IMG/VR virus record: IMGVR_UViG_3300032289_001431
Location: 1-64,000 of that record
DNA length: 64,000 nt
Origin: a virus
Direction: 5' to 3' (one strand)
The notes beneath the pieces are model-generated. The model was not told where the DNA came from. It did not search any database and was given only the letters and a program-made list of their open reading frames with translations. Within the stretch, counting starts at the first letter, position 1, and every line of letters begins with the position of its first letter. A program made the translations under genes and the position numbers. Positions 1 to 64,000 of the stretch are shown one piece after another.

Positions 1-3
1 CGT

Positions 4-537
4 ATGAATTTTCAAGAAAAACTTAAACATCAAACAAAAGACCTGCATGATTCTTCAGAAAATCATTCTTTTCATGTATCTTTACTAAAAGGTGAACTTC
101 CCGATCAAAAATATTTTTTATATCTACAAAATCTTTTACCAATTTTCATGTATATTGAACAAAGATTGAATTTATCGGGAGAACTTATTAGATCATTCTT
201 GATGAATAATGATCTTATGCAATATGCTAAAGATGGTTGTGTTTTTACAATCAACGATTTACATTATTTTGAATGGATGAATGAATTAGGTCAAAAATCA
301 GATTTAATGCTTCTTCCTGTTGTATATGTCGAATGGTTAAAAGACGTATATGGTGGTCAAATGCTTTCTAAACACATAAAATACAATTCTTCTTTAAAAT
401 ATAACAATACAAAGGAAACAATTACAAAAATTAGATCTATGCTTGTTATTTCACCTGAAGATGAAGATCAATTTATTTTTGAAGTAAATAAAGTTTACGA
501 AAATCATAATAAAATTTTAGATAAAATCATGGGATGA
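4..537 (+). CDS. ho1: Heme oxygenase (Ho1/HemO-like), divergent distal helix
   Basis: N-terminal LK..TK.LH..SE with proximal His; YVEWLKDVYGGQML aligns to the HO distal helix YxRYLGDLSGGQ; overlaps the bilin reductase start (ATGA). Confidence 0.85.
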   Translation: MNFQEKLKHQTKDLHDSSENHSFHVSLLKGELPDQKYFLYLQNLLPIFMYIEQRLNLSGELIRSFLMNNDLMQYAKDGCVFTINDLHYFEWMNELGQKSDLMLLPVVYVEWLKDVYGGQMLSKHIKYNSSLKYNNTKETITKIRSMLVISPEDEDQFIFEVNKVYENHNKILDKIMG

Positions 538-1202
538 TTAAAGAATTATATAATTCGCACAAAGAAATAGCCGATAAATATTTTCAAAAAATTAAATATC
601 GCAGTGAGATAGAAAATAACGAAGATATTATTTGGGAAAATAATTTTTATTTTAACCCATCAATTCGTTATGGTCATTTAGAATACTTTAAAAGTATTAA
701 TGGCAAAATAGAAGTACTACATTGCACATTTTTTCCATCTTATTTTAAAAATATACCCATATACGGCTTCGATGTAATCGCATTGAACAATATAGTAACT
801 GGTGTATTTTGTGATTTTACTAAATGTCCTTATAACAATTTAATTTTACCTGTTAGATTAAAAGAATTAAAAGTAAAATATATCGAAAATGAAAGAAAGT
901 TACCCGAATGGGCTAATTTCTTTTCGGAAAATTTTATATGTATAAGCCCTAAAAATTTAGATCAAAAAGTTTTAATAAAAGAATTTACTGGTTTATTTAT
1001 GAAATATGTTAATTTTGTAGAAAATCAAAATTTAAATGGTTGCTATTTGGAACCTAATGATGTTAAAAAATCAATAGCCATTCAAAATGATTATTCTTTT
1101 AATCAAAGAAAAAATGATAAAACTTCAAAAGCACTATCAGCTTATATCGGTGCAGCCAAAGCCAGAGAATTTATCGATACAATTCTTTTTCCTGTATATT
1201 AA
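534..1202 (+). CDS. pcyA: Ferredoxin-dependent bilin reductase, PcyA/PcyX-like
   Basis: GHLE, LHCTFFP, PIYGFDVIA, RKLPEWA..FSE, Q.KN..T..L and FI...LFP motifs; coupled to heme oxygenase. The PcyA versus PcyX subclade is uncertain. Confidence 0.85.
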   Translation: MIKELYNSHKEIADKYFQKIKYRSEIENNEDIIWENNFYFNPSIRYGHLEYFKSINGKIEVLHCTFFPSYFKNIPIYGFDVIALNNIVTGVFCDFTKCPYNNLILPVRLKELKVKYIENERKLPEWANFFSENFICISPKNLDQKVLIKEFTGLFMKYVNFVENQNLNGCYLEPNDVKKSIAIQNDYSFNQRKNDKTSKALSAYIGAAKAREFIDTILFPVY

Positions 1203-1672
1203 AGATTGGCTGCTTGAAAATGCATCCAATCATAGTTTTTAACTCTTCCTAGACTAACCCAACCTTCATCTTCTACAATATTCCAAAATGCATCATATTC
1301 TTTTTTAGCAAAAACTGCTTTATCTCTTCCCCATTTAAGTCTATTTCTGTCAGGATCTAGATCAACAGCAGCACCCCAAGAATGAATGGACCAAGCAGAA
1401 CCGCCACGCATTTTTCTAACATTAACACAACCCCCAAAACTGTTGAGTTTTAATTTTTGTATATCTTTTAAACTATATGTTTTTAATGTTTGTTCAAAAA
1501 TGGCATGTAAAGACTCTGCACATTTTTTATTACAAGATATTTTTTTAACTTTAGCTTTTTCATCCCACGCCAAATACATTTCATAAGGGAGTTGTATTTG
1601 TGTCATGTTTTCTCCAACTGAACCATAAAAAGCGGTCATTGAAGTGAAATTTTGTTTAGGCCAATTATTCAT
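1199..1672 (-). CDS. Endolysin, peptidase M15 (L-Ala-D-Glu peptidase-like)
   Basis: R.MRGG..WSIHSWGAAVD (SxHxxGxAxD) and DWMHFQ Zn-binding motifs. Confidence 0.88.
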   Translation of the reverse strand: MNNWPKQNFTSMTAFYGSVGENMTQIQLPYEMYLAWDEKAKVKKISCNKKCAESLHAIFEQTLKTYSLKDIQKLKLNSFGGCVNVRKMRGGSAWSIHSWGAAVDLDPDRNRLKWGRDKAVFAKKEYDAFWNIVEDEGWVSLGRVKNYDWMHFQAANL

Positions 1673-2135
1673 GTGGTTGTTCCTCCACCCATTTTAATGG
1701 AGCATAAGATGGATCATCTTTATACTTTTCAGCATATATTTCTATTATGGTTTGCTGAACTTCTTCTTTCGCATATTTAATTTCACTGTTTAAATTAACA
1801 TTGGATGAACTATTATATTTAAAATCAATAGCTGCTTGTAATCCAAGATATGCTGAAATAATGATTGCAAATATTTTTATCGTTTCAACGAATATTGTTA
1901 CAAATGGTGTTGTAATAATAGGTACTGTTGCAGTTAAAAATAAAATAAAAACACTAACACTATAAAACCCAAGTAACATCAATATAGAAGTAAAAACAAT
2001 AAAAAACTTTTTACTTCTTAAAAAGTTGATTGATTTCATTTCCTCCACATATTCAGGTGGAGTATTTGGTGGTGCTTTATCATGTGTTAGCATTGCTGCT
2101 AACGATTGTCCTATTGTTGTTATTTTGTCCCACAT
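1665..2135 (-). CDS. Putative holin (two hydrophobic segments)
   Basis: Two TM-like stretches after SKKF; charged C-terminus; overlaps the endolysin start. Confidence 0.55.
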   Translation of the reverse strand: MWDKITTIGQSLAAMLTHDKAPPNTPPEYVEEMKSINFLRSKKFFIVFTSILMLLGFYSVSVFILFLTATVPIITTPFVTIFVETIKIFAIIISAYLGLQAAIDFKYNSSSNVNLNSEIKYAKEEVQQTIIEIYAEKYKDDPSYAPLKWVEEQPHE

Positions 2136-2150
2136 TACTTTTGAATGTCC

Positions 2151-2171
2151 TTCTGATAATACTTATCAGAA
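2151..2171 (-). promoter_or_regulatory. Perfect 9-bp inverted repeat with a late-promoter motif (GATAAGTA, 2160-2167) across its loop, upstream of the putative holin
   Basis: TTCTGATAA-TAC-TTATCAGAA at 2151-2171; the minus strand reads ...GATAAGTATTATCAGAAGGA-12nt-ATG. Confidence 0.6.
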
Positions 2172-2699
2172 AAACATCCAAACGGTCCCAAAAGCCAATA
2201 CAGCACCCGCAATAGGTAATGCAAGTGCGTATGCTGCGTAAACGGGAGGGACCAATCTCATGCACCACATGCCTAACATTGCGCCAAAAAGACCAGCCAC
2301 AACAGCTGCTACGTTTTTAAGACGATGATATCTTTTAATTGTCTTGGTATATTTGTCCATCCATTGAAATGCTTGATCTTGTTGTTCTATCCCCCATGCT
2401 TTTAAAGAATCTGCATTTTTTTGAACTTTTTGTGTGTTCAATTCGGCTTCTTTAACTTTACTATTAGCTGAATTTAATTTAGTTTTTAACTCAGCATTAG
2501 TTGTTTTTGCAGCGGTAAGCTCATTATTAAGTTCTTTGATAACAGCTTTTGCTTCCTGTAGAGAGTTATTTTTTGATGACAAAATTGGTTTTGTAGCCAA
2601 AACAGGTGTTGGACTTGGTTTTGCTTTTGGTTTCCAAAATTGTCCAAAACTTGTTGTGCTAATTGTCAGTAAAAATAATAATGGTAATAAATTTTTCAT
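2166..2699 (-). CDS. Exported coiled-coil protein with C-terminal TM hairpin (spanin-like)
   Basis: Signal peptide MKNLLPLLFLLTISTTSFG, Pro linker, long heptad region, two C-terminal hydrophobic helices; lies in the lysis cassette. Confidence 0.5.
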   Translation of the reverse strand: MKNLLPLLFLLTISTTSFGQFWKPKAKPSPTPVLATKPILSSKNNSLQEAKAVIKELNNELTAAKTTNAELKTKLNSANSKVKEAELNTQKVQKNADSLKAWGIEQQDQAFQWMDKYTKTIKRYHRLKNVAAVVAGLFGAMLGMWCMRLVPPVYAAYALALPIAGAVLAFGTVWMFF

Positions 2700-3001
2700 T
2701 TTATGGGTTTAATAACATTTTTAGTTGTTAAATTTTGTTGTTCTTTTTCAATTTGATCCAAAAGAACATCAAGTCTTTCAGCGAGTGTTAAAGCTTTATC
2801 TATATTTGCTGCAACTTTTGTGTTAGCTTGTCCTGCTTGTTCAAGATCGATTTTAGTATCATTTAATGATTGAATAACTTTTTCTGTTGATACGCTAGGT
2901 GGTGTTTGTTTTTTCTTTTCAATGGCGGCACAGCCAGCTATTAACAAAGATCCAATTATAATAAAAAATATTGTACTATTCATTTTCATATTTATCCCCA
3001 T
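2696..3001 (-). CDS. Lipoprotein with coiled coil (o-spanin-like)
   Basis: Hydrophobic signal ending LLIAG-C lipobox; helical C-terminus; lies in the lysis cassette. Confidence 0.55.
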   Translation of the reverse strand: MGINMKMNSTIFFIIIGSLLIAGCAAIEKKKQTPPSVSTEKVIQSLNDTKIDLEQAGQANTKVAANIDKALTLAERLDVLLDQIEKEQQNLTTKNVIKPIK

Positions 3002-3765
3002 TTGTTATTAATATTCTTATATGGATCATAGAAATTGTCAAATTCTGTTTCTACGATACTAAAATTACCATCAACATCAATTTCTAATATTTCTGATAAT
3101 CCACAATCAATACATACATTAGTACCATTGTTATCTTCCAAAATATCAATATTGTTCACTGGCGTATGCCCGTAAACTTGTGTAATGTTTCGTATTGGGT
3201 TTGCTTCCATATTGTGATCATTCCAAGTAATACCACCAACTGGATTAGTACCACCCCTACAATACCCCGCACCACCGATAACATCTGATTGTTCTCTGTT
3301 ATAAAAATTTGTTTCGGTTTTTTTTATAGTTTCAAAAATAGTTTCATTGGTTAAGCCGTTAATAGGATGTTCAAAAAATTCTTTTGCAATACCCGCATGA
3401 GTAAAATGAATTCCACTTTCAAAATGATAAAGTTTCATTTTAATCCAATCATCTGAGTTTAAAATTTTTTTTACACTTTCATCTTTTATAGGCTCATATC
3501 CAGAACACATATAAAGTTTTTTACCATTAACTTCACAGAATGGTGAATAATGAAGATCGTGATTACCATACAAATGAATTCTGTTTGGTTTATGTAAAGA
3601 TTCTTTTAACCACATAGCAGTAGCGGCGGCTATATCGGGAGTATCGTAAAAATCATCAAAATAATCACCAACAAAAATTATTTTGTGTGATTTTTCATAG
3701 CGAGACGCTAATTCTTCAGCAGCTTTAATGTGATTATGCACATCACCTATGACCATTGTGTTCAT
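2992..3765 (-). CDS. Calcineurin-like metallophosphoesterase
   Basis: GDVH, GDYFD, GNHD, THAG and GHT motifs. Confidence 0.9.
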   Translation of the reverse strand: MNTMVIGDVHNHIKAAEELASRYEKSHKIIFVGDYFDDFYDTPDIAAATAMWLKESLHKPNRIHLYGNHDLHYSPFCEVNGKKLYMCSGYEPIKDESVKKILNSDDWIKMKLYHFESGIHFTHAGIAKEFFEHPINGLTNETIFETIKKTETNFYNREQSDVIGGAGYCRGGTNPVGGITWNDHNMEANPIRNITQVYGHTPVNNIDILEDNNGTNVCIDCGLSEILEIDVDGNFSIVETEFDNFYDPYKNINNKWG

Positions 3766-3771
3766 GTGTCA

Positions 3772-3800
3772 ATTATAACAACAAAAATTAAATTTTTCAA
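3772..3800 (-). promoter_or_regulatory. Sigma70-type promoter for the metallophosphoesterase
   Basis: TTGAAA-17-TATAAT with TGn extension; ATG 6 nt downstream. Confidence 0.7.
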
Positions 3801-3912
3801 TGAATATATTATATGTAGGTTTAATTCAATTATAAATTTAATATAAAAAGGTATTATTTTAATTTTATTGTATTAAAAATATTATAATATCTTATAAAAA
3901 CCGCACATTGAT

Positions 3913-3941
3913 ATTATACCGATGTAGTATTGTTTTGTCAA
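3913..3941 (-). promoter_or_regulatory. Consensus sigma70-type promoter facing an AT-rich intergenic tract
   Basis: TTGACA-17-TATAAT, an exact consensus match. Confidence 0.75.
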
Positions 3942-3946
3942 GAGAG

Positions 3947-4429
3947 CTATTTCATTTTTTTTAAATTTTTAAGTAAAAAATCTTCATCTTCTCCTGTAGG
4001 TAAAATACATGGAATGTTATTAAATCGTCCTTTTATATTTTGAAACAAATTTAATTCTTCTGGTACTTCTTTAAAATTGAGTAATTTACATTTTAATATA
4101 TTTTTGCTTTTTTTAATAAATTTATTAGGATTTTTAAAATAATTTGACCAAAGATTTAATTCTTTTTTAGGTTTAAAATAACATAAAAATTTTGAATTTG
4201 TTTTATTTTTAAAAAAATCTATACTTAATACGGTATCATCTGCACAAGATTCAACGTATTCTTTAATAGTTATATTTTTTTCGGAAACAAAATTATCTTT
4301 TACCATTTTCCATTCAAAGCAGTAATCAACATAATCTGCCGCTAACTCTTCGATATAATCGAATACATCAAAAATAAAAATGTTTTCTTTTAAATAGTAT
4401 ATAAAATACTGTTTATGCTTTCTCTTCAC
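3947..4429 (-). CDS. Hypothetical protein
   Basis: 160-aa ORF in a tightly packed minus-strand run. Confidence 0.65.
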   Translation of the reverse strand: MKRKHKQYFIYYLKENIFIFDVFDYIEELAADYVDYCFEWKMVKDNFVSEKNITIKEYVESCADDTVLSIDFFKNKTNSKFLCYFKPKKELNLWSNYFKNPNKFIKKSKNILKCKLLNFKEVPEELNLFQNIKGRFNNIPCILPTGEDEDFLLKNLKKMK

Positions 4430-4955
4430 TAGCTGAAATTATAGCATCTATTAAAATTTCTTCAACCAATTCTTGTGGAAATGACAAATTTGCATGTTTT
4501 AAAGTATTGTTAATTTGTTTGTATTGCTCAACAAGTCTTTCTTTTACTTCAAATGCTTTAATATTATGTTCTTTTGACAAATTAGCGTATGTTGGTTTAC
4601 ATTGAAGGTTCAAAGCCTCAAGTAGAGGTTGACTTGCACTACTAACAATATCACGCAAACGTCTGTAAAAACGACTAAGAGGTGTTAAATGACCATTAAA
4701 AGAATCTCTACTAATATTTTCATAAAGATAATTTAAAATTACTGATTTTTCAACTTGTTCTTTGACGTTGGCAAGATATTCTGGCCCTCTAATATGATTT
4801 TTACCAAAAGGATTAAATAAACACCCACCGCCTAGTACTTTTGAGCCACAATAAATACATTTATTTGGTTCTCCAAAATGAACATGAACGTTTTGTGGAG
4901 AAAAAATGCATGGTTTACCGTATGTGGTAGAATTGCAATAAATACAGTGGCTCAT
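4413..4955 (-). CDS. Hypothetical protein with tandem Cys/His Zn-finger-like repeats
   Basis: Two CIYC-x8-C...H units at the N-terminus. Confidence 0.7.
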   Translation of the reverse strand: MSHCIYCNSTTYGKPCIFSPQNVHVHFGEPNKCIYCGSKVLGGGCLFNPFGKNHIRGPEYLANVKEQVEKSVILNYLYENISRDSFNGHLTPLSRFYRRLRDIVSSASQPLLEALNLQCKPTYANLSKEHNIKAFEVKERLVEQYKQINNTLKHANLSFPQELVEEILIDAIISASEEKA

Positions 4956-4958
4956 AAT

Positions 4959-5399
4959 CTATATAATTACCTTATTATTGTTAAATTTCTTTAGTTCTTC
5001 TTTAGGTGCTTTACCTATTCTCATGTTTAAAATGCCATTATAGTAATCTTCTCTAAATAAAACATCCTTTTCCATTTGTTCTTTAGCTTCAAAATACGCT
5101 AAAGCCCATTTAGAATCACATACTTTTAATATTTTAAATTCAAATTTATCTTTTCCGTATTTTTGAATGTCTTTTATAAGTTCATTTGATGAACTTGTAT
5201 ATGTTTTCCAATCCGATTCTTTAAAATCAATTCTATTTCTGGTTTTACCTTTTAAAGGTTTACGTTTAACACGAGATGAACATTGTTTTTTACCGATATA
5301 TTTTTTATTAGATATTGTATTTGTTATTTCATATATAAATCCAAAAGATTTATCGGTAATACTAACACCTTCTTTTAAAATCCAATGTCCAGTATCCAT
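4959..5399 (-). CDS. denA: GIY-YIG endonuclease, T4 endonuclease II (DenA)-like
   Basis: FGFIYEITN..KKYIGKK, ESDW..Y.SS, E and YYN motifs; 146 aa with no homing DNA-binding tail. Confidence 0.75.
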   Translation of the reverse strand: MDTGHWILKEGVSITDKSFGFIYEITNTISNKKYIGKKQCSSRVKRKPLKGKTRNRIDFKESDWKTYTSSSNELIKDIQKYGKDKFEFKILKVCDSKWALAYFEAKEQMEKDVLFREDYYNGILNMRIGKAPKEELKKFNNNKVII

Positions 5400-5626
5400 T
5401 AACGTTTAATTATAACGGTTTCTGGTAATTTTCTTTTTGCAACTGGAAAAAATCTTTTCTTTTTTTTAGTTTTTTTAGTACCACCAGCAATAGCCATTGT
5501 TGTTTTTATATCATCAGTTGTTACAATATTATTATTAGGATCTGCCGTTGCGTTTCCAAATACGGCACCTGCGCTATTATCTTCTGATAATAATTGATTA
5601 ACTAACACTTGAAATTTATTAAACAT
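5399..5626 (-). CDS. Small basic late protein with N-terminal leader motif
   Basis: MFNKFQVLVNQLLSE leader; Lys-rich C-terminus; TATAAGTA upstream. Confidence 0.6.
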   Translation of the reverse strand: MFNKFQVLVNQLLSEDNSAGAVFGNATADPNNNIVTTDDIKTTMAIAGGTKKTKKKKRFFPVAKRKLPETVIIKR

Positions 5627-5641
5627 ATGTTATATTACAAG

Positions 5642-5653
5642 TACTTATAAATA
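5642..5653. promoter_or_regulatory. Overlapping divergent late-promoter motifs
   Basis: TATAAATA on + (5646-5653, 4 nt before uvsY ATG) and TATAAGTA on - (5642-5649). Confidence 0.65.
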
Positions 5654-5657
5654 ATTT

Positions 5658-6056
5658 ATGGAATTGTTTAATAAATATTTCGAAGAAATCAAAGAAGATA
5701 CAAAAATTGACCAAATCAATATTCTTGATAGGCAATTAATGCTCCCTGCTGTTAAACATAAATGGGTTTCTCGGCTAATGGAACAAAAAAGACATAAACT
5801 TGGTTTAGAAAGAAAAAAGAAAGAACTAAAAGAACAAGTTTTAGCAAAATTATCGGTTGATAACATACCAACTGGTATTCCAAAAGTTTCTATAAAACAA
5901 AAAGTAGAATCTTCAGATATAATTAAAAAAATTGACGAAGAATTAAAAGATATAGATATTATAATCGAATATCTTGAAAAAGTTGAAAAAATATTCAGTT
6001 CAACAACTTACGATATAAGCAATGCTACCAAATTAATGGTAATGGAAACAACATGA
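5658..6056 (+). CDS. uvsY: Recombination mediator UvsY
   Basis: 132 aa, helical, D.KID..N..., P..KHKW; immediately upstream of uvsW. Confidence 0.75.
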   Translation: MELFNKYFEEIKEDTKIDQINILDRQLMLPAVKHKWVSRLMEQKRHKLGLERKKKELKEQVLAKLSVDNIPTGIPKVSIKQKVESSDIIKKIDEELKDIDIIIEYLEKVEKIFSSTTYDISNATKLMVMETT

Positions 6057-7471
6057 TTAATTTAAATTTATTAAATGATAAACAAGGCGAAATTAAAACC
6101 GATTCTGGTGTTTTAAATTTTATTAGAAATAAATTTTCTATCGCAAATCCAGCGTATGGGAGAGGTAATAAATTCACACCAGCTAGATTATATGCAATTA
6201 CACCATCAGGTAGATTTGATCTTGGGTTGCTTGAAAATATAACAGCATATTTAGATTCTGAACAATTATCATATGAAATAGATTTTAATTTAAAAAACAA
6301 ATTTAAAAATGGATTTGACGATCCAATTATTAAAAAATATTGTATGGTTTATCGTGATCATCAAGACAAATCTATCAAAAAAGCTATAAAAAAAGGTAGA
6401 GGTGTGATTATTATTCCAACTGCTGGTGGTAAAACTCTTATAATGGCTGGTGTTATTGAAAGCTTAAGGTTGAATATGAACAAACCTGATGCTTTAGCGT
6501 TAGTTGTTGTGCCGTCATTACAATTAGTTACACAAACAGCACAAGATTTTGAAGATTATGGAGTGGAAAAAGTTACAAAATGGTCGGGTAACAATATACC
6601 AACACCAGATGCAACTACAATTGTAGCTGGAACTCAAATATTATTAAGCGATAAAACTGATTTATCGATTTTAGATAAAGTTGATATTCTTCTTATAGAC
6701 GAAACCCATGGTTTACGTAAAGGTAATGAAATTAATAAAATATTTCAACTTATAAATACTGATTATAAATTTGGATTTACGGGAACTATGCCATCGTCTT
6801 TAATAGACCAGTGGAATATTATTGGTAAAATCGGACCAGTAATATATGAGGAAAAAACACAAGATCTTAGAGAAAAAAATTACGTTTCTAATTTTAAAAT
6901 AATGGTTCTTGATATAGAACATAGTAATATACCAAATTTTACAAAAAATGTAACAAAACCAGCAGAAGCATATAATAATGAAATAGAATATTTAATAAAT
7001 AATGACAGAAGAAACAACATAATAGCTAAACTTGCATCTAAATTAGATAATAATACCATTATTATGGTCGATAGAATAGATCATGGGATAAATATTGAAA
7101 TTGCATTAAAAGAAATATGTGAAGATAAACGTCCAATTTATTTTATAAGAGGATCAACCGAAATCGAAGAACGAGAAAAAATTAGAAAATTAATGGAAGA
7201 ACGAAATGATATAATTGCAGTTGCCGTTTCAAAAATATTTAGCACAGGTATTAATATTCCAAATTTACATAATATTATTTTTGCTTCGGCGGGAAAAGCT
7301 AAAATTAAAATTATGCAATCAATAGGACGGGCATTACGTTTACACCCAACAAAATCAATGGCTATTATTTTTGATATTGCTGACAATACAAAATATGGAA
7401 AAACTCACGCAAAAGAACGGATAAAACTTTATGAAACAGAAAAATACATATATAGCACAACGAAAATATAA
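6053..7471 (+). CDS. uvsW: DNA helicase UvsW (SF2)
   Basis: PTAGGKT, DETH, GFTGT, FSTGINIPNLH and QSIGRALR motifs. Confidence 0.95.
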   Translation: MINLNLLNDKQGEIKTDSGVLNFIRNKFSIANPAYGRGNKFTPARLYAITPSGRFDLGLLENITAYLDSEQLSYEIDFNLKNKFKNGFDDPIIKKYCMVYRDHQDKSIKKAIKKGRGVIIIPTAGGKTLIMAGVIESLRLNMNKPDALALVVVPSLQLVTQTAQDFEDYGVEKVTKWSGNNIPTPDATTIVAGTQILLSDKTDLSILDKVDILLIDETHGLRKGNEINKIFQLINTDYKFGFTGTMPSSLIDQWNIIGKIGPVIYEEKTQDLREKNYVSNFKIMVLDIEHSNIPNFTKNVTKPAEAYNNEIEYLINNDRRNNIIAKLASKLDNNTIIMVDRIDHGINIEIALKEICEDKRPIYFIRGSTEIEEREKIRKLMEERNDIIAVAVSKIFSTGINIPNLHNIIFASAGKAKIKIMQSIGRALRLHPTKSMAIIFDIADNTKYGKTHAKERIKLYETEKYIYSTTKI

Positions 7472-8144
7472 CAAAAGAAAAAAACTTCTTGATAACAACA
7501 TAGAACCCGTTTTTGATGATGAGGATGATGATTTGTCGTTTAATAATTTTGATGATCGATATGAACCAATTACAGATGATGACGATGATATTAATCATGA
7601 TGATGATGATCATGATGATGATGATGATGATGATAATGATGTTACCGAAGACATTGAAAAAGATAAAAATGTAACATCAGAAGAAGATAAACCTAAAAAA
7701 AGAGGCAGAAAAACAACGGGTGACAAAGCAAAATTTTATGTTCAACCTGCTGAATTTGATCAAGAAATTATGAATTATTATGACACTGGTAAAATGTCTG
7801 ATAATTTAGCTTTAATGGTAAGTAAAATATCACATAAATTAAGTTATGCTCCAAATTTTATTAATTACAGTTACAGAGAAGAGATGGTTGGGGATGGTGT
7901 CATACGTATGATGAAAGCTTTAATTGCCAAAAAATATAATAGAGATAAAGGAACTAATCCATTTTCATATTTTACTCGAATTGCTTTCAATGCTTTTAGA
8001 AATAGAATTAAAAAAGAAAAACATGTACATGAAACACATGAAAAATACTCAAGAGAACTTATGTTTATGTCAGAATGTTCTGGAAATTTACATAAAAACA
8101 ATAATATTAGCATCATGAAAGAAAGAATGCGAGATTATGATTGA
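7431..8144 (+). CDS. gp55: Late-transcription sigma factor gp55 with long acidic N-terminal extension
   Basis: LSYAPNFINYSYREEMVGDG and NPFSYFTRIAFNAF..RIKKEK motifs; located between uvsW and gp47. Confidence 0.9.
   Translation: MKQKNTYIAQRKYNKRKKLLDNNIEPVFDDEDDDLSFNNFDDRYEPITDDDDDINHDDDDHDDDDDDDNDVTEDIEKDKNVTSEEDKPKKRGRKTTGDKAKFYVQPAEFDQEIMNYYDTGKMSDNLALMVSKISHKLSYAPNFINYSYREEMVGDGVIRMMKALIAKKYNRDKGTNPFSYFTRIAFNAFRNRIKKEKHVHETHEKYSRELMFMSECSGNLHKNNNISIMKERMRDYD
7515..7640 (+). repeat. Imperfect (GAT)n microsatellite encoding poly-Asp in gp55
   Basis: Runs such as gatgatgacgatgat and catgatgatgatgatgatgatgataatgat. Confidence 0.85.
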
Positions 8145-8168
8145 TAAATGTAAATTATATGATACATT
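8141..8168 (+). promoter_or_regulatory. Sigma70-type promoter for gp47 and the glycosyltransferase island
   Basis: TTGATA-16-TACATT with TGn extension; ATG 6 nt downstream. Confidence 0.6.
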
Positions 8169-8174
8169 AGATTA

Positions 8175-9215
8175 ATGCCAGAGTCTTGTAACATAATAGC
8201 AAGTCAAAAAATAGGTTGTTTTTCAGATATTCATCTTGGCATAGGACAAGATAGTTCTATTTTTCATAAAATTTCTTTAGATTTTGCTAAATGGGCTTCA
8301 AATTTATATCAGGAAAACAATATTACCGAAATTATTATCCCCGGTGATATATTTCACAATAGAAGTCAAATTTCAGTTGAAACTTTAACAGTTGCTAAAC
8401 AATTTTTTGAGTATTTTAAAGATTTTAACATTTATATTTCAACAGGAAATCACGATTGTTTTAAAAAAGATTCTAGTGATATCAATTCAATTACGCTACT
8501 GGACGGTTGGAATAATATTAAAATAATTGATAATCAACTTTTAATTCTTAAAACTAACTATAATAAAACAATAGGACTTGTTCCATGGGGATATGATATT
8601 ACAAAAGTTCCTCATTGTGATATAATATTTGGTCATTTTGAAATATCTTCTTTTTATATGAACACATATAAAGTGTGTGAACACGGACATTCATATAAAA
8701 ATATGTTTGATATTGGTGATTGTATAATTTCGGGTCATTTCCACAAAAAAGATAACAGAAATTATGAAAATAATAAATCAATTACATACTTAGGAAGTCC
8801 ATATCAACACAATTTTGGCGATATACATGATATCAGAGGAATTTATATTTTTGACATATTAAACAATACTTTTCAATTTATAGAAAATGATATTTCACCC
8901 AAACATTATAAATTATCTATAAAAAAAGATATAGATGAGAATATAGTTAAAAACAATTTTGTTAGTATTGTTATCGATAATGATATTGAAGAAGATGAAA
9001 TAAATTCATACGCAGCTAAAGTAGCATCATTTAGCCCTAAAACATTAAGAATAGATTATGATGCCGAAAAAACAAGCATAGAAACACGCCAAGATGCGGA
9101 ACTTGATAGTTCTAATTTACTCAAAAGCATTGATGAATACATTGAAACATTGGATATAGAAAATAAAAAAGAAGTTGTAGAATATATAAAAGAGATGTAT
9201 AATTCTTTAATATGA
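8175..9215 (+). CDS. gp47: Recombination nuclease gp47 (Mre11/SbcD-like)
   Basis: SDIHLG, GDIFHNR, GNHD, GHFE, SGHFH and YLGSPY motifs. Confidence 0.93.
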   Translation: MPESCNIIASQKIGCFSDIHLGIGQDSSIFHKISLDFAKWASNLYQENNITEIIIPGDIFHNRSQISVETLTVAKQFFEYFKDFNIYISTGNHDCFKKDSSDINSITLLDGWNNIKIIDNQLLILKTNYNKTIGLVPWGYDITKVPHCDIIFGHFEISSFYMNTYKVCEHGHSYKNMFDIGDCIISGHFHKKDNRNYENNKSITYLGSPYQHNFGDIHDIRGIYIFDILNNTFQFIENDISPKHYKLSIKKDIDENIVKNNFVSIVIDNDIEEDEINSYAAKVASFSPKTLRIDYDAEKTSIETRQDAELDSSNLLKSIDEYIETLDIENKKEVVEYIKEMYNSLI

Positions 9216-9961
9216 AAGATATAGGAATAGCAATTATAGACGTTTATAGTCAAAATGACCTTGATTTATGTTATAAATCAATTCCAAATGAAATTGAAAA
9301 CATAATCGTAATCTCAAATACTAGTAATAAACTCCCTGATTGTGATAAAAAACAATTTAGCTCGACTATACCATTTGCAACTTTAAGAAATTGGGCAATT
9401 AATTATTTTAGAATAAAAGGTTTAAAACATTATTTTTTAATTAATTCAAATCACAGTTTAACCGATTCTGAAATTTTTAGCAAAATAATAAAAAACGCAG
9501 AAGTGTTTGGAACTTGGTGTTTTCTCGGACCAGAAAAAACAACTCTTTCAATTGAAGATGATGAACATAATATTACATTAAATCTTAGTAATAAAATTAA
9601 CAGTGATTTTATATATTTGTTTAATGGTATAGTTTCAAATATAGGATTTTTTGATGAAAGATTTTTTAATACAAAAGATCTTGATGTTTTAGATTATATC
9701 AAAAGAATGATAGATAAAAAAGTATTTCCACCCGTTGGTTATATTCCAATTATAAAAGAAGGTTTAGTTAAATCGGAATCAAACATAACAAAACCAAATT
9801 ATAAAGAAATAGATAATGCAGATCAAAGTGTTAATATGGCATATGCTTATTTCTTAAGCAAATATCAATACATACCCACTCAAAATGATCCAAAACCAGT
9901 ATCCAACGAGGAATTAATGGCATCTTTAGAAAATATACAGAAAAATTATGCAAAAAAATAA
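9212..9961 (+). CDS. GT2-like glycosyltransferase, degenerate paralogue
   Basis: KDIGIAII, A..RN.AI and IGFFDERF; resembles the next two ORFs but lacks a clear DxD/EDD. Confidence 0.6.
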   Translation: MKDIGIAIIDVYSQNDLDLCYKSIPNEIENIIVISNTSNKLPDCDKKQFSSTIPFATLRNWAINYFRIKGLKHYFLINSNHSLTDSEIFSKIIKNAEVFGTWCFLGPEKTTLSIEDDEHNITLNLSNKINSDFIYLFNGIVSNIGFFDERFFNTKDLDVLDYIKRMIDKKVFPPVGYIPIIKEGLVKSESNITKPNYKEIDNADQSVNMAYAYFLSKYQYIPTQNDPKPVSNEELMASLENIQKNYAKK

Positions 9962-10769
9962 AATAGGACTTGGTTTAATAACATGTGATAGACCAGATTT
10001 TTTCAAAAAATGCTACTCTTCGATAAAAACTATCAATGATAAATGTTTTGTAGTTGTTGATGATGGTAATACGTCTATAAAAGATTTAATAGATTCGGAA
10101 GAAAATTCCATACGTTACATTAAAACCAATGGAAAAGAGGGTGTAGCTGTTGCTAAAAATAAAGCATTGCGATATTTGATGGATTGTGAATGTGAACACA
10201 TTTTTTTAATGGAAGATGACATTATTATAAAAGATAATAATGTTTTTAATGCATATATTAAAGCTTCAAATGAAACGGGAATTAAACATTTTAATTTTGG
10301 TTTACATGGTAATCATAATTTGGATCATCTTGGTCGCCCCGTTATACAAACAACTATAAATTATCCAAATAAAATAAGAATAAGTCTATTTTCTAACGTA
10401 TTAGGTGCTTTTAGTTATTATCATTATGATGTTATTGATAAATGTGGATACATGGATGAATATTTTTACAATGCACTTGAGCACGTAGATCATACATACC
10501 AAATAATAAAAGCAGGATATCATCCTCCGTTTAGATGGTTTGCTGACATTGAAAATTCAACGCTTTACATACAAGATATTGTTAAAAATCATGATCAAAG
10601 TAAAATAAGATCACAAGATGATTATATGAAAAATTTTGTCAGAGCATTAGATTATTTTTTAAGTAAAAATAAATTTTCTGTTGTTCAGGGTTATGGAAGA
10701 CCCGAAACAATAGCATCCGAAAAAGAAGTAATTGAAAGTTTAAAAAAGATTTATAATGAACACAAATAA
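9948..10769 (+). CDS. GT2-family glycosyltransferase
   Basis: IGLGLIT.DR, VVVDDG, GVA.AKN, FLMEDD, GYMDE and EH.D motifs. Confidence 0.85.
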   Translation: MQKNKIGLGLITCDRPDFFKKCYSSIKTINDKCFVVVDDGNTSIKDLIDSEENSIRYIKTNGKEGVAVAKNKALRYLMDCECEHIFLMEDDIIIKDNNVFNAYIKASNETGIKHFNFGLHGNHNLDHLGRPVIQTTINYPNKIRISLFSNVLGAFSYYHYDVIDKCGYMDEYFYNALEHVDHTYQIIKAGYHPPFRWFADIENSTLYIQDIVKNHDQSKIRSQDDYMKNFVRALDYFLSKNKFSVVQGYGRPETIASEKEVIESLKKIYNEHK

Positions 10770-11532
10770 AATTGGCGTTGGTATAACAACTTATAATTCA
10801 GAAAAATATTTTAAAGCTTTATATGAATCGCTTCCGCTTTCAAATATTGAAGAATTAGTTGTTGTTAATGGTGGAAATCAATATGAGGGAAAATACGCTT
10901 GTCATTGGATACAACATAATCAAAATTATTATCCAGCCGTATGTCGAAATGATGCCATTAATTTTCTTCTAAATAGAGAATGCGAACATATTTTCATCAT
11001 AGAAGATGATATGATTATTAAAAATTCTAATATATTTAAAAAGTATATAGAAACTTCAAAAATATCAGGAATTAAATATTTTTCATATGTTAGTATGTCT
11101 TGGGATTCGGGTTCACCTTATAAAAGAACACCAAAATTGTCTGTAAATTATTCAAAAGATATTGGTGTATCTTTTTATAAAAACATGTGTAATGAATTTA
11201 CATATCACCATCATTCTTGTTTTCTTAAAAATGGATTATATGATACTCAATTTAGAGATCCTTTTGATATTGATATGGCTTATAGAGAATCTCAACAAGA
11301 TTATTCTTCTTTGTTTTGGTGGTTTGCTGATATTAAAAATTCAGATGAATATATAGAAAACAATCCAGACGCAACAAGTCGATTACAAACCGAACGTCCA
11401 GATGGTTCAAGACAAGAAACAATTAATAACCAATGGAAACTTTTTTTTAAAAAACACGGATTAACTGTAAATCAAATACCCGAACCAACAGAAAAAGAAC
11501 TTTTAAACAAACTAAAAACAATAAAGCCGTGA
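10756..11532 (+). CDS. GT2-family glycosyltransferase
   Basis: IGVGITTYN, A..RN and FIIEDD motifs; paralogue of 9948..10769. Confidence 0.82.
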   Translation: MNTNKIGVGITTYNSEKYFKALYESLPLSNIEELVVVNGGNQYEGKYACHWIQHNQNYYPAVCRNDAINFLLNRECEHIFIIEDDMIIKNSNIFKKYIETSKISGIKYFSYVSMSWDSGSPYKRTPKLSVNYSKDIGVSFYKNMCNEFTYHHHSCFLKNGLYDTQFRDPFDIDMAYRESQQDYSSLFWWFADIKNSDEYIENNPDATSRLQTERPDGSRQETINNQWKLFFKKHGLTVNQIPEPTEKELLNKLKTIKP

Positions 11533-12302
11533 AAATATCAATCGGAATTAATATTTTTCAATCTTATAAACGTCAAAATCAATGTATTGAAGTTTTAAAC
11601 GCATTAACTCGTAAATACAATGAGATAAATTTATACAATATAACATATATAGATCAAACAAATAAAACTTGTGGGTTTAAACATCTTCCTTTTTTAAAAA
11701 GAAAATGCAAAGATATTATTCAAAATTCTACTTCTGAAAAACCAATAGCTAAAGATTTTTTTGATATATTAGCCGATACTAGTTGTGATTATTTTATCTT
11801 TTTAAACAGCGACATTTTATTAGCAGAAAAAACAATAAAACTCATTTTAAAAGGTGAATATGAAACTTATTTTTTTTCAAGACATGATTGTTATCCAATA
11901 GAAAATATTAACAATATTGTACCATTTAGAATAGAAATAGCAGGGTTTGATGCTTGGGCCGTTAAAAAAACATGGTGGTTAGAAAATAAACAAAATTTTA
12001 ACGATTATGTATATGCTGAACATTTATGGGATGTTGCGTTTTCATTAGAAATGTACAATAAAAGTAAATCTTTTATAGGAAATAAAGATGTTTATCTTTG
12101 TCATGAAAAACATGATTTAAAATGGAACGAATTTTCACCAGAAGCTTTACATAATACAAAATTATGGGAAAAATCACCATATTCTAAAAATTGGAAAAAA
12201 TTTATATACGAGAATCTTGTAAAAAGACAACCATATGGTATGTTTTTAAACCCACTTCTTAATGAAGAAGAATTAGAAAAAAAATTACTTAAAGTGATAT
12301 GA
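11529..12302 (+). CDS. GT-A-fold glycosyltransferase-like protein
   Basis: FIFLNSDI, SR.D, GFDAW, WD and H.KH pattern. Confidence 0.6.
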   Translation: MKISIGINIFQSYKRQNQCIEVLNALTRKYNEINLYNITYIDQTNKTCGFKHLPFLKRKCKDIIQNSTSEKPIAKDFFDILADTSCDYFIFLNSDILLAEKTIKLILKGEYETYFFSRHDCYPIENINNIVPFRIEIAGFDAWAVKKTWWLENKQNFNDYVYAEHLWDVAFSLEMYNKSKSFIGNKDVYLCHEKHDLKWNEFSPEALHNTKLWEKSPYSKNWKKFIYENLVKRQPYGMFLNPLLNEEELEKKLLKVI

Positions 12303-12946
12303 AAATAAAACATTACACGTTTTTTAGTGATAGTCATAAAATATTTTTAAAATATTTTTTAAATTCTTTTCCATTTGATTCTTCAATAGATTTAATAATA
12401 AGATATATTCCACAAGAATGTAAATCGGCAGAATATGAATCAGAAGGATTCGACAAATCAATGAAAAAAAAAGTTGAATTTATAAACAATGCTTTTGATG
12501 AATTAAAAAATAATGATATTTTCATTTTTACCGATCCTGATGTAATTTTTATTAAACCATACAAAGATTTATTTTTAACAGAAATGGGAAATTCTGATAT
12601 AATATTTCAATCAGACGTTGGAACGGCATGTATGGGAATATTTTGTTGTAAAGTATCAGATAAAACAAAATTTTTCTTTAAAGATTTATATGATAAACTA
12701 GATAATTTTAAACACGATCAAGATGCGGCAAATGTATTATTAAGAATAAAAAATTATAATTTAAACATTAAATTGTTTTCACATAAAATTTTTAATTACG
12801 GATTTAATGGTGTTCGATATGAAGGCGAAGATAAAATTAACATTCCAAACGATATTGTATTATTACATGCTAATTTTGCAGTAGGCGTTGAAAAAAAAAT
12901 CAAGTTAATAAAATTAACATTAGATCAATTTAAAAAAAATATATGA
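12299..12946 (+). CDS. Nucleotide-diphospho-sugar transferase (GT77-like)
   Basis: FTDPDV, FQSD, CMG, DQD.AN and HAN...K motifs. Confidence 0.75.
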   Translation: MKIKHYTFFSDSHKIFLKYFLNSFPFDSSIDLIIRYIPQECKSAEYESEGFDKSMKKKVEFINNAFDELKNNDIFIFTDPDVIFIKPYKDLFLTEMGNSDIIFQSDVGTACMGIFCCKVSDKTKFFFKDLYDKLDNFKHDQDAANVLLRIKNYNLNIKLFSHKIFNYGFNGVRYEGEDKINIPNDIVLLHANFAVGVEKKIKLIKLTLDQFKKNI

Positions 12947-13611
12947 TTATTGGTAATGGTCTTATTGCTAACAGTTTAAAAGAAATAGATAACAATAATT
13001 TTATTTTTTTTGGAAGTGGTGTTTCAAACTCACTATCAACAGATACAAAGGAATTTACAAGAGAAAAAAATTTATTATTACAAACAATAAAAGAAAATAA
13101 TTTTAAAAAAATTATATACTTTAGCACATGTGATGTTTATGATTCATCAAAACAAAATTCTTTATATTTAAAACACAAATTAAACATGGAAGAAACAATT
13201 AAACTTAATTGTAAAGATTGGATTATATTTAGAGTTTCACAAATCATCGGACATGGTGGGAATAAAAACAATCTTCTTTATAAATTATGTTCAAATGTTT
13301 TTTCTGAATATAGCTTTGTATTATATTCAAATTATGAAAGAAATTTAATTGATATTAATGTTTTTAAAAAAATTATTTTAATGTATTTAGTCGCATCTAA
13401 TAAAGTTATTAACATTGCTAATCCTTTAAACATAAAAGTAAGCGAATTAATTAAATTAATTGAAGAAATAACAGGTAAAAAAGCAACATATGAAATTAAT
13501 ACCGATAAAAATACGTTTGACATACCATTAGACGAATCTTATCCTTATTACATTTTTAATTCAAATTATTATAGAGATACAATAAATTCTTTTTTAAAAA
13601 AATTTAATTAA
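12943..13611 (+). CDS. NAD-dependent epimerase/dehydratase (short SDR)
   Basis: MIIGNGLIA, SGVSNS, YFST and Y..HK..ME motifs. Confidence 0.8.
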   Translation: MIIGNGLIANSLKEIDNNNFIFFGSGVSNSLSTDTKEFTREKNLLLQTIKENNFKKIIYFSTCDVYDSSKQNSLYLKHKLNMEETIKLNCKDWIIFRVSQIIGHGGNKNNLLYKLCSNVFSEYSFVLYSNYERNLIDINVFKKIILMYLVASNKVINIANPLNIKVSELIKLIEEITGKKATYEINTDKNTFDIPLDESYPYYIFNSNYYRDTINSFLKKFN

Positions 13612-13631
13612 AAACAATTTTAAACATAAAA

Positions 13632-14513
13632 ATGATTAATGAAAAATATCACAACGAAAGTTTAGTAAATCCACCATATCCACCATATCACGAAGGATAT
13701 GATTTGGAATCTTATTTCATAAATTATTATTTAAACAATAAAAATAAAATAGATTCTACTGGGTGGAATTTTCTACCAATCAAATGGACTCATATATACA
13801 ATCAAAGACCAGATTTATCTAACAGTTTACAACAAGTTTTAAATAACCTTGATTTGAATAAAAAATATTTTACAGTTTCGCAACATGATGATGCACCTGC
13901 ACACAAATTACCACCACAAACAATAAATTTTTCAGCGGGTGGCAATCAACCTGATACCATTCCAATACCTCTTATATCTTCTCCTATAAAAAATATTAAA
14001 AATACACAAAAAAATATATTTTGTAGTTTTGTAGGAAGCGTTAATCAAAACATGCCGGGAAATGCTGCTATTGGACATCAAATAAGGATGCAAATGCTTC
14101 ATACATTGGTTGATAATAAAGATTATGTGTTAAAACCCAAACATTGGTCACCAGAAATAAACGAAAACAGACAGGATTTGTTTTTAGATATTACAAGTAG
14201 AAGCAAATTTACTTTATGTCCAAGAGGATATGGCGCATCTAGCTTTAGGATGTATGAAGCAATGCAATTAAATTCAGTACCAGTATACATTTACAATAAA
14301 ACACCGCATATACCATTTAAAGATGATATAAATTGGGAAGATATATCGGTTTTAATAGAAGCAAATGATATTCCACATATAGATTCTATATTAAAGTCAA
14401 TCAGTGATGAAAAATACAACAAAATAATTGACAATATTAAGAACTTTTATCCCAAATACTTTACATTAGAAGCCACTTGTGTTAATATAGTCAAGATTAT
14501 AAAAAATAAATGA
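13632..14513 (+). CDS. Exostosin-family (GT47) glycosyltransferase
   Basis: SFVGS, R, SKFTLCPRGYG.SSFRMYEAM..VPV and PF..I.W motifs. Confidence 0.85.
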   Translation: MINEKYHNESLVNPPYPPYHEGYDLESYFINYYLNNKNKIDSTGWNFLPIKWTHIYNQRPDLSNSLQQVLNNLDLNKKYFTVSQHDDAPAHKLPPQTINFSAGGNQPDTIPIPLISSPIKNIKNTQKNIFCSFVGSVNQNMPGNAAIGHQIRMQMLHTLVDNKDYVLKPKHWSPEINENRQDLFLDITSRSKFTLCPRGYGASSFRMYEAMQLNSVPVYIYNKTPHIPFKDDINWEDISVLIEANDIPHIDSILKSISDEKYNKIIDNIKNFYPKYFTLEATCVNIVKIIKNK

Positions 14514-15073
14514 AAACTATTTTAGATATAGGGTGTAATAATTTAGATGGTTTTAAATTGTTAAAGACACAGGAAACAATTAACGATGAAGATGTTAAAA
14601 TATTCGTAGAAGCTAATCCAGAATGTTGGATAGACTTGGAAAGAGATATTAAAAGCATAGAAAATTCATTTTTAATCAAAAAAGCAGTAGATACTGAAGT
14701 AAAAACAACAACTCTAATAACTAGAAACGATAAAATTAAAGATATTGGAGCGACAATAATGGGTGAAAAATTCTTAACTGATAGTTTGGGACGCTTTAAT
14801 ATTAAAATAGACAAATATAATCATTATAATATTGAAACGACTACAATTATTGATATTATTAATGATTTTAAAATCAATACCGAAGAGTGTATTTTAAAAT
14901 TTGACGCAGAGGGTGTTGAATATGCGGTATTAAAACAAATTTTAGAAAATAATATAATCTTTAAAAAGATATATTGTGAATTTCATGTTCACAATCAACA
15001 AGATGAAAATAAAAGGCAAAATATAATCAATAGTTTTAAAGAAAAAAACCAAGAAATCGTAGAATGGCACTAA
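14510..15073 (+). CDS. FkbM-family methyltransferase
   Basis: LDIGCN..G, VEANP, LKFDAEG.EY and EFH motifs. Confidence 0.8.
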   Translation: MKTILDIGCNNLDGFKLLKTQETINDEDVKIFVEANPECWIDLERDIKSIENSFLIKKAVDTEVKTTTLITRNDKIKDIGATIMGEKFLTDSLGRFNIKIDKYNHYNIETTTIIDIINDFKINTEECILKFDAEGVEYAVLKQILENNIIFKKIYCEFHVHNQQDENKRQNIINSFKEKNQEIVEWH

Positions 15074-15927
15074 AAAACATTTTTACCAATTCTGAGTATT
15101 TAAAATCAGTTGGAGCAAATCAATCATTTGGTAATCATTTATGCCATTTAATGTTTTGTCATAATTTCAGCAAAAAAAGAAATTATAAATTAAACATTTG
15201 CACAGATACTAATTTGAGTAGTATATTTGAATTAGATGAATATAAAAGCACATGGAATAATAATATAGTAAATTATTTTTCAGAATCATTTGTTCATGAT
15301 ATAGAAGAACTTAAAAAAATAGATCGTTTAAATTTAAATAAATCTTTAAATTTATTAAATGACGAAACATTAGATATACCGGATAATATTTCTGTAACTG
15401 GATGGTTTTATAATACACCATTATATTCTAAATCTTTTTTTAATGATATAAAAATAAAAAAAGACATAATTGATTTTTTAAATCAAAACTTTAGTAGAGT
15501 TTTTGAAAAAAATTCTATATCAATACATTATAGAGGAACCGACTTCAATGGTCATTTGGGATATGATTTAAGATTACCTTTTGAATATTATGAAAAATGC
15601 ATTCATCACATGATAAAAAATCATAAAAATATAAAAAACATTTATGTTTTTACTGATGATAGTTTTGAATGTTTAAAATTAATAGATATTATTAAAAATA
15701 TTGATAGTTCGTTTAATATAGAACTTATTCAAAATGAATATTACATAGATTGGGCTTGTTTACATTTTTCAAAAAACATAATATCATCAAACTCATCATT
15801 CTGTTCAACAGCATGTATTTATGATAAAGAAATTTGCTACCAACCCAATAAATATCAATTAAGAAACACGCCAATTGATGGTGTTTATCCTAGCGAACCA
15901 TTTTTTAAAAATTCTTATATATTATGA
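15064..15927 (+). CDS. GT11 (alpha-1,2-fucosyltransferase-like) glycosyltransferase
   Basis: FGNHL, SIHYRGTDF, YY, VFTDD and SNSSF motifs. Confidence 0.8.
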   Translation: MALKNIFTNSEYLKSVGANQSFGNHLCHLMFCHNFSKKRNYKLNICTDTNLSSIFELDEYKSTWNNNIVNYFSESFVHDIEELKKIDRLNLNKSLNLLNDETLDIPDNISVTGWFYNTPLYSKSFFNDIKIKKDIIDFLNQNFSRVFEKNSISIHYRGTDFNGHLGYDLRLPFEYYEKCIHHMIKNHKNIKNIYVFTDDSFECLKLIDIIKNIDSSFNIELIQNEYYIDWACLHFSKNIISSNSSFCSTACIYDKEICYQPNKYQLRNTPIDGVYPSEPFFKNSYIL

Positions 15928-16496
15928 AAATATTACAAATAGGCTGTCATACTGGAAATGATCATGTTTATCATTTTATAACTGAAAATTCTAATAATAT
16001 AGAAAAATTATATTTAATAGATGCTAATATATATTCTTTAAATGAATGTAAAAATAACTATGCAAACGTTGATAATGTTAATTTTTTAAATTATGCAATT
16101 ACACCTACAGATGTTGAATATATTGATATTGTATTACCCGCTAACGAATTAACATCAAGTCATGTATCAGTATTTGAATCACATTTACACCAACACAATC
16201 ATAACAATCTTATAAAACAAAAAGTAAAAGCAGTTAATATAAATAAATTATTTGAAGAATTGAACTTATCTGTAATTGATAGATTTTATATAGACACTGA
16301 AGGCTTAGATGTTCAAATAATCAATTCAATAGATTTTTCTAAAATTGATATTAAAATATTGATGTTTGAATTTATTCATTCGGATGGAACTCTTTCTTGG
16401 GGTGGCATAAATTTACATAATTGTTTAATGAAATTATTAAACTTAGGATATTCCATCATAAAAGAAGAATATAATATTATTGCCACAAAACAATAA
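15924..16496 (+). CDS. FkbM-family methyltransferase
   Basis: LQIGC..G.D, NYAI, IDTEGLD and FE..H motifs. Confidence 0.8.
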   Translation: MKILQIGCHTGNDHVYHFITENSNNIEKLYLIDANIYSLNECKNNYANVDNVNFLNYAITPTDVEYIDIVLPANELTSSHVSVFESHLHQHNHNNLIKQKVKAVNINKLFEELNLSVIDRFYIDTEGLDVQIINSIDFSKIDIKILMFEFIHSDGTLSWGGINLHNCLMKLLNLGYSIIKEEYNIIATKQ

Positions 16497-16511
16497 ATTT
16501 AAATAAAACAT

Positions 16512-16539
16512 TTGATTATTCTGGATATTGATTTAATAT
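16512..16539 (+). promoter_or_regulatory. Sigma70-type promoter for gp46
   Basis: TTGATT-16-TAATAT; GTG start 6 nt downstream. Confidence 0.55.
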
Positions 16540-16545
16540 ATCAGG

Positions 16546-18339
16546 GTGAAGAATGTAATCTTTAACTCTATAAAGATAAAAAATTTCCTTTCCATTGGAA
16601 ACAATCCAATTAAAATTGATTTTGCCAAAGGTATTACTGTAATCACAGGAGAAAATAAAGATAAGGGTGGTAAAAATGGAATTGGTAAAAGTACAATAGC
16701 AGATGCAATTTTTTGGTGTTTATTTGGAAACACAATTAGAGAATTAAAAAAAGATAAGATACAACATAACAAAAATAAAGAAGAATGTCAGGCTATTTTA
16801 GAATTTACTGTAAAAGATTCTTTAACAACCAAATATAAAATAACAAGAACTTTAGATCCAACAAAAATAGAAATTTTATGTAATGATCAGGATATTACAT
16901 TATCAACTTTACCTAAAAACGATGAATTTATCAAAACTCTTATAGGTGCTAACGAAGAAGTGTTTAACAATGCAGTTATTATGTCTGCAAATAACACCAT
17001 TCCGTTTATGGCGCAAAAAAAGACAGAAAAAAGAAAATTTATTGAAGGAATACTTCAATTAAACATTTTTAGTGAAATTTTATTAAAAACTAGAAGTGAT
17101 TACAATGATACAAAAAAAGAAAATGATATTATTAGTAATATTTTTATTAATCTTCAAAGAGATTTAAATACATTTGAAATTCAATTAGCAAACGAAGATA
17201 AAAAGAAACAAGAAAAAATTGATAATTGGAATTACAATATTAAATCAAATGAAAAGACAATTAAAGAATGTAAAGATAAAAAATTTCCATCCGTGGATGA
17301 GTGTAATAACGATATTAAAAAATTAGAAGAACAAATTTTTCTTTTAAAGGAAGGAATCAAAACTTTTTCTAAAAACAAAACAGATACTATATTAAAAAGT
17401 TCAAACATATCTGCTGAAATCAATCAACTTAAAAAAGAAAAACAAAAAATAAAAGATAAAGGTAATACATGCCCAACTTGCAATAGAGAATATTGCAAAG
17501 ACGATATTGAATCTGTTAATAAAAGATTAACAGATATTGAAAATGATATTATAAAATTTTCTAATGAAGAATCGACCGTTAATGAACAAAAAAATTCTTG
17601 GGCAAACAAAATAGAAAAAATAGAAGATGGTATTGATAAGATTAACAAAAAAATTAAAAATTTAATTCAAATTAAATTAGACATTAAAGATAATGATCAT
17701 AAAATTTCTAAATGTGAACATGACATTAAAAATTTCAAACAATTTATTGTTGAAATTAATAAAGAAAAATCATCAACTAAAGTAAACATAGATAATGTAA
17801 AAAAAGAAATACAAATTAATGAAGAAAAGCTTAAAAACATTAAAAAAGACATGGCAATACTTGATACCGTCAAGTTTATTATGTCTGAGGATGGAGTCAA
17901 AAAATACATTGTAAAAAAAATCATCAATATTCTTAATACAAGACTTAACTATTATTTACAGACGCTTGATGCGCCCTGTAAATGTGTGTTTGATGAAACG
18001 TTTGAAGAAACAATTTATAATGAACAAAATAAAGAATGTTCATATTTTAATTTTAGTGGTGGAGAACGTAAAAGAATTGATACCGCTATACTTTTTACAT
18101 TTCAAGACGTATTGAGGTGTCATTCTGGTATATCTTTTTCTTTGAATATATATGATGAACTTTTTGATTGCGCTTTAGACGCAAAAGGAACAGATAAAAT
18201 TCTTGAAATACTTAAAGATAAGGTTGCAAAATATGACGAATCAATTTATATTGTATCTCACAAATCATCTGAAATCACAAATTGCGATAACATAATTTTA
18301 TTAGAAAAATTTAATGGTGTTACAACAATAGTTAGTTGA
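16546..18339 (+). CDS. gp46: Recombination ATPase gp46 (Rad50/SbcC-like)
   Basis: KNFLSIGN, NGIGKS, coiled coil with CPTC zinc hook, FSGGE and YDE..D motifs. Confidence 0.95.
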   Translation: MKNVIFNSIKIKNFLSIGNNPIKIDFAKGITVITGENKDKGGKNGIGKSTIADAIFWCLFGNTIRELKKDKIQHNKNKEECQAILEFTVKDSLTTKYKITRTLDPTKIEILCNDQDITLSTLPKNDEFIKTLIGANEEVFNNAVIMSANNTIPFMAQKKTEKRKFIEGILQLNIFSEILLKTRSDYNDTKKENDIISNIFINLQRDLNTFEIQLANEDKKKQEKIDNWNYNIKSNEKTIKECKDKKFPSVDECNNDIKKLEEQIFLLKEGIKTFSKNKTDTILKSSNISAEINQLKKEKQKIKDKGNTCPTCNREYCKDDIESVNKRLTDIENDIIKFSNEESTVNEQKNSWANKIEKIEDGIDKINKKIKNLIQIKLDIKDNDHKISKCEHDIKNFKQFIVEINKEKSSTKVNIDNVKKEIQINEEKLKNIKKDMAILDTVKFIMSEDGVKKYIVKKIINILNTRLNYYLQTLDAPCKCVFDETFEETIYNEQNKECSYFNFSGGERKRIDTAILFTFQDVLRCHSGISFSLNIYDELFDCALDAKGTDKILEILKDKVAKYDESIYIVSHKSSEITNCDNIILLEKFNGVTTIVS

Positions 18340-18368
18340 TTAATACACCATGACTTATAAATTTAAAT

Positions 18369-19664
18369 ATGGCATTAAAAATAAAAGAAAATAATGGTAA
18401 TAACGTTGTATTTCAATACAATCCAGTTAGAACTAATATACCAAACCCACCAGCAGCAATGCCAATAGGTATGCCCACCTACAGTTATGCTGGTATGCAC
18501 CCCGTAAAATTACCAGATCCACCTAAATTGGAAATGCCAGAAGCAAATTTACCACGAGCCATCAATTACTATGCCGATTATGGTGGTTGTGGGTTTTGGA
18601 GAATGGTTTGGCCTGAGTTTCTTATGAATGCTTACACTAAAGCATGTATGTCAGGTCTTACTCAAATGATTTTAGATTTAAGATTTTATGGTGGCATTAA
18701 AGCTATAAGAATGCAACGTCAAGCGACACCCATTCAAAGAGATTTTATTAAAGAATTAAAAAAAGCGCAGAGTCATTTTAAATATAGATTAATTTATGAA
18801 GTCGATGATATCGTCTTCAAAGATGATATTCCTGATTACAATCGTTGTAAAGATGCTTTTGTTGATCAAAATATCACCGATAGTATTTTAGAGATCATGC
18901 AAACAATGGATGAGATGACTGTTACTTGTAAATACATGAAAGAATATTATCAAGATAAAACAGGTAATAAAAACATAACAGTTATTCCAAATTATCCTCC
19001 TAAATTCTGGTTAGATCGTTTTTATGAGAAAGAAAGAATTGAAAGATTGTACGACGAAAACAAAAAACGTCCTAGAATATTGTATTCTGGATCAGGAACA
19101 CATGTTGATGTGTTAAATCGCACTGGATTGAATGATGATTTTAAACACGTTACCGATGCAATTATAAAAGCACGTAAAAAATTTAAATTTGTATGGAAAG
19201 GTTGTTTCCCATTGGTACTAAAACCATATATTGATAACGGCGATATGGAATATATCGATTGGTCACCCCTTCATGATTATCCAAAAGGTCTTTATGATAC
19301 AAATTGTAACGTATCTTTTGCACCATTGATTGATAATGTTTTTAATAAATCAAAATCTAATATTAAAATGATAGAAGCTGGTGGTTTAGGTATGCCGGGA
19401 GTATATCAAGACCTTTGTACATACGAAGAAGCTGAATTTAAATTCAAAACTGGTGATGATTTAATTCAACAGCTTGAGTATATAACATCTGATCATAGCC
19501 GATATATGAGATTATCAGAAAAAGCCAGAAAATTCACTGAAGGATTGTGGTTAGAAGACCATTTAGACGAATATGAAGCAATGTATTTTACCGAATGGGG
19601 TTCAAAAGAAAGAAAAAAAATGGCTCCAAAACTTATATTAAACAATCCAGATCAAGATTCTTGA
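18369..19664 (+). CDS. GT-B-fold (GT4-like) phage glycosyltransferase with Pro-rich N-terminus
   Basis: ADYGGCGFWR..WP, YEVDD, VIPN and APL.DN.FNKSKSNIK..EAG motifs. Confidence 0.8.
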   Translation: MALKIKENNGNNVVFQYNPVRTNIPNPPAAMPIGMPTYSYAGMHPVKLPDPPKLEMPEANLPRAINYYADYGGCGFWRMVWPEFLMNAYTKACMSGLTQMILDLRFYGGIKAIRMQRQATPIQRDFIKELKKAQSHFKYRLIYEVDDIVFKDDIPDYNRCKDAFVDQNITDSILEIMQTMDEMTVTCKYMKEYYQDKTGNKNITVIPNYPPKFWLDRFYEKERIERLYDENKKRPRILYSGSGTHVDVLNRTGLNDDFKHVTDAIIKARKKFKFVWKGCFPLVLKPYIDNGDMEYIDWSPLHDYPKGLYDTNCNVSFAPLIDNVFNKSKSNIKMIEAGGLGMPGVYQDLCTYEEAEFKFKTGDDLIQQLEYITSDHSRYMRLSEKARKFTEGLWLEDHLDEYEAMYFTEWGSKERKKMAPKLILNNPDQDS

Positions 19665-19688
19665 CCATTTGTAAATTTATGCCATAAT
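19661..19688 (+). promoter_or_regulatory. Sigma70-type promoter for gp43
   Basis: TTGACC-16-CATAAT with TGn extension; ATG 6 nt downstream. Confidence 0.65.
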
Positions 19689-19694
19689 AAGTAT

Positions 19695-22265
19695 ATGGCG
19701 TATAGAAACGTTTATTATGATTCCCGAAATGGTGCTATGCACCTGTGGACTTGGGATGATGATGGTAACAGAATTACTCGTGTTACTAGTTATGAGCCAT
19801 ATTTATACATTGAATCTGAGCACGGTACAGATGCTACATCTGTTTTTAAAACTCCCCTTAAAAAGTTAATATTTAAAAATCAAAAAGCTAGAAAATCTTA
19901 CGTTGAAACGACACCAATTACGAGATTATTTTACAATCTTGAAATTCAACAGCAATTTTTACTTGAAACTTTTAAAGATGATATTGATAAGCCGGGATTT
20001 GGAACACAACCACTCAAAATTTTTTATCTTGATATTGAAACTTATGCAACTGATCACTTTGCATCACCAGAAATAGCTAGTGATCCTGTAAACCTTATAA
20101 CGGTTTATGATTCTTTATCAAAACAGTATTATACTTGGGGTTGTAAAAATTATTCCACATTAGAAGAAGACGTAACTTATATTAAATGTAAAGATGAAAG
20201 AGATTTGTTAAAGAGTTTTGTTAATTTTTGGAGAAACGACCCACCTGATATTGTTACCGGATGGAACGTTCATGGGTATGATATACCATACATCATGAAT
20301 AGATTGTCGAAAATATTTGAAGATGATTATAAAGAAAAATTATCACCAGTTAACAAGCTTTGGTTACAAGAAAAAGCATCTATTAACAAATTAGGTAGAG
20401 AACTTGACAGATGGCACGTTGCGGGTGTCAGTATTATCGATTATATGGATCTCTATGAAACTCTTTGTGGTGGAAAAAGAGAGTCAATGTCTTTAAATTA
20501 TATATCAGAATATGAATTAGGTGAGTCTAAAATAGCTATTGGTAGCACATCATTATCAACTCTTGCTGATACTGATTGGTTTAAGTTTACAGATTACAAT
20601 ATTCAAGACGTACGCTTGCTGGTAATGCTTGAAAACAAGTTAAAATACTTGCAACTCATTAGAAATCTTGCATATCGTGGATTTATTCCATTTCAAAAAT
20701 CAATGGGTAAAGTTTCAATGATTACTGGTGCTGTTGCACATCAAGCATTATCACAAAACATGATAATTCCTACATTTAACGTGGATAATGTGAAACAAGA
20801 TTTTGCTGGTGGTTTTGTTTATGAACCAGTAAAAGGTTTATATGATGATGTTGTGACGTATGATGCTAATAGTTTGTATCCAAATACAATTATTACTTTA
20901 AATATATCAACTGAAACCAAAATAGGCAAAATTATTGCTCGAAGTAAAGATGGTATTACTTTAAAATTAACTAATAATAAAATTGTAGATCTTACTAATG
21001 AAAAATTTGAAGAAATAGTTAAATCTGAGAAACTTTGCATAACAAAAGCTGATGTTTTGTATACACAAAGATTTAAAGGAGTCGTACCTACCCTTATTGA
21101 TAAATTATACTCTGAAAGAGTAAAGGCAAAAGATAAAACATTACAAGCTAAACTCAAATTAAAAAAAGCAAAAACACCAGAAGATAAACAAAAGTACCAA
21201 GAAGAGGTTAATGATAACGATACATTGTCAAATGTGTATAAAGTATTTTTAAACTCAATATATGGTGTATTTTCTAACATATTTTCACCTCTATTTGACA
21301 TTGATCATGCGGAAAGTGTAACGTTATCGGGTCAAGCGGTTGTTAAAAAGGGTCCAGAAATTATATATGAGTATGCCAAACGATCTGGGTTTTCTGGTAA
21401 GTTGGAAGATATTTTAATTTATCAAGATACTGACAGTGAATTCTTTTCATTTAAAGAAATATTACAAAATAAAAACACTTCTCTACTAAAAGACGGAGAA
21501 ATCACCAAAGAAGCATACGATATTATCGATGAATATGGTAAAGTTTTAAATAATGGAATTAACGAATGGGCTAAATTAGAATTTAAATCAATCGACCCTC
21601 GTTATGTTTTTAAACGAGAAAAAATATGTGACGTTGCGTTACTTCAAGCTAAAAAATTCTACATTCTTCACATTTTAGACAAAGATGGCGTTAAAACCGA
21701 AGAGTTTGAATACAAAGGGATTGAAGTTGCCAAAGCAACTTTATCAAAAGAAGTTAAAGAATTGATTAAAAATGTTATAGAATCAGCAATTATTGCTAAA
21801 AATAGAAAAATAGCGATTCATTTGTTTCAAGAGGGATATGAAAAATTTTGTAATATGTCTACAATTGAAATTGCTACGAGAAAAAAGATTAATAATTATG
21901 AAAAATACAGCAATATGATTGATGGTAATGGTGGTTTTGGTAAAGGAACTCCCGGTCATGCTAAAAGTTGTATTAATTTTAATGATGCTCTTAAAAAATT
22001 AAAAATTGATGATAAATATCCAGCAATTGCTAATGGAACTAAGATTAAATTTTTTTATTGCAAGAAAAACATATATGCATATGAGACAATGGGTTTTATA
22101 GATGAATATCCAAAGGAGTTACTTGCAGTGATTAAGCCTGATTATCGTTTTATGTTTGAAAAAAACGTAGTTCCGCTATTAACAAGGATATTTAACGTTA
22201 TTGGTTGGCCTACTCCCGCAATTGGGTGCGAAGAGGCTACAGATTTAACAGAATTATTTTCATGA
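19695..22265 (+). CDS. gp43: Family B DNA polymerase gp43
   Basis: DIET, GWN...YD and YNIQD exonuclease motifs; YDANSLYP, KVFLNSIYG and YQDTDS polymerase motifs. Confidence 0.96.
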   Translation: MAYRNVYYDSRNGAMHLWTWDDDGNRITRVTSYEPYLYIESEHGTDATSVFKTPLKKLIFKNQKARKSYVETTPITRLFYNLEIQQQFLLETFKDDIDKPGFGTQPLKIFYLDIETYATDHFASPEIASDPVNLITVYDSLSKQYYTWGCKNYSTLEEDVTYIKCKDERDLLKSFVNFWRNDPPDIVTGWNVHGYDIPYIMNRLSKIFEDDYKEKLSPVNKLWLQEKASINKLGRELDRWHVAGVSIIDYMDLYETLCGGKRESMSLNYISEYELGESKIAIGSTSLSTLADTDWFKFTDYNIQDVRLLVMLENKLKYLQLIRNLAYRGFIPFQKSMGKVSMITGAVAHQALSQNMIIPTFNVDNVKQDFAGGFVYEPVKGLYDDVVTYDANSLYPNTIITLNISTETKIGKIIARSKDGITLKLTNNKIVDLTNEKFEEIVKSEKLCITKADVLYTQRFKGVVPTLIDKLYSERVKAKDKTLQAKLKLKKAKTPEDKQKYQEEVNDNDTLSNVYKVFLNSIYGVFSNIFSPLFDIDHAESVTLSGQAVVKKGPEIIYEYAKRSGFSGKLEDILIYQDTDSEFFSFKEILQNKNTSLLKDGEITKEAYDIIDEYGKVLNNGINEWAKLEFKSIDPRYVFKREKICDVALLQAKKFYILHILDKDGVKTEEFEYKGIEVAKATLSKEVKELIKNVIESAIIAKNRKIAIHLFQEGYEKFCNMSTIEIATRKKINNYEKYSNMIDGNGGFGKGTPGHAKSCINFNDALKKLKIDDKYPAIANGTKIKFFYCKKNIYAYETMGFIDEYPKELLAVIKPDYRFMFEKNVVPLLTRIFNVIGWPTPAIGCEEATDLTELFS

Positions 22266-22909
22266 AAACTAAATTAATATCATTAACAACGCCTCAAATT
22301 GAATCTACAATATCCACACCAGAAGATTTAATTATTTATTGTGCAAGAGTTTCAAATCCTAGTAATCAATTAAACAAAGAATCTTCTCCAAAATTAATAA
22401 ATTATTTAATTAAACATAAACATTGGAGTCCATTTGAAATGGCATCTATGTGTATAGAAATTCAAACATCAAGAGCTATCGCAGCGCAAATATTAAGGCA
22501 TCGTAGCTTTTCTTTTCAAGAATTTAGTCAAAGATATTCTGAAGTAACAAAACTAGAACCAATTGAATTTAGAAAGCAAGGAAAGACAAATCGACAAGTG
22601 GGAGATGAGGAAGTTCAACTTACATCATTCCAAGCAAGTATCGTTGACAATGCAGAGAAAGCTTGTCTTGCCGCTTATGAACATCTTATTGATTCTGGTA
22701 TCGCAAAAGAATGTGCAAGAATGATTCTTCCATTGAGCACACAAACAACAATGTATATGTCAGGTTCCATTCGATCTTGGATTCATTATTTAGAAATTAG
22801 AACCAAAGAAGACACACAAAAAGAACATAGAGAAATAGCAAATGGTATTAAATCAATTTTTATAGAAAAATTTCCACAAATTTCTTACGCATTAGGATGG
22901 AAATTGTGA
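22262..22909 (+). CDS. thyX: Flavin-dependent thymidylate synthase ThyX
   Basis: ARVSNP, HWSPFE, RHRSFSFQEFSQRY, KECAR and TQKEHR motifs; ATG at 22262 overlaps the gp43 stop. Confidence 0.96.
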   Translation: MKTKLISLTTPQIESTISTPEDLIIYCARVSNPSNQLNKESSPKLINYLIKHKHWSPFEMASMCIEIQTSRAIAAQILRHRSFSFQEFSQRYSEVTKLEPIEFRKQGKTNRQVGDEEVQLTSFQASIVDNAEKACLAAYEHLIDSGIAKECARMILPLSTQTTMYMSGSIRSWIHYLEIRTKEDTQKEHREIANGIKSIFIEKFPQISYALGWKL

Positions 22910-23230
22910 TTTTACAAAATCTTTAAAAGATAATCTTTCATTATCTTTTGATCTTTTGATATAAGCTTTTAATTTTGTCATTTCTGATGAAAATTCTTCA
23001 GGTGACATAATATCATTTGTTTTTATTTCATGTTCTTTTTTAATATCTTCTAATTTTTTTTGTACATTTTCTTTTGCTTCTTGTTCAGATATATAACCAG
23101 AAAATTTATAAGTTTTATAATAATTTTTACCTTTAGATGGGTCAGCTATTTGAATAATAAGATCATAATCATCAGATATATGAGGATTACTTTTTTGTAT
23201 TTTATAAAAATATTTAGAAAAATTTAACAT
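22892..23230 (-). CDS. Hypothetical late protein
   Basis: 112-aa ORF preceded by GGTAAATA (23237-23244), 6 nt from the ATG. Confidence 0.6.
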   Translation of the reverse strand: MLNFSKYFYKIQKSNPHISDDYDLIIQIADPSKGKNYYKTYKFSGYISEQEAKENVQKKLEDIKKEHEIKTNDIMSPEEFSSEMTKLKAYIKRSKDNERLSFKDFVKSQFPS

Positions 23231-23246
23231 TTTTAATATTTACCCA

Positions 23247-23274
23247 TTGACTATTATACATAATATGTTAAATT
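23247..23274 (+). promoter_or_regulatory. Sigma70-type promoter
   Basis: TTGACT-16-TAAATT with TGn extension. Confidence 0.6.
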
Positions 23275-23286
23275 TATATAACAATT

Positions 23287-23688
23287 ATGAGTAATACAAC
23301 AACAACAACAGAAAACAAATTAATCGTAATCCTAGACACTATTGGTAGGACAATTCTTGGTCAAGAAGCTCCTTCTACAAAAGGAAACTTGAACATTAAA
23401 AATCCTGTCATTCTTCATATTGTCCCTGCTGACAATACCGGAAAGATGTCAGTTCAACTCCTTCCTCTCTTTTTCAGAGAGTTCTTGGGAGATAAGTCCG
23501 CAGATGTCGTATTTACATACGACTCTTCGAGAATAACAACAACAGATATCGACGCATTAGATTTCCGTTTACAGACACAATATGCACAAATGTTCAACCC
23601 ACAAAACGCATTTGTCACAGCAGATGTGGCTGCTGCTCAACCAGCACCAGAACCCACTGAAAGAGTAGTTAATTTATTTGACGAATAA
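23287..23688 (+). CDS. Hypothetical protein (beta-rich, possibly Sm-like)
   Basis: 133-aa ORF with its own promoter and a downstream hairpin. Confidence 0.7.
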   Translation: MSNTTTTTENKLIVILDTIGRTILGQEAPSTKGNLNIKNPVILHIVPADNTGKMSVQLLPLFFREFLGDKSADVVFTYDSSRITTTDIDALDFRLQTQYAQMFNPQNAFVTADVAAAQPAPEPTERVVNLFDE

Positions 23689-23712
23689 CAAATTTTTCAG
23701 TATTCATCAAAA

Positions 23713-23747
23713 AAAACCTCAGATTGTCTTTGACAGTCTGAGGTTTT
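23713..23747 (+). terminator. Intrinsic terminator-like hairpin overlapping the uvsX -35 box
   Basis: AAAACCTCAGATTGTC-TTT-GACAGTCTGAGGTTTT. Confidence 0.75.
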
Positions 23748-23757
23748 CTGTTAATAT
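23730..23757 (+). promoter_or_regulatory. Sigma70-type promoter for uvsX
   Basis: TTGACA-16-TAATAT with TGn extension; ATG at 23765. Confidence 0.7.
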
Positions 23758-23764
23758 ATTGTAT

Positions 23765-24865
23765 ATGGCTAAGAAAAAAATTGAAGAAAATATAGAAACT
23801 AATACCGGAAATATCATGGATGCATTTAATGTTCTAGATGATCTTAATCCAGAGGCAGCATTTCTTGATGAAAACAGTTTATCTAACGTTAAAGAATGGA
23901 TTGATACTGGATCATTGGCATTAAACGCAATCATATCAGGTTCTATCTACGGGGGAATTCCAATGGGTCGCCTTACGGGTTTTATTGGACCAGAATCTTG
24001 TGGAAAAACACTGATGGCTAATAAAATTATGGCAAATGCTCAAAAAAAAGGAATGCACGTTGCATATTTTGACACCGAAGGCGCATTAGACGAAGATACA
24101 GCAAAAAGACTTGGATGTGACACCTCAAAAATCAAACATGTCCCATCACAATTGACTGAACAATGCAGAAATCAAGTTGTAAAGTTTCTACAAACTGTCA
24201 TCGAAAAAAATCTGCAAGGCAAAGTTCTTATTGTCATCGATTCTCTTGGTAATTTGATTACAACCCAAGAACAAAAGAAGATCGATGAGGGTTCTGATAC
24301 TCCTGATATGGGAAATCGTGCAAAAGCTTTGAAAAGCATGTTAAGAGCAATCACGCAAGTAGCATCAAAGGCTAATTGTCCTGTTGTTTTTACCAATCAT
24401 ATCTATGATGATCCATCACAACTTCATCCTTCTGCTTTAAAGAAACAAGCTGGTGGTTCTGGACCTCTTTATATGGCATCTGTGATTGTTCAGATGGCAA
24501 AGAAGGCTGAAAGATCAAGTGATAGTAAGAATAAGGATTCTAATGACACGGTTACACCTCTATCAAAGGACATTAATGGACTTACATTGAGAGCATTTAC
24601 GACTAAAAATCGTTTTGTGCCACCATTCCTTGAGACTGAGATGTATTTAAACTTTAGAACAGGTCTTAATAAGTATTCGGGCTTGTTAGAGATGTGTGAG
24701 GGTTATGGTATTCTTGAAAAACAAGGACATAGACATGCTTTCAATGGTGAAATTTTAGGTTTCTTTAAAGATTGGAAAACAGATGAAGTCGTTTGGGGAA
24801 AAATTCTCCCTGCACTTGAAGAAAAACTTAAAGTGGAACTTACATTTAAAAACGAAGTCCAATGA
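23765..24865 (+). CDS. uvsX: RecA-like recombinase UvsX
   Basis: IDTGSLALN.IISG, GPESCGKT, FDTE, IDSLGNL and TNH.Y motifs; start moved to the ATG at 23765, after the promoter. Confidence 0.93.
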   Translation: MAKKKIEENIETNTGNIMDAFNVLDDLNPEAAFLDENSLSNVKEWIDTGSLALNAIISGSIYGGIPMGRLTGFIGPESCGKTLMANKIMANAQKKGMHVAYFDTEGALDEDTAKRLGCDTSKIKHVPSQLTEQCRNQVVKFLQTVIEKNLQGKVLIVIDSLGNLITTQEQKKIDEGSDTPDMGNRAKALKSMLRAITQVASKANCPVVFTNHIYDDPSQLHPSALKKQAGGSGPLYMASVIVQMAKKAERSSDSKNKDSNDTVTPLSKDINGLTLRAFTTKNRFVPPFLETEMYLNFRTGLNKYSGLLEMCEGYGILEKQGHRHAFNGEILGFFKDWKTDEVVWGKILPALEEKLKVELTFKNEVQ

Positions 24866-24878
24866 TGAAAGTTATAAA

Positions 24879-24907
24879 TTGCTTTTTGTGTAAATGCAAT
24901 TTATAAT
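24879..24907 (+). promoter_or_regulatory. Sigma70-type promoter for gp41
   Basis: TTGCTT-17-TATAAT; ATG 6 nt downstream. Confidence 0.65.
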
Positions 24908-24913
24908 GTCTTT

Positions 24914-26308
24914 ATGTCAGAAAAGAATCTATCGTTAGATCTGGATTATTTTGAAAAAATAGTCATGTACAATGCTTTGTTTGATCAAAGTTATCTTGAA
25001 ACTATTATTGATTTCATTAATCCCATTTTTTTTAAAGATAAAAATATTAATATTGTTTTTACAATTCTTAAATCGTTTTATATTGAAAATAGACACGTTC
25101 CAAACGTCACAGAATTAAAAGCACATCTTGTTACACAAGAACAAAGGGATGCTTTGAAGCAAACTGTTATGTCTTTTAACGGTATTGATAAAAACTACAA
25201 TAAAGATTTGCTTATAAAAAACACTGAACGATTTTTAAGGGAAAAATCAGTTCTTACGACTGTATTAGAAACATCATTAGATGTTAATTCTGGTCATATT
25301 GATAATGCAAAGATACTTAAGAAGTTTGAAAAGGCATGTAGTATATCTTTAATTGATAATATTGGAATGGATTATCTTGAAGATATCGATAAACACTGCT
25401 CTGATCTTAATAAATCATTTAATACCATTTCAAGTGGTTGGAAATGGCTTGATAATCATATTGGAGGTGGATTTATGTCAGAGGGTAGAGCACTTTATGT
25501 GTTTTTTGGACAAACTAATGTTGGTAAATCTATTTTTCTTGGTAATATTGCAACAAATATTCTTAGTCAGAATAAAACAGTTGTTTTAATTTCACTGGAA
25601 ATGCCTGAACAGGTTTATGCAAAAAGAATATCCGCACAGTTATCTAAAATACCGTTTGATGATTTAAAACTTCAAGTAGATCCACTTAAAAAGCATCTTA
25701 ATGAATATAAAATTAAAAATAGTAAATCTAAATTAATTGTAAAAGAATTTGCACCACAATCTTTAAGTGTTCTTCATTTAAAGACGTATGTAAACAAATT
25801 AATACAAAAGGGAATCAAACCAGACGCTATTATTGTTGATTATATTAATCTTTTGATGCCAGCATCTGCTGGATTAAGTTCATATGAGTCTATTAAAAAA
25901 ATCACTGAAGGTTTAAGGGCTTTAACATATGAGTTTAACTGTCCTATAATATCTGCGACACAAGCAAACCGAGCCGCTATTAATACACCACAGCCCGATA
26001 TGGGAAAAACTAGCGAATCTATGGGTTTAGCGCACACTGTCGATGCTATGATGTCAATTTGGACAGAAGAAGGTGATTCTGATCTTGGTATTATTCACAT
26101 GGGGATAGAAAAAAACCGTTTTGGCCCTAGAGAAGTATATACACATCTTAATATCGATTATCCAACTCTTGCATTGAGTGAACCCGATCAATCTGTTCAA
26201 CAATATAGCGTTAAAAGTACATCACCAAATATGAATATGAATTTAGATGATGAAATTGGTTCTAGTATATCGGATACTTTAAATTTAATTGATAAATTAA
26301 GCAATTAA
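24914..26308 (+). CDS. gp41: Replicative DnaB-like helicase gp41
   Basis: GQTNVGKS, ISLEM, IVDYINL, SATQANR, SES.G and KNRFG motifs. Confidence 0.95.
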   Translation: MSEKNLSLDLDYFEKIVMYNALFDQSYLETIIDFINPIFFKDKNINIVFTILKSFYIENRHVPNVTELKAHLVTQEQRDALKQTVMSFNGIDKNYNKDLLIKNTERFLREKSVLTTVLETSLDVNSGHIDNAKILKKFEKACSISLIDNIGMDYLEDIDKHCSDLNKSFNTISSGWKWLDNHIGGGFMSEGRALYVFFGQTNVGKSIFLGNIATNILSQNKTVVLISLEMPEQVYAKRISAQLSKIPFDDLKLQVDPLKKHLNEYKIKNSKSKLIVKEFAPQSLSVLHLKTYVNKLIQKGIKPDAIIVDYINLLMPASAGLSSYESIKKITEGLRALTYEFNCPIISATQANRAAINTPQPDMGKTSESMGLAHTVDAMMSIWTEEGDSDLGIIHMGIEKNRFGPREVYTHLNIDYPTLALSEPDQSVQQYSVKSTSPNMNMNLDDEIGSSISDTLNLIDKLSN

Positions 26309-26325
26309 TCTAAATAAACAACGTA

Positions 26326-27219
26326 ATGGATATAAAAAAAACATATCAAATTTTTACTCATAAAGATTTAGATGGGGCGGTCAGTCTTTTGACTTTTTTA
26401 TGGTCTAAACCTGAAGCTCAAGTTACATATAGAGAAATTACAAACGTACAAATTGATATAATTAAAGACTATATACAAAAAACTTGCAATCCACCTGAAA
26501 TTATAATCATGGATCTTTCCTTAAGAGAAGAAATGTTACCCGAACTTGATTATGAATATATAACATTTATAGATCACCATGTTAGAAGTTCAAAATATAT
26601 TCCCTTGTTTAAACAAGCAAAAATACTTCATGGTGATTATACATCAAATTCTATTTTTGTAAGAAAATTATTTAAAAACATAGCACCAGAGTTTACAGAT
26701 GCACAAAAAAAATTATTATTATTAGCTGATGATCATGATAGTGGTAATAATAATTTTCAAGATTCATATGATTTAAATATTTTGTTTTGGACGCAATTTA
26801 AAAACGAATTTTGTTATTTTTGTAATTATTATAAAGATGGTTTTAGAGAATTTACTCCAAAACAAAAAGAAATTATCAAACATGCTAAAGATGATGCCAA
26901 AATAAAATTAACTCAAACTAATTGTTATGCTGGTGAACTAATAATCGAAGGAACCCCACAAAAAATAATAGCAGCAACTACTGAAAATTTTAATAATATC
27001 GTAATGGATTCATTAATGAGCATACATAAACCAGATATATTGTTCTATATCAATACAAAAACGGAAAAAGTAAGTATGAGGCAAAGAAAAAGCGATAAAA
27101 ATATTGATTTAGCTGCATTTGCAGACAAATATTGCAACGGAAATGGTCATAGGTACGCTGCTGGTGGAAAAATAACACCATTATTCATGGAAATGACCAA
27201 AAAACTTAAAGCATTATGA
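26326..27219 (+). CDS. DHH/DHHA1 phosphoesterase
   Basis: THKDLDG, IMDL, FIDHH, DDHD and GNGHRYAAGG motifs. Confidence 0.85.
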   Translation: MDIKKTYQIFTHKDLDGAVSLLTFLWSKPEAQVTYREITNVQIDIIKDYIQKTCNPPEIIIMDLSLREEMLPELDYEYITFIDHHVRSSKYIPLFKQAKILHGDYTSNSIFVRKLFKNIAPEFTDAQKKLLLLADDHDSGNNNFQDSYDLNILFWTQFKNEFCYFCNYYKDGFREFTPKQKEIIKHAKDDAKIKLTQTNCYAGELIIEGTPQKIIAATTENFNNIVMDSLMSIHKPDILFYINTKTEKVSMRQRKSDKNIDLAAFADKYCNGNGHRYAAGGKITPLFMEMTKKLKAL

Positions 27220-27509
27220 TTATAACATCCTCTCAGCAACTAGAATCACTCACAAATCCAGCAAATGCTTTAAATATTGAAGAATTTGAAGAGATAACTT
27301 TAAAATTTGGAGCATTTGTCTGTATATGCAAGGGTAAAAAAATGAATTATCTTAATTTTTTAAAATTTTTAGTTGACGATAAGAAGACACAGAAGATATA
27401 CTTTGCATTATTGGGTGAATACAACCTTCAAGGTATCATAAGAGCATATTTAAGCTCAACGCCAAACGTTTATAAAAAAATATTTCGATCAAAGTTAAAC
27501 AAAAAATGA
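27216..27509 (+). CDS. Hypothetical protein
   Basis: 97-aa ORF translationally coupled on both sides. Confidence 0.65.
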   Translation: MIITSSQQLESLTNPANALNIEEFEEITLKFGAFVCICKGKKMNYLNFLKFLVDDKKTQKIYFALLGEYNLQGIIRAYLSSTPNVYKKIFRSKLNKK

Positions 27510-28174
27510 ATAATTTTACTGATTTAAACAAAAAAGTATATAATTGTTATCTTAAAAATTATAGAAGGGGTGAACCATACAAACAACGTAAAGATTTTTC
27601 AAATATAAACCCAAACACCGCAACATCTATTATAAAAATATCAAATTTTTTAAAGAAATTCCCACACATTAAGTGCGATGATTTCTTTGAGGCTCCTGTT
27701 TTTTTATATCCTAATGATAAATATCCACCTTTAAACTCATTTACAACAAGAGCAGCATTAAAAAACTATGCTATGTATCAAAAACAAAAGGAAGATCGTA
27801 GTCCTGACAAGCAACATGATGAGATTAAAGAGAGTTTACGGTTTATTGGTATGTATTGTATTGATAAAAAAATTAATTTGGATGCGTATCTTTATAAAAA
27901 ATCAGGATACATCTATGCGTGGTTAGATCATTATAGGGAACATAGAGTAAATCCATATTGTTTGTTTGAGTTGGGCGATGTTTTTTCCATATTAAACACC
28001 ATTCCAAAAGATGAACTTTATTTGTTTGCGACAAATTTATACGAAGCATTGGTATCATACAAAAACAAATACGATAAATGCTTAAAAACAAAAGAATTTA
28101 TAAGAGATGGTGTTAAAAAAGTTAAGTTTTTTGTGGAAAAAGAGTTGACGAATACGCCAAATGTGATAATATAA
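27506..28174 (+). CDS. Putative helicase loader gp59-like protein
   Basis: 222 aa; N-terminal KKVYNCYL resembles gp59 KSVYKLYL; directly upstream of gp32 as in T4. Confidence 0.45.
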   Translation: MNNFTDLNKKVYNCYLKNYRRGEPYKQRKDFSNINPNTATSIIKISNFLKKFPHIKCDDFFEAPVFLYPNDKYPPLNSFTTRAALKNYAMYQKQKEDRSPDKQHDEIKESLRFIGMYCIDKKINLDAYLYKKSGYIYAWLDHYREHRVNPYCLFELGDVFSILNTIPKDELYLFATNLYEALVSYKNKYDKCLKTKEFIRDGVKKVKFFVEKELTNTPNVII

Positions 28175-28177
28175 ATA
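28145..28177 (+). promoter_or_regulatory. Tandem early (sigma70-type) and late promoters for gp32
   Basis: TTGACG-16-TAATAT with TGn extension, overlapping TATAAATA at 28170-28177; ATG at 28182. Confidence 0.65.
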
Positions 28178-28181
28178 GATT

Positions 28182-29045
28182 ATGAGTACTAAATACAACG
28201 CAAGCCTGTTCGATACCCTAAAGGAATCCTTCAGCAATAAAAATAACACCGAATCAGTCTTTAAAGACTTCTTGAAATTTGAATCTGGTAAGACATATGT
28301 GGTTCGTCTCGTACCAAACGTGGAAGACATAAGCAACAGTTGGTACAAATACGCACAACATATCTTTGAAAGCTGTGTTCATGGTAAAAAAATTTCAGTG
28401 TTATGTCCTAACACTTACAAAGAGAAGTGTCCGATTTGTGAGTACCGTTCCAAGATTTGGGCTACTAAAAATGAAACATTGATTAATCAGGTTAAACCTC
28501 TTAAAAAGTCGGAGAAGTGGCTTTACAATGCATATGTAATCACCGATCCTTCCAATCCCACAAATCAAGGTCAGGTTAAATATCTTAATGCTGGAGCGCA
28601 ACTTGAAAAAATTATCGAAGCTGCTCGTTTTGGTGATGATAAAGATGAATTTGGCTCACGAATTTTTGATCTATCATCAAATGGATGTAATCTTAAAATT
28701 AAGGTTGAGACTAATGAGGGTGGTTATCCATCATATGTAACTTCTAAATTTGTTTCACCTTCCGAAATTGAAGGTTTAGATACAGATTCTGCAATTGATT
28801 CTGTTTATGGTTCTTTCAAATCGTATGACAATATTTTCAAACCAAAAACTTATAACGAGATTAAAGATCTTCTTGATGTTCACTTCTTAGGTAAAGACAC
28901 GGCTGCACCTGCGGTTGTTGAGGAAGATGAAGATGAGTTTAAAGTTGATGATATAAGTGCTTCAACTGAAACAGAAGTTGAAACCAAATCAGATTCTCTT
29001 TCTGATCAGGAGAAAAGGATGAAAGAGATTTTGGAAAGCCTCTAA
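28182..29045 (+). CDS. gp32: Single-stranded DNA-binding protein gp32
   Basis: VRLVP, H-C-CPIC zinc site, YV..DP.NP.N.GQVK, FD...G.NL, Y..SKF; acidic tail. Confidence 0.92.
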   Translation: MSTKYNASLFDTLKESFSNKNNTESVFKDFLKFESGKTYVVRLVPNVEDISNSWYKYAQHIFESCVHGKKISVLCPNTYKEKCPICEYRSKIWATKNETLINQVKPLKKSEKWLYNAYVITDPSNPTNQGQVKYLNAGAQLEKIIEAARFGDDKDEFGSRIFDLSSNGCNLKIKVETNEGGYPSYVTSKFVSPSEIEGLDTDSAIDSVYGSFKSYDNIFKPKTYNEIKDLLDVHFLGKDTAAPAVVEEDEDEFKVDDISASTETEVETKSDSLSDQEKRMKEILESL

Positions 29046-29048
29046 AAT

Positions 29049-29585
29049 ATGAATCAGGCGGAAGCGTTAGAAGCTGCTAAACTAGCTGCAATGGTGGGTG
29101 GTCAAATGAAAATGGTTGATCAATTTACCACCCACCGCACTAGTAATCCTGCAAATAAAATCGATATAAATAGTTTTGTAGCTAAAGTTAAAAATCCTAA
29201 TGTTAGGATCAAACCTGCGAGTTATTTAACAGACACACCCGCAGGATATGCACCACCGCCGCCTGAAGAATATGTGCAATCACAAGTTCCTGATATACAA
29301 CCATCTTTTATTCCAACTGCTGCTTCATTTGCAACAGAATCAACACAATTACCACAAGCGGTATCTACAATACTTCCGTCTGTTACTAGTCCAAATATTC
29401 AAACTTTACGAACAGAAACAAAAACATCATCTATAATCGATGGTTTTAAAGAAGATAAAAATGTAACTCTTTTAACTCGTAGTGATGTAGATAGTATCAG
29501 AAATTCATTAAAAAACATTGACAAATCATTACAGGGTATGCTAAAGTATATGCAAGAAAGTAGCAAACCTAAAGTTGATGAATGA
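29049..29585 (+). CDS. Hypothetical protein (Pro-rich linker, C-terminal coiled coil)
   Basis: 178-aa ORF in operon. Confidence 0.7.
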   Translation: MNQAEALEAAKLAAMVGGQMKMVDQFTTHRTSNPANKIDINSFVAKVKNPNVRIKPASYLTDTPAGYAPPPPEEYVQSQVPDIQPSFIPTAASFATESTQLPQAVSTILPSVTSPNIQTLRTETKTSSIIDGFKEDKNVTLLTRSDVDSIRNSLKNIDKSLQGMLKYMQESSKPKVDE

Positions 29586-30333
29586 ATTTTTAATACCAAT
29601 TCCAAAAAGTTCTTTGGAAAAATTGTTAAAGCCTGTAAACAGGCTTGCCGATTCTTGCGTTTTACGTAATGATACCGAATCTATATACACTCTTTGTAGT
29701 TCAATTGATAGTAGTGTTATACTTTACGCTAATACCAAACTTCCAGTAACTATAGATAAAATAAAACTTAATATTATCAATATTAAAAAATTTTTAACTG
29801 GATTAGATTGTTTGGGTGATGACGGTGAATTTAAAATTATTAAAAATGATAACAATATTGTTTGCAAATCAACTAATACAGTATCGGGCGAAAACAATCA
29901 TTTTAAATATCATTTAGTTGAAGATAACATTATCAAAGAATCCAGTGTTAATATTGAAAAAATTGCAAGTTTAAAGTATGATACTGTGTTTGATATTTCA
30001 CTTGCAAAAATTAAGCAAATCATGTCAGCGTATTCTTTTGTTAACGATGTTAATAAAATATATTTTTATACTAAAGATGATACTGTAATAGCGGAAATTG
30101 ATGATAAATCGCTTCAAAATATCGATAATGTATCTTTGGTGGCTTCTCCTTCATTTACAGGAGAACCTTTACTAACGCCAATGTCGGTTAAAATAGAAGT
30201 ATTTAAATTACTGGCTAGTAGTAAAACTTCTATTAAAGTTAAAATTAATAATGAGTTTAAAGTGTTTGTTTTTGAAACACAAGAAGATGAAAATACACAG
30301 TTAAAATATATTATATCCGCACTTGTTAAATAA
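29575..30333 (+). CDS. gp45: Sliding clamp gp45-like
   Basis: 252 aa with a two-domain beta/alpha pattern, I.NIKKFL..L and C-terminal LKYIISA. Confidence 0.7.
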   Translation: MMNEFLIPIPKSSLEKLLKPVNRLADSCVLRNDTESIYTLCSSIDSSVILYANTKLPVTIDKIKLNIINIKKFLTGLDCLGDDGEFKIIKNDNNIVCKSTNTVSGENNHFKYHLVEDNIIKESSVNIEKIASLKYDTVFDISLAKIKQIMSAYSFVNDVNKIYFYTKDDTVIAEIDDKSLQNIDNVSLVASPSFTGEPLLTPMSVKIEVFKLLASSKTSIKVKINNEFKVFVFETQEDENTQLKYIISALVK

Positions 30334-30355
30334 TTAATAAGTGATAAGATATAAT

Positions 30356-30679
30356 ATGTCGAAAAATAAATTAACAACTGTTGGATATTTTATCAAACGC
30401 CTTCGTGATAGTGGATATGTAACTGATAAAGTTTTTACAGATTATTCTGAACATGATCCTAGAGCTTGGACTGTTGTGGTAGATCCTAAAGTATCATCTG
30501 TGTTTATAACATGTTTTAACAATCATAATTCTTTTGGCGAAGAATATTTTGAAATGCATGATGGGGCGCAATTTATACCAGATAGATTTAAATTAAAAAC
30601 AAGTTCTATTGAAACAGTTGTCGAATATCTTGTTAAATTTGGAATAAATAATAAAGCACCTAAATACAATGACAAATAA
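30356..30679 (+). CDS. Hypothetical protein
   Basis: ATG at 30356 follows TTGTTA-16-TAAGAT with TGn extension. Confidence 0.7.
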   Translation: MSKNKLTTVGYFIKRLRDSGYVTDKVFTDYSEHDPRAWTVVVDPKVSSVFITCFNNHNSFGEEYFEMHDGAQFIPDRFKLKTSSIETVVEYLVKFGINNKAPKYNDK

Positions 30680-31058
30680 AAGAAAAAAAACTAATACCCC
30701 CTCATTGTCTTCAGAAAATACCAGTGTAAAGTCAAAAAAAAAAGGTATGACAGATGAACAAGTAAAAGAATTAAATGATAAAGTTTTTTTAGCTGTTAAT
30801 AATTTAGAACTTCAAAAAAGTTTGGATAGATGGTTAAGAGAAAATTCACAAAATAACACAATTGTCAGAAGAGATTTGACAATGTTAAAAAATATGGTTT
30901 CTGAATATTTGGACTCTTTTGTTTTGTTTGGATATAATATGGAAGGAGAAAGAGTTATAATTCAAAAGTTTGAAACCTCAAAAGATAGAGATGCTGTTAT
31001 GGAATTTCTCAAAACTATATTTTTAAAACAACAACACGAAAATTTTTTAGATGAATAA
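30669..31058 (+). CDS. Hypothetical protein
   Basis: 129-aa ORF overlapping its neighbours. Confidence 0.65.
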   Translation: MTNKRKKTNTPSLSSENTSVKSKKKGMTDEQVKELNDKVFLAVNNLELQKSLDRWLRENSQNNTIVRRDLTMLKNMVSEYLDSFVLFGYNMEGERVIIQKFETSKDRDAVMEFLKTIFLKQQHENFLDE

Positions 31059-32091
31059 CATTGATCCTAGTTTAATAGACCCTTTTTGTATTCAAGCTGG
31101 ATTAGACCCGACTCTATTTCCAGTAGGCTCTGCCCAACATTTAGATCTTAATTTTAACATAATACCTTTTTTATGTAATTTATTAAATGCAGTAAATGAT
31201 GATAACGTTAGTGGAATATTAGTCGCACCGCCTTCATCGTTTGATATTACCCCATTTACTGATTTTACTGGGCTAACTGGTGTCGGTGATCCAAGAGTTT
31301 CTTTAGGAGAAGTAATGATTCAAACTGGTATAAATTTTATACCAAAAATGATAGCACAAACAGAGGTTAGACAAAACGGGGGAACTCAAATTATAGATAA
31401 TTATATTTGTAATTCCGATGGTGTGACGATTAAAAAATCAGAAACACTTCCAGCATTATTATCTTTGGATTTAACTGGTCAAAACCCTTATCAATATGGT
31501 GCAATCACAATACCGCCTTTAAGTACAACTTATGAAGAACTATTAACTCCCTTTGCACCACAAGATGTTACAAATTTTGTATATGATTATATAAATTCAG
31601 CCAGAGAATCACACGCTGGTTATTTTGTTAACTTTATAAAAAAATATTTTTCAGATTATAAAGCGGAAGTAAACATATACAAAACATCAGGAACGATGCT
31701 TGTTCTTTTAACAAAAGGAACAACAATTGTGTATTTAAAATATTATGCTGATATTGCAAATAAAGTTGCAGTATTGTTAAATTTAGATGATATGAAATAT
31801 ATCATAGGGAATAAATCACCAACAAACGGTGCAATATCTTTAGCAATGGCATCCGAAATTCCAAATTATAAAAATATATATTTAAGTGAAACTTTATCAA
31901 AAGAACATTATGATTTGTTAATGGACAAATATAAAACTACACCCGAATTGGAATATACATATATATTCTCAAATTCAGCACTAGCAATTAAATATTTTTC
32001 TGATACGTATGGATCAATGTTGACACCCACAGTAAGTACCGTTCCAGTTGTTTATACTTCAGTAACAACAATTGGTGGTATTGTTGTTTAA
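31051..32091 (+). CDS. Hypothetical protein
   Basis: 346-aa ORF convergent with the tail block. Confidence 0.7.
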   Translation: MNNIDPSLIDPFCIQAGLDPTLFPVGSAQHLDLNFNIIPFLCNLLNAVNDDNVSGILVAPPSSFDITPFTDFTGLTGVGDPRVSLGEVMIQTGINFIPKMIAQTEVRQNGGTQIIDNYICNSDGVTIKKSETLPALLSLDLTGQNPYQYGAITIPPLSTTYEELLTPFAPQDVTNFVYDYINSARESHAGYFVNFIKKYFSDYKAEVNIYKTSGTMLVLLTKGTTIVYLKYYADIANKVAVLLNLDDMKYIIGNKSPTNGAISLAMASEIPNYKNIYLSETLSKEHYDLLMDKYKTTPELEYTYIFSNSALAIKYFSDTYGSMLTPTVSTVPVVYTSVTTIGGIVV

Positions 32092-34184
32092 TCACATCCA
32101 AGATTGAAATTTGGTGGTGGTATTAAATTACCATCTGGATCAAATACACCATCAGCAGTAACAAAGTTTCCATTATACGCATCTCCATCATTCGGCCCTA
32201 GCCCATATTGCGAATTTCTTCTAGATATTGCTGCTTCATTTCCATTATTACCAAAAGGGTTAATACAAGGTATACATAAATCACCAATACTTCTATGTCC
32301 GGGTTTAGAACCCATACCAGTTGGTTTTGCTGGTGTTGGTACGTGACTAGGTTGAGGTCTAGTTGCTCTAGCTGTTTTTGCATTTGCAACTTGATGTCCA
32401 TGATAACTTGTATAATCATGGGCGTGTTCATCACCAGCATTACCGTGATTATGTGGGAAAGTAAATATTGGTAAAGTTTGACCGGGAACTACGAAAGTAT
32501 TTGTAAACGTAACAGGCGCAGGACCATCTTTAGTCATTGCAAACGCAATACCGTTAACCATCAGCGGACTACCAGCAGGAACACCGGGAGGTGCAAAATA
32601 AGTCATAGCATACCCAGTGGGCAAACCAGTATTATCAACGGGAACTTGTAACATTGCTCTATCATATGCTTCCATAGCCAATGTAAACATTGGAGTAGTT
32701 CCGTTAAAAATATTTTTTGATAATGTGTTAAATAAATCTCTTCCTGCTGTTTTTACCACATAATCCTTTGTATTAGCTAATGTTGCTTTTAATGCACCTG
32801 TTGGATTATTCCAATTAGCACCCAAATGAACCGAATTTGAACTGTTAGAAGGTCCAGTAGATACACGTTCGCCGGGGGCTGTAATGTGAGTGCAATGTAA
32901 ACCACCATCCAATGATAAAGAACCTTTTATAGCAGTATCACCGCTAACATGCAAAGCACCAGCAACCATAACATTATTCGCTTCCATTCTTATTCCAGTA
33001 TCACCAGAACGATCATTACCATCTATTACAATATTTTTTCCTTTGATTGTAGTAAGATTTTTAGACATTAATGTTAATTCACCTTCAGTTGCTGCTATCG
33101 TAGTAACCGCACCGTTAAATTGAGCCTTACCTGTTGTGTGAACATCAATACCGGGAGATCCAACAGCCAATGTAAATTTTTGAGCAACTCCTAAAAATAA
33201 ACTACCGGGGTTTATTAAAGGATCAGTATGTATAACTTGTTTACAATTACCTTTAGTGTGAGGAAAAAGTCCTTTTCCTTCTTCACTATTTAAAAATCCA
33301 AAAGGAGTGGTCATGTTTTCACCTTCAGCGGTTGTTGGTGCTTTGTTCATCGATTTTGGATGACCTACATGTATAGCAACATCAGACATAAATGGACCCA
33401 TAGCATGAGTTCCACCACTACCTAAATCTTTTTGATGTTTTTCTAATGTTTTTTGTTTACTTTCTAAATCTTTAGCAGCGGTTTCGTTTGCTTTTTGTAT
33501 TGCTTCTTTTTTAGAATAAACCATTCCATTTTTACAACCGGGACTACCACAACCTTTTCCTTGATTTAAAGATGACACCTTTTCACTTGAAAGAAACGGT
33601 GTAATTAACATATTTAAATATTTTTGAATTACTTCTAATGGGTAAGGTAAATTTGGTATTGTAAATCTTATAATTTGAAATGCTTTATCAATTAAACATT
33701 GATCTTTATCTGTTAATATTTTACTAGAACACGTTGGACATGGAACCTGTGATCCTTTTTCTTTTTTAATTGTATCGACTTTTTTCTTATCAATATCATG
33801 TGTAGTATCTTGTAAACTTTTAGCAGCCGTTACTTGCTTTGATGTTGCTTCCCCAACTTGTTTTGTTTCATTACCATGTACATAACTATGTTTATCCCCT
33901 TGAGCTACCGTTTGAGAATCGCCCCTTATTGAAGTAAAAAGATTTTGACCAGCACCAATATACAAATCAGCATTTGATTTTATTGTTAAACCTCCACCTA
34001 TAAGTTGAACTAAACTTTTATATTTGTCTTGTAATAAAACATAAGACATATCATCTTGAATAGATGAACCAGTAGCAGTGTTAATAAAAATATTACTTTT
34101 TATTTCCAAGCCACCAGCTTCAGCAACTAATGAACTGGTTTGTTTTGAACCGGATAAACTATCTAATGTTGTTGATGCTGCCAT
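32088..34184 (-). CDS. Baseplate central spike, gp5 C-terminal-like beta-helix protein
   Basis: GD.Q.V.GD...VHG.E.K.VG and I.GKNI.I.G beta-helix repeats; CPTC/CGSPGC; His-rich HNH...HAH; follows the gp5 OB-fold gene. Confidence 0.65.
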   Translation of the reverse strand: MAASTTLDSLSGSKQTSSLVAEAGGLEIKSNIFINTATGSSIQDDMSYVLLQDKYKSLVQLIGGGLTIKSNADLYIGAGQNLFTSIRGDSQTVAQGDKHSYVHGNETKQVGEATSKQVTAAKSLQDTTHDIDKKKVDTIKKEKGSQVPCPTCSSKILTDKDQCLIDKAFQIIRFTIPNLPYPLEVIQKYLNMLITPFLSSEKVSSLNQGKGCGSPGCKNGMVYSKKEAIQKANETAAKDLESKQKTLEKHQKDLGSGGTHAMGPFMSDVAIHVGHPKSMNKAPTTAEGENMTTPFGFLNSEEGKGLFPHTKGNCKQVIHTDPLINPGSLFLGVAQKFTLAVGSPGIDVHTTGKAQFNGAVTTIAATEGELTLMSKNLTTIKGKNIVIDGNDRSGDTGIRMEANNVMVAGALHVSGDTAIKGSLSLDGGLHCTHITAPGERVSTGPSNSSNSVHLGANWNNPTGALKATLANTKDYVVKTAGRDLFNTLSKNIFNGTTPMFTLAMEAYDRAMLQVPVDNTGLPTGYAMTYFAPPGVPAGSPLMVNGIAFAMTKDGPAPVTFTNTFVVPGQTLPIFTFPHNHGNAGDEHAHDYTSYHGHQVANAKTARATRPQPSHVPTPAKPTGMGSKPGHRSIGDLCIPCINPFGNNGNEAAISRRNSQYGLGPNDGDAYNGNFVTADGVFDPDGNLIPPPNFNLGCD

Positions 34185-34209
34185 ATTTTATTTATTAATT
34201 TTATTGAAA

Positions 34210-35838
34210 TTATCCATGTGCTCCTATGTTAGATGGTTCATATACTTGACCCATATAAATTGGTCTTTGTGAACTACCCCCTTCAAACGTCACCCATACT
34301 TTTGAACCAACGGCTGGCGTTGAAAAAACACCAACAGGTGCTCCATATCTTGACATGTTAACACTACCATAAGCGTTCATACCTTGATTTGTTGTCCTTT
34401 GAACCAAAGCACCAGAACTCGCTGCTGTTAATGGAGCACCTTCACCTCTCATTCTCGCCATGGTTGTACCCGCAAATGATCCTCGTTTTGTAACTGTATT
34501 ATCAAGACCATCAATTGAATTATTTCTAGTTATTTGAATTTCCGCCATTGATATTGCGGTATTAGCGGCAAGCTCTGGTCTTGATTGTAAATCATTAACG
34601 CCCATTCCACTATATCCAGCATACACCGATGTATCAAGAACACTAGTTGACCATGCACCCCAAGAACCACCCGGATCATTTACAGTATCAGCACCGGATG
34701 CTGCAACCTTACCACCTTGTTCCGCTAATGCCAATCTCCACATAAAATCCGCCCATTGATTTGGATCTTTAGTGTTTGATACTCCATATTTTGCTGCTTC
34801 TGATGGATTTAAATTTGCTGATAGTAAAGGTGAACATTTCATTCTTTCAACAGCATAACTTTTAAATGATGCTTCATCCATTACACCATTATTAGAAGCA
34901 ATTGTCATTCCTTTGGAATCCATTTCACGGTTTTGAGCTACTGATAATGCTTTAGCTTCAGAAAGACTCATCGGAGAACCGCTTGAATTTCCAGCACACG
35001 CACTACCGGAACCAATTGGATCTTCATTTCCATTAAATGTTCCTTCTTTATTATTAACACCATCATCAGAAACTCCTCTATTATCACCATTTACAGCTTG
35101 AAGCGATTGAGCGGAATTATCATTACCATAGTTTGTGTTTACAGTTCCCGGATTTAAATGTAGTAAACTCATTACACCTTCTGGTGTATTAATTCTAACA
35201 ACAGTTCCACCGCCACCAGAATCTTCAAACGTTCCAACATAAGTTGCGCCGTTTTGTAATTGAATAGATGATCCAGTTGGGGTTCTAAAATCAATACCTT
35301 TGTGTGGACTTTTTCTAAAACTTTCAGTAGCACCATAAGCGGAAGAAACACCAAAACTACTTGGTGATTTTCCGTCTATTAAAAGATATTTATTTGCATC
35401 ATTTGCTGAAATAGGACGTTTATCACCCCATCTAACATCCAAATGTGGACCCGTTGACCTACCACTATTTCCAGTTTTTGCTAAAACGCCGGGAGTTACA
35501 CCAGCATTTGAACCAGAACCAAGAGCACGATCTGTCGGTATTGTAGTTGCTTGTTGAGTATCCGTTGCAACGGGAGCACCCGTACCACCACCCCAGACAG
35601 GAGTAGATGGCCTTGCCCACGGTAAAACCCCCAACACTCTATCTAAAACATCAGGTGAAAACGGATCAGAAGATGCAGTTTTAAATGATATATCATCAAG
35701 TTTATCGTTCCATCCTTTAAAAAGTGGACCAGTTTTACCGGGAACTATTAATTTAACTCTACCTAAACCATCGGGATCTTGTGCATCTAAAACCAACCCA
35801 ACGTATGTTCCATAAAGTAAATGACTATCACGAGACAT
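34210..35838 (-). CDS. gp5: gp5/VgrG-like OB-fold protein carrying inserted peptidoglycan-hydrolase domains
   Basis: YVGLVLD..DP.GLGRVK...LPWARP at the N-terminus and P.VGS.VWV.FEGG...RP..MG at the C-terminus; M23 motifs in between. Confidence 0.8.
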   Translation of the reverse strand: MSRDSHLLYGTYVGLVLDAQDPDGLGRVKLIVPGKTGPLFKGWNDKLDDISFKTASSDPFSPDVLDRVLGVLPWARPSTPVWGGGTGAPVATDTQQATTIPTDRALGSGSNAGVTPGVLAKTGNSGRSTGPHLDVRWGDKRPISANDANKYLLIDGKSPSSFGVSSAYGATESFRKSPHKGIDFRTPTGSSIQLQNGATYVGTFEDSGGGGTVVRINTPEGVMSLLHLNPGTVNTNYGNDNSAQSLQAVNGDNRGVSDDGVNNKEGTFNGNEDPIGSGSACAGNSSGSPMSLSEAKALSVAQNREMDSKGMTIASNNGVMDEASFKSYAVERMKCSPLLSANLNPSEAAKYGVSNTKDPNQWADFMWRLALAEQGGKVAASGADTVNDPGGSWGAWSTSVLDTSVYAGYSGMGVNDLQSRPELAANTAISMAEIQITRNNSIDGLDNTVTKRGSFAGTTMARMRGEGAPLTAASSGALVQRTTNQGMNAYGSVNMSRYGAPVGVFSTPAVGSKVWVTFEGGSSQRPIYMGQVYEPSNIGAHG

Positions 35839-35844
35839 AATATA

Positions 35845-37485
35845 TTAAGCGACATTAACTCCAATTTTTGACGAGTCAGTGGGATGTCCATAAATATCTT
35901 CAGTGCCATCTTTAAACGTACTAGCACCGAGTTTTGAAGCTGATTCTGGGTTTGTCGAATTAGTATCCCCTAATGCATTGATAATAGGATTAAAAATTGA
36001 AAAATTTGGACCCATTATATTTTGAATTTCTGATACAACTTTATTTTGAGTTGCTTTTGCTGCTAACCCATATCCATAATTTGCCAACATAGAACTTAAA
36101 AAATTATTTGGATTATTTGCTAATGAGTTTACTTGGTTTATAATTTGATTTACTTGTGGTGGCAAATACTGTGATACAAACCCGAAAGGATTACTTGCAA
36201 AACTACCAGCAGTGCCAACCCAATCACTACCAGCACCAAATGCACTATTAACATAACCTTCCAATGTACCCGTAAGATTACTTGTTATGTTAGACATATT
36301 CATTAATGATGTGAAAAACGGAATATCACTAGCAATAGAACGCAATATAGCCATCAATATACATAACAAATCAACCGGAATTATACTTTCTAAAAAATCC
36401 ATTACAAGTTGTTGTAATTTAGACAATAACCCATTTATATAAGCATAAAATTTTTGAACATATTCCATAATACCATTATAAATGTCATTTATAAGAGTCG
36501 AAAATGCTGCTATTACACCATTAATACCCGCCACTAAACCCTGTATCGCACCAAAAGCTTTTTTAGGTAATGCTAAATAAGCAGATGTTCTTACTTTATT
36601 ACAAAAAGCATCCAATTCAGCAACTGCGTTTGGATGTATTTTGTTTATCAAAGCTGTTACTAAATTTGGATGTTCAGTTTGAGGTCCAGTTATTGGACTT
36701 GTATTCATATTATTAGCATTAGCTTGAGTAACACCTAATTTACCAATATCATCAAATGATTTTTTTTGATATGCAGGTGTTTTCTTTAACGCTTCTTGTA
36801 ATTTTGGCTGTTTAGCCATTTTGATAAAATCGTTTAAAAACCCTTGATCTATAACATATTTGTCTTGACCATAAACACCAGATTGTAAAATTTTATTATC
36901 AAAACCATAAACTAACATGTTTAATAAAAGATAATATTTATTTGTATTTAAATTGGAAAATTGATGTTTTATTCTGGCTAATTCACCGCCAAAAAGATAA
37001 GGATATAATGATAAATTAGTTTGTTTTTCTAATTCTTGAATTTCTTTGTGTGTAATTGTATGTGATTTACTACCACCTTGATTTATTTCTTTAGTTTTAT
37101 CTTTTTTCTGAGATGGTGTTTTTTTCTGTTCAGCCGATTGTTTAGACAATCTTGCATTTGGATTATCTGAATTTGCATTTGGGTTAGGATCAACTGAATT
37201 TGCAATATAAACTGGTGCGTCTTTTAAAGACGGATCGATTATACTAGCAGTAGTCCCAGTGAAAATAGCATCATCTGGCATTGATTCTATAAAACCATTC
37301 GATATATCACCAGTAGTCCCAGTTAAAACAAAATCACCGCTTGACGCACCAATACCGCTTATTATATTTGGCTCGTTTGGATTAAAAACCTGTTGAACAC
37401 TTGCCGTGGTGGGTTCTTTTGAAACGGGTGCAGACGTTTCTATTGTTTCAGATACCCCAAAAATTGGATTTATTTCAATGGACAT
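35845..37485 (-). CDS. Putative baseplate/virion protein
   Basis: 546-aa ORF in the baseplate block with an amphipathic helical C-terminal half. Confidence 0.6.
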   Translation of the reverse strand: MSIEINPIFGVSETIETSAPVSKEPTTASVQQVFNPNEPNIISGIGASSGDFVLTGTTGDISNGFIESMPDDAIFTGTTASIIDPSLKDAPVYIANSVDPNPNANSDNPNARLSKQSAEQKKTPSQKKDKTKEINQGGSKSHTITHKEIQELEKQTNLSLYPYLFGGELARIKHQFSNLNTNKYYLLLNMLVYGFDNKILQSGVYGQDKYVIDQGFLNDFIKMAKQPKLQEALKKTPAYQKKSFDDIGKLGVTQANANNMNTSPITGPQTEHPNLVTALINKIHPNAVAELDAFCNKVRTSAYLALPKKAFGAIQGLVAGINGVIAAFSTLINDIYNGIMEYVQKFYAYINGLLSKLQQLVMDFLESIIPVDLLCILMAILRSIASDIPFFTSLMNMSNITSNLTGTLEGYVNSAFGAGSDWVGTAGSFASNPFGFVSQYLPPQVNQIINQVNSLANNPNNFLSSMLANYGYGLAAKATQNKVVSEIQNIMGPNFSIFNPIINALGDTNSTNPESASKLGASTFKDGTEDIYGHPTDSSKIGVNVA

Positions 37486-37513
37486 ATTTTAATAATAGTA
37501 TATAGTTATATTT

Positions 37514-38125
37514 ATGCATAATATCAGTTTTTCATACCCCCCAATAGGCATTGCAGGAGCAGCAAGAGCAGGAAAAGACACCCTCTGTAGAGGTATAATT
37601 CGACAATTAAAAGAATATAAAATAGATGCTATTCGCAAATCTATCGCTGGTGATGCGGTTAAGACAGATTTAAAAGATTTTATATCAAAAAAGTTTAATC
37701 TTGACGCTTTTACTGAAAATTCTGATGATAAAGAATTTATGCGACCATTATTAGTCGAATATGGTAAGATGCAGAGAAGTAAAACCAAAGGTAGATATTT
37801 TATTAATGCGTTTACAATTATACCAAATTTTGTTAATATATTACCCGATATTCGTTATATAGAATATGAACAAGATGAAGTATATTGGCTTAAAAATGAA
37901 GTAAAAGGTCTTTTAATCTTTATTAAAAGAAAAGGAATACAAGATGCTAATGATACTGAGAGAGTTAATAATAAAATTATCAGTAGTATGGCTGATTATA
38001 TTTTAGAGTGGGATACTTTAAAAGAAAAAAACCCAGAAGATGTTTTGCAAATTGATTATTATGCCAAATGGATAGTTGATCAATATTATATACCAATGAT
38101 ATATTCAGCTACCACTTGCCAATAG
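37514..38125 (+). CDS. Deoxynucleoside monophosphate kinase (gp1-like)
   Basis: IGIAGAARAGKDT P-loop, K...RPLL..YG..R and PDIRY..E motifs. Confidence 0.82.
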   Translation: MHNISFSYPPIGIAGAARAGKDTLCRGIIRQLKEYKIDAIRKSIAGDAVKTDLKDFISKKFNLDAFTENSDDKEFMRPLLVEYGKMQRSKTKGRYFINAFTIIPNFVNILPDIRYIEYEQDEVYWLKNEVKGLLIFIKRKGIQDANDTERVNNKIISSMADYILEWDTLKEKNPEDVLQIDYYAKWIVDQYYIPMIYSATTCQ

Positions 38126-38420
38126 GACAACTGGATGCTTTAACATAGGCTTTAACTGCCATATAACATCCACATTTTAAACATCTTTCTTGTGCTTTGT
38201 TAAAAAATTCACAAGAATTGCATATATTTTTTCTTTTATTTGCTTCTTGACTATCAACATTAATAGGATTGCCAGCAGCTACACTTTTTACGGTTTTAAA
38301 TATATCTTGTCCTAAATTTTTTGCCATTTGTGGTATACTTGGCATACTAGGTTTATTAGAAGATGCTAAATCTTTAATTCTATTTTTTTGAATAGCTTGT
38401 TTTATTACGTTTTTATCCAT
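38109..38420 (-). CDS. Small Cys-rich protein (DUF6171-like)
   Basis: R..IC..C...C.KCGCY...KA.....CP.GKW; start moved to the ATG at 38420. Confidence 0.7.
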   Translation of the reverse strand: MDKNVIKQAIQKNRIKDLASSNKPSMPSIPQMAKNLGQDIFKTVKSVAAGNPINVDSQEANKRKNICNSCEFFNKAQERCLKCGCYMAVKAYVKASSCPIGKW

Positions 38421-38421
38421 A

Positions 38422-40071
38422 TTAATAATTACTATCTTCTTCAGGCCATAATTCAGAATAACTATCAACTTTATTAGCTACGATTTCGTTTATATATGTT
38501 TCTTGTGTAAACAAATGAGTCACATGTGTAATTAACCATTGTCCTAAAAATCTATCGTCAAACGGATTTACATCACCAGACGCAGTACGATCAATAAATA
38601 TAAATTTTCCGGGAGTTCTTATTGTTAATCCTAAAGTTTGAAAAGAAATAGATTGATTTAAAAATATAGCATCTAAAATCATTTGATGTAAAGGAGCATC
38701 ATGTAAAGAATAAGGTCCGGTTATAGAAAATTCATTTTTAGTCATTTGTCCGGTTGTTTTTGTTTTATTTAAACTTATTAATATTTGTGGTTTTTGATTA
38801 CCATTGGATTTTTTAAAATTATATAAACCAAGTTTAGCCAATTCTTTTAATTTCTCAATTACTTTTTTTGCAGTATTATTTTTCTTTTTTAAATTAAAAA
38901 ACCCAGTATGTTCATCAAAATAACATAATGGAGAATTTAATATTCTAGCATCGTCTAAAGATACCATAGGAGAATAATTATATTTTGTTATTTTTGAAGC
39001 AACTATAGATGTAAAATTTTTAGTTTGTGTTCCAATTGAAGCATCGGCTCTTGGTATATACGGTGTGCTATTACTGGTATTTCCCGTTGTTTCGGATGAA
39101 TCGGGAGCTAAACCATCTTCCAAAATTAATCTTTCCACTTGTTCATCTGTAGATTTTTTAAAATACTCTGACAGTGAAATTAAATGCCATCCTTTATCTT
39201 CACTATTTCTACCATAATCAAGTAATACCGGAAAATCATCTGAAGATTTACAATGTGATAATATATAAAACATATCATCCAAAGCCGTAGAATTTGCACT
39301 CGGATGAAATGAAACTTTATTGTTAGAATCACCAACATCCCATTGTTGCGTTTTATCAAAATCAATACTAGGCTTATCGATACTTCCATTTTGATCAAAT
39401 CCAATTTTTATTTTTTCCATCGTATCACCATTAGTTGAAACTAAAGTTAATAAATCCTTTAAAGCATCATTGGGATTTATAGCAGCTTGTGAGTCTTTTA
39501 AAAATCTTGCTTGCGTTCCTAATCTTTTAGCCGACATGGTTGCAGATGACCATTCTAAATTTTTTTCTTTTAAAATTTGACATCTTTCGTCAATTAACAT
39601 ATACATCTTTTTCTTGATTTGAACATTTGGTGTTGGTAAATCTTGCATATCATAAACTACAAAATCATAGTCTAATTCCCAATATTTTTTTTCAAATTTA
39701 GCCGAACTACCAGCACTTTTAATGGTTCCGTCTAAATTCATGTCAACGGGATATATTTTAATATGTATTCTATTTCTACCATCAGTTCTGTCTATATAAG
39801 GAGCTTTAACATCTGTATTGTTTGGATCTGATGTTATTTTTTGAGCACCTCTTGCAAAAATTTCAAAATCAGAATTAAAAACTATTTCAGCTTTAGTAAT
39901 CCAAGTAGATAAACCTTCATGAATTTTAAGAGAATCAACAAAGAAAAAAGGAACATTTAATGGTTTTTGACCTTCAATTTGATTATACAATGATATTTCA
40001 ATATAATAATATTGATCTCTTACTTGATGATAAGTTCCTTTTTGATCTGTGTTGTTCATAGTATCAGCCAT
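38422..40071 (-). CDS. Baseplate hub protein (gp27/VgrG-hub-like)
   Basis: C-terminal G...R.PG..I...G.WLIT.V.H.F signature of hub/late-control-D proteins. Confidence 0.6.
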   Translation of the reverse strand: MADTMNNTDQKGTYHQVRDQYYYIEISLYNQIEGQKPLNVPFFFVDSLKIHEGLSTWITKAEIVFNSDFEIFARGAQKITSDPNNTDVKAPYIDRTDGRNRIHIKIYPVDMNLDGTIKSAGSSAKFEKKYWELDYDFVVYDMQDLPTPNVQIKKKMYMLIDERCQILKEKNLEWSSATMSAKRLGTQARFLKDSQAAINPNDALKDLLTLVSTNGDTMEKIKIGFDQNGSIDKPSIDFDKTQQWDVGDSNNKVSFHPSANSTALDDMFYILSHCKSSDDFPVLLDYGRNSEDKGWHLISLSEYFKKSTDEQVERLILEDGLAPDSSETTGNTSNSTPYIPRADASIGTQTKNFTSIVASKITKYNYSPMVSLDDARILNSPLCYFDEHTGFFNLKKKNNTAKKVIEKLKELAKLGLYNFKKSNGNQKPQILISLNKTKTTGQMTKNEFSITGPYSLHDAPLHQMILDAIFLNQSISFQTLGLTIRTPGKFIFIDRTASGDVNPFDDRFLGQWLITHVTHLFTQETYINEIVANKVDSYSELWPEEDSNY

Positions 40072-40073
40072 AA

Positions 40074-40664
40074 CTAACAAGATGCTTGATTGACATCTTT
40101 TAATAATTCAACTTCTAACTGATTAAAAACAAAAGTAACATTTGAATTAATTTCAGATGGATCTTGATTATTAAAATTTATTTCACTTAAACTGATTGGA
40201 AATGCGTTAGAATAAGAAAAAGAAATAATTTTATTATTATATTCATCAATGCCATAAATTTTAAAATTCGAAGTATAATTAGACATTGGATTAATTAATT
40301 TTTCTCCATTATCAACAATGTTATGTGCAGTTGTTTTAGATGTTTTATAATTATTTAACAAATTAAGCCAATTCCAAATAGCCCAATAGTTTTTATATCC
40401 ATTATCAATTAAAAATTTTATTTGCAACGGGTCATATGCTGGTCTTGAAAAAGATGAAGTTTTATAAAATTGTCCACCAAAAGGAACATCCACCGCAGGT
40501 ACATTGATAGCAGGTACAGGTGAGCCTATTATTGATAATTGTAAAGGGTCAATTTTAAAATTATCACTAATAATTCTATCATAATTCTTTTTCAGAGCTA
40601 ATGGAATATCCAAAACTAAAATGAATTTATCACTACGTGATCTATTTAACGGTGTTTGTAACAT
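40074..40664 (-). CDS. gp3: Tail completion/sheath stabilizer gp3-like (tail-tube fold)
   Basis: P.I.VP..PF, YDPL.I.F.ID...NY..IW.W and AFP.SLS.I.F motifs. Confidence 0.7.
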   Translation of the reverse strand: MLQTPLNRSRSDKFILVLDIPLALKKNYDRIISDNFKIDPLQLSIIGSPVPAINVPAVDVPFGGQFYKTSSFSRPAYDPLQIKFLIDNGYKNYWAIWNWLNLLNNYKTSKTTAHNIVDNGEKLINPMSNYTSNFKIYGIDEYNNKIISFSYSNAFPISLSEINFNNQDPSEINSNVTFVFNQLEVELLKDVNQASC

Positions 40665-40673
40665 AATATTTTA

Positions 40674-42563
40674 TTAAATTAGAATTGCTGGTCGCCATTC
40701 TTCTCCATTATATAATTTATCCTTATTATCTTTATTGTCTTTATCGATTGTTTCTACCATTGGTGGTTCAGGACCAACATTTCCCCAGTTTGAAAGCCAA
40801 CGTTGAAGCTGTAATGACTCTTGTTCAATTGTTATCGGTGCTTTCATGTCAAATTTACCCACAAAACTAACATTATTGTTAATAATATTATTAGTTTTTT
40901 TAAAATTTGAAACTTGACCGTAAAAAATTGGACTTTTTTTAATTAAATCGCTATTATCAACAAGAGGTTTAATTTTTAAAGGTCTACCTTGATCGTCAGT
41001 TTCAATAATATTGAAATATTTTGGTGCTATAGACGGATCTAAAATAAATAAACCCCATATTAAAGATAAAACTCTATCATCCAAATCTTCATCTTTTCTT
41101 TTACTAAATGTAAAATTAGGATGTCTAACAAAATTAGTAAGTTCCAATAAAGTATCCATGTCATATAACGCTAAAGCTTTCAAACTATTAGCCCAATATC
41201 TAAAATTCGTAACGCCCCTATAGCGAGTATTGGTGTGATTGTGAATACCAAATCTTCCTTCTTTGTTGTAATGTTTACTCATACCGTCAAACTGATATGT
41301 AACAACTGATTCATAATTGTGCGTGTGACACAATACGTCTAATACTTGTTGACCATTATTGTTGTTTTCAACAAGAATGGGTGGTCTACCCCAATCGTTA
41401 AGAATGCCCATTAATCTTGTTCCAAAATGAAAAGGACTCATTTGATTTGTTGAATAAATTGCAACTTGTTTTATATTTGTAAGATCTGAAAAATCTAAAA
41501 TTTGTGCAACTGTATTGCTTCTTCCTATACCTTCACTGACATCAACGCCAATAGCATAAAAACTTTCGGGGTTTGGTTCATTAAAAACTTTATAATCACC
41601 ATTATCCATAACAAGTATGGGGTCTTTGCATTGTTCTTTTAATTTTTCTAATAATTCAGGATCAATTGCGGTTTTACCTTTGTCGTGAAATACATTTCCA
41701 AACTCTTGATCAAAATCTTCTTTTGATCCAATAGCATCTATAGCATCAAGTTTCCAAGCTTCGTCTCTACCGGGAACTTCCCACCAATCAACTCGTTCTA
41801 AATGCCATTCGCTATTTGATTCTTGTGCTTGTTTATAAAGATCATAAAATTTATTATCTACACCATTAGGCGTACTAATAATCACAAGTTGTGATTTCTT
41901 AGAAGATGAAATAATAGGAATAGCCGATTTCCACAATTCTTTCATTAAATCATTAGGACAGTGTGCCATTTCATCTATAATAAGAAGATTACTTGAACTA
42001 CCACGAGGTCCAGCACTTGATGTTGAACAAACCGTAATAGCCGAATCGTTTTCTAATTGAAAACCATCTTTTCTCCACGATTTAACGGATGGTTTCATCC
42101 AAATTGGAAGCTGTTCAAATGCCATTTTAATACGAGCAAAAATTTCTTTTGCGGTATCTTCTTTATTTGCAACAATAGTGATCCTCTTATCGTTCTGAAA
42201 ACATACCATCCACAGCGCATAAATGGTGATTGTAGTTGTTTTTCCACTTTGACGGCTAGATAAGACAACATTAAATCTATTAGTAGAAAATGCTTTCAAA
42301 AGACGTTTTTGATACTTTCTAAGTTCTATTTTTTGTTTTCCATCATCAAGAGTTGTGATGAAAAAATAATTTTCAGCGAAATGTAATATTTTTTTATTAC
42401 ATGTTTTAATCTCCTCAATCATTTGAGGAGTCCATTTCATTTGAGCGTTACCTCTTAATAGATTTTCATTGCCTTTAAAGAAATTACCATCTACTAATAT
42501 GTCTTCTGTTGAAATATTAGATAAATCCAATTCATTATTTTCATCTTTTTTCTTCCTTGGCAT
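40674..42563 (-). CDS. gp17: Terminase large subunit gp17
   Basis: SRQSGKTT, IIDE.AH, ISTPNG, WWEVPGRD, F.QEF, GVDVSEG and DDRV motifs. Confidence 0.96.
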   Translation of the reverse strand: MPRKKKDENNELDLSNISTEDILVDGNFFKGNENLLRGNAQMKWTPQMIEEIKTCNKKILHFAENYFFITTLDDGKQKIELRKYQKRLLKAFSTNRFNVVLSSRQSGKTTTITIYALWMVCFQNDKRITIVANKEDTAKEIFARIKMAFEQLPIWMKPSVKSWRKDGFQLENDSAITVCSTSSAGPRGSSSNLLIIDEMAHCPNDLMKELWKSAIPIISSSKKSQLVIISTPNGVDNKFYDLYKQAQESNSEWHLERVDWWEVPGRDEAWKLDAIDAIGSKEDFDQEFGNVFHDKGKTAIDPELLEKLKEQCKDPILVMDNGDYKVFNEPNPESFYAIGVDVSEGIGRSNTVAQILDFSDLTNIKQVAIYSTNQMSPFHFGTRLMGILNDWGRPPILVENNNNGQQVLDVLCHTHNYESVVTYQFDGMSKHYNKEGRFGIHNHTNTRYRGVTNFRYWANSLKALALYDMDTLLELTNFVRHPNFTFSKRKDEDLDDRVLSLIWGLFILDPSIAPKYFNIIETDDQGRPLKIKPLVDNSDLIKKSPIFYGQVSNFKKTNNIINNNVSFVGKFDMKAPITIEQESLQLQRWLSNWGNVGPEPPMVETIDKDNKDNKDKLYNGEEWRPAILI

Positions 42564-42569
42564 CTTATT

Positions 42570-42583
42570 AATAAATACTTATG
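42570..42583. promoter_or_regulatory. Divergent late-promoter motifs
   Basis: AATAAATA on + (42570-42577) and CATAAGTA on - (42576-42583, upstream of gp17). Confidence 0.55.
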
Positions 42584-42979
42584 AGAAAAATGAATAAATC
42601 GACTCTTAAAACGGATAAAAATAATCTATTATTAGGTAAAAAAGATTTAATCTTAAATTATCAAAGTAAATGGTTGATTTATAAATTAAATCTTTTTGAT
42701 AAAAAGGGATTATGGTTAAAATTTCAAAATAAATTAAACGAATTGCATGAAAAAAACATGTTAAAAACAATAACAGACGATGATTTATTAGATTTTTCTT
42801 TAAAAAATTCACATATTGAATTTGAATTACATGCATTTGAAGATATAATGCAAAAACATAATTTATTTAAGATTAATGAAATTATATATTCATATTCAGA
42901 TGGTAAAAAAACCAAAAACACTAAAAATATAGCTTATGTTAGGTTTTATTTTGAGTTAGAAGAATTTTTTAACTATTAA
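42581..42979 (+). CDS. Hypothetical protein
   Basis: 132-aa ORF filling the gap between gp17 and gp53, with a late motif upstream. Confidence 0.55.
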   Translation: MRKMNKSTLKTDKNNLLLGKKDLILNYQSKWLIYKLNLFDKKGLWLKFQNKLNELHEKNMLKTITDDDLLDFSLKNSHIEFELHAFEDIMQKHNLFKINEIIYSYSDGKKTKNTKNIAYVRFYFELEEFFNY

Positions 42980-43349
42980 TTTGAGCATTTAATGCTGATA
43001 TAACAGGCCAGACAAATTCCTTTTTCAATAATTTAATTTTAGTTCCCTGTTCCGGTATCAATGTGGGATTTTGAATGTTATTATATTCACATATTAACCA
43101 CCATAAATTCATTGTACCGTAATATCTGTATGATATTAAAACCCAAGTGTCATTTAATTTAACATAATAATCATCTTCTGCTGAACTATCATTAGCAGGT
43201 AAAATATTTATCGATCTTAAAAAATTATAAAAGCGAGTTCCGTTATCATCTTCGTATATATTCAAGAAATTTTCATATCTGTAAATAGATAATTTAGGCA
43301 AATCTGTAAAGTCTGATTGTTTCATATTATTATGGGTTTCCTGTTGCAC
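42969..43349 (-). CDS. gp53: Baseplate wedge gp53-like (LysM-like)
   Basis: Y.VK..DT...ISY.YYG...LWW.I..YN.I.NP motif. Confidence 0.8.
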   Translation of the reverse strand: MQQETHNNMKQSDFTDLPKLSIYRYENFLNIYEDDNGTRFYNFLRSINILPANDSSAEDDYYVKLNDTWVLISYRYYGTMNLWWLICEYNNIQNPTLIPEQGTKIKLLKKEFVWPVISALNAQINS

Positions 43350-44439
43350 GATTTACTATGTCTCCTAGAAAATCACCTGTTGCGTTAGCAGCATTAGTAA
43401 GTGTTTCTGCAATTGCACCACCATCAGTAACTGAAATTTTAGAACCCCCCATTGTACCAGCAAATACATTTGAACTTTGTGATAACAGATCGGTAAAAGT
43501 TATTGATACTCTATATGCTTCAGGCATAATAATATTATTTGCACCATATCCATACCAATCACTCATAGCTCTTGTCGTACCAATGCTTTCTATTTTTAAC
43601 TCACTAACTACTGCTGCTGGCATATAAACACCGCCAATGGCATAAGCGTCAACTTCATAAATTTTCGGTGGTATAAATGTCATTAACGATGTTCTTGTTT
43701 TTAAATTTTGAAAGGTAAAAAGTTGAACAAAACTAAAATGTCTAAATGCTGATTTTAAATCTAATGTATTATATAAAGGAAACGATAATGTTATAGATTG
43801 CTGTGAAGTTGACTTATATTCTTTTGTATCTTCAAATCCAAATCCCGGAGTTAAAGCACCCATTACAGCACCACCCACAGCACCAATTAAAGCAGAACCT
43901 GCATTGTTATTTTGACTAGATCCGCTAGATTGAGCACCAAAACTTTTAGCTAGAGACGAAAGACCCTGTGCATCATCCCAAGTATTACTAATTGTTCTCA
44001 ATGGTTGTCCGCTGTTTATTAACCAAGGAAAATTATATTTAAAACCCGTGGGTTTAGCGGAATATAATTTTAAAAATGTATCTAAATTTTTTGCATTACT
44101 AGCACCAACAACAGATCCAGCAGTACTTAAAACTGCACCAGTTTGTGTTAATAAATTTGATAATTGCGTTGCCCATGTTCCAAATTGAAGTTCTTTTTCT
44201 ACACAGAACACAGAAGGAACTTCGTCTTTATTTCCCGTGTTAGACCAATACATGTCTTTTGATACATCCACAAGACCACTTCCGGTTTTTTCTAATACCG
44301 TGTATGGTGAACTATGAACTCCCAAGAAACTCATTTCTTTGTCTGTAGCTTTAAAATACTGTGCTGAACCACCAGAACTTCCACCAAAACTACCGTTTAC
44401 ACCACTAGCCCCATCTTGTGTTATAGCATCATTTGACAT
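43330..44439 (-). CDS. Baseplate tail-tube cap/initiator (gp48-like)
   Basis: Tube-fold pattern with Gly-rich insert, PP.IY.V, A.V..L.I and V.ITF..L; adjacent to gp53. Confidence 0.5.
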   Translation of the reverse strand: MSNDAITQDGASGVNGSFGGSSGGSAQYFKATDKEMSFLGVHSSPYTVLEKTGSGLVDVSKDMYWSNTGNKDEVPSVFCVEKELQFGTWATQLSNLLTQTGAVLSTAGSVVGASNAKNLDTFLKLYSAKPTGFKYNFPWLINSGQPLRTISNTWDDAQGLSSLAKSFGAQSSGSSQNNNAGSALIGAVGGAVMGALTPGFGFEDTKEYKSTSQQSITLSFPLYNTLDLKSAFRHFSFVQLFTFQNLKTRTSLMTFIPPKIYEVDAYAIGGVYMPAAVVSELKIESIGTTRAMSDWYGYGANNIIMPEAYRVSITFTDLLSQSSNVFAGTMGGSKISVTDGGAIAETLTNAANATGDFLGDIVNRATGNP

Positions 44440-44445
44440 ATAAAA

Positions 44446-44453
44446 TACTTATA
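44446..44453 (-). promoter_or_regulatory. Late promoter
   Basis: TATAAGTA, 6 nt before the ATG at 44439. Confidence 0.65.
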
Positions 44454-44460
44454 AAATACG

Positions 44461-46635
44461 TTAAATATAACCCCAATTCCTATTGTTTGAATTATTGGTA
44501 TATGTCATTCTAGTTTCAAAGTTAACATCTCTTACTGGTTTAAGAAGATAATCTTTAATTCCCGTATTAGAACTTGGTGATTGTTGTGTTTGATTTATAA
44601 CAGTAGTGCTTTGTGTGTTATTTTGTTTTTCAGAGTTTTTCTGTAATGTAGCTGTTAAATTATCCAAACTAGTTATTATTTTTTTGTTATCTTGACTAAG
44701 TGCAACGTTTTGAGCGACTACTTGATTTGAATTTTCTTCCGGTTTTGGTTCGTATTTTACGGATGGTGCTGGCATTACTGGTCCTACTGGTGTAATGACG
44801 GGTGTAATTTTTGGTTCTTTTTCTTTATTAGGCATCAATGCTTTTGAATATCTTTCATCTAAAACTTTACGTTCTTCTGGTGAAGCTTGTTGATATTTTG
44901 GTGAACTTCTCCATATTTCTTGTGGTGTTCTGTTATCTTCGGGACCCATAGCCTGACCGTCATTATAAGTCTTCATCAAATCTATTGTTTGTTCGCCTAA
45001 TTTGTGAGTATCTATTTTCTCCGCTACCCAATCAACAGCTTCTCCTATTTTACCAACCCAACCCAATGTTGGTATTTTACCAACCCAACCAAGTAGTGTT
45101 CCAAAAAAGCTTACAAGTTCAGATATTAAACTACCTAAACCACCAAAAAATCCAGCAATAACAGCTGTAGCTTTTTGTATCGGACCCAAAGCATCATCGT
45201 TTATAACCGAAAAAAATGTTTTAATCCCTGTTACAAAACCATCAATTAATTGTATAACTGGTATGGATATAAATCTAGCCAACCATTTTAAAGGCGCAAT
45301 AAACATCTCTAATACTTTTCCAAGAGGACTAAAAAATTCAAAAAAACCTTGAATTGGTCCTTTAATTTTTGTTAATTGTTCTCCAAGATTTTTTACAAAT
45401 TTGCTTACATTTGATAATGGACCTTCTTCTTTAAACATATTACTAATATTAGTAAACCAACCTGAAACACGAGTTCTAAGATCTGTTATTGTTTGCCATG
45501 ATGTTTTTAAAGCATTAGACATCCTAGCGTACATTCCTTCGGTTTTTACTAAAGATTCACCATAAGCATTTTGTGCTGTTGTTAATTTTGCAAAATTCTT
45601 TTCAAACCCCAGTTTTTCAAAAAAACTATTTTTAAATTTTGAAATTTCATCTAAAACACCGTTTTTAAATTTTGTAATACCTTCTGTTGTCGCTTTAATC
45701 GTTTCGTCTATCCATTTATTAATTCCAAGTTTTTCTCCAATTTTAACAAACGGATCTATTAAAAATCTTTTAAGAGCTACACCAACTTGTTCAAGTTGTT
45801 TTCCAATTTTAGTAAAAATTTCACCAATAGTTATCACCATCCCTTTAACACTTTGATAAATTTTATATAATTTTTCGCCCATCCATACTATATCGGCTAA
45901 TGCTAAAAGTAATATACTTGCGAGCCAACCGCTACCGCCGCCTTTAAAAGAATCTTTAATGTTTTTAATAATACTTGCAATTCCTTTATCCATGTTTTCG
46001 GTAAACGAACTTAATGATTTATAGATAGGATCTAAAAGTGTTCTTAATATTTTTATACCTTCAGGATGGAAACTTACCCTTAATATTTGCTCTCCTATGT
46101 TTTTTTGCTCACCCGTATCATTTTGTTTGTTGATTTTACCAAAAAGATTATTAATATTATTTGGTAAATTTTTAAAAACTTCAGATAATTTAAAAAACAT
46201 ATCATCCTTTTTTCCATTCTCTTCGGTTTTTTCGTTTATTTTAATCTTTTTAACCCCATCGGGTAATAAATCCAAAATAGGAGATTTTTTTAATTTTTCA
46301 ACATTCGTTTTTTCGTTTTTATAATTTTCGTCTTCAAGTTTTTGAAGTTTTTCTTCTCTTTCTTTTATTTCTTTATCTCTTTTTAATTTTTTTTCATAGT
46401 CAGCTATTTCTTTATCTTCTATATCTTTGATAAAACGTTCTCTAGCTTCACGGAGTTTTCTAGAACGTTGTTCAATCTCAGTTTCACCCTTTAAAGCCGC
46501 TTTTTTGAGTTCTATTAAAGCTAAATTTTGTTTATTAACATAATCTTGTTCTCTTTTATATTTTTCTGCCATCGCTTGAATAGCCGCAAGATCAGCCTCG
46601 TTAGGCTGTGTACCCGTAAACGTATTAAATGACAT
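44461..46635 (-). CDS. Tape measure / gp29-like protein
   Basis: 724 aa; coiled coil followed by long amphipathic helices with a TM-like segment; located in the tail block; AATAAGTA upstream (46642-46649). Confidence 0.6.
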   Translation of the reverse strand: MSFNTFTGTQPNEADLAAIQAMAEKYKREQDYVNKQNLALIELKKAALKGETEIEQRSRKLREARERFIKDIEDKEIADYEKKLKRDKEIKEREEKLQKLEDENYKNEKTNVEKLKKSPILDLLPDGVKKIKINEKTEENGKKDDMFFKLSEVFKNLPNNINNLFGKINKQNDTGEQKNIGEQILRVSFHPEGIKILRTLLDPIYKSLSSFTENMDKGIASIIKNIKDSFKGGGSGWLASILLLALADIVWMGEKLYKIYQSVKGMVITIGEIFTKIGKQLEQVGVALKRFLIDPFVKIGEKLGINKWIDETIKATTEGITKFKNGVLDEISKFKNSFFEKLGFEKNFAKLTTAQNAYGESLVKTEGMYARMSNALKTSWQTITDLRTRVSGWFTNISNMFKEEGPLSNVSKFVKNLGEQLTKIKGPIQGFFEFFSPLGKVLEMFIAPLKWLARFISIPVIQLIDGFVTGIKTFFSVINDDALGPIQKATAVIAGFFGGLGSLISELVSFFGTLLGWVGKIPTLGWVGKIGEAVDWVAEKIDTHKLGEQTIDLMKTYNDGQAMGPEDNRTPQEIWRSSPKYQQASPEERKVLDERYSKALMPNKEKEPKITPVITPVGPVMPAPSVKYEPKPEENSNQVVAQNVALSQDNKKIITSLDNLTATLQKNSEKQNNTQSTTVINQTQQSPSSNTGIKDYLLKPVRDVNFETRMTYTNNSNNRNWGYI

Positions 46636-46664
46636 ATATACTACTTATTGTAGTATATATATTT

Positions 46665-47483
46665 TCAGTTTAAAAACAACACACTGTCCACACTGATGGT
46701 TTTTACATATTCATCATGTTTAACCGTTAAAACTTCATCCAATTTAGACTTCCACTCAGTAATAGTTTCTAATACCTTTTGAACAAGAACACTTGGAAGT
46801 TTTTCTATGATTTTTATTCTCTGTTCAAATTTAAGATCGGTTAAAATTACCTCTTCTTCATTTATCCAAATTTTGTTGATATATTTTGAAAGTTCGCCCA
46901 AAAAAGCATTAGTAATTAAAATTTTAACATCTTCGTTTGATTTAATGTCTTCGGTTTTTTTATTACCTTTAAATTGATTATCATATTCTACTTCAGTTTT
47001 AATTGTGGGTGGCATAATTTCAGCTTTTAAAACAAATGAACTATTATGTGATTCTAAAACTATGGTTTCGGGTGATTTATAGGATTTAAATTTATTTAAA
47101 ATATCTTTAACATCATATTTATTGGAAATGTTTTTTGCATCATCAAAAATTACATTAATTGATTCTGATATTTGTCCTTTTAAAGCTATTGCAATAGAAG
47201 TTTTATCTGATAGTGTTAAACTGTCAATTAAAGCATCATCACCATTAACTATATTAGTTTTTAAAATATTATAAAACGCAGTTATAAAACTTGTATTATA
47301 TATGGAAGTATCCATAGCAGCATTAAGTAGTTCTTTTTGTTGTTTTGCGTTTAAACCTTTAAATGTTAAATATTCTCGTTTAGATGGTATCCAAACTTCA
47401 ATTTTAAATGCATCGGATGCTTTATCTAACGCACTTAAAGCACTATTAAAATCTAAAAGATTATTTTCTACGTTTTCTTCCAT
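46665..47483 (-). CDS. Baseplate hub assembly protein gp26-like
   Basis: V.IPS....L.FK.L..KQQK.LL, L...D and P....E motifs. Confidence 0.65.
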   Translation of the reverse strand: MEENVENNLLDFNSALSALDKASDAFKIEVWIPSKREYLTFKGLNAKQQKELLNAAMDTSIYNTSFITAFYNILKTNIVNGDDALIDSLTLSDKTSIAIALKGQISESINVIFDDAKNISNKYDVKDILNKFKSYKSPETIVLESHNSSFVLKAEIMPPTIKTEVEYDNQFKGNKKTEDIKSNEDVKILITNAFLGELSKYINKIWINEEEVILTDLKFEQRIKIIEKLPSVLVQKVLETITEWKSKLDEVLTVKHDEYVKTISVDSVLFLN

Positions 47484-47498
47484 AATATATTATTTAGA

Positions 47499-48479
47499 TT
47501 ATTCTTGATTAAATTCAAGAGCCAGTTTTTTGACAGCATCGCTAAACCCACTACCATTATTTGGGTTTTCTAATCCGTCAGATTCTGACTTATCTCTTTT
47601 TTTATTGGCATCTTCAATAATAGTCATATATATTTTTCTTTCCATGTGTGAAATTCCCATTACATATTGAGGTGATATGTTATATGAGGCCAAAAAATAT
47701 ATATCTTGAAATATAGATCTTATATCATACGAAAATAATAATTTTACATGTTCTATAAAACTTAAATTATAAAAATTAAATTTATAATCATCAAAAACAG
47801 AAACGTCAAACAAATTTGATTCAAATAATACTTTGCAAGAGTTTACAATTTTATCTTGTATTTTATCTTTTAATTTTAATGGTATCTTATCAAATAGTTT
47901 TATTTTTTGTTGTTTACTTAATACATTATGTAATATTTTATTATTATCAATTTTTATATATTCTATAAATTCACACAACGAATCATTAAAAAAATAATAT
48001 TGATTTTTTGTGGATATATCAGTGGTATTAAATGTTGAAATAGAATTTAAAACAGGCCAATTTAATTTTACTTCAATATTTTGTTCCGATAAAAATGAAT
48101 TATTTTCATCTTCAAAAAAATTAGAATTTTTATATAAATTAATTAAATATTTTTTTAAATCTATTTGTATTTTTGTTTTAACTTTAGATTCTTCTTCCGT
48201 TTTTAATATAAAATCAATTTTAGACCCAACACTGACGGTTCTTAATTTTGTTAAAAACAATACATATTCGATTATATTGATATTTTTAAAAATATCTTTA
48301 TTTTCCACACAATTTAAAATAACGTTCAATGCATATTCGCTATATTCAAATAACGAATTTTTATCAGGGGCAAAACTCATATTAGCTTTTGCCAATGCCA
48401 ATTGTTCTTCTGTGTTTAGTTCTCTAAACTTTATTTTAGTTTTAGTGTAAGGCAAATCTACACTATAGTTATAATACAT
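47499..48479 (-). CDS. gp26-like baseplate hub assembly protein with C-terminal gp51-like segment
   Basis: LP.T..KI.FR, YVLF...LR..SVG; C-terminal YFL....S..Y....S..ERKIY. Confidence 0.65.
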   Translation of the reverse strand: MYYNYSVDLPYTKTKIKFRELNTEEQLALAKANMSFAPDKNSLFEYSEYALNVILNCVENKDIFKNINIIEYVLFLTKLRTVSVGSKIDFILKTEEESKVKTKIQIDLKKYLINLYKNSNFFEDENNSFLSEQNIEVKLNWPVLNSISTFNTTDISTKNQYYFFNDSLCEFIEYIKIDNNKILHNVLSKQQKIKLFDKIPLKLKDKIQDKIVNSCKVLFESNLFDVSVFDDYKFNFYNLSFIEHVKLLFSYDIRSIFQDIYFLASYNISPQYVMGISHMERKIYMTIIEDANKKRDKSESDGLENPNNGSGFSDAVKKLALEFNQE

Positions 48480-48487
48480 ATATAAAT

Positions 48488-49186
48488 TTATCTTAATCCT
48501 ATAAAAGATCCACTAGAACCATCTAAAATAGAATATCTATCATAAATAAATTTAACATCACTGTATCTCAATCCTTCTTCAGTGTAAGAATAAGTTTCAC
48601 CTGCTATGTTTATTGGAGCCGCATTATAAAATCTATATATTTTCCTTATTCCCATTTGTTTATCAGCACCAGTTTTTGCATACATTGTAACATCTATAGT
48701 TGATGCTTTTACTCTTTTATTACTATTTGCGTTTCTAGCTACCAAACCATTATAACTAACCATTATAATCCAAGGTCTTATTATAAAATCTAAAAACGAT
48801 GCATTCGTCTCAAGCATAGTTATATTTAAAGTTTCATATTTGCCTCTAGTGTTCGAGGTGGCTGGTGGTAAAAAACCAGCATAATCTAAACCTATGTTGC
48901 CAGCGTCTACAGATTCTCCGGGAAGTTGTACTTGTCTTGCAAAAACACAACCCATCATGTTTTCAGATGAACGTTGTAATCCACCATCTAATAAAGTAGT
49001 TATTACTGAATTATTAAGTTTCCATTCGGTTGGTTCTCTTTGTTTAATAACATTTTGTATATTATTAAATAAACTATTAACGTTATCAAAATTAATAGTC
49101 ACCATCCATTGACTAGCTAACGCAATCGCTGTAGGCCATTCGCCTAAAAGCTGTAAATAATACTCGTAAGGACTACCTTGTGGCAT
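48488..49186 (-). CDS. Tail-tube-like baseplate protein (gp54-like)
   Basis: V.LPGES, L.I..LET, I.PW, YRFYNA.P and V.F.Y motifs. Confidence 0.6.
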   Translation of the reverse strand: MPQGSPYEYYLQLLGEWPTAIALASQWMVTINFDNVNSLFNNIQNVIKQREPTEWKLNNSVITTLLDGGLQRSSENMMGCVFARQVQLPGESVDAGNIGLDYAGFLPPATSNTRGKYETLNITMLETNASFLDFIIRPWIIMVSYNGLVARNANSNKRVKASTIDVTMYAKTGADKQMGIRKIYRFYNAAPINIAGETYSYTEEGLRYSDVKFIYDRYSILDGSSGSFIGLR

Positions 49187-49217
49187 AATAATATTTATGC
49201 CACAAGGTCAAATAATA

Positions 49218-49757
49218 TTAAGTTAATCTCCAATATTGATAAGCGATAGTAGCTTGTTGTTCAAGAACTTCACCAGCGGATGTAAGATTAACCGTTAAAT
49301 CGCCAACAGCTTGACAATATGCACCATACAATGTGTAAATTCTGAGAGGAGTACCAGCTTTATCTAAAAGGGCTAATACGATTTGACCTTGAACACCTTT
49401 ATTTGGTATGCTGTACGCACCTGTGCTAGTACGATCATCAAAAACATATTTCGTCCAATCTTCAAATTTAGCACGAACCGAAAGATTAGAAGGAACTCTA
49501 AATGTAATTTGCCATCCAGCACTATTTGGATAATTTGCAGTTCCGGGAACGTTGAATGAAAGTCCCATGAAAGGAACCGGAACGTTTGTGATCGCTCTAC
49601 CCGGTATAGTTGTTGATGTTACATAAAGTAACTCTTGTTGTGAAAAGTTTGTACCTCCAAGAGCAAGAACTCTGAAAAGATTTTGACGAGCAAAATCGTT
49701 AACAATAGCTGTGTCGTAGAAGTTTTCTATACCTTGTGTGTCGAATAATCCTGCCAT
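49218..49757 (-). CDS. gp19: Tail tube protein gp19
   Basis: ARQNLFRV, IPGR.I..V.VPF.G, W.ITF, FE.W, LD..G and YQYW motifs; follows gp18; GATAAATA upstream (49769-49776). Confidence 0.9.
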   Translation of the reverse strand: MAGLFDTQGIENFYDTAIVNDFARQNLFRVLALGGTNFSQQELLYVTSTTIPGRAITNVPVPFMGLSFNVPGTANYPNSAGWQITFRVPSNLSVRAKFEDWTKYVFDDRTSTGAYSIPNKGVQGQIVLALLDKAGTPLRIYTLYGAYCQAVGDLTVNLTSAGEVLEQQATIAYQYWRLT

Positions 49758-49809
49758 AATTGTATTAATATTTATCCCTGTGAGTATGCATTAATTTATA
49801 TTTTTTAAA

Positions 49810-52329
49810 TTATGCTTGTCCTCCAGAAATTAATTCTGTAAAATTAACACCAGTTCTTGTTGCTATAAAGTCAGCTAAAATAAATTCAGCGGCTCTTACA
49901 GGTTGAATGTAAATTGAAATTTTCAATTCATTATTATCAATAACGTCAGGTGTATTGTTTGTTGTGTCGCAAACTAAAAGATAATCATAACAACCTTCAT
50001 TAAGTCTGGCTTGATCGAAGATTGGCGTTAATGCACCTTTCAAACGATTTCTGGTTGCAAAACTATTTGGTTCAAACACATAGTATTTTAAAAGTCTTTG
50101 TGTTTCTTTTTCTAATGTTAAGAATAATTTACGAACATTAATTCTATCAAAAGCTGAAGGCTTACGATACATTGTTTTTTGACCATAGATTACAAAACCA
50201 TCTTGATTAAAGAATGCAATTGGGTTTACATTTATTTTATAAAGTAAATCTCTTTGTTTTTGTGTTGGATTTACACCAATATCTAAAACATTTACCAACG
50301 ATCCTCTGGTGAATCCAGCAGGTGCTATCCAAGGATATGCTTGTTGTGCAGTTTTTGCCATTACAGCAGCAGCATAACCAGAAGAAGGAATCCATACTGG
50401 TGTGCTCGTAAACACATCATTGAATTGAATCCAGTTGCCATATGTCGCAACATAACTGCTTTGAATGCTATTGTAAATATTGTTCAAAGGCCAGTATATT
50501 TGATTTGAAAAGTTATAATCTTTTCTAGAACTCATTTTACGATTGCTTCCTCTTACGAAGATTTGTCTAAGTGGATCAGATATGAAAACGTGATCTTTTC
50601 TTGCGTCTGCAAATGCGACAAATTGTGATGTAATTGCACTATAAGCATCATAAGTCACACCAGTAGGAACCGTGTTAACTTGGGTATTTGATATACCACT
50701 CGTATAATCAATATCATATGGTGTATATGTCTCATCATAAGTATAAGTTCCATCGCTTATAATAGATGGGTCTAAAGATTTAGCCTTTGCGCCAGCCCAA
50801 ATTGTCGATAATCCAGCATCAGCAATAATATCAATATTTGTTGTATCATCGTTCGAAAGAATTGTTAAAAGTCTTGCAAGTTTTCTATCAACTTGTCCCA
50901 ATTCTTGGGTATTGTTTAAACCCGTAACGTTCAAATAAACACCAGTTGAGTGAGCATTTCTTGCTTCTTCTTTAAGTCTTACTGTTTTGGTTGGTAATCC
51001 ATTCGAATTTACCCAATCAGTGGCTGATGATATATAAGGATTCGTAATAACTTTTAAGTTAGGAGATTTATTATTAACTACATTATCCAAGAAGAATGAA
51101 ACTGGAGTTCCGCCATATATATTATTTTGTGTTCTGTTTGCATTAAGCGAACCAGTGTATACTTCAGATACACCATAATCTAAGATAATAGTATCTTGAC
51201 CATATTGTGTTGATCTGAGATTGAATAACATTACTACTAAACTATCATCAAATGAATTTGATGAAAAATCATATCCAGCTGGATAATTTTCAATTATCTT
51301 TGAAATGCTATCTCTACCAAAAGCTGTTGCGGCTTGAGTTAAAGAGAAGTTAAGTCTTGATGTTGGGATTTGAACAAAAGTTTGTAAATCATCATTATTA
51401 CCATGTACAGATTTAATACCTCTAATAGCATTGAATGTAGTTGTTGGGTTATGATTTGAATTGTCATTAACTGCTACGTAATATCCTTCATAAAGATTAT
51501 TAATAGCGGTTTTTGATGTATTTATAATAATCAAACCAGCATTACCGATATCATTAGCATCGTTAATAGGTTGATTTGGAACTGGATTCCAGTTAATATT
51601 ATTTGTAACAATATCATTATATTGATCATCAGATAAAAGAACCGATACGGGTGTACCTAATTGATAAGAAGTACTTGTAGCATAAGCACCATTACCACCC
51701 GAATAACCAACAACTCCAATTTCTATATTATTTATATTAGCAGGTGTAACAGGAGTACCACCTATTAATTCAACATTTGGCAGTTGGATATAACCACGAC
51801 CAGCATCGTCAATGACAATTTCTGTTATAACGCCACTCTCATTTATTACAGCATGTGCTTTAGCTGGAAATTCAGGTTCAATACCGTTTTCACCACCACC
51901 TTGAATAGAAACGTCAGGTGCTACTACGTAACCTGCACCATAATCATCTAATTCTATTTTTGTAAGACCCGTAATAGCAGGATTAAGTGTTGTTGTAGTT
52001 TCGATTGAATATGCTAATGCGCTATATGAATTTGCATATCCTTCACCAGCACCAGAACCATATGGCATTCTGGAAACTAAAAGATTTGCAGGAGATTGAT
52101 TTAAAATTTGTTTAGCACTATAATATAAATATCTTTCTGCTGCATTTGTGGGTGTTCCGTAAATGCTTTCAAATTCAGAAATACTTCCAATGTTCACTAA
52201 ATCTTCGGTTGGACCTTGTGGTGAAAATCCAGTTATAAGTATATCAGTAGCTCCAAGTGGTCTAGTTGTAAGACTAAGATCAACTTCATTAATTTGAACT
52301 CCCGGTGATGTTATGGTTAAAGTAGACAT
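49810..52329 (-). CDS. gp18: Tail sheath protein gp18
   Basis: SPGVQI.E.DL, GP, PW.APAG..RG, QRD.LY...VNPI, GQKT, SAFDRINVR.LF, FEPN and VCD.TNNT motifs. Confidence 0.96.
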   Translation of the reverse strand: MSTLTITSPGVQINEVDLSLTTRPLGATDILITGFSPQGPTEDLVNIGSISEFESIYGTPTNAAERYLYYSAKQILNQSPANLLVSRMPYGSGAGEGYANSYSALAYSIETTTTLNPAITGLTKIELDDYGAGYVVAPDVSIQGGGENGIEPEFPAKAHAVINESGVITEIVIDDAGRGYIQLPNVELIGGTPVTPANINNIEIGVVGYSGGNGAYATSTSYQLGTPVSVLLSDDQYNDIVTNNINWNPVPNQPINDANDIGNAGLIIINTSKTAINNLYEGYYVAVNDNSNHNPTTTFNAIRGIKSVHGNNDDLQTFVQIPTSRLNFSLTQAATAFGRDSISKIIENYPAGYDFSSNSFDDSLVVMLFNLRSTQYGQDTIILDYGVSEVYTGSLNANRTQNNIYGGTPVSFFLDNVVNNKSPNLKVITNPYISSATDWVNSNGLPTKTVRLKEEARNAHSTGVYLNVTGLNNTQELGQVDRKLARLLTILSNDDTTNIDIIADAGLSTIWAGAKAKSLDPSIISDGTYTYDETYTPYDIDYTSGISNTQVNTVPTGVTYDAYSAITSQFVAFADARKDHVFISDPLRQIFVRGSNRKMSSRKDYNFSNQIYWPLNNIYNSIQSSYVATYGNWIQFNDVFTSTPVWIPSSGYAAAVMAKTAQQAYPWIAPAGFTRGSLVNVLDIGVNPTQKQRDLLYKINVNPIAFFNQDGFVIYGQKTMYRKPSAFDRINVRKLFLTLEKETQRLLKYYVFEPNSFATRNRLKGALTPIFDQARLNEGCYDYLLVCDTTNNTPDVIDNNELKISIYIQPVRAAEFILADFIATRTGVNFTELISGGQA

Positions 52330-52341
52330 ATTTTCTAATAC

Positions 52342-52402
52342 TATTTACCTTTATTTTTTACCATTTTTAAGTTTTTTATTTTATGATCATCTAGAATAAG
52401 TA
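52342..52402. promoter_or_regulatory. Divergent late promoters for gp18 (-) and the 52408 ORF (+)
   Basis: GGTAAATA on - (52342-52349); AATAAGTA on + (52395-52402). Confidence 0.6.
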
Positions 52403-52407
52403 ATAAT

Positions 52408-52683
52408 ATGAACAAATATGATATATTAGTATCTAACTTATTGAATGAAGCCAATTGTACAAAAGTAACAGGAAAAACATCTTCCACATCAAAAGGTAAG
52501 AAATGGATGAAGTGTGTTAAAAACCCTAAAGGCGGATATAAAAGAATTCATTGGGGTCAAAAGGGAGTAAGAGTTACAGGTAAATCTGGAAATACAAAAC
52601 GTAAAAAATCTTTCAGAGCAAGACATAAATGTTCTTCAGCAAAACCCGGAACACCAAGATATCAAGCTTGTAAAGATTGGTAA
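52408..52683 (+). CDS. Small basic conserved T4-like phage protein (KSFRARHKC type) with leader
   Basis: KK..CVK, V..GQ.G and RKKSFRARH.C...YQAC..W motifs; MNKYDILVSNLLNE leader. Confidence 0.7.
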   Translation: MNKYDILVSNLLNEANCTKVTGKTSSTSKGKKWMKCVKNPKGGYKRIHWGQKGVRVTGKSGNTKRKKSFRARHKCSSAKPGTPRYQACKDW

Positions 52684-52704
52684 ACCACGATAAGTAATAA
52701 TGTA

Positions 52705-53127
52705 ATGAATAAATTTGATAACATTTTAAAAGATTATTTAAAAGAAGAAAACACTGCTACTAAAGTGTTTACATCACCACAGTTTCAAGATGTTATAGGA
52801 AGAACTTTAAAACAAGCAGGACCACTCGGTGATAGCGTTAAAGCATTGGGTGCAACTTTATTGGGCGATCCACACGTTCAAGACTTTAATAGATTACTAG
52901 ATCCTAAAAATACCGATTTTAAAACTGTAGATGATTTTTTAAAAAAATATCCAGATTTAACAACAAGATTTACCGAATTAGGATTATATACTGTTCCAAA
53001 AAAACCAGAAGTTAGTACTAATAATGATGACAATAATAACACAAACACCAATCAAAATGTAAAAAAACCAAATGAAACACAATCTACATCGACATTACAA
53101 GGTGTAGATTCTATGCAAGGGGTTTGA
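52705..53127 (+). CDS. Hypothetical late protein with leader motif
   Basis: MNKFDNILKDYLKEE leader; GATAAGTA at 52689-52696. Confidence 0.65.
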   Translation: MNKFDNILKDYLKEENTATKVFTSPQFQDVIGRTLKQAGPLGDSVKALGATLLGDPHVQDFNRLLDPKNTDFKTVDDFLKKYPDLTTRFTELGLYTVPKKPEVSTNNDDNNNTNTNQNVKKPNETQSTSTLQGVDSMQGV

Positions 53128-53136
53128 TTGTGATTT

Positions 53137-53988
53137 ATGAGTAAAAAGAAACGTCCTATTAAAAATACAAATAAATTACAATCAAAAAAAATTCGTAATG
53201 TAAATTCATTAGATGATGGTGGAAAACAAAATGATAATTCGCCTTATGTTTTTCAAAGAGATAAAATTTCTTTTGATTTAACAATTAAAAATTTACCTTG
53301 GTCTGAAAAACAAAAAGAAATTATATCAAAATTTTTAGATAAAAATACAAAAGTTCTCTTCCTTAAAGGACCAGCAGGTACAAGTAAAACAACACTTGCA
53401 ATGTATTGTGGATTAACTCTACTTAATATGAAAAGAGTTTCTGATATGGTTCTTGTAAGGTCAGCGGTTGAATCGTCTGATTCTAAATTAGGATTTTTAC
53501 CGGGAACTCTTGATGAAAAAATTGCAGTATATCTTACGCCTTTTCATGATAAATTTGAAGAATTGCTTTGTTATGCTCAATTAGACAAACTTCAAAAAGA
53601 TAATCGTTTAACTATATGTCCAATAAATTTTGCAAGAGGATTACATTTTTCTGCAAAATTTGTATGTGCGGATGAAGTTCAAAATTTTTCTAAAAAGGAA
53701 ATTCACACGTTAATGAGTCGTATTGGTGAATTTTCAAAAGTGTTTTTATGCGGAGATCCAGATCAATCGGATCTCCCATATGGAAAATCAGGGTTTACTA
53801 AAGTTTTTGATTTGTTTAATACAGATGAAGCAAAAGCACAGGGTATTTTTTGTATGGAATTAACAGAAGATGATATTGTTCGTTCTGAACTCTGTAGATT
53901 CATTACACACAAATTTAAAGAATTATATGTTTCAGAACAACCTAAACATGATAATAAAGATAATTGGAAACCATCAGAAGGTAAGTAA
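53137..53988 (+). CDS. phoH: PhoH-family ATPase
   Basis: GPAGTSKT, RSAVE, LGFLPG...EK, RG, DEVQN, R.GE.SK, GD..QSD and DIVRS motifs. Confidence 0.93.
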   Translation: MSKKKRPIKNTNKLQSKKIRNVNSLDDGGKQNDNSPYVFQRDKISFDLTIKNLPWSEKQKEIISKFLDKNTKVLFLKGPAGTSKTTLAMYCGLTLLNMKRVSDMVLVRSAVESSDSKLGFLPGTLDEKIAVYLTPFHDKFEELLCYAQLDKLQKDNRLTICPINFARGLHFSAKFVCADEVQNFSKKEIHTLMSRIGEFSKVFLCGDPDQSDLPYGKSGFTKVFDLFNTDEAKAQGIFCMELTEDDIVRSELCRFITHKFKELYVSEQPKHDNKDNWKPSEGK

Positions 53989-53997
53989 GTATATATT

Positions 53998-54180
53998 ATG
54001 AATAATACTCCGCAATATCAAACATTAGAAAATCGTCCAATTGCTTGTAATTTTTGTGGTGCCACGGTACAAGGAAGAATAACTGAAAAGAAAAATCCTA
54101 AAACACAAGAAGTAGTTAAAGAATGTCGTTGGACATGCAGCCGTTGTAATAATTTATCTAAAATTGGAAACGTAAAATAA
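53998..54180 (+). CDS. Small zinc-ribbon protein
   Basis: CNFC...CSRC; AGTAAGTA 6 nt upstream. Confidence 0.65.
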   Translation: MNNTPQYQTLENRPIACNFCGATVQGRITEKKNPKTQEVVKECRWTCSRCNNLSKIGNVK

Positions 54181-54690
54181 ATGGATTTTACAAAGCTAGT
54201 TGAAGAAATCTACAACGGTGGGGGTGGTAACTATCCTGCGTATAATTCACCAGCAAGAAAAGATTTTGCACCCATGTCTGGGTCTAAAACCGGAAGCTAT
54301 GACTATCCTTATCAAAATAGTGGAACAGCTGGTGATTTAACAACGCCAGATCCCGATAGTATTGTAAATTTCCCATGGCCTTTGCAAACCGTAACTACCG
54401 ATTTTGCAGATAGTTTTGTGTTATTGATGACAGGTATCAGTAAAATGTCACAATGTATAAAACAAAACCCATCATTACAAAAAACAACTAAACATGATTT
54501 AATTGAATTGTTTAAAAAATCAAAACAAGCATTAGCTATAATAAAAGAAGTTGGATTGTCTTTGGAAAAACTTAACATGTCAGGTCCACAACCTAGTCAA
54601 AATCCTATACCAAACACTCCAGATCAAAGAATTAACCCATCAAGTATTCCAAATATTAATACAACAGTTGTTATAAAATTACCAACATAA
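54181..54690 (+). CDS. Hypothetical protein
   Basis: 169-aa ORF abutting the previous stop codon. Confidence 0.65.
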   Translation: MDFTKLVEEIYNGGGGNYPAYNSPARKDFAPMSGSKTGSYDYPYQNSGTAGDLTTPDPDSIVNFPWPLQTVTTDFADSFVLLMTGISKMSQCIKQNPSLQKTTKHDLIELFKKSKQALAIIKEVGLSLEKLNMSGPQPSQNPIPNTPDQRINPSSIPNINTTVVIKLPT

Positions 54691-54696
54691 AATATA

Positions 54697-54725
54697 TTGA
54701 CATGTTATTTTTGTTATGTTATATT
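54697..54725 (+). promoter_or_regulatory. Sigma70-type promoter
   Basis: TTGACA-17-TATATT with TGn extension; ATG 7 nt downstream. Confidence 0.7.
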
Positions 54726-54732
54726 CTTATAA

Positions 54733-55155
54733 ATGGAAAAGAATAATTTAAAAAATATTATTAAATCCACTTCGATAGTAATAATAATATCAGCTATCGG
54801 TGCTTTAGGATTATATTTATTTAATATAAATTTTTGGGCATCGTTTTTATTATTGTTTGTATTGCAATACGTTGTTTTTTCTTTTGTAAGCAGCACTATA
54901 AATAATTTTTATATACAAAAAACAAGACAAAAAGAACTTGATACTCTTGAACCATTATCAACATTTTTAGAATGTGCATATTGCAAAAATGTCAATCTGA
55001 TGACATTTTTACCAGATCAAACTGAACGAATAGAGTTTGAATGTGTAAAATGTAATAAAAAAAACCTAGTGAATATTTCTTTTAACGTTGCAAGATTAAC
55101 AGAATCTGTTAATATTCCTGATATAGCTAGAATACCTTTAATTGATGAAAAATAA
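54733..55155 (+). CDS. Membrane protein with C-terminal zinc ribbon
   Basis: Two TM helices followed by CAYC-x17-CVKC. Confidence 0.7.
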   Translation: MEKNNLKNIIKSTSIVIIISAIGALGLYLFNINFWASFLLLFVLQYVVFSFVSSTINNFYIQKTRQKELDTLEPLSTFLECAYCKNVNLMTFLPDQTERIEFECVKCNKKNLVNISFNVARLTESVNIPDIARIPLIDEK

Positions 55156-55441
55156 TAATAAAAATTGGAAAGTAATTCACGAAGAATCATCCAGATGGGC
55201 TAGATGGATTTCTCTTTATGAAGCAGTTAATTGTATTGCCGACAAAGCGGAAGAAAAAAAAATACCATTTTCTAAAATAGATTTGCCACCTTTGGCTATA
55301 ATGAAATATATAAATTCAACAGAAAATTTAATACTTAGAAAACTTTTAAAAAATGAATATAATATAGATATTTGTTTTGATGGTGATGATGAACAAACAA
55401 TGTATAATTCTACATTACCAAAATTTAATGAAGATTTTTAA
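55142..55441 (+). CDS. Hypothetical protein
   Basis: 99-aa ORF in operon. Confidence 0.6.
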   Translation: MMKNNNKNWKVIHEESSRWARWISLYEAVNCIADKAEEKKIPFSKIDLPPLAIMKYINSTENLILRKLLKNEYNIDICFDGDDEQTMYNSTLPKFNEDF

Positions 55442-56067
55442 TATTCACCGTAAATACTTGTATTACTACATGGATTTTCTTGTGGGTAATTAAAGTTAGA
55501 ATCCGCAAGTTGTTCTAATTTATCGTTGTCGTTATTTGGAGTATTACCAATACCAGATCCGGGAGATCCATTTTCGAAACTGTATTCGTAGCGTCTCGCT
55601 TTGAAAAACCATACATAGTGACCACCTAAAGCGTTTAATTGAAATTCATCTATAACTTCCGTTAATTCATAAACAGTTGCGCCTCTTTTTGGATAATTGA
55701 TACGATCACTGCCAAATTCTTTCAACATCATTAAATCACCAGCTTTTGGTTCAGAAGAAAGACCATAAATTTTTGTAAAATGTTTTGGATGTATAACACC
55801 ACTCATATCACTATCAGCTATAATTCCAAATTTAGAAAGAAGATATGAATCATTAGTGACATTCAACAATACAATCATGTCTTTGCCTTGCCCAAAACCA
55901 GCATCCGGTTGTTCACCATATAGAACATTAATACCCGATAAATTGGTTTGATTGTTGTAATATAAAACATCTTGACCATAAATGTTAATTTGTTCATACC
56001 ACCATCCATCAAAATTGGATCTTTCGTTAGCGTTATAACCTTTGTTTAAAAATCTTAGCTGTTCCAT
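55438..56067 (-). CDS. gp14: Neck protein gp14-like
   Basis: E.I..YG.DV.Y, LSKFG...D, PKAGDL, YE...V and YEYS motifs. Confidence 0.75.
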   Translation of the reverse strand: MEQLRFLNKGYNANERSNFDGWWYEQINIYGQDVLYYNNQTNLSGINVLYGEQPDAGFGQGKDMIVLLNVTNDSYLLSKFGIIADSDMSGVIHPKHFTKIYGLSSEPKAGDLMMLKEFGSDRINYPKRGATVYELTEVIDEFQLNALGGHYVWFFKARRYEYSFENGSPGSGIGNTPNNDNDKLEQLADSNFNYPQENPCSNTSIYGEY

Positions 56068-56479
56068 GTTTTCCTCCTTTGTGTGTATATACTAAACAAT
56101 AAACAGATTTTACCAAAGAATTGTTTGGTTTTATCATTTGTAAACTAACACCAGTTTGTTTTATTGCTTTTAATGGTTCTTCGTGAGTAGGACAGATTTT
56201 AAATTTTGACATTATTTCATTGGCTTCCAATTCACCCAAACCGACATTTTTTTTCGTTTTCATACAAAGATCTATTTTAGGGTGAAGTGTTTTTTTAGGT
56301 TGTGATTGCGATTTAGCAACAAGATTATATTTTTGTCTATCATCCATGTTAATCACTCTACGTAAACGTTTGTGATGTTCGTTACCAGTATTGATACCAG
56401 ATTTTAAATGTTTTTTCTCGCCACCACTTAATTCTGGGCCATTTAAAAATTCTTTTAAAAAATATTCTTTGAATTTCAC
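56033..56479 (-). CDS. Hypothetical late protein (MKFKEYFLKE leader)
   Basis: GTG at 56479 lies 5 nt after TGTAAGTA (56485-56492). Confidence 0.6.
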   Translation of the reverse strand: MKFKEYFLKEFLNGPELSGGEKKHLKSGINTGNEHHKRLRRVINMDDRQKYNLVAKSQSQPKKTLHPKIDLCMKTKKNVGLGELEANEIMSKFKICPTHEEPLKAIKQTGVSLQMIKPNNSLVKSVYCLVYTHKGGKHGTAKIFKQRL

Positions 56480-56494
56480 AACTATACTTACAAT

Positions 56495-56520
56495 AAAAAA
56501 CCCCACAGAAAGTGGGGTTT
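56495..56520 (-). terminator. Intrinsic terminator after the acidic protein gene
   Basis: AAACCCCAC-AGAAA-GTGGGGTTT stem-loop followed by a U-run on the minus strand. Confidence 0.8.
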
Positions 56521-56546
56521 CTTATTATACCAATTGGTAGAAGTTA

Positions 56547-57407
56547 TTAGTCTTGATCGAAGTGGGATTTACCAACTTTATCAACAGATCCAACGAGTTG
56601 CTTTTTGCTTTGTAATTTAGATATAGCACCTGATGTTGAGTGTGCTGTTAATTTACCAGAAAAACCCTTACCAGTGGATGGTGTTACGGCTTTCTTTTTT
56701 GTTACGGGAACTGCACCTTGAACTGTCATTTTTTTCTTTCCAATAAGTGTTTTTCCTTTTTCGGTGCTGAGTTCCGACATATCAGTGGCTTCACCGAAAG
56801 GCATTGCTCCGCTTTGTGACTCTTCTTCTTCACCTTCTTCTGAATCACCAAATGCGTTTTCATCTTCTTCACCTTCGGATTCTTCACCCTCATATTCTTC
56901 TTCGCTTTCACCACCAAGAATATCACCAAGAACAGAATAAAGTGCTTCAGCTACTTCACGATCAAGCGTAAATGATACTTGATCTTCACTCTCTTCGCTT
57001 TCTTCACCTTCAGTTTCACCGAATTCATCGGATTCTTCACTTTCAGATGGTTCAAATGTGCTATCTTCTGGATTTTCAGTATCTGTTGAAAAATCCATAA
57101 TACCTTCTTCTGAGATTATTTTATTAAAAAGTGTATCAAAAGGATTTACCGAATCATTAAGTTTTTTAGGAGTTCCATCGTTTTGTTTACTAGCTGTTAA
57201 ATGTCCTTCAGCTTCTTTTGGATTTTCAACATCTTCAGTTCCTTCGGAATCTTCCGGTCCTGTGTTTTTTTGGAATGTTGTTGCGTTTTTATCATCATGT
57301 CCAAAACTTTGCCCAATTTTGAGGTCAGTTTTGACTGTGCCTGATGATTGTAATTCGGCAACTGATTCGTTGACGATTTTTAAGTATGCGTTTGCTAATG
57401 GGTCCAT
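56547..57407 (-). CDS. Highly acidic protein, possible prohead core/internal head protein
   Basis: Glu-rich tracts and a basic C-terminus; monocistronic between AGTAAATA (57420-57427) and a terminator. Confidence 0.6.
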   Translation of the reverse strand: MDPLANAYLKIVNESVAELQSSGTVKTDLKIGQSFGHDDKNATTFQKNTGPEDSEGTEDVENPKEAEGHLTASKQNDGTPKKLNDSVNPFDTLFNKIISEEGIMDFSTDTENPEDSTFEPSESEESDEFGETEGEESEESEDQVSFTLDREVAEALYSVLGDILGGESEEEYEGEESEGEEDENAFGDSEEGEEEESQSGAMPFGEATDMSELSTEKGKTLIGKKKMTVQGAVPVTKKKAVTPSTGKGFSGKLTAHSTSGAISKLQSKKQLVGSVDKVGKSHFDQD

Positions 57408-57461
57408 ATGTTGTAATAATATTTACTCTTGTGTTATTCCATTTCTATACTTTTTTTTATT

Positions 57462-58319
57462 TTACTTTATATTGTTTAAAATGATCTGAGCTTCTTTTTT
57501 TAAATTAAGAGCAGGTATTAGTTTATAATTGTCTAATCCAGCAACCCACACAACGTGTGATTCTTCTATTTCAAATGGAGAATTTTTTTCAAATAATAAA
57601 CGATATAACCAAAGTTGTAAACTATATTTGATTAATTCACAATTTTGCAAATGAGTAAATGGTTCATTTAAAGTATCACCTCTTGGGTTTTCTAATTTAA
57701 TTTCTTTATTTGTTTTATAATCAAATATTGATAGTTTTTTTGTTTTTTTATTATATGATAAATTATCAAGCGTTCCACATAAACCAGTTTCAACATCACC
57801 GATTACAAATTCAGATTTTATTAAAACGTGATCTTGTTTCCACCATTCATAAAAATTTAAAAAATTATTGATAAGATGTGCCATTTCATTGTAATATAAA
57901 TCAATATCTTTTTGCTCAAATATATTTTTACTTTTTGCAAGAAAATTAATAAACGCTTCTTTATCTAAAGTAATTTTCCTTCGTTCCAAGAAATTTTCCA
58001 CAAATAAATGAAATTCTGATCCCTTATGGCAAGAATAGTCTCTTTTATAATCCCATTCTTTAAGAACCTCATTTATAGTTTGGCCGTTTTTCTTAGCAAC
58101 AAAACCAGCTACTTTTTCAGTTTCAAATGGCTTTTCATATTTTTTAATTGCACCTGATACCGATATTTTTGCAGGTTGATTGTTAATTGTATATTTATGG
58201 TTTTTTGCAAAAAATTTAATGTTTGCAAAACATTCATCTAAACATACTAAAGAATCAAAATTAAGCTTTTCCAAATCCAATAATTCGATCTGATTCTCCT
58301 TTTTTGTTTTTGTTTCCAT
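57462..58319 (-). CDS. PD-(D/E)XK Cas4/RecB-like exonuclease
   Basis: ISVS, G...H...E, SE, GTLD, IFDYKT and YSLQL..Y motifs. Confidence 0.85.
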   Translation of the reverse strand: METKTKKENQIELLDLEKLNFDSLVCLDECFANIKFFAKNHKYTINNQPAKISVSGAIKKYEKPFETEKVAGFVAKKNGQTINEVLKEWDYKRDYSCHKGSEFHLFVENFLERRKITLDKEAFINFLAKSKNIFEQKDIDLYYNEMAHLINNFLNFYEWWKQDHVLIKSEFVIGDVETGLCGTLDNLSYNKKTKKLSIFDYKTNKEIKLENPRGDTLNEPFTHLQNCELIKYSLQLWLYRLLFEKNSPFEIEESHVVWVAGLDNYKLIPALNLKKEAQIILNNIK

Positions 58320-59484
58320 GTAAATCTACTTCTTTTTCTAAATTATAAATATCACTTATTGATAGTGGTTCAGTAATTTTCTCATCAATAAATTTTTTTG
58401 GATATTTTAAACTCTTTGCGAGTTTTTTTGCATCTTCAACAGACAATGCATTAAATTCATACTCAGCTTGAAGCCTACCTTTTCTTTTAAGTGCATCATC
58501 AATATCCTGTTTAGGACAGTTATAAGTCACTATAACTGATGTCTTTAATATATCACTAAGAATTCCATCGGACAGGTTTAATAATGAGGATACAGCAGAA
58601 GAATCCATACCATCACCATGTCTCTTGAGAATTGCCTTTTCGGCATCTTCGAGAATGATAACCGAGTTGGGTTTTTGGATTAATGTGTGTAAACAGTTTG
58701 GATCAGATGTAAAATTCTCAATCATCGTTGTGGGAATATAAATAAAATCCCTTTTAATTCTACTGGCTAGGTATTTGATGTATGTAGTTTTTCCAGTTCC
58801 GGGCATACCATGAAACATGAATAAACCATTTGGTTTTTCAATTAATCTATCTTGAATAGTTTTATCAACATCTAAGAACTTTTTACCATAATTCAATTCT
58901 AAATTTAAATCTTCAGGAAGATTAACTGATATTGGTTCAAATGTATATTCTCCATATTGATTCTTAATAAACAAATGAACTTTTGTTTTATGATCATCAG
59001 GAATAATAAATTGATCAAAATTAGATATATCAACTTTTTCTAAATCTGATGGGTATATTATCTGTATAGTATACGTTTTCTTCTCTGGAATTTTTTTACT
59101 TCCATCAGGATTGATACCCATTTCTCTTAAATCAAAACTTACGGGTGGAAATTCATCATCATTTGATTCACTTTTAGTTGCAATCTTTAAAAAATAATTT
59201 TTATATTTGAACCAAAAGAAACCATTTTTATAATTTTTATAATTTTTTTGAATTTGTTTTGCATCACTAGTTATAGATGAATTTAAAAATGTAGAATTTT
59301 CAAACAAAAATGATAAAACATTTTCATTAAAAGTATCATCTAAATATAAATATGAAGGGCAATATCCGTAAGTCATTGTAATGTAATTTCTTATAGGGAA
59401 ATCGTTTGTTGTCTCTATTTTAAAATGAGTTAATTCTTTGTCTAAAGATTCAACTTTGTTTTTGGTTATTGGAAACATATTCAT
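58261..59484 (-). CDS. AAA+ ATPase
   Basis: GMPGTGKT, IILEDAE, LLNLSDG, TYN and D.AL.RKGRL motifs. Confidence 0.9.
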   Translation of the reverse strand: MNMFPITKNKVESLDKELTHFKIETTNDFPIRNYITMTYGYCPSYLYLDDTFNENVLSFLFENSTFLNSSITSDAKQIQKNYKNYKNGFFWFKYKNYFLKIATKSESNDDEFPPVSFDLREMGINPDGSKKIPEKKTYTIQIIYPSDLEKVDISNFDQFIIPDDHKTKVHLFIKNQYGEYTFEPISVNLPEDLNLELNYGKKFLDVDKTIQDRLIEKPNGLFMFHGMPGTGKTTYIKYLASRIKRDFIYIPTTMIENFTSDPNCLHTLIQKPNSVIILEDAEKAILKRHGDGMDSSAVSSLLNLSDGILSDILKTSVIVTYNCPKQDIDDALKRKGRLQAEYEFNALSVEDAKKLAKSLKYPKKFIDEKITEPLSISDIYNLEKEVDLHGNKNKKGESDRIIGFGKA

Positions 59485-59571
59485 ATACCTTAATTGAAAT
59501 TATACAAAAAGCAATAAAATATTGACATTTTGCCGAAAATATTGAATGATATTTAAACTATAAGTATTACT

Positions 59572-59946
59572 ATGAAAAAGTTGGGAAAAATAAAAATTCA
59601 AAACCTTTACAACAGATGTTTAAATCTAGTTAGAAGAAAACCGCCAGAATTTTTTTTGTTTAAAAAAATGAGAGGTTTTGCAGGTTCTTGTAATTGGACT
59701 GATATAGAACTTGACCCACGCTCGGATTTTATTTCCACGGCATATCATGAATGTATTCATTATGTTGAACCAGATTGGAGCGAAACGCAAGTTTTATATG
59801 CAGAATCTCGCATGAGAAATGTTTTAAATTATTTAGATCAAGCTAAATTTTTAAAACATATTAGTATAAAATTATATGAATCTGAAAGACAAAGACATTT
59901 TTTAGAAAAACCAAAACGTAAACTTAAAAAAAAAAATAAAAAATAA
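59572..59946 (+). CDS. Small zincin-like protein (HExxH)
   Basis: G.C....I.LDP...TAYHECIH...WSE..V; TATAAGTA at 59559-59566. Confidence 0.6.
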   Translation: MKKLGKIKIQNLYNRCLNLVRRKPPEFFLFKKMRGFAGSCNWTDIELDPRSDFISTAYHECIHYVEPDWSETQVLYAESRMRNVLNYLDQAKFLKHISIKLYESERQRHFLEKPKRKLKKKNKK

Positions 59947-60002
59947 AAGTGTTGTATTAAACGTAGTTTACTGATACATTTGCAATAAGTATTGTACAAT
60001 TT

Positions 60003-60974
60003 ATGATATTCGAAGAACAAATCAGCCGTAAACCTAACAAATATCCTTGGACAGATGAATTTATTGAGGCAATGCATAATGGATTCTGGACAGACAAAGA
60101 ATTCAACTTTAAATCTGACATTCAGCAATTTAAAGTAAATCTCACCGATCAAGAGAAAGAAATTATTGTTCGCACACTTTCCGCTATCGGTCAGATTGAA
60201 ATCGCAGTCAAAACATTTTGGGCAAAATTGGGAGAAAATCTTCCACACCCATCACTTTCCGATCTTGGATACGTAATGGCAAATGTAGAAGTTATTCACA
60301 ATAATGCATACGAAAGACTTATTTCAGTTCTCGGTCTTGAAGATATTTTTGAGAAAAATCTCAAATTAGATTGGATTGAAGGTAGAGTAAAATATCTTAG
60401 AAAATATACACATAGATATTATAAAGATTCCAAGAAACAATATTTGTATGCTCTTATTTTATTTACATTATTCGTAGAAAACGTTTCTTTGTTTTCTCAG
60501 TTTTATGTAATCAATTGGTTTGCTCGTTTTAAGAATGTTCTTAAAGACACAGATCAACAAGTAAAATATACTCGTAACGAAGAGAATATTCATGCTCTTG
60601 TTGGAATTAAGCTTATCAACACAATCCGCAAAGAATATCCAGAACTTTTCGACGAAGAGTTAGAAGAAAAAATTGCAAAAGAAGCTGTTCAAGCATTTGA
60701 ATCAGAATCACAAATTGTTGATTGGATGATTAATGGTATTCAAGAAGATGGATTATCTGCTGATATTCTCAAAGAATTCATTAAGAATCGAATCAATGAT
60801 TCTCTCAAACAAATTAAATTTAAAAAAGTTTTTACTATAGATAAAGAACTAATCGGTAAAACTAAATGGTTCGAAGAAGAATTGATTGGAAATAATATGA
60901 CTGATTTTTTCCATTCTCGTCCGGTTGAGTATTCTAAGAAGGGTCAATCTTTTTCTGAAGAAGATTTATTTTGA
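60003..60974 (+). CDS. nrdB: Class I ribonucleotide reductase beta subunit
   Basis: YPW, FW...E, QIE, EVIH..AY, ENVSLFSQF, EE.IH and DFF..RP..Y motifs. Confidence 0.95.
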   Translation: MIFEEQISRKPNKYPWTDEFIEAMHNGFWTDKEFNFKSDIQQFKVNLTDQEKEIIVRTLSAIGQIEIAVKTFWAKLGENLPHPSLSDLGYVMANVEVIHNNAYERLISVLGLEDIFEKNLKLDWIEGRVKYLRKYTHRYYKDSKKQYLYALILFTLFVENVSLFSQFYVINWFARFKNVLKDTDQQVKYTRNEENIHALVGIKLINTIRKEYPELFDEELEEKIAKEAVQAFESESQIVDWMINGIQEDGLSADILKEFIKNRINDSLKQIKFKKVFTIDKELIGKTKWFEEELIGNNMTDFFHSRPVEYSKKGQSFSEEDLF

Positions 60975-61015
60975 TTGCTATTGGTCGTTAATTTGGTAAG
61001 ATAAATACGTTATTT

Positions 61016-62680
61016 ATGTATACCAACCAGCAACAATCAGATATCTATTGGCTTAACAAAGATTCCAGAAAATTTCTTCAAAGAGGTTATCTCTTAGATG
61101 ATGAAACTCCAGAACAAAGAATTAGAGATATTGCTATTGCAGCAGAAAAAATATTGAACGAAGCGGGGTTTGCTGCAAAGTTTGAAGATTATATGCATAG
61201 AGGATTTTATTCTCTCGCATCTCCCATTTGGTCAAATTTTGGTCGCAAAAGAGGTCTTCCTATTTCTTGTTTTGGTTCTCACATTCCTGACACAATGGCG
61301 GGAATTTTGGGCAAAGTTGCAGAAATAGGTATAATGACAAAAAATGGTGGTGGAACATCTGCTTACTTTGGTGATCTTAGATCAAGAGGGACAGAGATAT
61401 CTTCCGGTGGTGAATCAACTGGTTCAATTCACTTTATGGAACTCTACAACAAACTCATGAGTGTTGTTTCACAGGGTAATGTAAGACGAGGATCATTTGC
61501 CGCTTATCTTCCGATTGATCATGGTGATATTGAAGAGTTTTTAAAAATCCGTGGAGAAGGAAACGAAATTCAAGATATATCATTTGGTGTCACAGTTTCT
61601 GATGCATGGATGAAATCAATGATTGATGGTGATAAAGAAAAAAGAAAAATTTGGGGATTAGTTTTAAAGAAAAGGTTTGAATCCGGTTATCCTTATATTT
61701 TCTTTACGGATAATGTAAACAAACAAGCACCAAAAGTTTACAAAGATAAAAAATTAAAAATTAAACAATCCAATCTTTGCACAGAAATCATGCTTCCTAA
61801 TAGTGAAGATGAATCATTTGTATGTGATTTATCTTCCATGAATTTAGATAGGTGGGAAGAATGGAAAGATACTGATGCAGTAGAAACAATGATTTGGTTT
61901 TTAGATTCTGTTATGACAGAATTTATTAACAAGACCGAAGGAATGAAGTTTATGGAAGCACCAAGAAATTTTGCTATGAGACATCGTGCATTGGGTCTTG
62001 GGGTTCTTGGTTGGCATTCTCTTTTGCAATCTAAAATGATTGCATTTGAGTCTATGGAAGCAAAACTTCTCAATACAACAATTTGGAAAACCATTCGTGA
62101 AAGATCCGATAAAGCATCAGAGCAACTTGCAAAGATATATGGAGAGTCTGAGTTGTTAAAAGGTTATGGCAGAAGGAATACAACAACTCTTGCTATCGCA
62201 CCAACAACATCTTCTTCATTTATTCTTGGTCAAGTTTCGCCAAGCATTGAACCTAATAATAGTAACTATTATGTTAAAGATCTTGCCAAGGGAAAATTCT
62301 CATATAAGAATCCATATCTCAAAAAACTCTTGAAAGAAAAAGGTAAGAGTGATGATGACACTTGGATGGATATTCTTAAACACAGTGGATCCGTTCAACA
62401 TTTAGATTTTCTTACACAAGAAGAAAAGGATGTATTTAAAACGTTTGAAGAGACATCTCAAAGAGAGATTATCATTCAAGCCGCTGCTCGTCAAAAATAC
62501 ATTGATCAAGGACAGAGCTTAAACATGCTTATTCCCTCTGGTACGCCACCAAAGGATGTAAATGAACTTGTTATTTTTGCATGGGAGCAAGGTATTAAGT
62601 CTCTCTATTATCAGAGATCAACAAATCCCGCAAAAGAACTTGCTCGTTCAATTATGACTTGTAAATCTTGCGAAGCATGA
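61016..62680 (+). CDS. nrdA: Class I ribonucleotide reductase alpha subunit (no ATP cone)
   Basis: PISCF, GGG, QG..RRG, SNLCTE, LG.LG, APT.SSS, DQGQS, K.LYY and C-terminal CKSC motifs. Confidence 0.95.
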   Translation: MYTNQQQSDIYWLNKDSRKFLQRGYLLDDETPEQRIRDIAIAAEKILNEAGFAAKFEDYMHRGFYSLASPIWSNFGRKRGLPISCFGSHIPDTMAGILGKVAEIGIMTKNGGGTSAYFGDLRSRGTEISSGGESTGSIHFMELYNKLMSVVSQGNVRRGSFAAYLPIDHGDIEEFLKIRGEGNEIQDISFGVTVSDAWMKSMIDGDKEKRKIWGLVLKKRFESGYPYIFFTDNVNKQAPKVYKDKKLKIKQSNLCTEIMLPNSEDESFVCDLSSMNLDRWEEWKDTDAVETMIWFLDSVMTEFINKTEGMKFMEAPRNFAMRHRALGLGVLGWHSLLQSKMIAFESMEAKLLNTTIWKTIRERSDKASEQLAKIYGESELLKGYGRRNTTTLAIAPTTSSSFILGQVSPSIEPNNSNYYVKDLAKGKFSYKNPYLKKLLKEKGKSDDDTWMDILKHSGSVQHLDFLTQEEKDVFKTFEETSQREIIIQAAARQKYIDQGQSLNMLIPSGTPPKDVNELVIFAWEQGIKSLYYQRSTNPAKELARSIMTCKSCEA

Positions 62681-62691
62681 TATTTTATAGT

Positions 62692-63069
62692 ATGAAAAAA
62701 TTATTATTACTAACAATAGTATTACTAACAGCATGTCAAACAACTCCAACAAATCCAGAATTTTGGATGGAAAGAGAAATTAACGCATGTCTTCCAACCG
62801 CTATCACATTCCGTGAGAGCCTAAAAAAATATAATGTATGGGCTGAAGTTTTTACATATCGTTGGTACAATGCAGAGGAAAAAAAAGGTCACGGTCATGC
62901 AATGGTTGCCTATCTTTATCCAAAAGGTAAAAATCAATTGTGGACATACGATACTTTAGGTTCATATAGAACAAGAGCTTTTACAAACAATGTTTATCAA
63001 ATAGCCCAACAAGCGCATTCTGTTAGAGGTGATACTAATAAAATATTTTTAGCTGAATTTATAAAATGA
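62692..63069 (+). CDS. Lipoprotein with papain/transglutaminase-like Cys-His-Asp motif
   Basis: MKKLLLLTIVLLTA-C lipobox; NACLP, GHA and WTYD motifs. Confidence 0.65.
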   Translation: MKKLLLLTIVLLTACQTTPTNPEFWMEREINACLPTAITFRESLKKYNVWAEVFTYRWYNAEEKKGHGHAMVAYLYPKGKNQLWTYDTLGSYRTRAFTNNVYQIAQQAHSVRGDTNKIFLAEFIK

Positions 63070-63965
63070 AAATATTAATACTCGGAAAAGGATATATCGG
63101 AAATTATCTGGCAAAGGCCAATCAAAAGCACAACATTGTTCATATTAGTAAATCTGATTTAAACTATGAAGATCCTGATACCTTTGTAAAATTTTTGCAC
63201 AGAGAAACAAATTATCCAAAAGCATATTTCGATTGGATTATAAATTGTTCTGGTTATACTGGTAGACCTAATGTTGAAGCATGTGAAACCAACAAAGAAA
63301 ATTGTTATCATTATAACGTAACAGTACCTTTATATATCACTAAAGTCGCTAACCGTCTTAGAATTCCAATTATTCACATTGGATCTGGTTGCATTTATGA
63401 TGGTTATTTACAACAATATACCGAAGATGATCTTCCAAATTTCGGAGCAGATAGTAATTTTAGTTCTTTTTATTCCAAAACTAAAGATGCTTTTGAAAAG
63501 TTAAGTGAACATTTAGAAAGATATATTTTTAGAATTCGTATACCTTTTAATGGCGTTTCTGAATCTAAAAATTATCTTTGGAAATTATTAAAATATAATA
63601 ATTTAATTACTCAACAAAATTCTATTACAAACGTTGATGATCTTGTAAGTTTTGTTTACAAGTTCATTGAAAAAAATAGACCTTTGGGAATTTATAATGT
63701 TACGAATAAAGGTAGTATTGAAGCAAAAGAAGTTGTTGAAATTTTAAAGTCTTATGGATTAGAAAACCCAAAGTGGAATTTTGTTTCTATTCCTGATGCC
63801 AAATTTAAAGTTGGTAGAAGTAACTGTATATTAGATACAAGTAAAATAGAAAGCATGGGATTAGGACTTCCTGATGTTAAAGAAAGTATAGAAAAAGCGG
63901 TTAAAGAATATACTTTGGCTGAACCTATAGATTATAGATTGGGTGGTTATGAATCATTTAAATAG
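63066..63965 (+). CDS. NDP-4-keto-6-deoxyglucose 3,5-epimerase/4-reductase (RmlD/UER1-like, rhamnose synthesis)
   Basis: ILGKGYIG, GYTGRPNV.ACE, GSGCIY, SFYSKTK, RIR.P and RSNC.LD motifs. Confidence 0.85.
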   Translation: MKILILGKGYIGNYLAKANQKHNIVHISKSDLNYEDPDTFVKFLHRETNYPKAYFDWIINCSGYTGRPNVEACETNKENCYHYNVTVPLYITKVANRLRIPIIHIGSGCIYDGYLQQYTEDDLPNFGADSNFSSFYSKTKDAFEKLSEHLERYIFRIRIPFNGVSESKNYLWKLLKYNNLITQQNSITNVDDLVSFVYKFIEKNRPLGIYNVTNKGSIEAKEVVEILKSYGLENPKWNFVSIPDAKFKVGRSNCILDTSKIESMGLGLPDVKESIEKAVKEYTLAEPIDYRLGGYESFK

Positions 63966-64000
63966 AACAACCGTATTAATTTTAAATCGCAATTGGCAAG

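Follow-up and report, generated by a model that had tools for sequence, protein, structure and literature searches.

Organisation of the gp47-gp46 island

The window analysed here, 64,000 nucleotides long, comes from the 72.5 kb record of an uncultured aquatic relative of phage T4 (IMG/VR record IMGVR_UViG_3300032289_001431). Within its 55-47-46-43 replication block, gp47 and gp46 are separated by 7.3 kb of tightly packed, overlapping ORFs, ten in number and all on the + strand, exactly where an earlier note on this sequence had placed them. Neighbouring genes overlap by 4-14 nt, except where gaps of 20 nt and 49 nt intervene; gp47 and the first island gene share 4 nt, at the stop codon of the former and the start of the latter. 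Seven of the ten products are glycosyltransferases (GTs) or resemble them, and the others are a short SDR-like protein and two FkbM methyltransferases; an eleventh gene, encoding a GT-B enzyme, lies between gp46 and gp43. The gene order in T4 is 55, a-gt, 47, 46.2, 46.1, 46 ... 43, with 47 and 46 only 443 bp apart, which bears out the note's remarks that these two genes are normally near-adjacent and that a-gt lies beside 47. The features are as follows.

4959-5399: GIY-YIG SegE-like nuclease
8175..9215, + strand: gp47, SbcD/Mre11-like nuclease subunit, 5' anchor of the island (PHROG 100, 3e-62)
9212..9961, + strand: i01, GT2-like GT-A paralog without a DXD/EDD motif (hhalign probability 99%, E 6e-18)
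9948..10769, + strand: i02, GT2-family GT-A glycosyltransferase (PHROG 2456, 2e-30)
10756..11532, + strand: i03, GT2-like GT-A glycosyltransferase, third paralog (PHROG 2456, 1.5e-15; EDD motif)
11529..12302, + strand: i04, clade-specific GT-A-fold protein (AF2 model and Foldseek)
12299..12946, + strand: i05, Nucleotid_trans (GT77-type) glycosyltransferase (PF03407, 1.2e-14, 55.2 bits against a cut-off of 22)
12943..13611, + strand: i06, short SDR-like protein, 222 aa (RmlD_sub_bind E 0.002; PHROG 540, 1e-7)
13632..14513, + strand: i07, exostosin/GT47-type glycosyltransferase (PF03016, 2.1e-19, 70.4 bits against 33.4; also RXYLT1_C, 1.5e-11)
14510..15073, + strand: i08, FkbM-family methyltransferase (PF05050, 29.5 bits against 22.7; TIGR01444, 38.7 against 37.7)
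15064..15927, + strand: i09, glycosyltransferase, weakly GT11-like (PHROG 2644, a generic GT family, 1.7e-8)
15924..16496, + strand: i10, FkbM-family methyltransferase (PF05050, 38.2 bits against 22.7)
16546..18339, + strand: gp46, SbcC/Rad50-like subunit, 3' anchor of the island (PHROG 77, 5e-95)
18369..19664, + strand: i11, core GT-B (GT4-like) glycosyltransferase (PHROG 7162, 1.7e-22; GT-B fold model)
19695..22265, + strand: gp43, family-B DNA polymerase, downstream flank (PF00136 and PF03104)
37514-38125: dNMP-kinase-like gene (PHROG 139, 8e-8)
63066..63965, + strand: RmlD-family SDR, without linkage to the island (PF04321, 67.4 bits against 27)

Most of the identities that the earlier note had assigned (GT2-like, GT-A, GT77-type, GT47, FkbM and GT-B) were upheld, as was its description of a system for a multi-sugar, O-methylated glycan, but two assignments proved weaker. 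The supposed SDR epimerase, i06, is SDR-like but short, and is possibly a remnant of a sugar-nucleotide epimerase or reductase; it is found in the window only, with no homolog among 18 other islands. The supposed GT11 enzyme, i09, is a glycosyltransferase, but its likeness to GT11 is limited to a weak BLASTP match (E 0.008) with a GT11 protein of a relative (L084), in which the region of the H-x-R-x-x-D motif aligns, and a PDB sequence search with i09 gave no match. The gp1-like dNMP kinase, the nuclease and the rhamnose-pathway-type enzyme that had been listed are all present in the window; the last, the RmlD-family SDR, scores 63.5 bits with TIGR01214, under the equivalog cut-off of 224, and could possibly supply a 6-deoxyhexose donor.

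The first three island genes are paralogs. The match of i02 to Pfam GT2 (1.5e-4) falls slightly below the cut-off, and its EDD motif (E89 D90 D91) is invariant; the gene is conserved throughout the clade. Profile comparison with hhalign identifies i01 as a divergent paralog of i02 and i03, which carries 'INSNH' at the position of 'MEDD/IEDD' in the other two and may therefore be non-catalytic or metal-independent. The next protein, i04, has no family match in Pfam, PHROG or NCBIfam, and none of its 91 homologs has a Pfam domain or any name other than 'hypothetical protein'. Its AF2 model (pLDDT 95.9) adopts a GT-A fold, for which the best Foldseek matches are TarP, RmlT, TarS and SpsA, with E-values as low as 2.5e-7; TarP, the top match, is a prophage-encoded wall teichoic acid transferase.

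As previously noted, none of the eleven proteins has an apparent membrane anchor: their highest 19-residue Kyte-Doolittle mean is 1.34, so that no membrane segment is predicted. Among the island proteins of relatives, 4 of 174 reach a mean of 1.6, and we read these stretches, each of which contains charged residues, as strands and not membrane spans. Neither Wzx, Wzy, a ligase, Gtr nor an initiating phosphoglycosyl-transferase was found among the 66 family representatives scanned. Since the island products are all predicted to be soluble, assembly would occur in the cytoplasm of the infected cell. The early sigma70 promoter previously proposed at 8141 was not confirmed: it is a 9-of-12 match of a kind that occurs 136 times in the region against 144.5 expected, and for TATAAATA there are 13 occurrences where 18 would be expected. 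The sequence is therefore silent on the timing of expression.

A conserved head and exchangeable cassettes

The synteny check that had been suggested showed that the island is a feature of the clade. An island of 4.3-9.5 kb lies between gp47 and gp46 in 23 of 24 related IMG/VR loci with both flanks, the lone exception (L080) being the most distant. The 185 proteins of 18 non-redundant islands and the window (ten island genes and i11) fall into 72 families, of which only that of i01, i02 and i03 is present in all 18 islands; i01 directly follows gp47 in every one of the 18 complete, non-redundant islands. The content of the islands does not follow gp46 identity: L038 and L046, with gp46 proteins 56% identical, have identical island families, and L003 and the window, at 62%, have one in common. 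The family representatives include GT6, 7, 10, 11, 25, 32, 47 and 77 and a FUT8-like enzyme, as well as sugar C- and O-methyltransferases and a GDP-mannose dehydratase. In a distant relative (G006), the island adjoins PhoH and FolE/QueD/QueE-like genes. The block is best explained as a single allele of a hypervariable locus for glycan assembly whose cassettes are exchanged, and which is retained throughout a clade of uncultured, T4-like aquatic phages between two essential genes, gp47 and gp46.

By analogy, this mosaic organisation appears much like that of a bacterial O-antigen locus. Bacterial O-antigen and LOS loci have conserved flanks, for example galF-gnd in Enterobacteria, and likewise consist of mosaic cassettes moved by recombination, with GTs mixed with sugar-modifying enzymes; the island differs in the lack of Wzx, Wzy, WaaL and an initiating transferase, and in being encoded by a lytic-type phage. 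GT-rich variable islands of aquatic T4-like phages are of a kind already published. The host-recognition cluster described for pelagimyophages (PMC7029224) and the clusters described for the cyanomyophages S-SCSM2R, S-SCSM1 and P-SSM2 (PMC12801897) are GT-rich 'LPS/cell-wall' clusters of hypervariable regions, likewise runs of soluble GTs (GT2, 10, 11, 25, 1) with sugar epimerases, highly variable between relatives and of putative function; Fonsimyophages reportedly lack LPS genes (PMC7029224). Those clusters are described in the structural or tail-fibre region, whereas the island studied here is fixed between gp47 and gp46 in the replication block, has a conserved three-paralog GT2 head with one DXD-less member, adjoins a GT-B gene conserved beyond the polymerase and, across the clade, contains many FkbM, TylF or CmcI-type methyltransferases. 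Cyanophages are also distant from this phage, with gp43 only ~31% identical; the best matches of its terminase are to Sinorhizobium, Agrobacterium and Rhizobium phages (31-37% identity, against 30-32% for cyanophages).

The GT-B enzyme placed between gp46 and gp43 by the earlier note is indeed there, with a GT-B fold in its AF2 model (pLDDT 84). Foldseek matches of i11 comprise TreT, GT4 BA1558, SenB, PglA, BshA, WaaG and MshA, and its structural neighbours also include SPS, OtsA and GlgM. It is the best-conserved gene of the block: its median identity is 71%, where gp43 reaches 53% and gp46 48%, and it exceeds gp43 in 51 of 52 loci and gp46 in all 52. Conservation beyond that of the DNA polymerase suggests an acceptor intrinsic to the phage. 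In relatives, the gap between gp46 and i11 holds TylF and Methyltransf_24 O-methyltransferases and one GT47, which ties i11 loosely to the island system; in L080, i11 is kept between gp46 and gp43 and the island is located elsewhere, so that i11 may act independently of it. A tblastn search with i11 gave 69 matching records, most from Phapecoctavirus and Streptomyces phages, with no T-even or RB69-type phage among the matches listed. Its homologs in cultured phages include a GT of Streptomyces phage Zuko (~24% identity), which adjoins a sugar epimerase directly upstream of terminase and portal.

Candidate acceptors of the glycan

These results support a multi-enzyme system of soluble proteins that builds a methylated glycan. 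The best reading, which we hold tentatively, is cytoplasmic glycosylation of phage proteins, the most likely acceptor being at least one phage protein on the outside of the particle. We propose that i02 and i03, which bear the EDD motif, their DXD-less partner i01 and perhaps i11 would initiate and extend an inner glycan shared by the phages, on an acceptor that is invariant between them. Exchangeable distal enzymes, in this phage the GT-A, GT77-type, GT47-type and GT11-like transferases and the two FkbM methyltransferases, would then complete the glycan with strain-specific sugars and O-methyl caps, and their cassettes would pass between phages through homologous recombination in the conserved flanks.

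A candidate acceptor is encoded in the same viral record, a 296-aa protein with 23% Thr, 17% Pro and TP repeats. TP linkers or tails occur on likely virion proteins in three of five closer relatives, namely on a gp15-like tail-sheath-stabiliser fusion and on Gly_rich_2 fibre-like proteins; an exact TPTPTP run is found in one of five complete, more distant island-bearing relatives, and TP-repeat proteins are thus not clade-wide. GalT1 and SunS are GT2 enzymes that glycosylate proteins or peptides, and the best PDB sequence matches of i02 to them (GalT1 5hea, 2.5e-4; SunS 7msp, 0.02), themselves weak and confined to its N-terminal nucleotide-binding part, would be, with the context of the Zuko GT, weak hints in the same direction. 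Against a protein acceptor, TP linkers can be plain unglycosylated spacers, the island lies in the replication block away from structural genes, and GT2, 10, 11 and 25 are families typical of LPS/LOS synthesis. Moreover, soluble peripheral GTs could use host lipid-linked intermediates and host flippases, many predicted structural neighbours of i11 are small-molecule glycosyltransferases (TreT, BshA, MshA, SPS, SenB), and we know of no reported glycoprotein in T4-like phages.

Virion proteins and host LPS, the fallback targets of the earlier note, are both live options, and remodelling of the host envelope, although rather unlikely, is the main rival. Soluble GTs at the inner membrane face would modify lipid A-core, undecaprenyl-linked O-units or capsule precursors, which host flippases would export, changing the surface of the infected cell; superinfection would thereby be blocked and progeny would not be lost on cell debris. 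Bacterial O-antigen and LOS loci likewise contain GT25, GT11, GT10, GT2, GT1, sugar epimerases/dehydratases and methyltransferases, and the occurrence of these families here is in agreement with such a role, as are the prophage-encoded GT-A enzyme TarP as top structural match of i04 and the hypervariable content and cassette exchange, which parallel the diversity of host surface glycans. Modification of the host surface is also the published, putative interpretation of GT clusters in marine T4-like phages, both pelagimyophages (PMC7029224) and the three cyanomyophages (PMC12801897). However, neither an initiating transferase nor a flippase, polymerase, ligase or membrane protein of Gtr type was found in the 18 islands and the window, where no protein is predicted to have a membrane segment, and a lytic phage would need the new glycan at the surface inside one infection cycle. 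Furthermore, the conservation of i11 beyond the polymerase and of the head genes in 18 of 18 islands, across presumably varied hosts, is a poor fit to a host-specific acceptor.

We consider another soluble acceptor unlikely, whether the product were an oligosaccharide, free or attached to a small molecule (such as a glycoside, a compatible solute or a signalling glycan), or host proteins were glycosylated for takeover, with i11 perhaps a separate metabolic enzyme that has nothing to do with the island. The predicted solubility of all the enzymes, the small-molecule substrates of many top i11 neighbours (TreT, BshA, MshA, SenB, SPS, OtsA, GlgM) and the persistence of i11 in L080 would agree with it; but GT-B fold neighbours are not predictive of the acceptor, 5-12 fast-swapping, strain-specific outer GTs and methyltransferases are hard to reconcile with a metabolite, and we know of no phage precedent.

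Hypermodification of phage DNA, a methylated oligosaccharide on a base that would defeat restriction, was the earlier note's preferred target and now appears very improbable. The ThyA family makes 5hmC, 5hmU and 5hoC, and T4 a-gt and b-gt act on 5hmC. No ThyA-family hydroxylase/hydroxymethylase (control matched in 10 of 14 genomes), C5 DNA methylase or DpdA/TGT was found in five relatives of 99-100% completeness, and a Tet/JBP search of the same five gave no match, its control matching in no genome; in agreement with the note, which saw no base hydroxymethylase in the window, a scan of ORFs from the 72.5 kb record itself found none of the ThyA-family, C5-methylase or DpdA enzymes. The locus is collinear with T4, whose a-gt sits between 55 and 47, a gp1-like dNMP kinase is present, and i11, a strongly conserved GT-B enzyme, lies next to the polymerase; a GT-B enzyme in the 55-47-46-43 neighbourhood is a feature shared with DNA glycosylation systems, and the GT4-like structural neighbours of i11 (BshA, MshA, sucrose-phosphate synthase) are those described for the DLP3 and RB69 DNA arabinosyltransferases, which make poly-arabinosyl-5hoC (PMC13326640). 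Nevertheless, i11 has no detectable homology to T4 a-gt (hhalign probability 0.4%), ThyX and dCMP deaminase make ordinary dTMP precursors, and the promoter argument is at chance. The island content, freely exchanged among phages, fits a complex hetero-oligosaccharide, and its at least eight GTs, from different, eukaryote-like families, go far beyond the DNA glycans described, which have up to three sugars (PMC13326640).

Viral precedents and implications

Viruses are known to glycosylate their own particles. Chlorovirus machinery includes methyltransferases and gives strain-specific outer decoration, with genes scattered and not in a single swappable cassette. The soluble GTs encoded by chlorovirus PBCV-1 (A064R, A111/114R, A075L) make an unusual glycan on its own capsid protein (PMC7826918, PMC11571054; reviewed in PMC5408694 and PMC9614988), and a core glycan is described as conserved in all chloroviruses and antigenic variants (PMC7826918). 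Chloroviruses differ in infecting eukaryotic algae and in having a proven acceptor, Vp54. In actinobacteriophages, phage-encoded GTs reportedly attach glycans to capsid and tail-tube subunits at their C-termini (Freeman et al. 2023). There, the hosts are Gram-positive and O-glycosylation involves two to four genes located next to structural genes, as compared with 10-13 genes in the replication block here, and homology is confined to i11 and its Zuko counterpart.

We take phage proteins to be the probable site of the sugar chain, with the host surface as the alternative and DNA disfavoured. If phage proteins are the acceptor, every phage lineage would have its own glycan coat, for which chlorovirus capsids and mycobacteriophage virions are precedents.

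Gene content of the island and identity of the phage

The ten plus-strand genes that the earlier note placed between gp47 and gp46 (i01 to i10) were recovered at 9212-16496, with gp47 at 8175-9215 and gp46 at 16546-18339, as was the eleventh gene, i11, at 18369-19664 between gp46 and gp43. Most island junctions are overlaps of 4-14 nt, and the first island gene overlaps the stop codon of gp47. The comparison drawn with T4 was also sound; the T4 map reads 55, a-gt, 47, 46.2, 46.1, 46 ... 43, where a-gt is the DNA alpha-glucosyltransferase gene, and the spacing between 47 and 46 is 443 bp. The early sigma70 promoter proposed at 8141 did not hold up, being a 9-of-12 match in a region with 136 sigma-70-like sites against 144.5 expected. 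There are 13 copies of the T4 late motif where chance predicts 18. Since the promoter and late-motif counts are at or below chance, we make no claim on the timing of expression.

The island comprises three GT2-like paralogs (i01-i03), a GT-A fold protein without a family (i04), a GT77-type protein (i05), a short SDR-like protein (i06), a GT47 (i07), two FkbM methyltransferases (i08 and i10) and a weakly GT11-like glycosyltransferase (i09); i11 is a GT-B protein. Pfam scores above the gathering thresholds place i08 and i10 in FkbM (PF05050, 29.5 and 38.2 bits against 22.7), i07 in GT47/exostosin (PF03016, 70.4 against 33.4) and i05 in the GT77-type Nucleotid_trans family (PF03407, 55.2 against 22). 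The i09 protein had no Pfam match when PF01531 was sought and no match among PDB sequences; its tentative assignment comes from a weak BLASTP match (E 0.008) to a GT11 protein, in which 'IHYRGTDF' lines up with 'IHVRRGDY' in the HxRRxD motif region. The GT-A/GT2-like character of the paralogs is seen in an EDD motif that is invariant among i02 orthologs and also present in i03. The predicted structure of i04 is GT-A, with N93 and D95 invariant within an 'NSD' stretch, but i04 and i02 are unrelated by hhalign (prob 1.6%) though both have the GT-A fold. In i01 (9212-9961, +) the EDD/DXD motif is replaced by S-N-H/Q across 22 orthologs, so that i01 is doubtful as an active enzyme of this group, and its profile found no PDB sequence; i01 may be a pseudo-enzyme or specificity subunit.

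The IMG/VR viral record measures 72,531 bp and is an estimated ~34% complete, the window being its first 64 kb. GC across the window is ~0.23-0.38, with a minimum of 0.23-0.245 at 12001-18000, which covers gp46 and the distal island; the flanks have 0.25-0.31. The gene set is that of a T4-like myophage (UvsY, UvsW, gp55, gp47, gp46, gp43, ThyX, UvsX, a gp41-like helicase and gp32, together with terminase, sheath, tube, baseplate parts and RNR). Cultured phages hold no close relative in tblastn searches with gp43 and terminase (best 31-37% identity): gp43 is ~31% identical to cyanophage gp43, and the best terminase match (37%) is to Sinorhizobium and Agrobacterium phages. The island gave zero megablast matches to cultured phages. 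Regarding the host, i09 matched none of 185,579 species genomes, and the i11 profile found a single phage-like contig in one MAG. Two published groups were considered for the clade and rejected. According to the respective papers, Moraphages are without a large part of the machinery that other large phages have (PMC12619734), and fonsimyophages, which were filtered at 30-35% GC, have no LPS genes (PMC7029224).

The record and its relatives carry further genes, listed below. The first two form a pigment-pathway auxiliary pair in a phage of 28-30% GC whose relationship to cyanophages is distant. The adenylosuccinate-synthetase-like product reaches 263 bits with PurA models and 106 bits with the PurZ model, short of the cut-off in each case (300 for PurZ). 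Homing endonuclease genes are scattered across the replication block of the window phage and its relatives, the gap between i11 and gp43 included.

Accessory genes of the record (L081 is a part of it, G000 the whole) and of related loci
Window 4-537 (+): heme oxygenase
Window 534-1202 (+): ferredoxin-dependent bilin reductase
L081:8202-9200 = G000 70201-71199 (-): adenylosuccinate-synthetase-like, 332 aa (short)
Window 4959-5399 (-); L081:1944-2531 (+) and 5812-6231 (-): GIY-YIG (SegE-like) or HNH/NUMOD3 homing endonucleases
L010:13140-14000 (-); L043:14630-15526 (-): the same homing endonuclease group in relatives

A clade-wide locus and its GT-B neighbour

The window island represents one allele of a glycan locus that occurs across the clade and swaps cassettes. 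A scan of IMG/VR for gp46 yielded 79 related loci, and the synteny check in these relatives established the gp47-gp46 island as a feature of the clade, with a gp47-gp46 spacing of 4.3-9.5 kb in 23 of the 24 loci holding both genes. The exception is the most distant locus, L080 (gp46 38% identical), in which the two genes lie 11 nt apart. We compared 18 non-redundant islands, leaving out duplicates (L016, L022, L037, L045, L057, L072) and incomplete islands; in all 18, every gene is on the plus strand and tightly packed. Clustering of their 174 proteins with the 11 of the window (at least 25% identity, 60% coverage) gave 72 families, and the family of i01, i02 and i03 is the only one common to all 18 islands, always standing first after gp47.

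One representative of each family was scanned with Pfam (n=66, the GT2 head family and five window-only families being skipped). The glycosyltransferases among these representatives are of GT6, fused GT7 (beta-4-GalT-like), GT10, GT11, GT25, GT32, GT47, GT77, FUT8-like, TOD1/MUCI70-like and GT1 types. They are accompanied by a GDP-mannose 4,6-dehydratase, other SDRs, a sugar C-methyltransferase, an AsnB-like amidotransferase and methyltransferases of FkbM, CmcI and Methyltransf_24 types, and ~25 of the 66 have no Pfam match. A fusion of two of the transferase types is present in 9 of the 18 islands and absent from the window.

Fusion gene of the relatives
L015:7191-8678 and eight other islands: i03-like GT2 fused to a eukaryote-type GT7 (beta-1,4-galactosyltransferase-like), 478-498 aa

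The families that two islands have in common do not track the similarity of their gp46 genes, the mean Jaccard index being 0.12-0.25 in every identity band. L038 and L046 (gp46 56% identical) have all eight island families in common and L003 and the window (62% identical) only one, while the island closest to the window's, that of L079 (families 0-0-0-3-..-10-..-19), accompanies a gp46 only 45% identical by tblastn. In G006, the record to which L080 belongs, a homolog of i02 leads an island of GT2, GT11, FkbM, GT10, FkbM, GT1 and epimerase genes that begins ~7.5 kb past the end of the stretch with gp47 and gp46 and adjoins FolE, QueD, PhoH and a QueE-like gene. This independence from gp46 similarity, together with the displaced island of G006, indicates that the island moves as a unit. 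Across most of the clade it would have settled between two conserved genes able to serve as recombination anchors.

The neighbouring GT-B gene, i11, was found in every locus spanning gp46 to gp43. Median identity to the window is 71% for i11, 53% for gp43 and 48% for gp46, and i11 is more conserved than gp43 in 51 of 52 loci and than gp46 in 52 of 52. Judged by this conservation, the core GT-B gene is predicted to provide a near-essential function of the clade. The i11 model (pLDDT 84) has the GT-B fold, with two Rossmann domains and GT4 similarity. Foldseek matched it to TreT, BA1558 (GT4), PglA, BshA, WaaG, PimA and MshA (E 7e-10 to 1e-7), other best structural matches being SenB, HepE and SPS; among viral structures it matched generic proteins of 'GT group 1'. 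At the sequence level, Pfam GT1 was not reached at threshold and the profile had no match among PDB sequences. The tblastn matches listed for i11 in cultured phages (~24% identity) include Streptomyces phages, in which the homologs stand beside a sugar epimerase just upstream of terminase and portal, and Phapecoctavirus/phAPEC8-type phages, in which they stand within a row of four glycosyltransferases near primase and polymerase. Between gp46 and i11, some relatives encode O-methyltransferases, a GT47 or a radical-SAM gene, and homing endonucleases lie between i11 and gp43. It is only this spill-over of glycan genes and adjacency that would tie i11 to the island.

The acceptor of the glycan

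The locus is very probably a soluble glycan-assembly island and not a DNA modification system. Pfam found no initiating phosphoglycosyl transferase, flippase (Wzx), polymerase (Wzy), ligase or GtrA/B/C in the window island and the 66 representatives. The earlier note had seen no obvious membrane anchor in the window's 11 proteins; hydropathy agrees, and reveals no convincing membrane segment among the full 185 (174 and the window's 11). A mean of 1.6 was reached by 4 of the 174 island proteins, each such stretch containing charged residues, and we read these four stretches as strands and not membrane spans.

Tentatively, we favour a phage protein as the acceptor. A phage-intrinsic acceptor is suggested because i11 is extremely conserved and the GT2 head is constant while other genes diverged to ~50%, and because membrane-linked steps are completely absent. 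A candidate O-glycosylation acceptor is a Thr/Pro-rich protein of 296 aa encoded just past the window end. Its TPTPTP, YPSYPS and TPTG repeats flank a middle domain of ~100 residues; no other ORF of the record has such repeat runs, and its gene has a GC of 39%, the genome one of 30%. Pfam assigns it to no family, and PHROG gives a weak match, over the repeats, to phrog_15511 (no assigned function). The atlas scores of the middle domain, to FN3/Ig-like clusters, are 0.81-0.83 and below the meaningful level. Among the closer relatives (partial genomes), three of five have TP linkers or C-terminal TP tails; the proteins concerned are a tail-sheath stabiliser resembling gp15 that carries a fused Fib_succ_major domain, two fibre-like proteins of Gly_rich_2 type, a subtilase and one protein without an assigned function. 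In the complete relative G001, TP stretches occur inside very long open frames. The repeats are not supported as a clade-wide feature: the exact TPTPTP run is present in one of five complete, more distant relatives, and the TP proteins are thus candidate acceptors for this subclade and not for the whole clade.

Thr/Pro-rich proteins of the record and its closer relatives
L081:3572-4462 = G000 65571-66461 (-): mucin-like protein, 296 aa, 22.6% Thr, 16.6% Pro, 11.8% Ser
L093:873-1985 (-): TP- or (TPTPTK)n-bearing protein
L091:766-2490 (-): TP- or (TPTPTK)n-bearing protein
L095:250-2271 (+): TP- or (TPTPTK)n-bearing protein
L092:40-1698 (+): TP- or (TPTPTK)n-bearing protein

The host envelope is the main rival acceptor and somewhat less likely than a phage protein; the glycosyltransferase families themselves point towards it, as do published, untested readings of similar clusters (PMC7029224, PMC12801897). 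However, O-antigen and capsule loci dependent on Wzx/Wzy or ABC transport, and Gtr seroconversion, differ from the present locus in having membrane and initiating proteins that are absent here. It is improbable that these soluble enzymes act on some other soluble acceptor.

The reading that the earlier note preferred, a glycan on phage DNA, lost ground in five relatives that are 99-100% complete. The ThyA family (PF00303), which also makes the newly described 5-hydroxycytosine acceptor according to PMC13326640, was found in 0/5, with the control positive in 10 of 14 genomes; C5-methylase (PF00145) was found in 0/5, and DpdA/TGT (PF01702) in 0/5 with the control positive in 14/14. Tet/JBP (PF12851) also gave 0/5, a weak result because the control was positive in no genome. 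Among the scanned ORFs of the 72.5 kb record there is no hydroxymethylase/5hoC synthase, TET or C5-methylase, and the record encodes ThyX and dCMP deaminase. By profile comparison i11 is unrelated to T4 a-gt, the known DNA glycosyltransferase compared (hhalign prob 0.4%). In favour of DNA, GT4-like structural neighbours are also described for DNA arabinosyltransferases (PMC13326640), so the fold of i11 is compatible with DNA as a target. Nevertheless, DNA is a very improbable acceptor, and so is a multi-sugar, O-methylated DNA glycan that would be built by a route without the known acceptor-making enzymes and with i11 as base-proximal transferase. A 7-deazaguanine DNA mark was suggested by the genes listed below, which are probably QueE-like and whose counterpart in G006 lies with FolE and QueD, and was rejected since DpdA is absent from all five near-complete relatives. 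QueC is present in 3 of the 5 near-complete relatives, and G006 has FolE, QueD and the QueE-like gene; given the absence of DpdA and what is established of the Dpd system, these preQ0 genes would belong to tRNA-queuosine auxiliary metabolism.

Fer4_12 radical-SAM-like genes, ~250 aa
L079:11821-12573; L044:11816-12568; L054:11834-12586: in the gp46-i11 gap, at least 9 related loci
L084:5162-5905: same type

Implications for phage glycobiology

Variable islands rich in glycosyltransferases are already in print for aquatic T4-like phages. In the literature searched, we found no description of the fixed gp47-gp46 locus, its conserved head or its ultra-conserved GT-B neighbour. To our knowledge, giant algal viruses and actinobacteriophages are the only viruses for which strain-specific self-made sugar coats have been demonstrated. 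It is possible, though we propose it with reserve, that T4-like phages of Gram-negative water bacteria make their own glycan coat and switch its outer sugars by cassette exchange. Should the glycan decorate the particle, the lake phages of a large and widespread group would wear strain-specific sugar coats from their own enzymes, with consequences for adsorption and survival of the phages, for grazing and for recognition by lectins or the immune system; it would also be the first case of virion glycosylation among T4-like phages of these bacteria. If the glycan is on the host, the locus would be a lytic-phage form of serotype conversion, achieved with soluble enzymes alone. In both cases, the locus offers a natural collection of compact and soluble enzymes, glycosyltransferases as well as sugar methyltransferases, with families usually seen in eukaryotes (GT6, 7, 10, 11, 47, 77 and FUT8-like), and displays O-antigen-style cassette exchange at work within a phage replication module.
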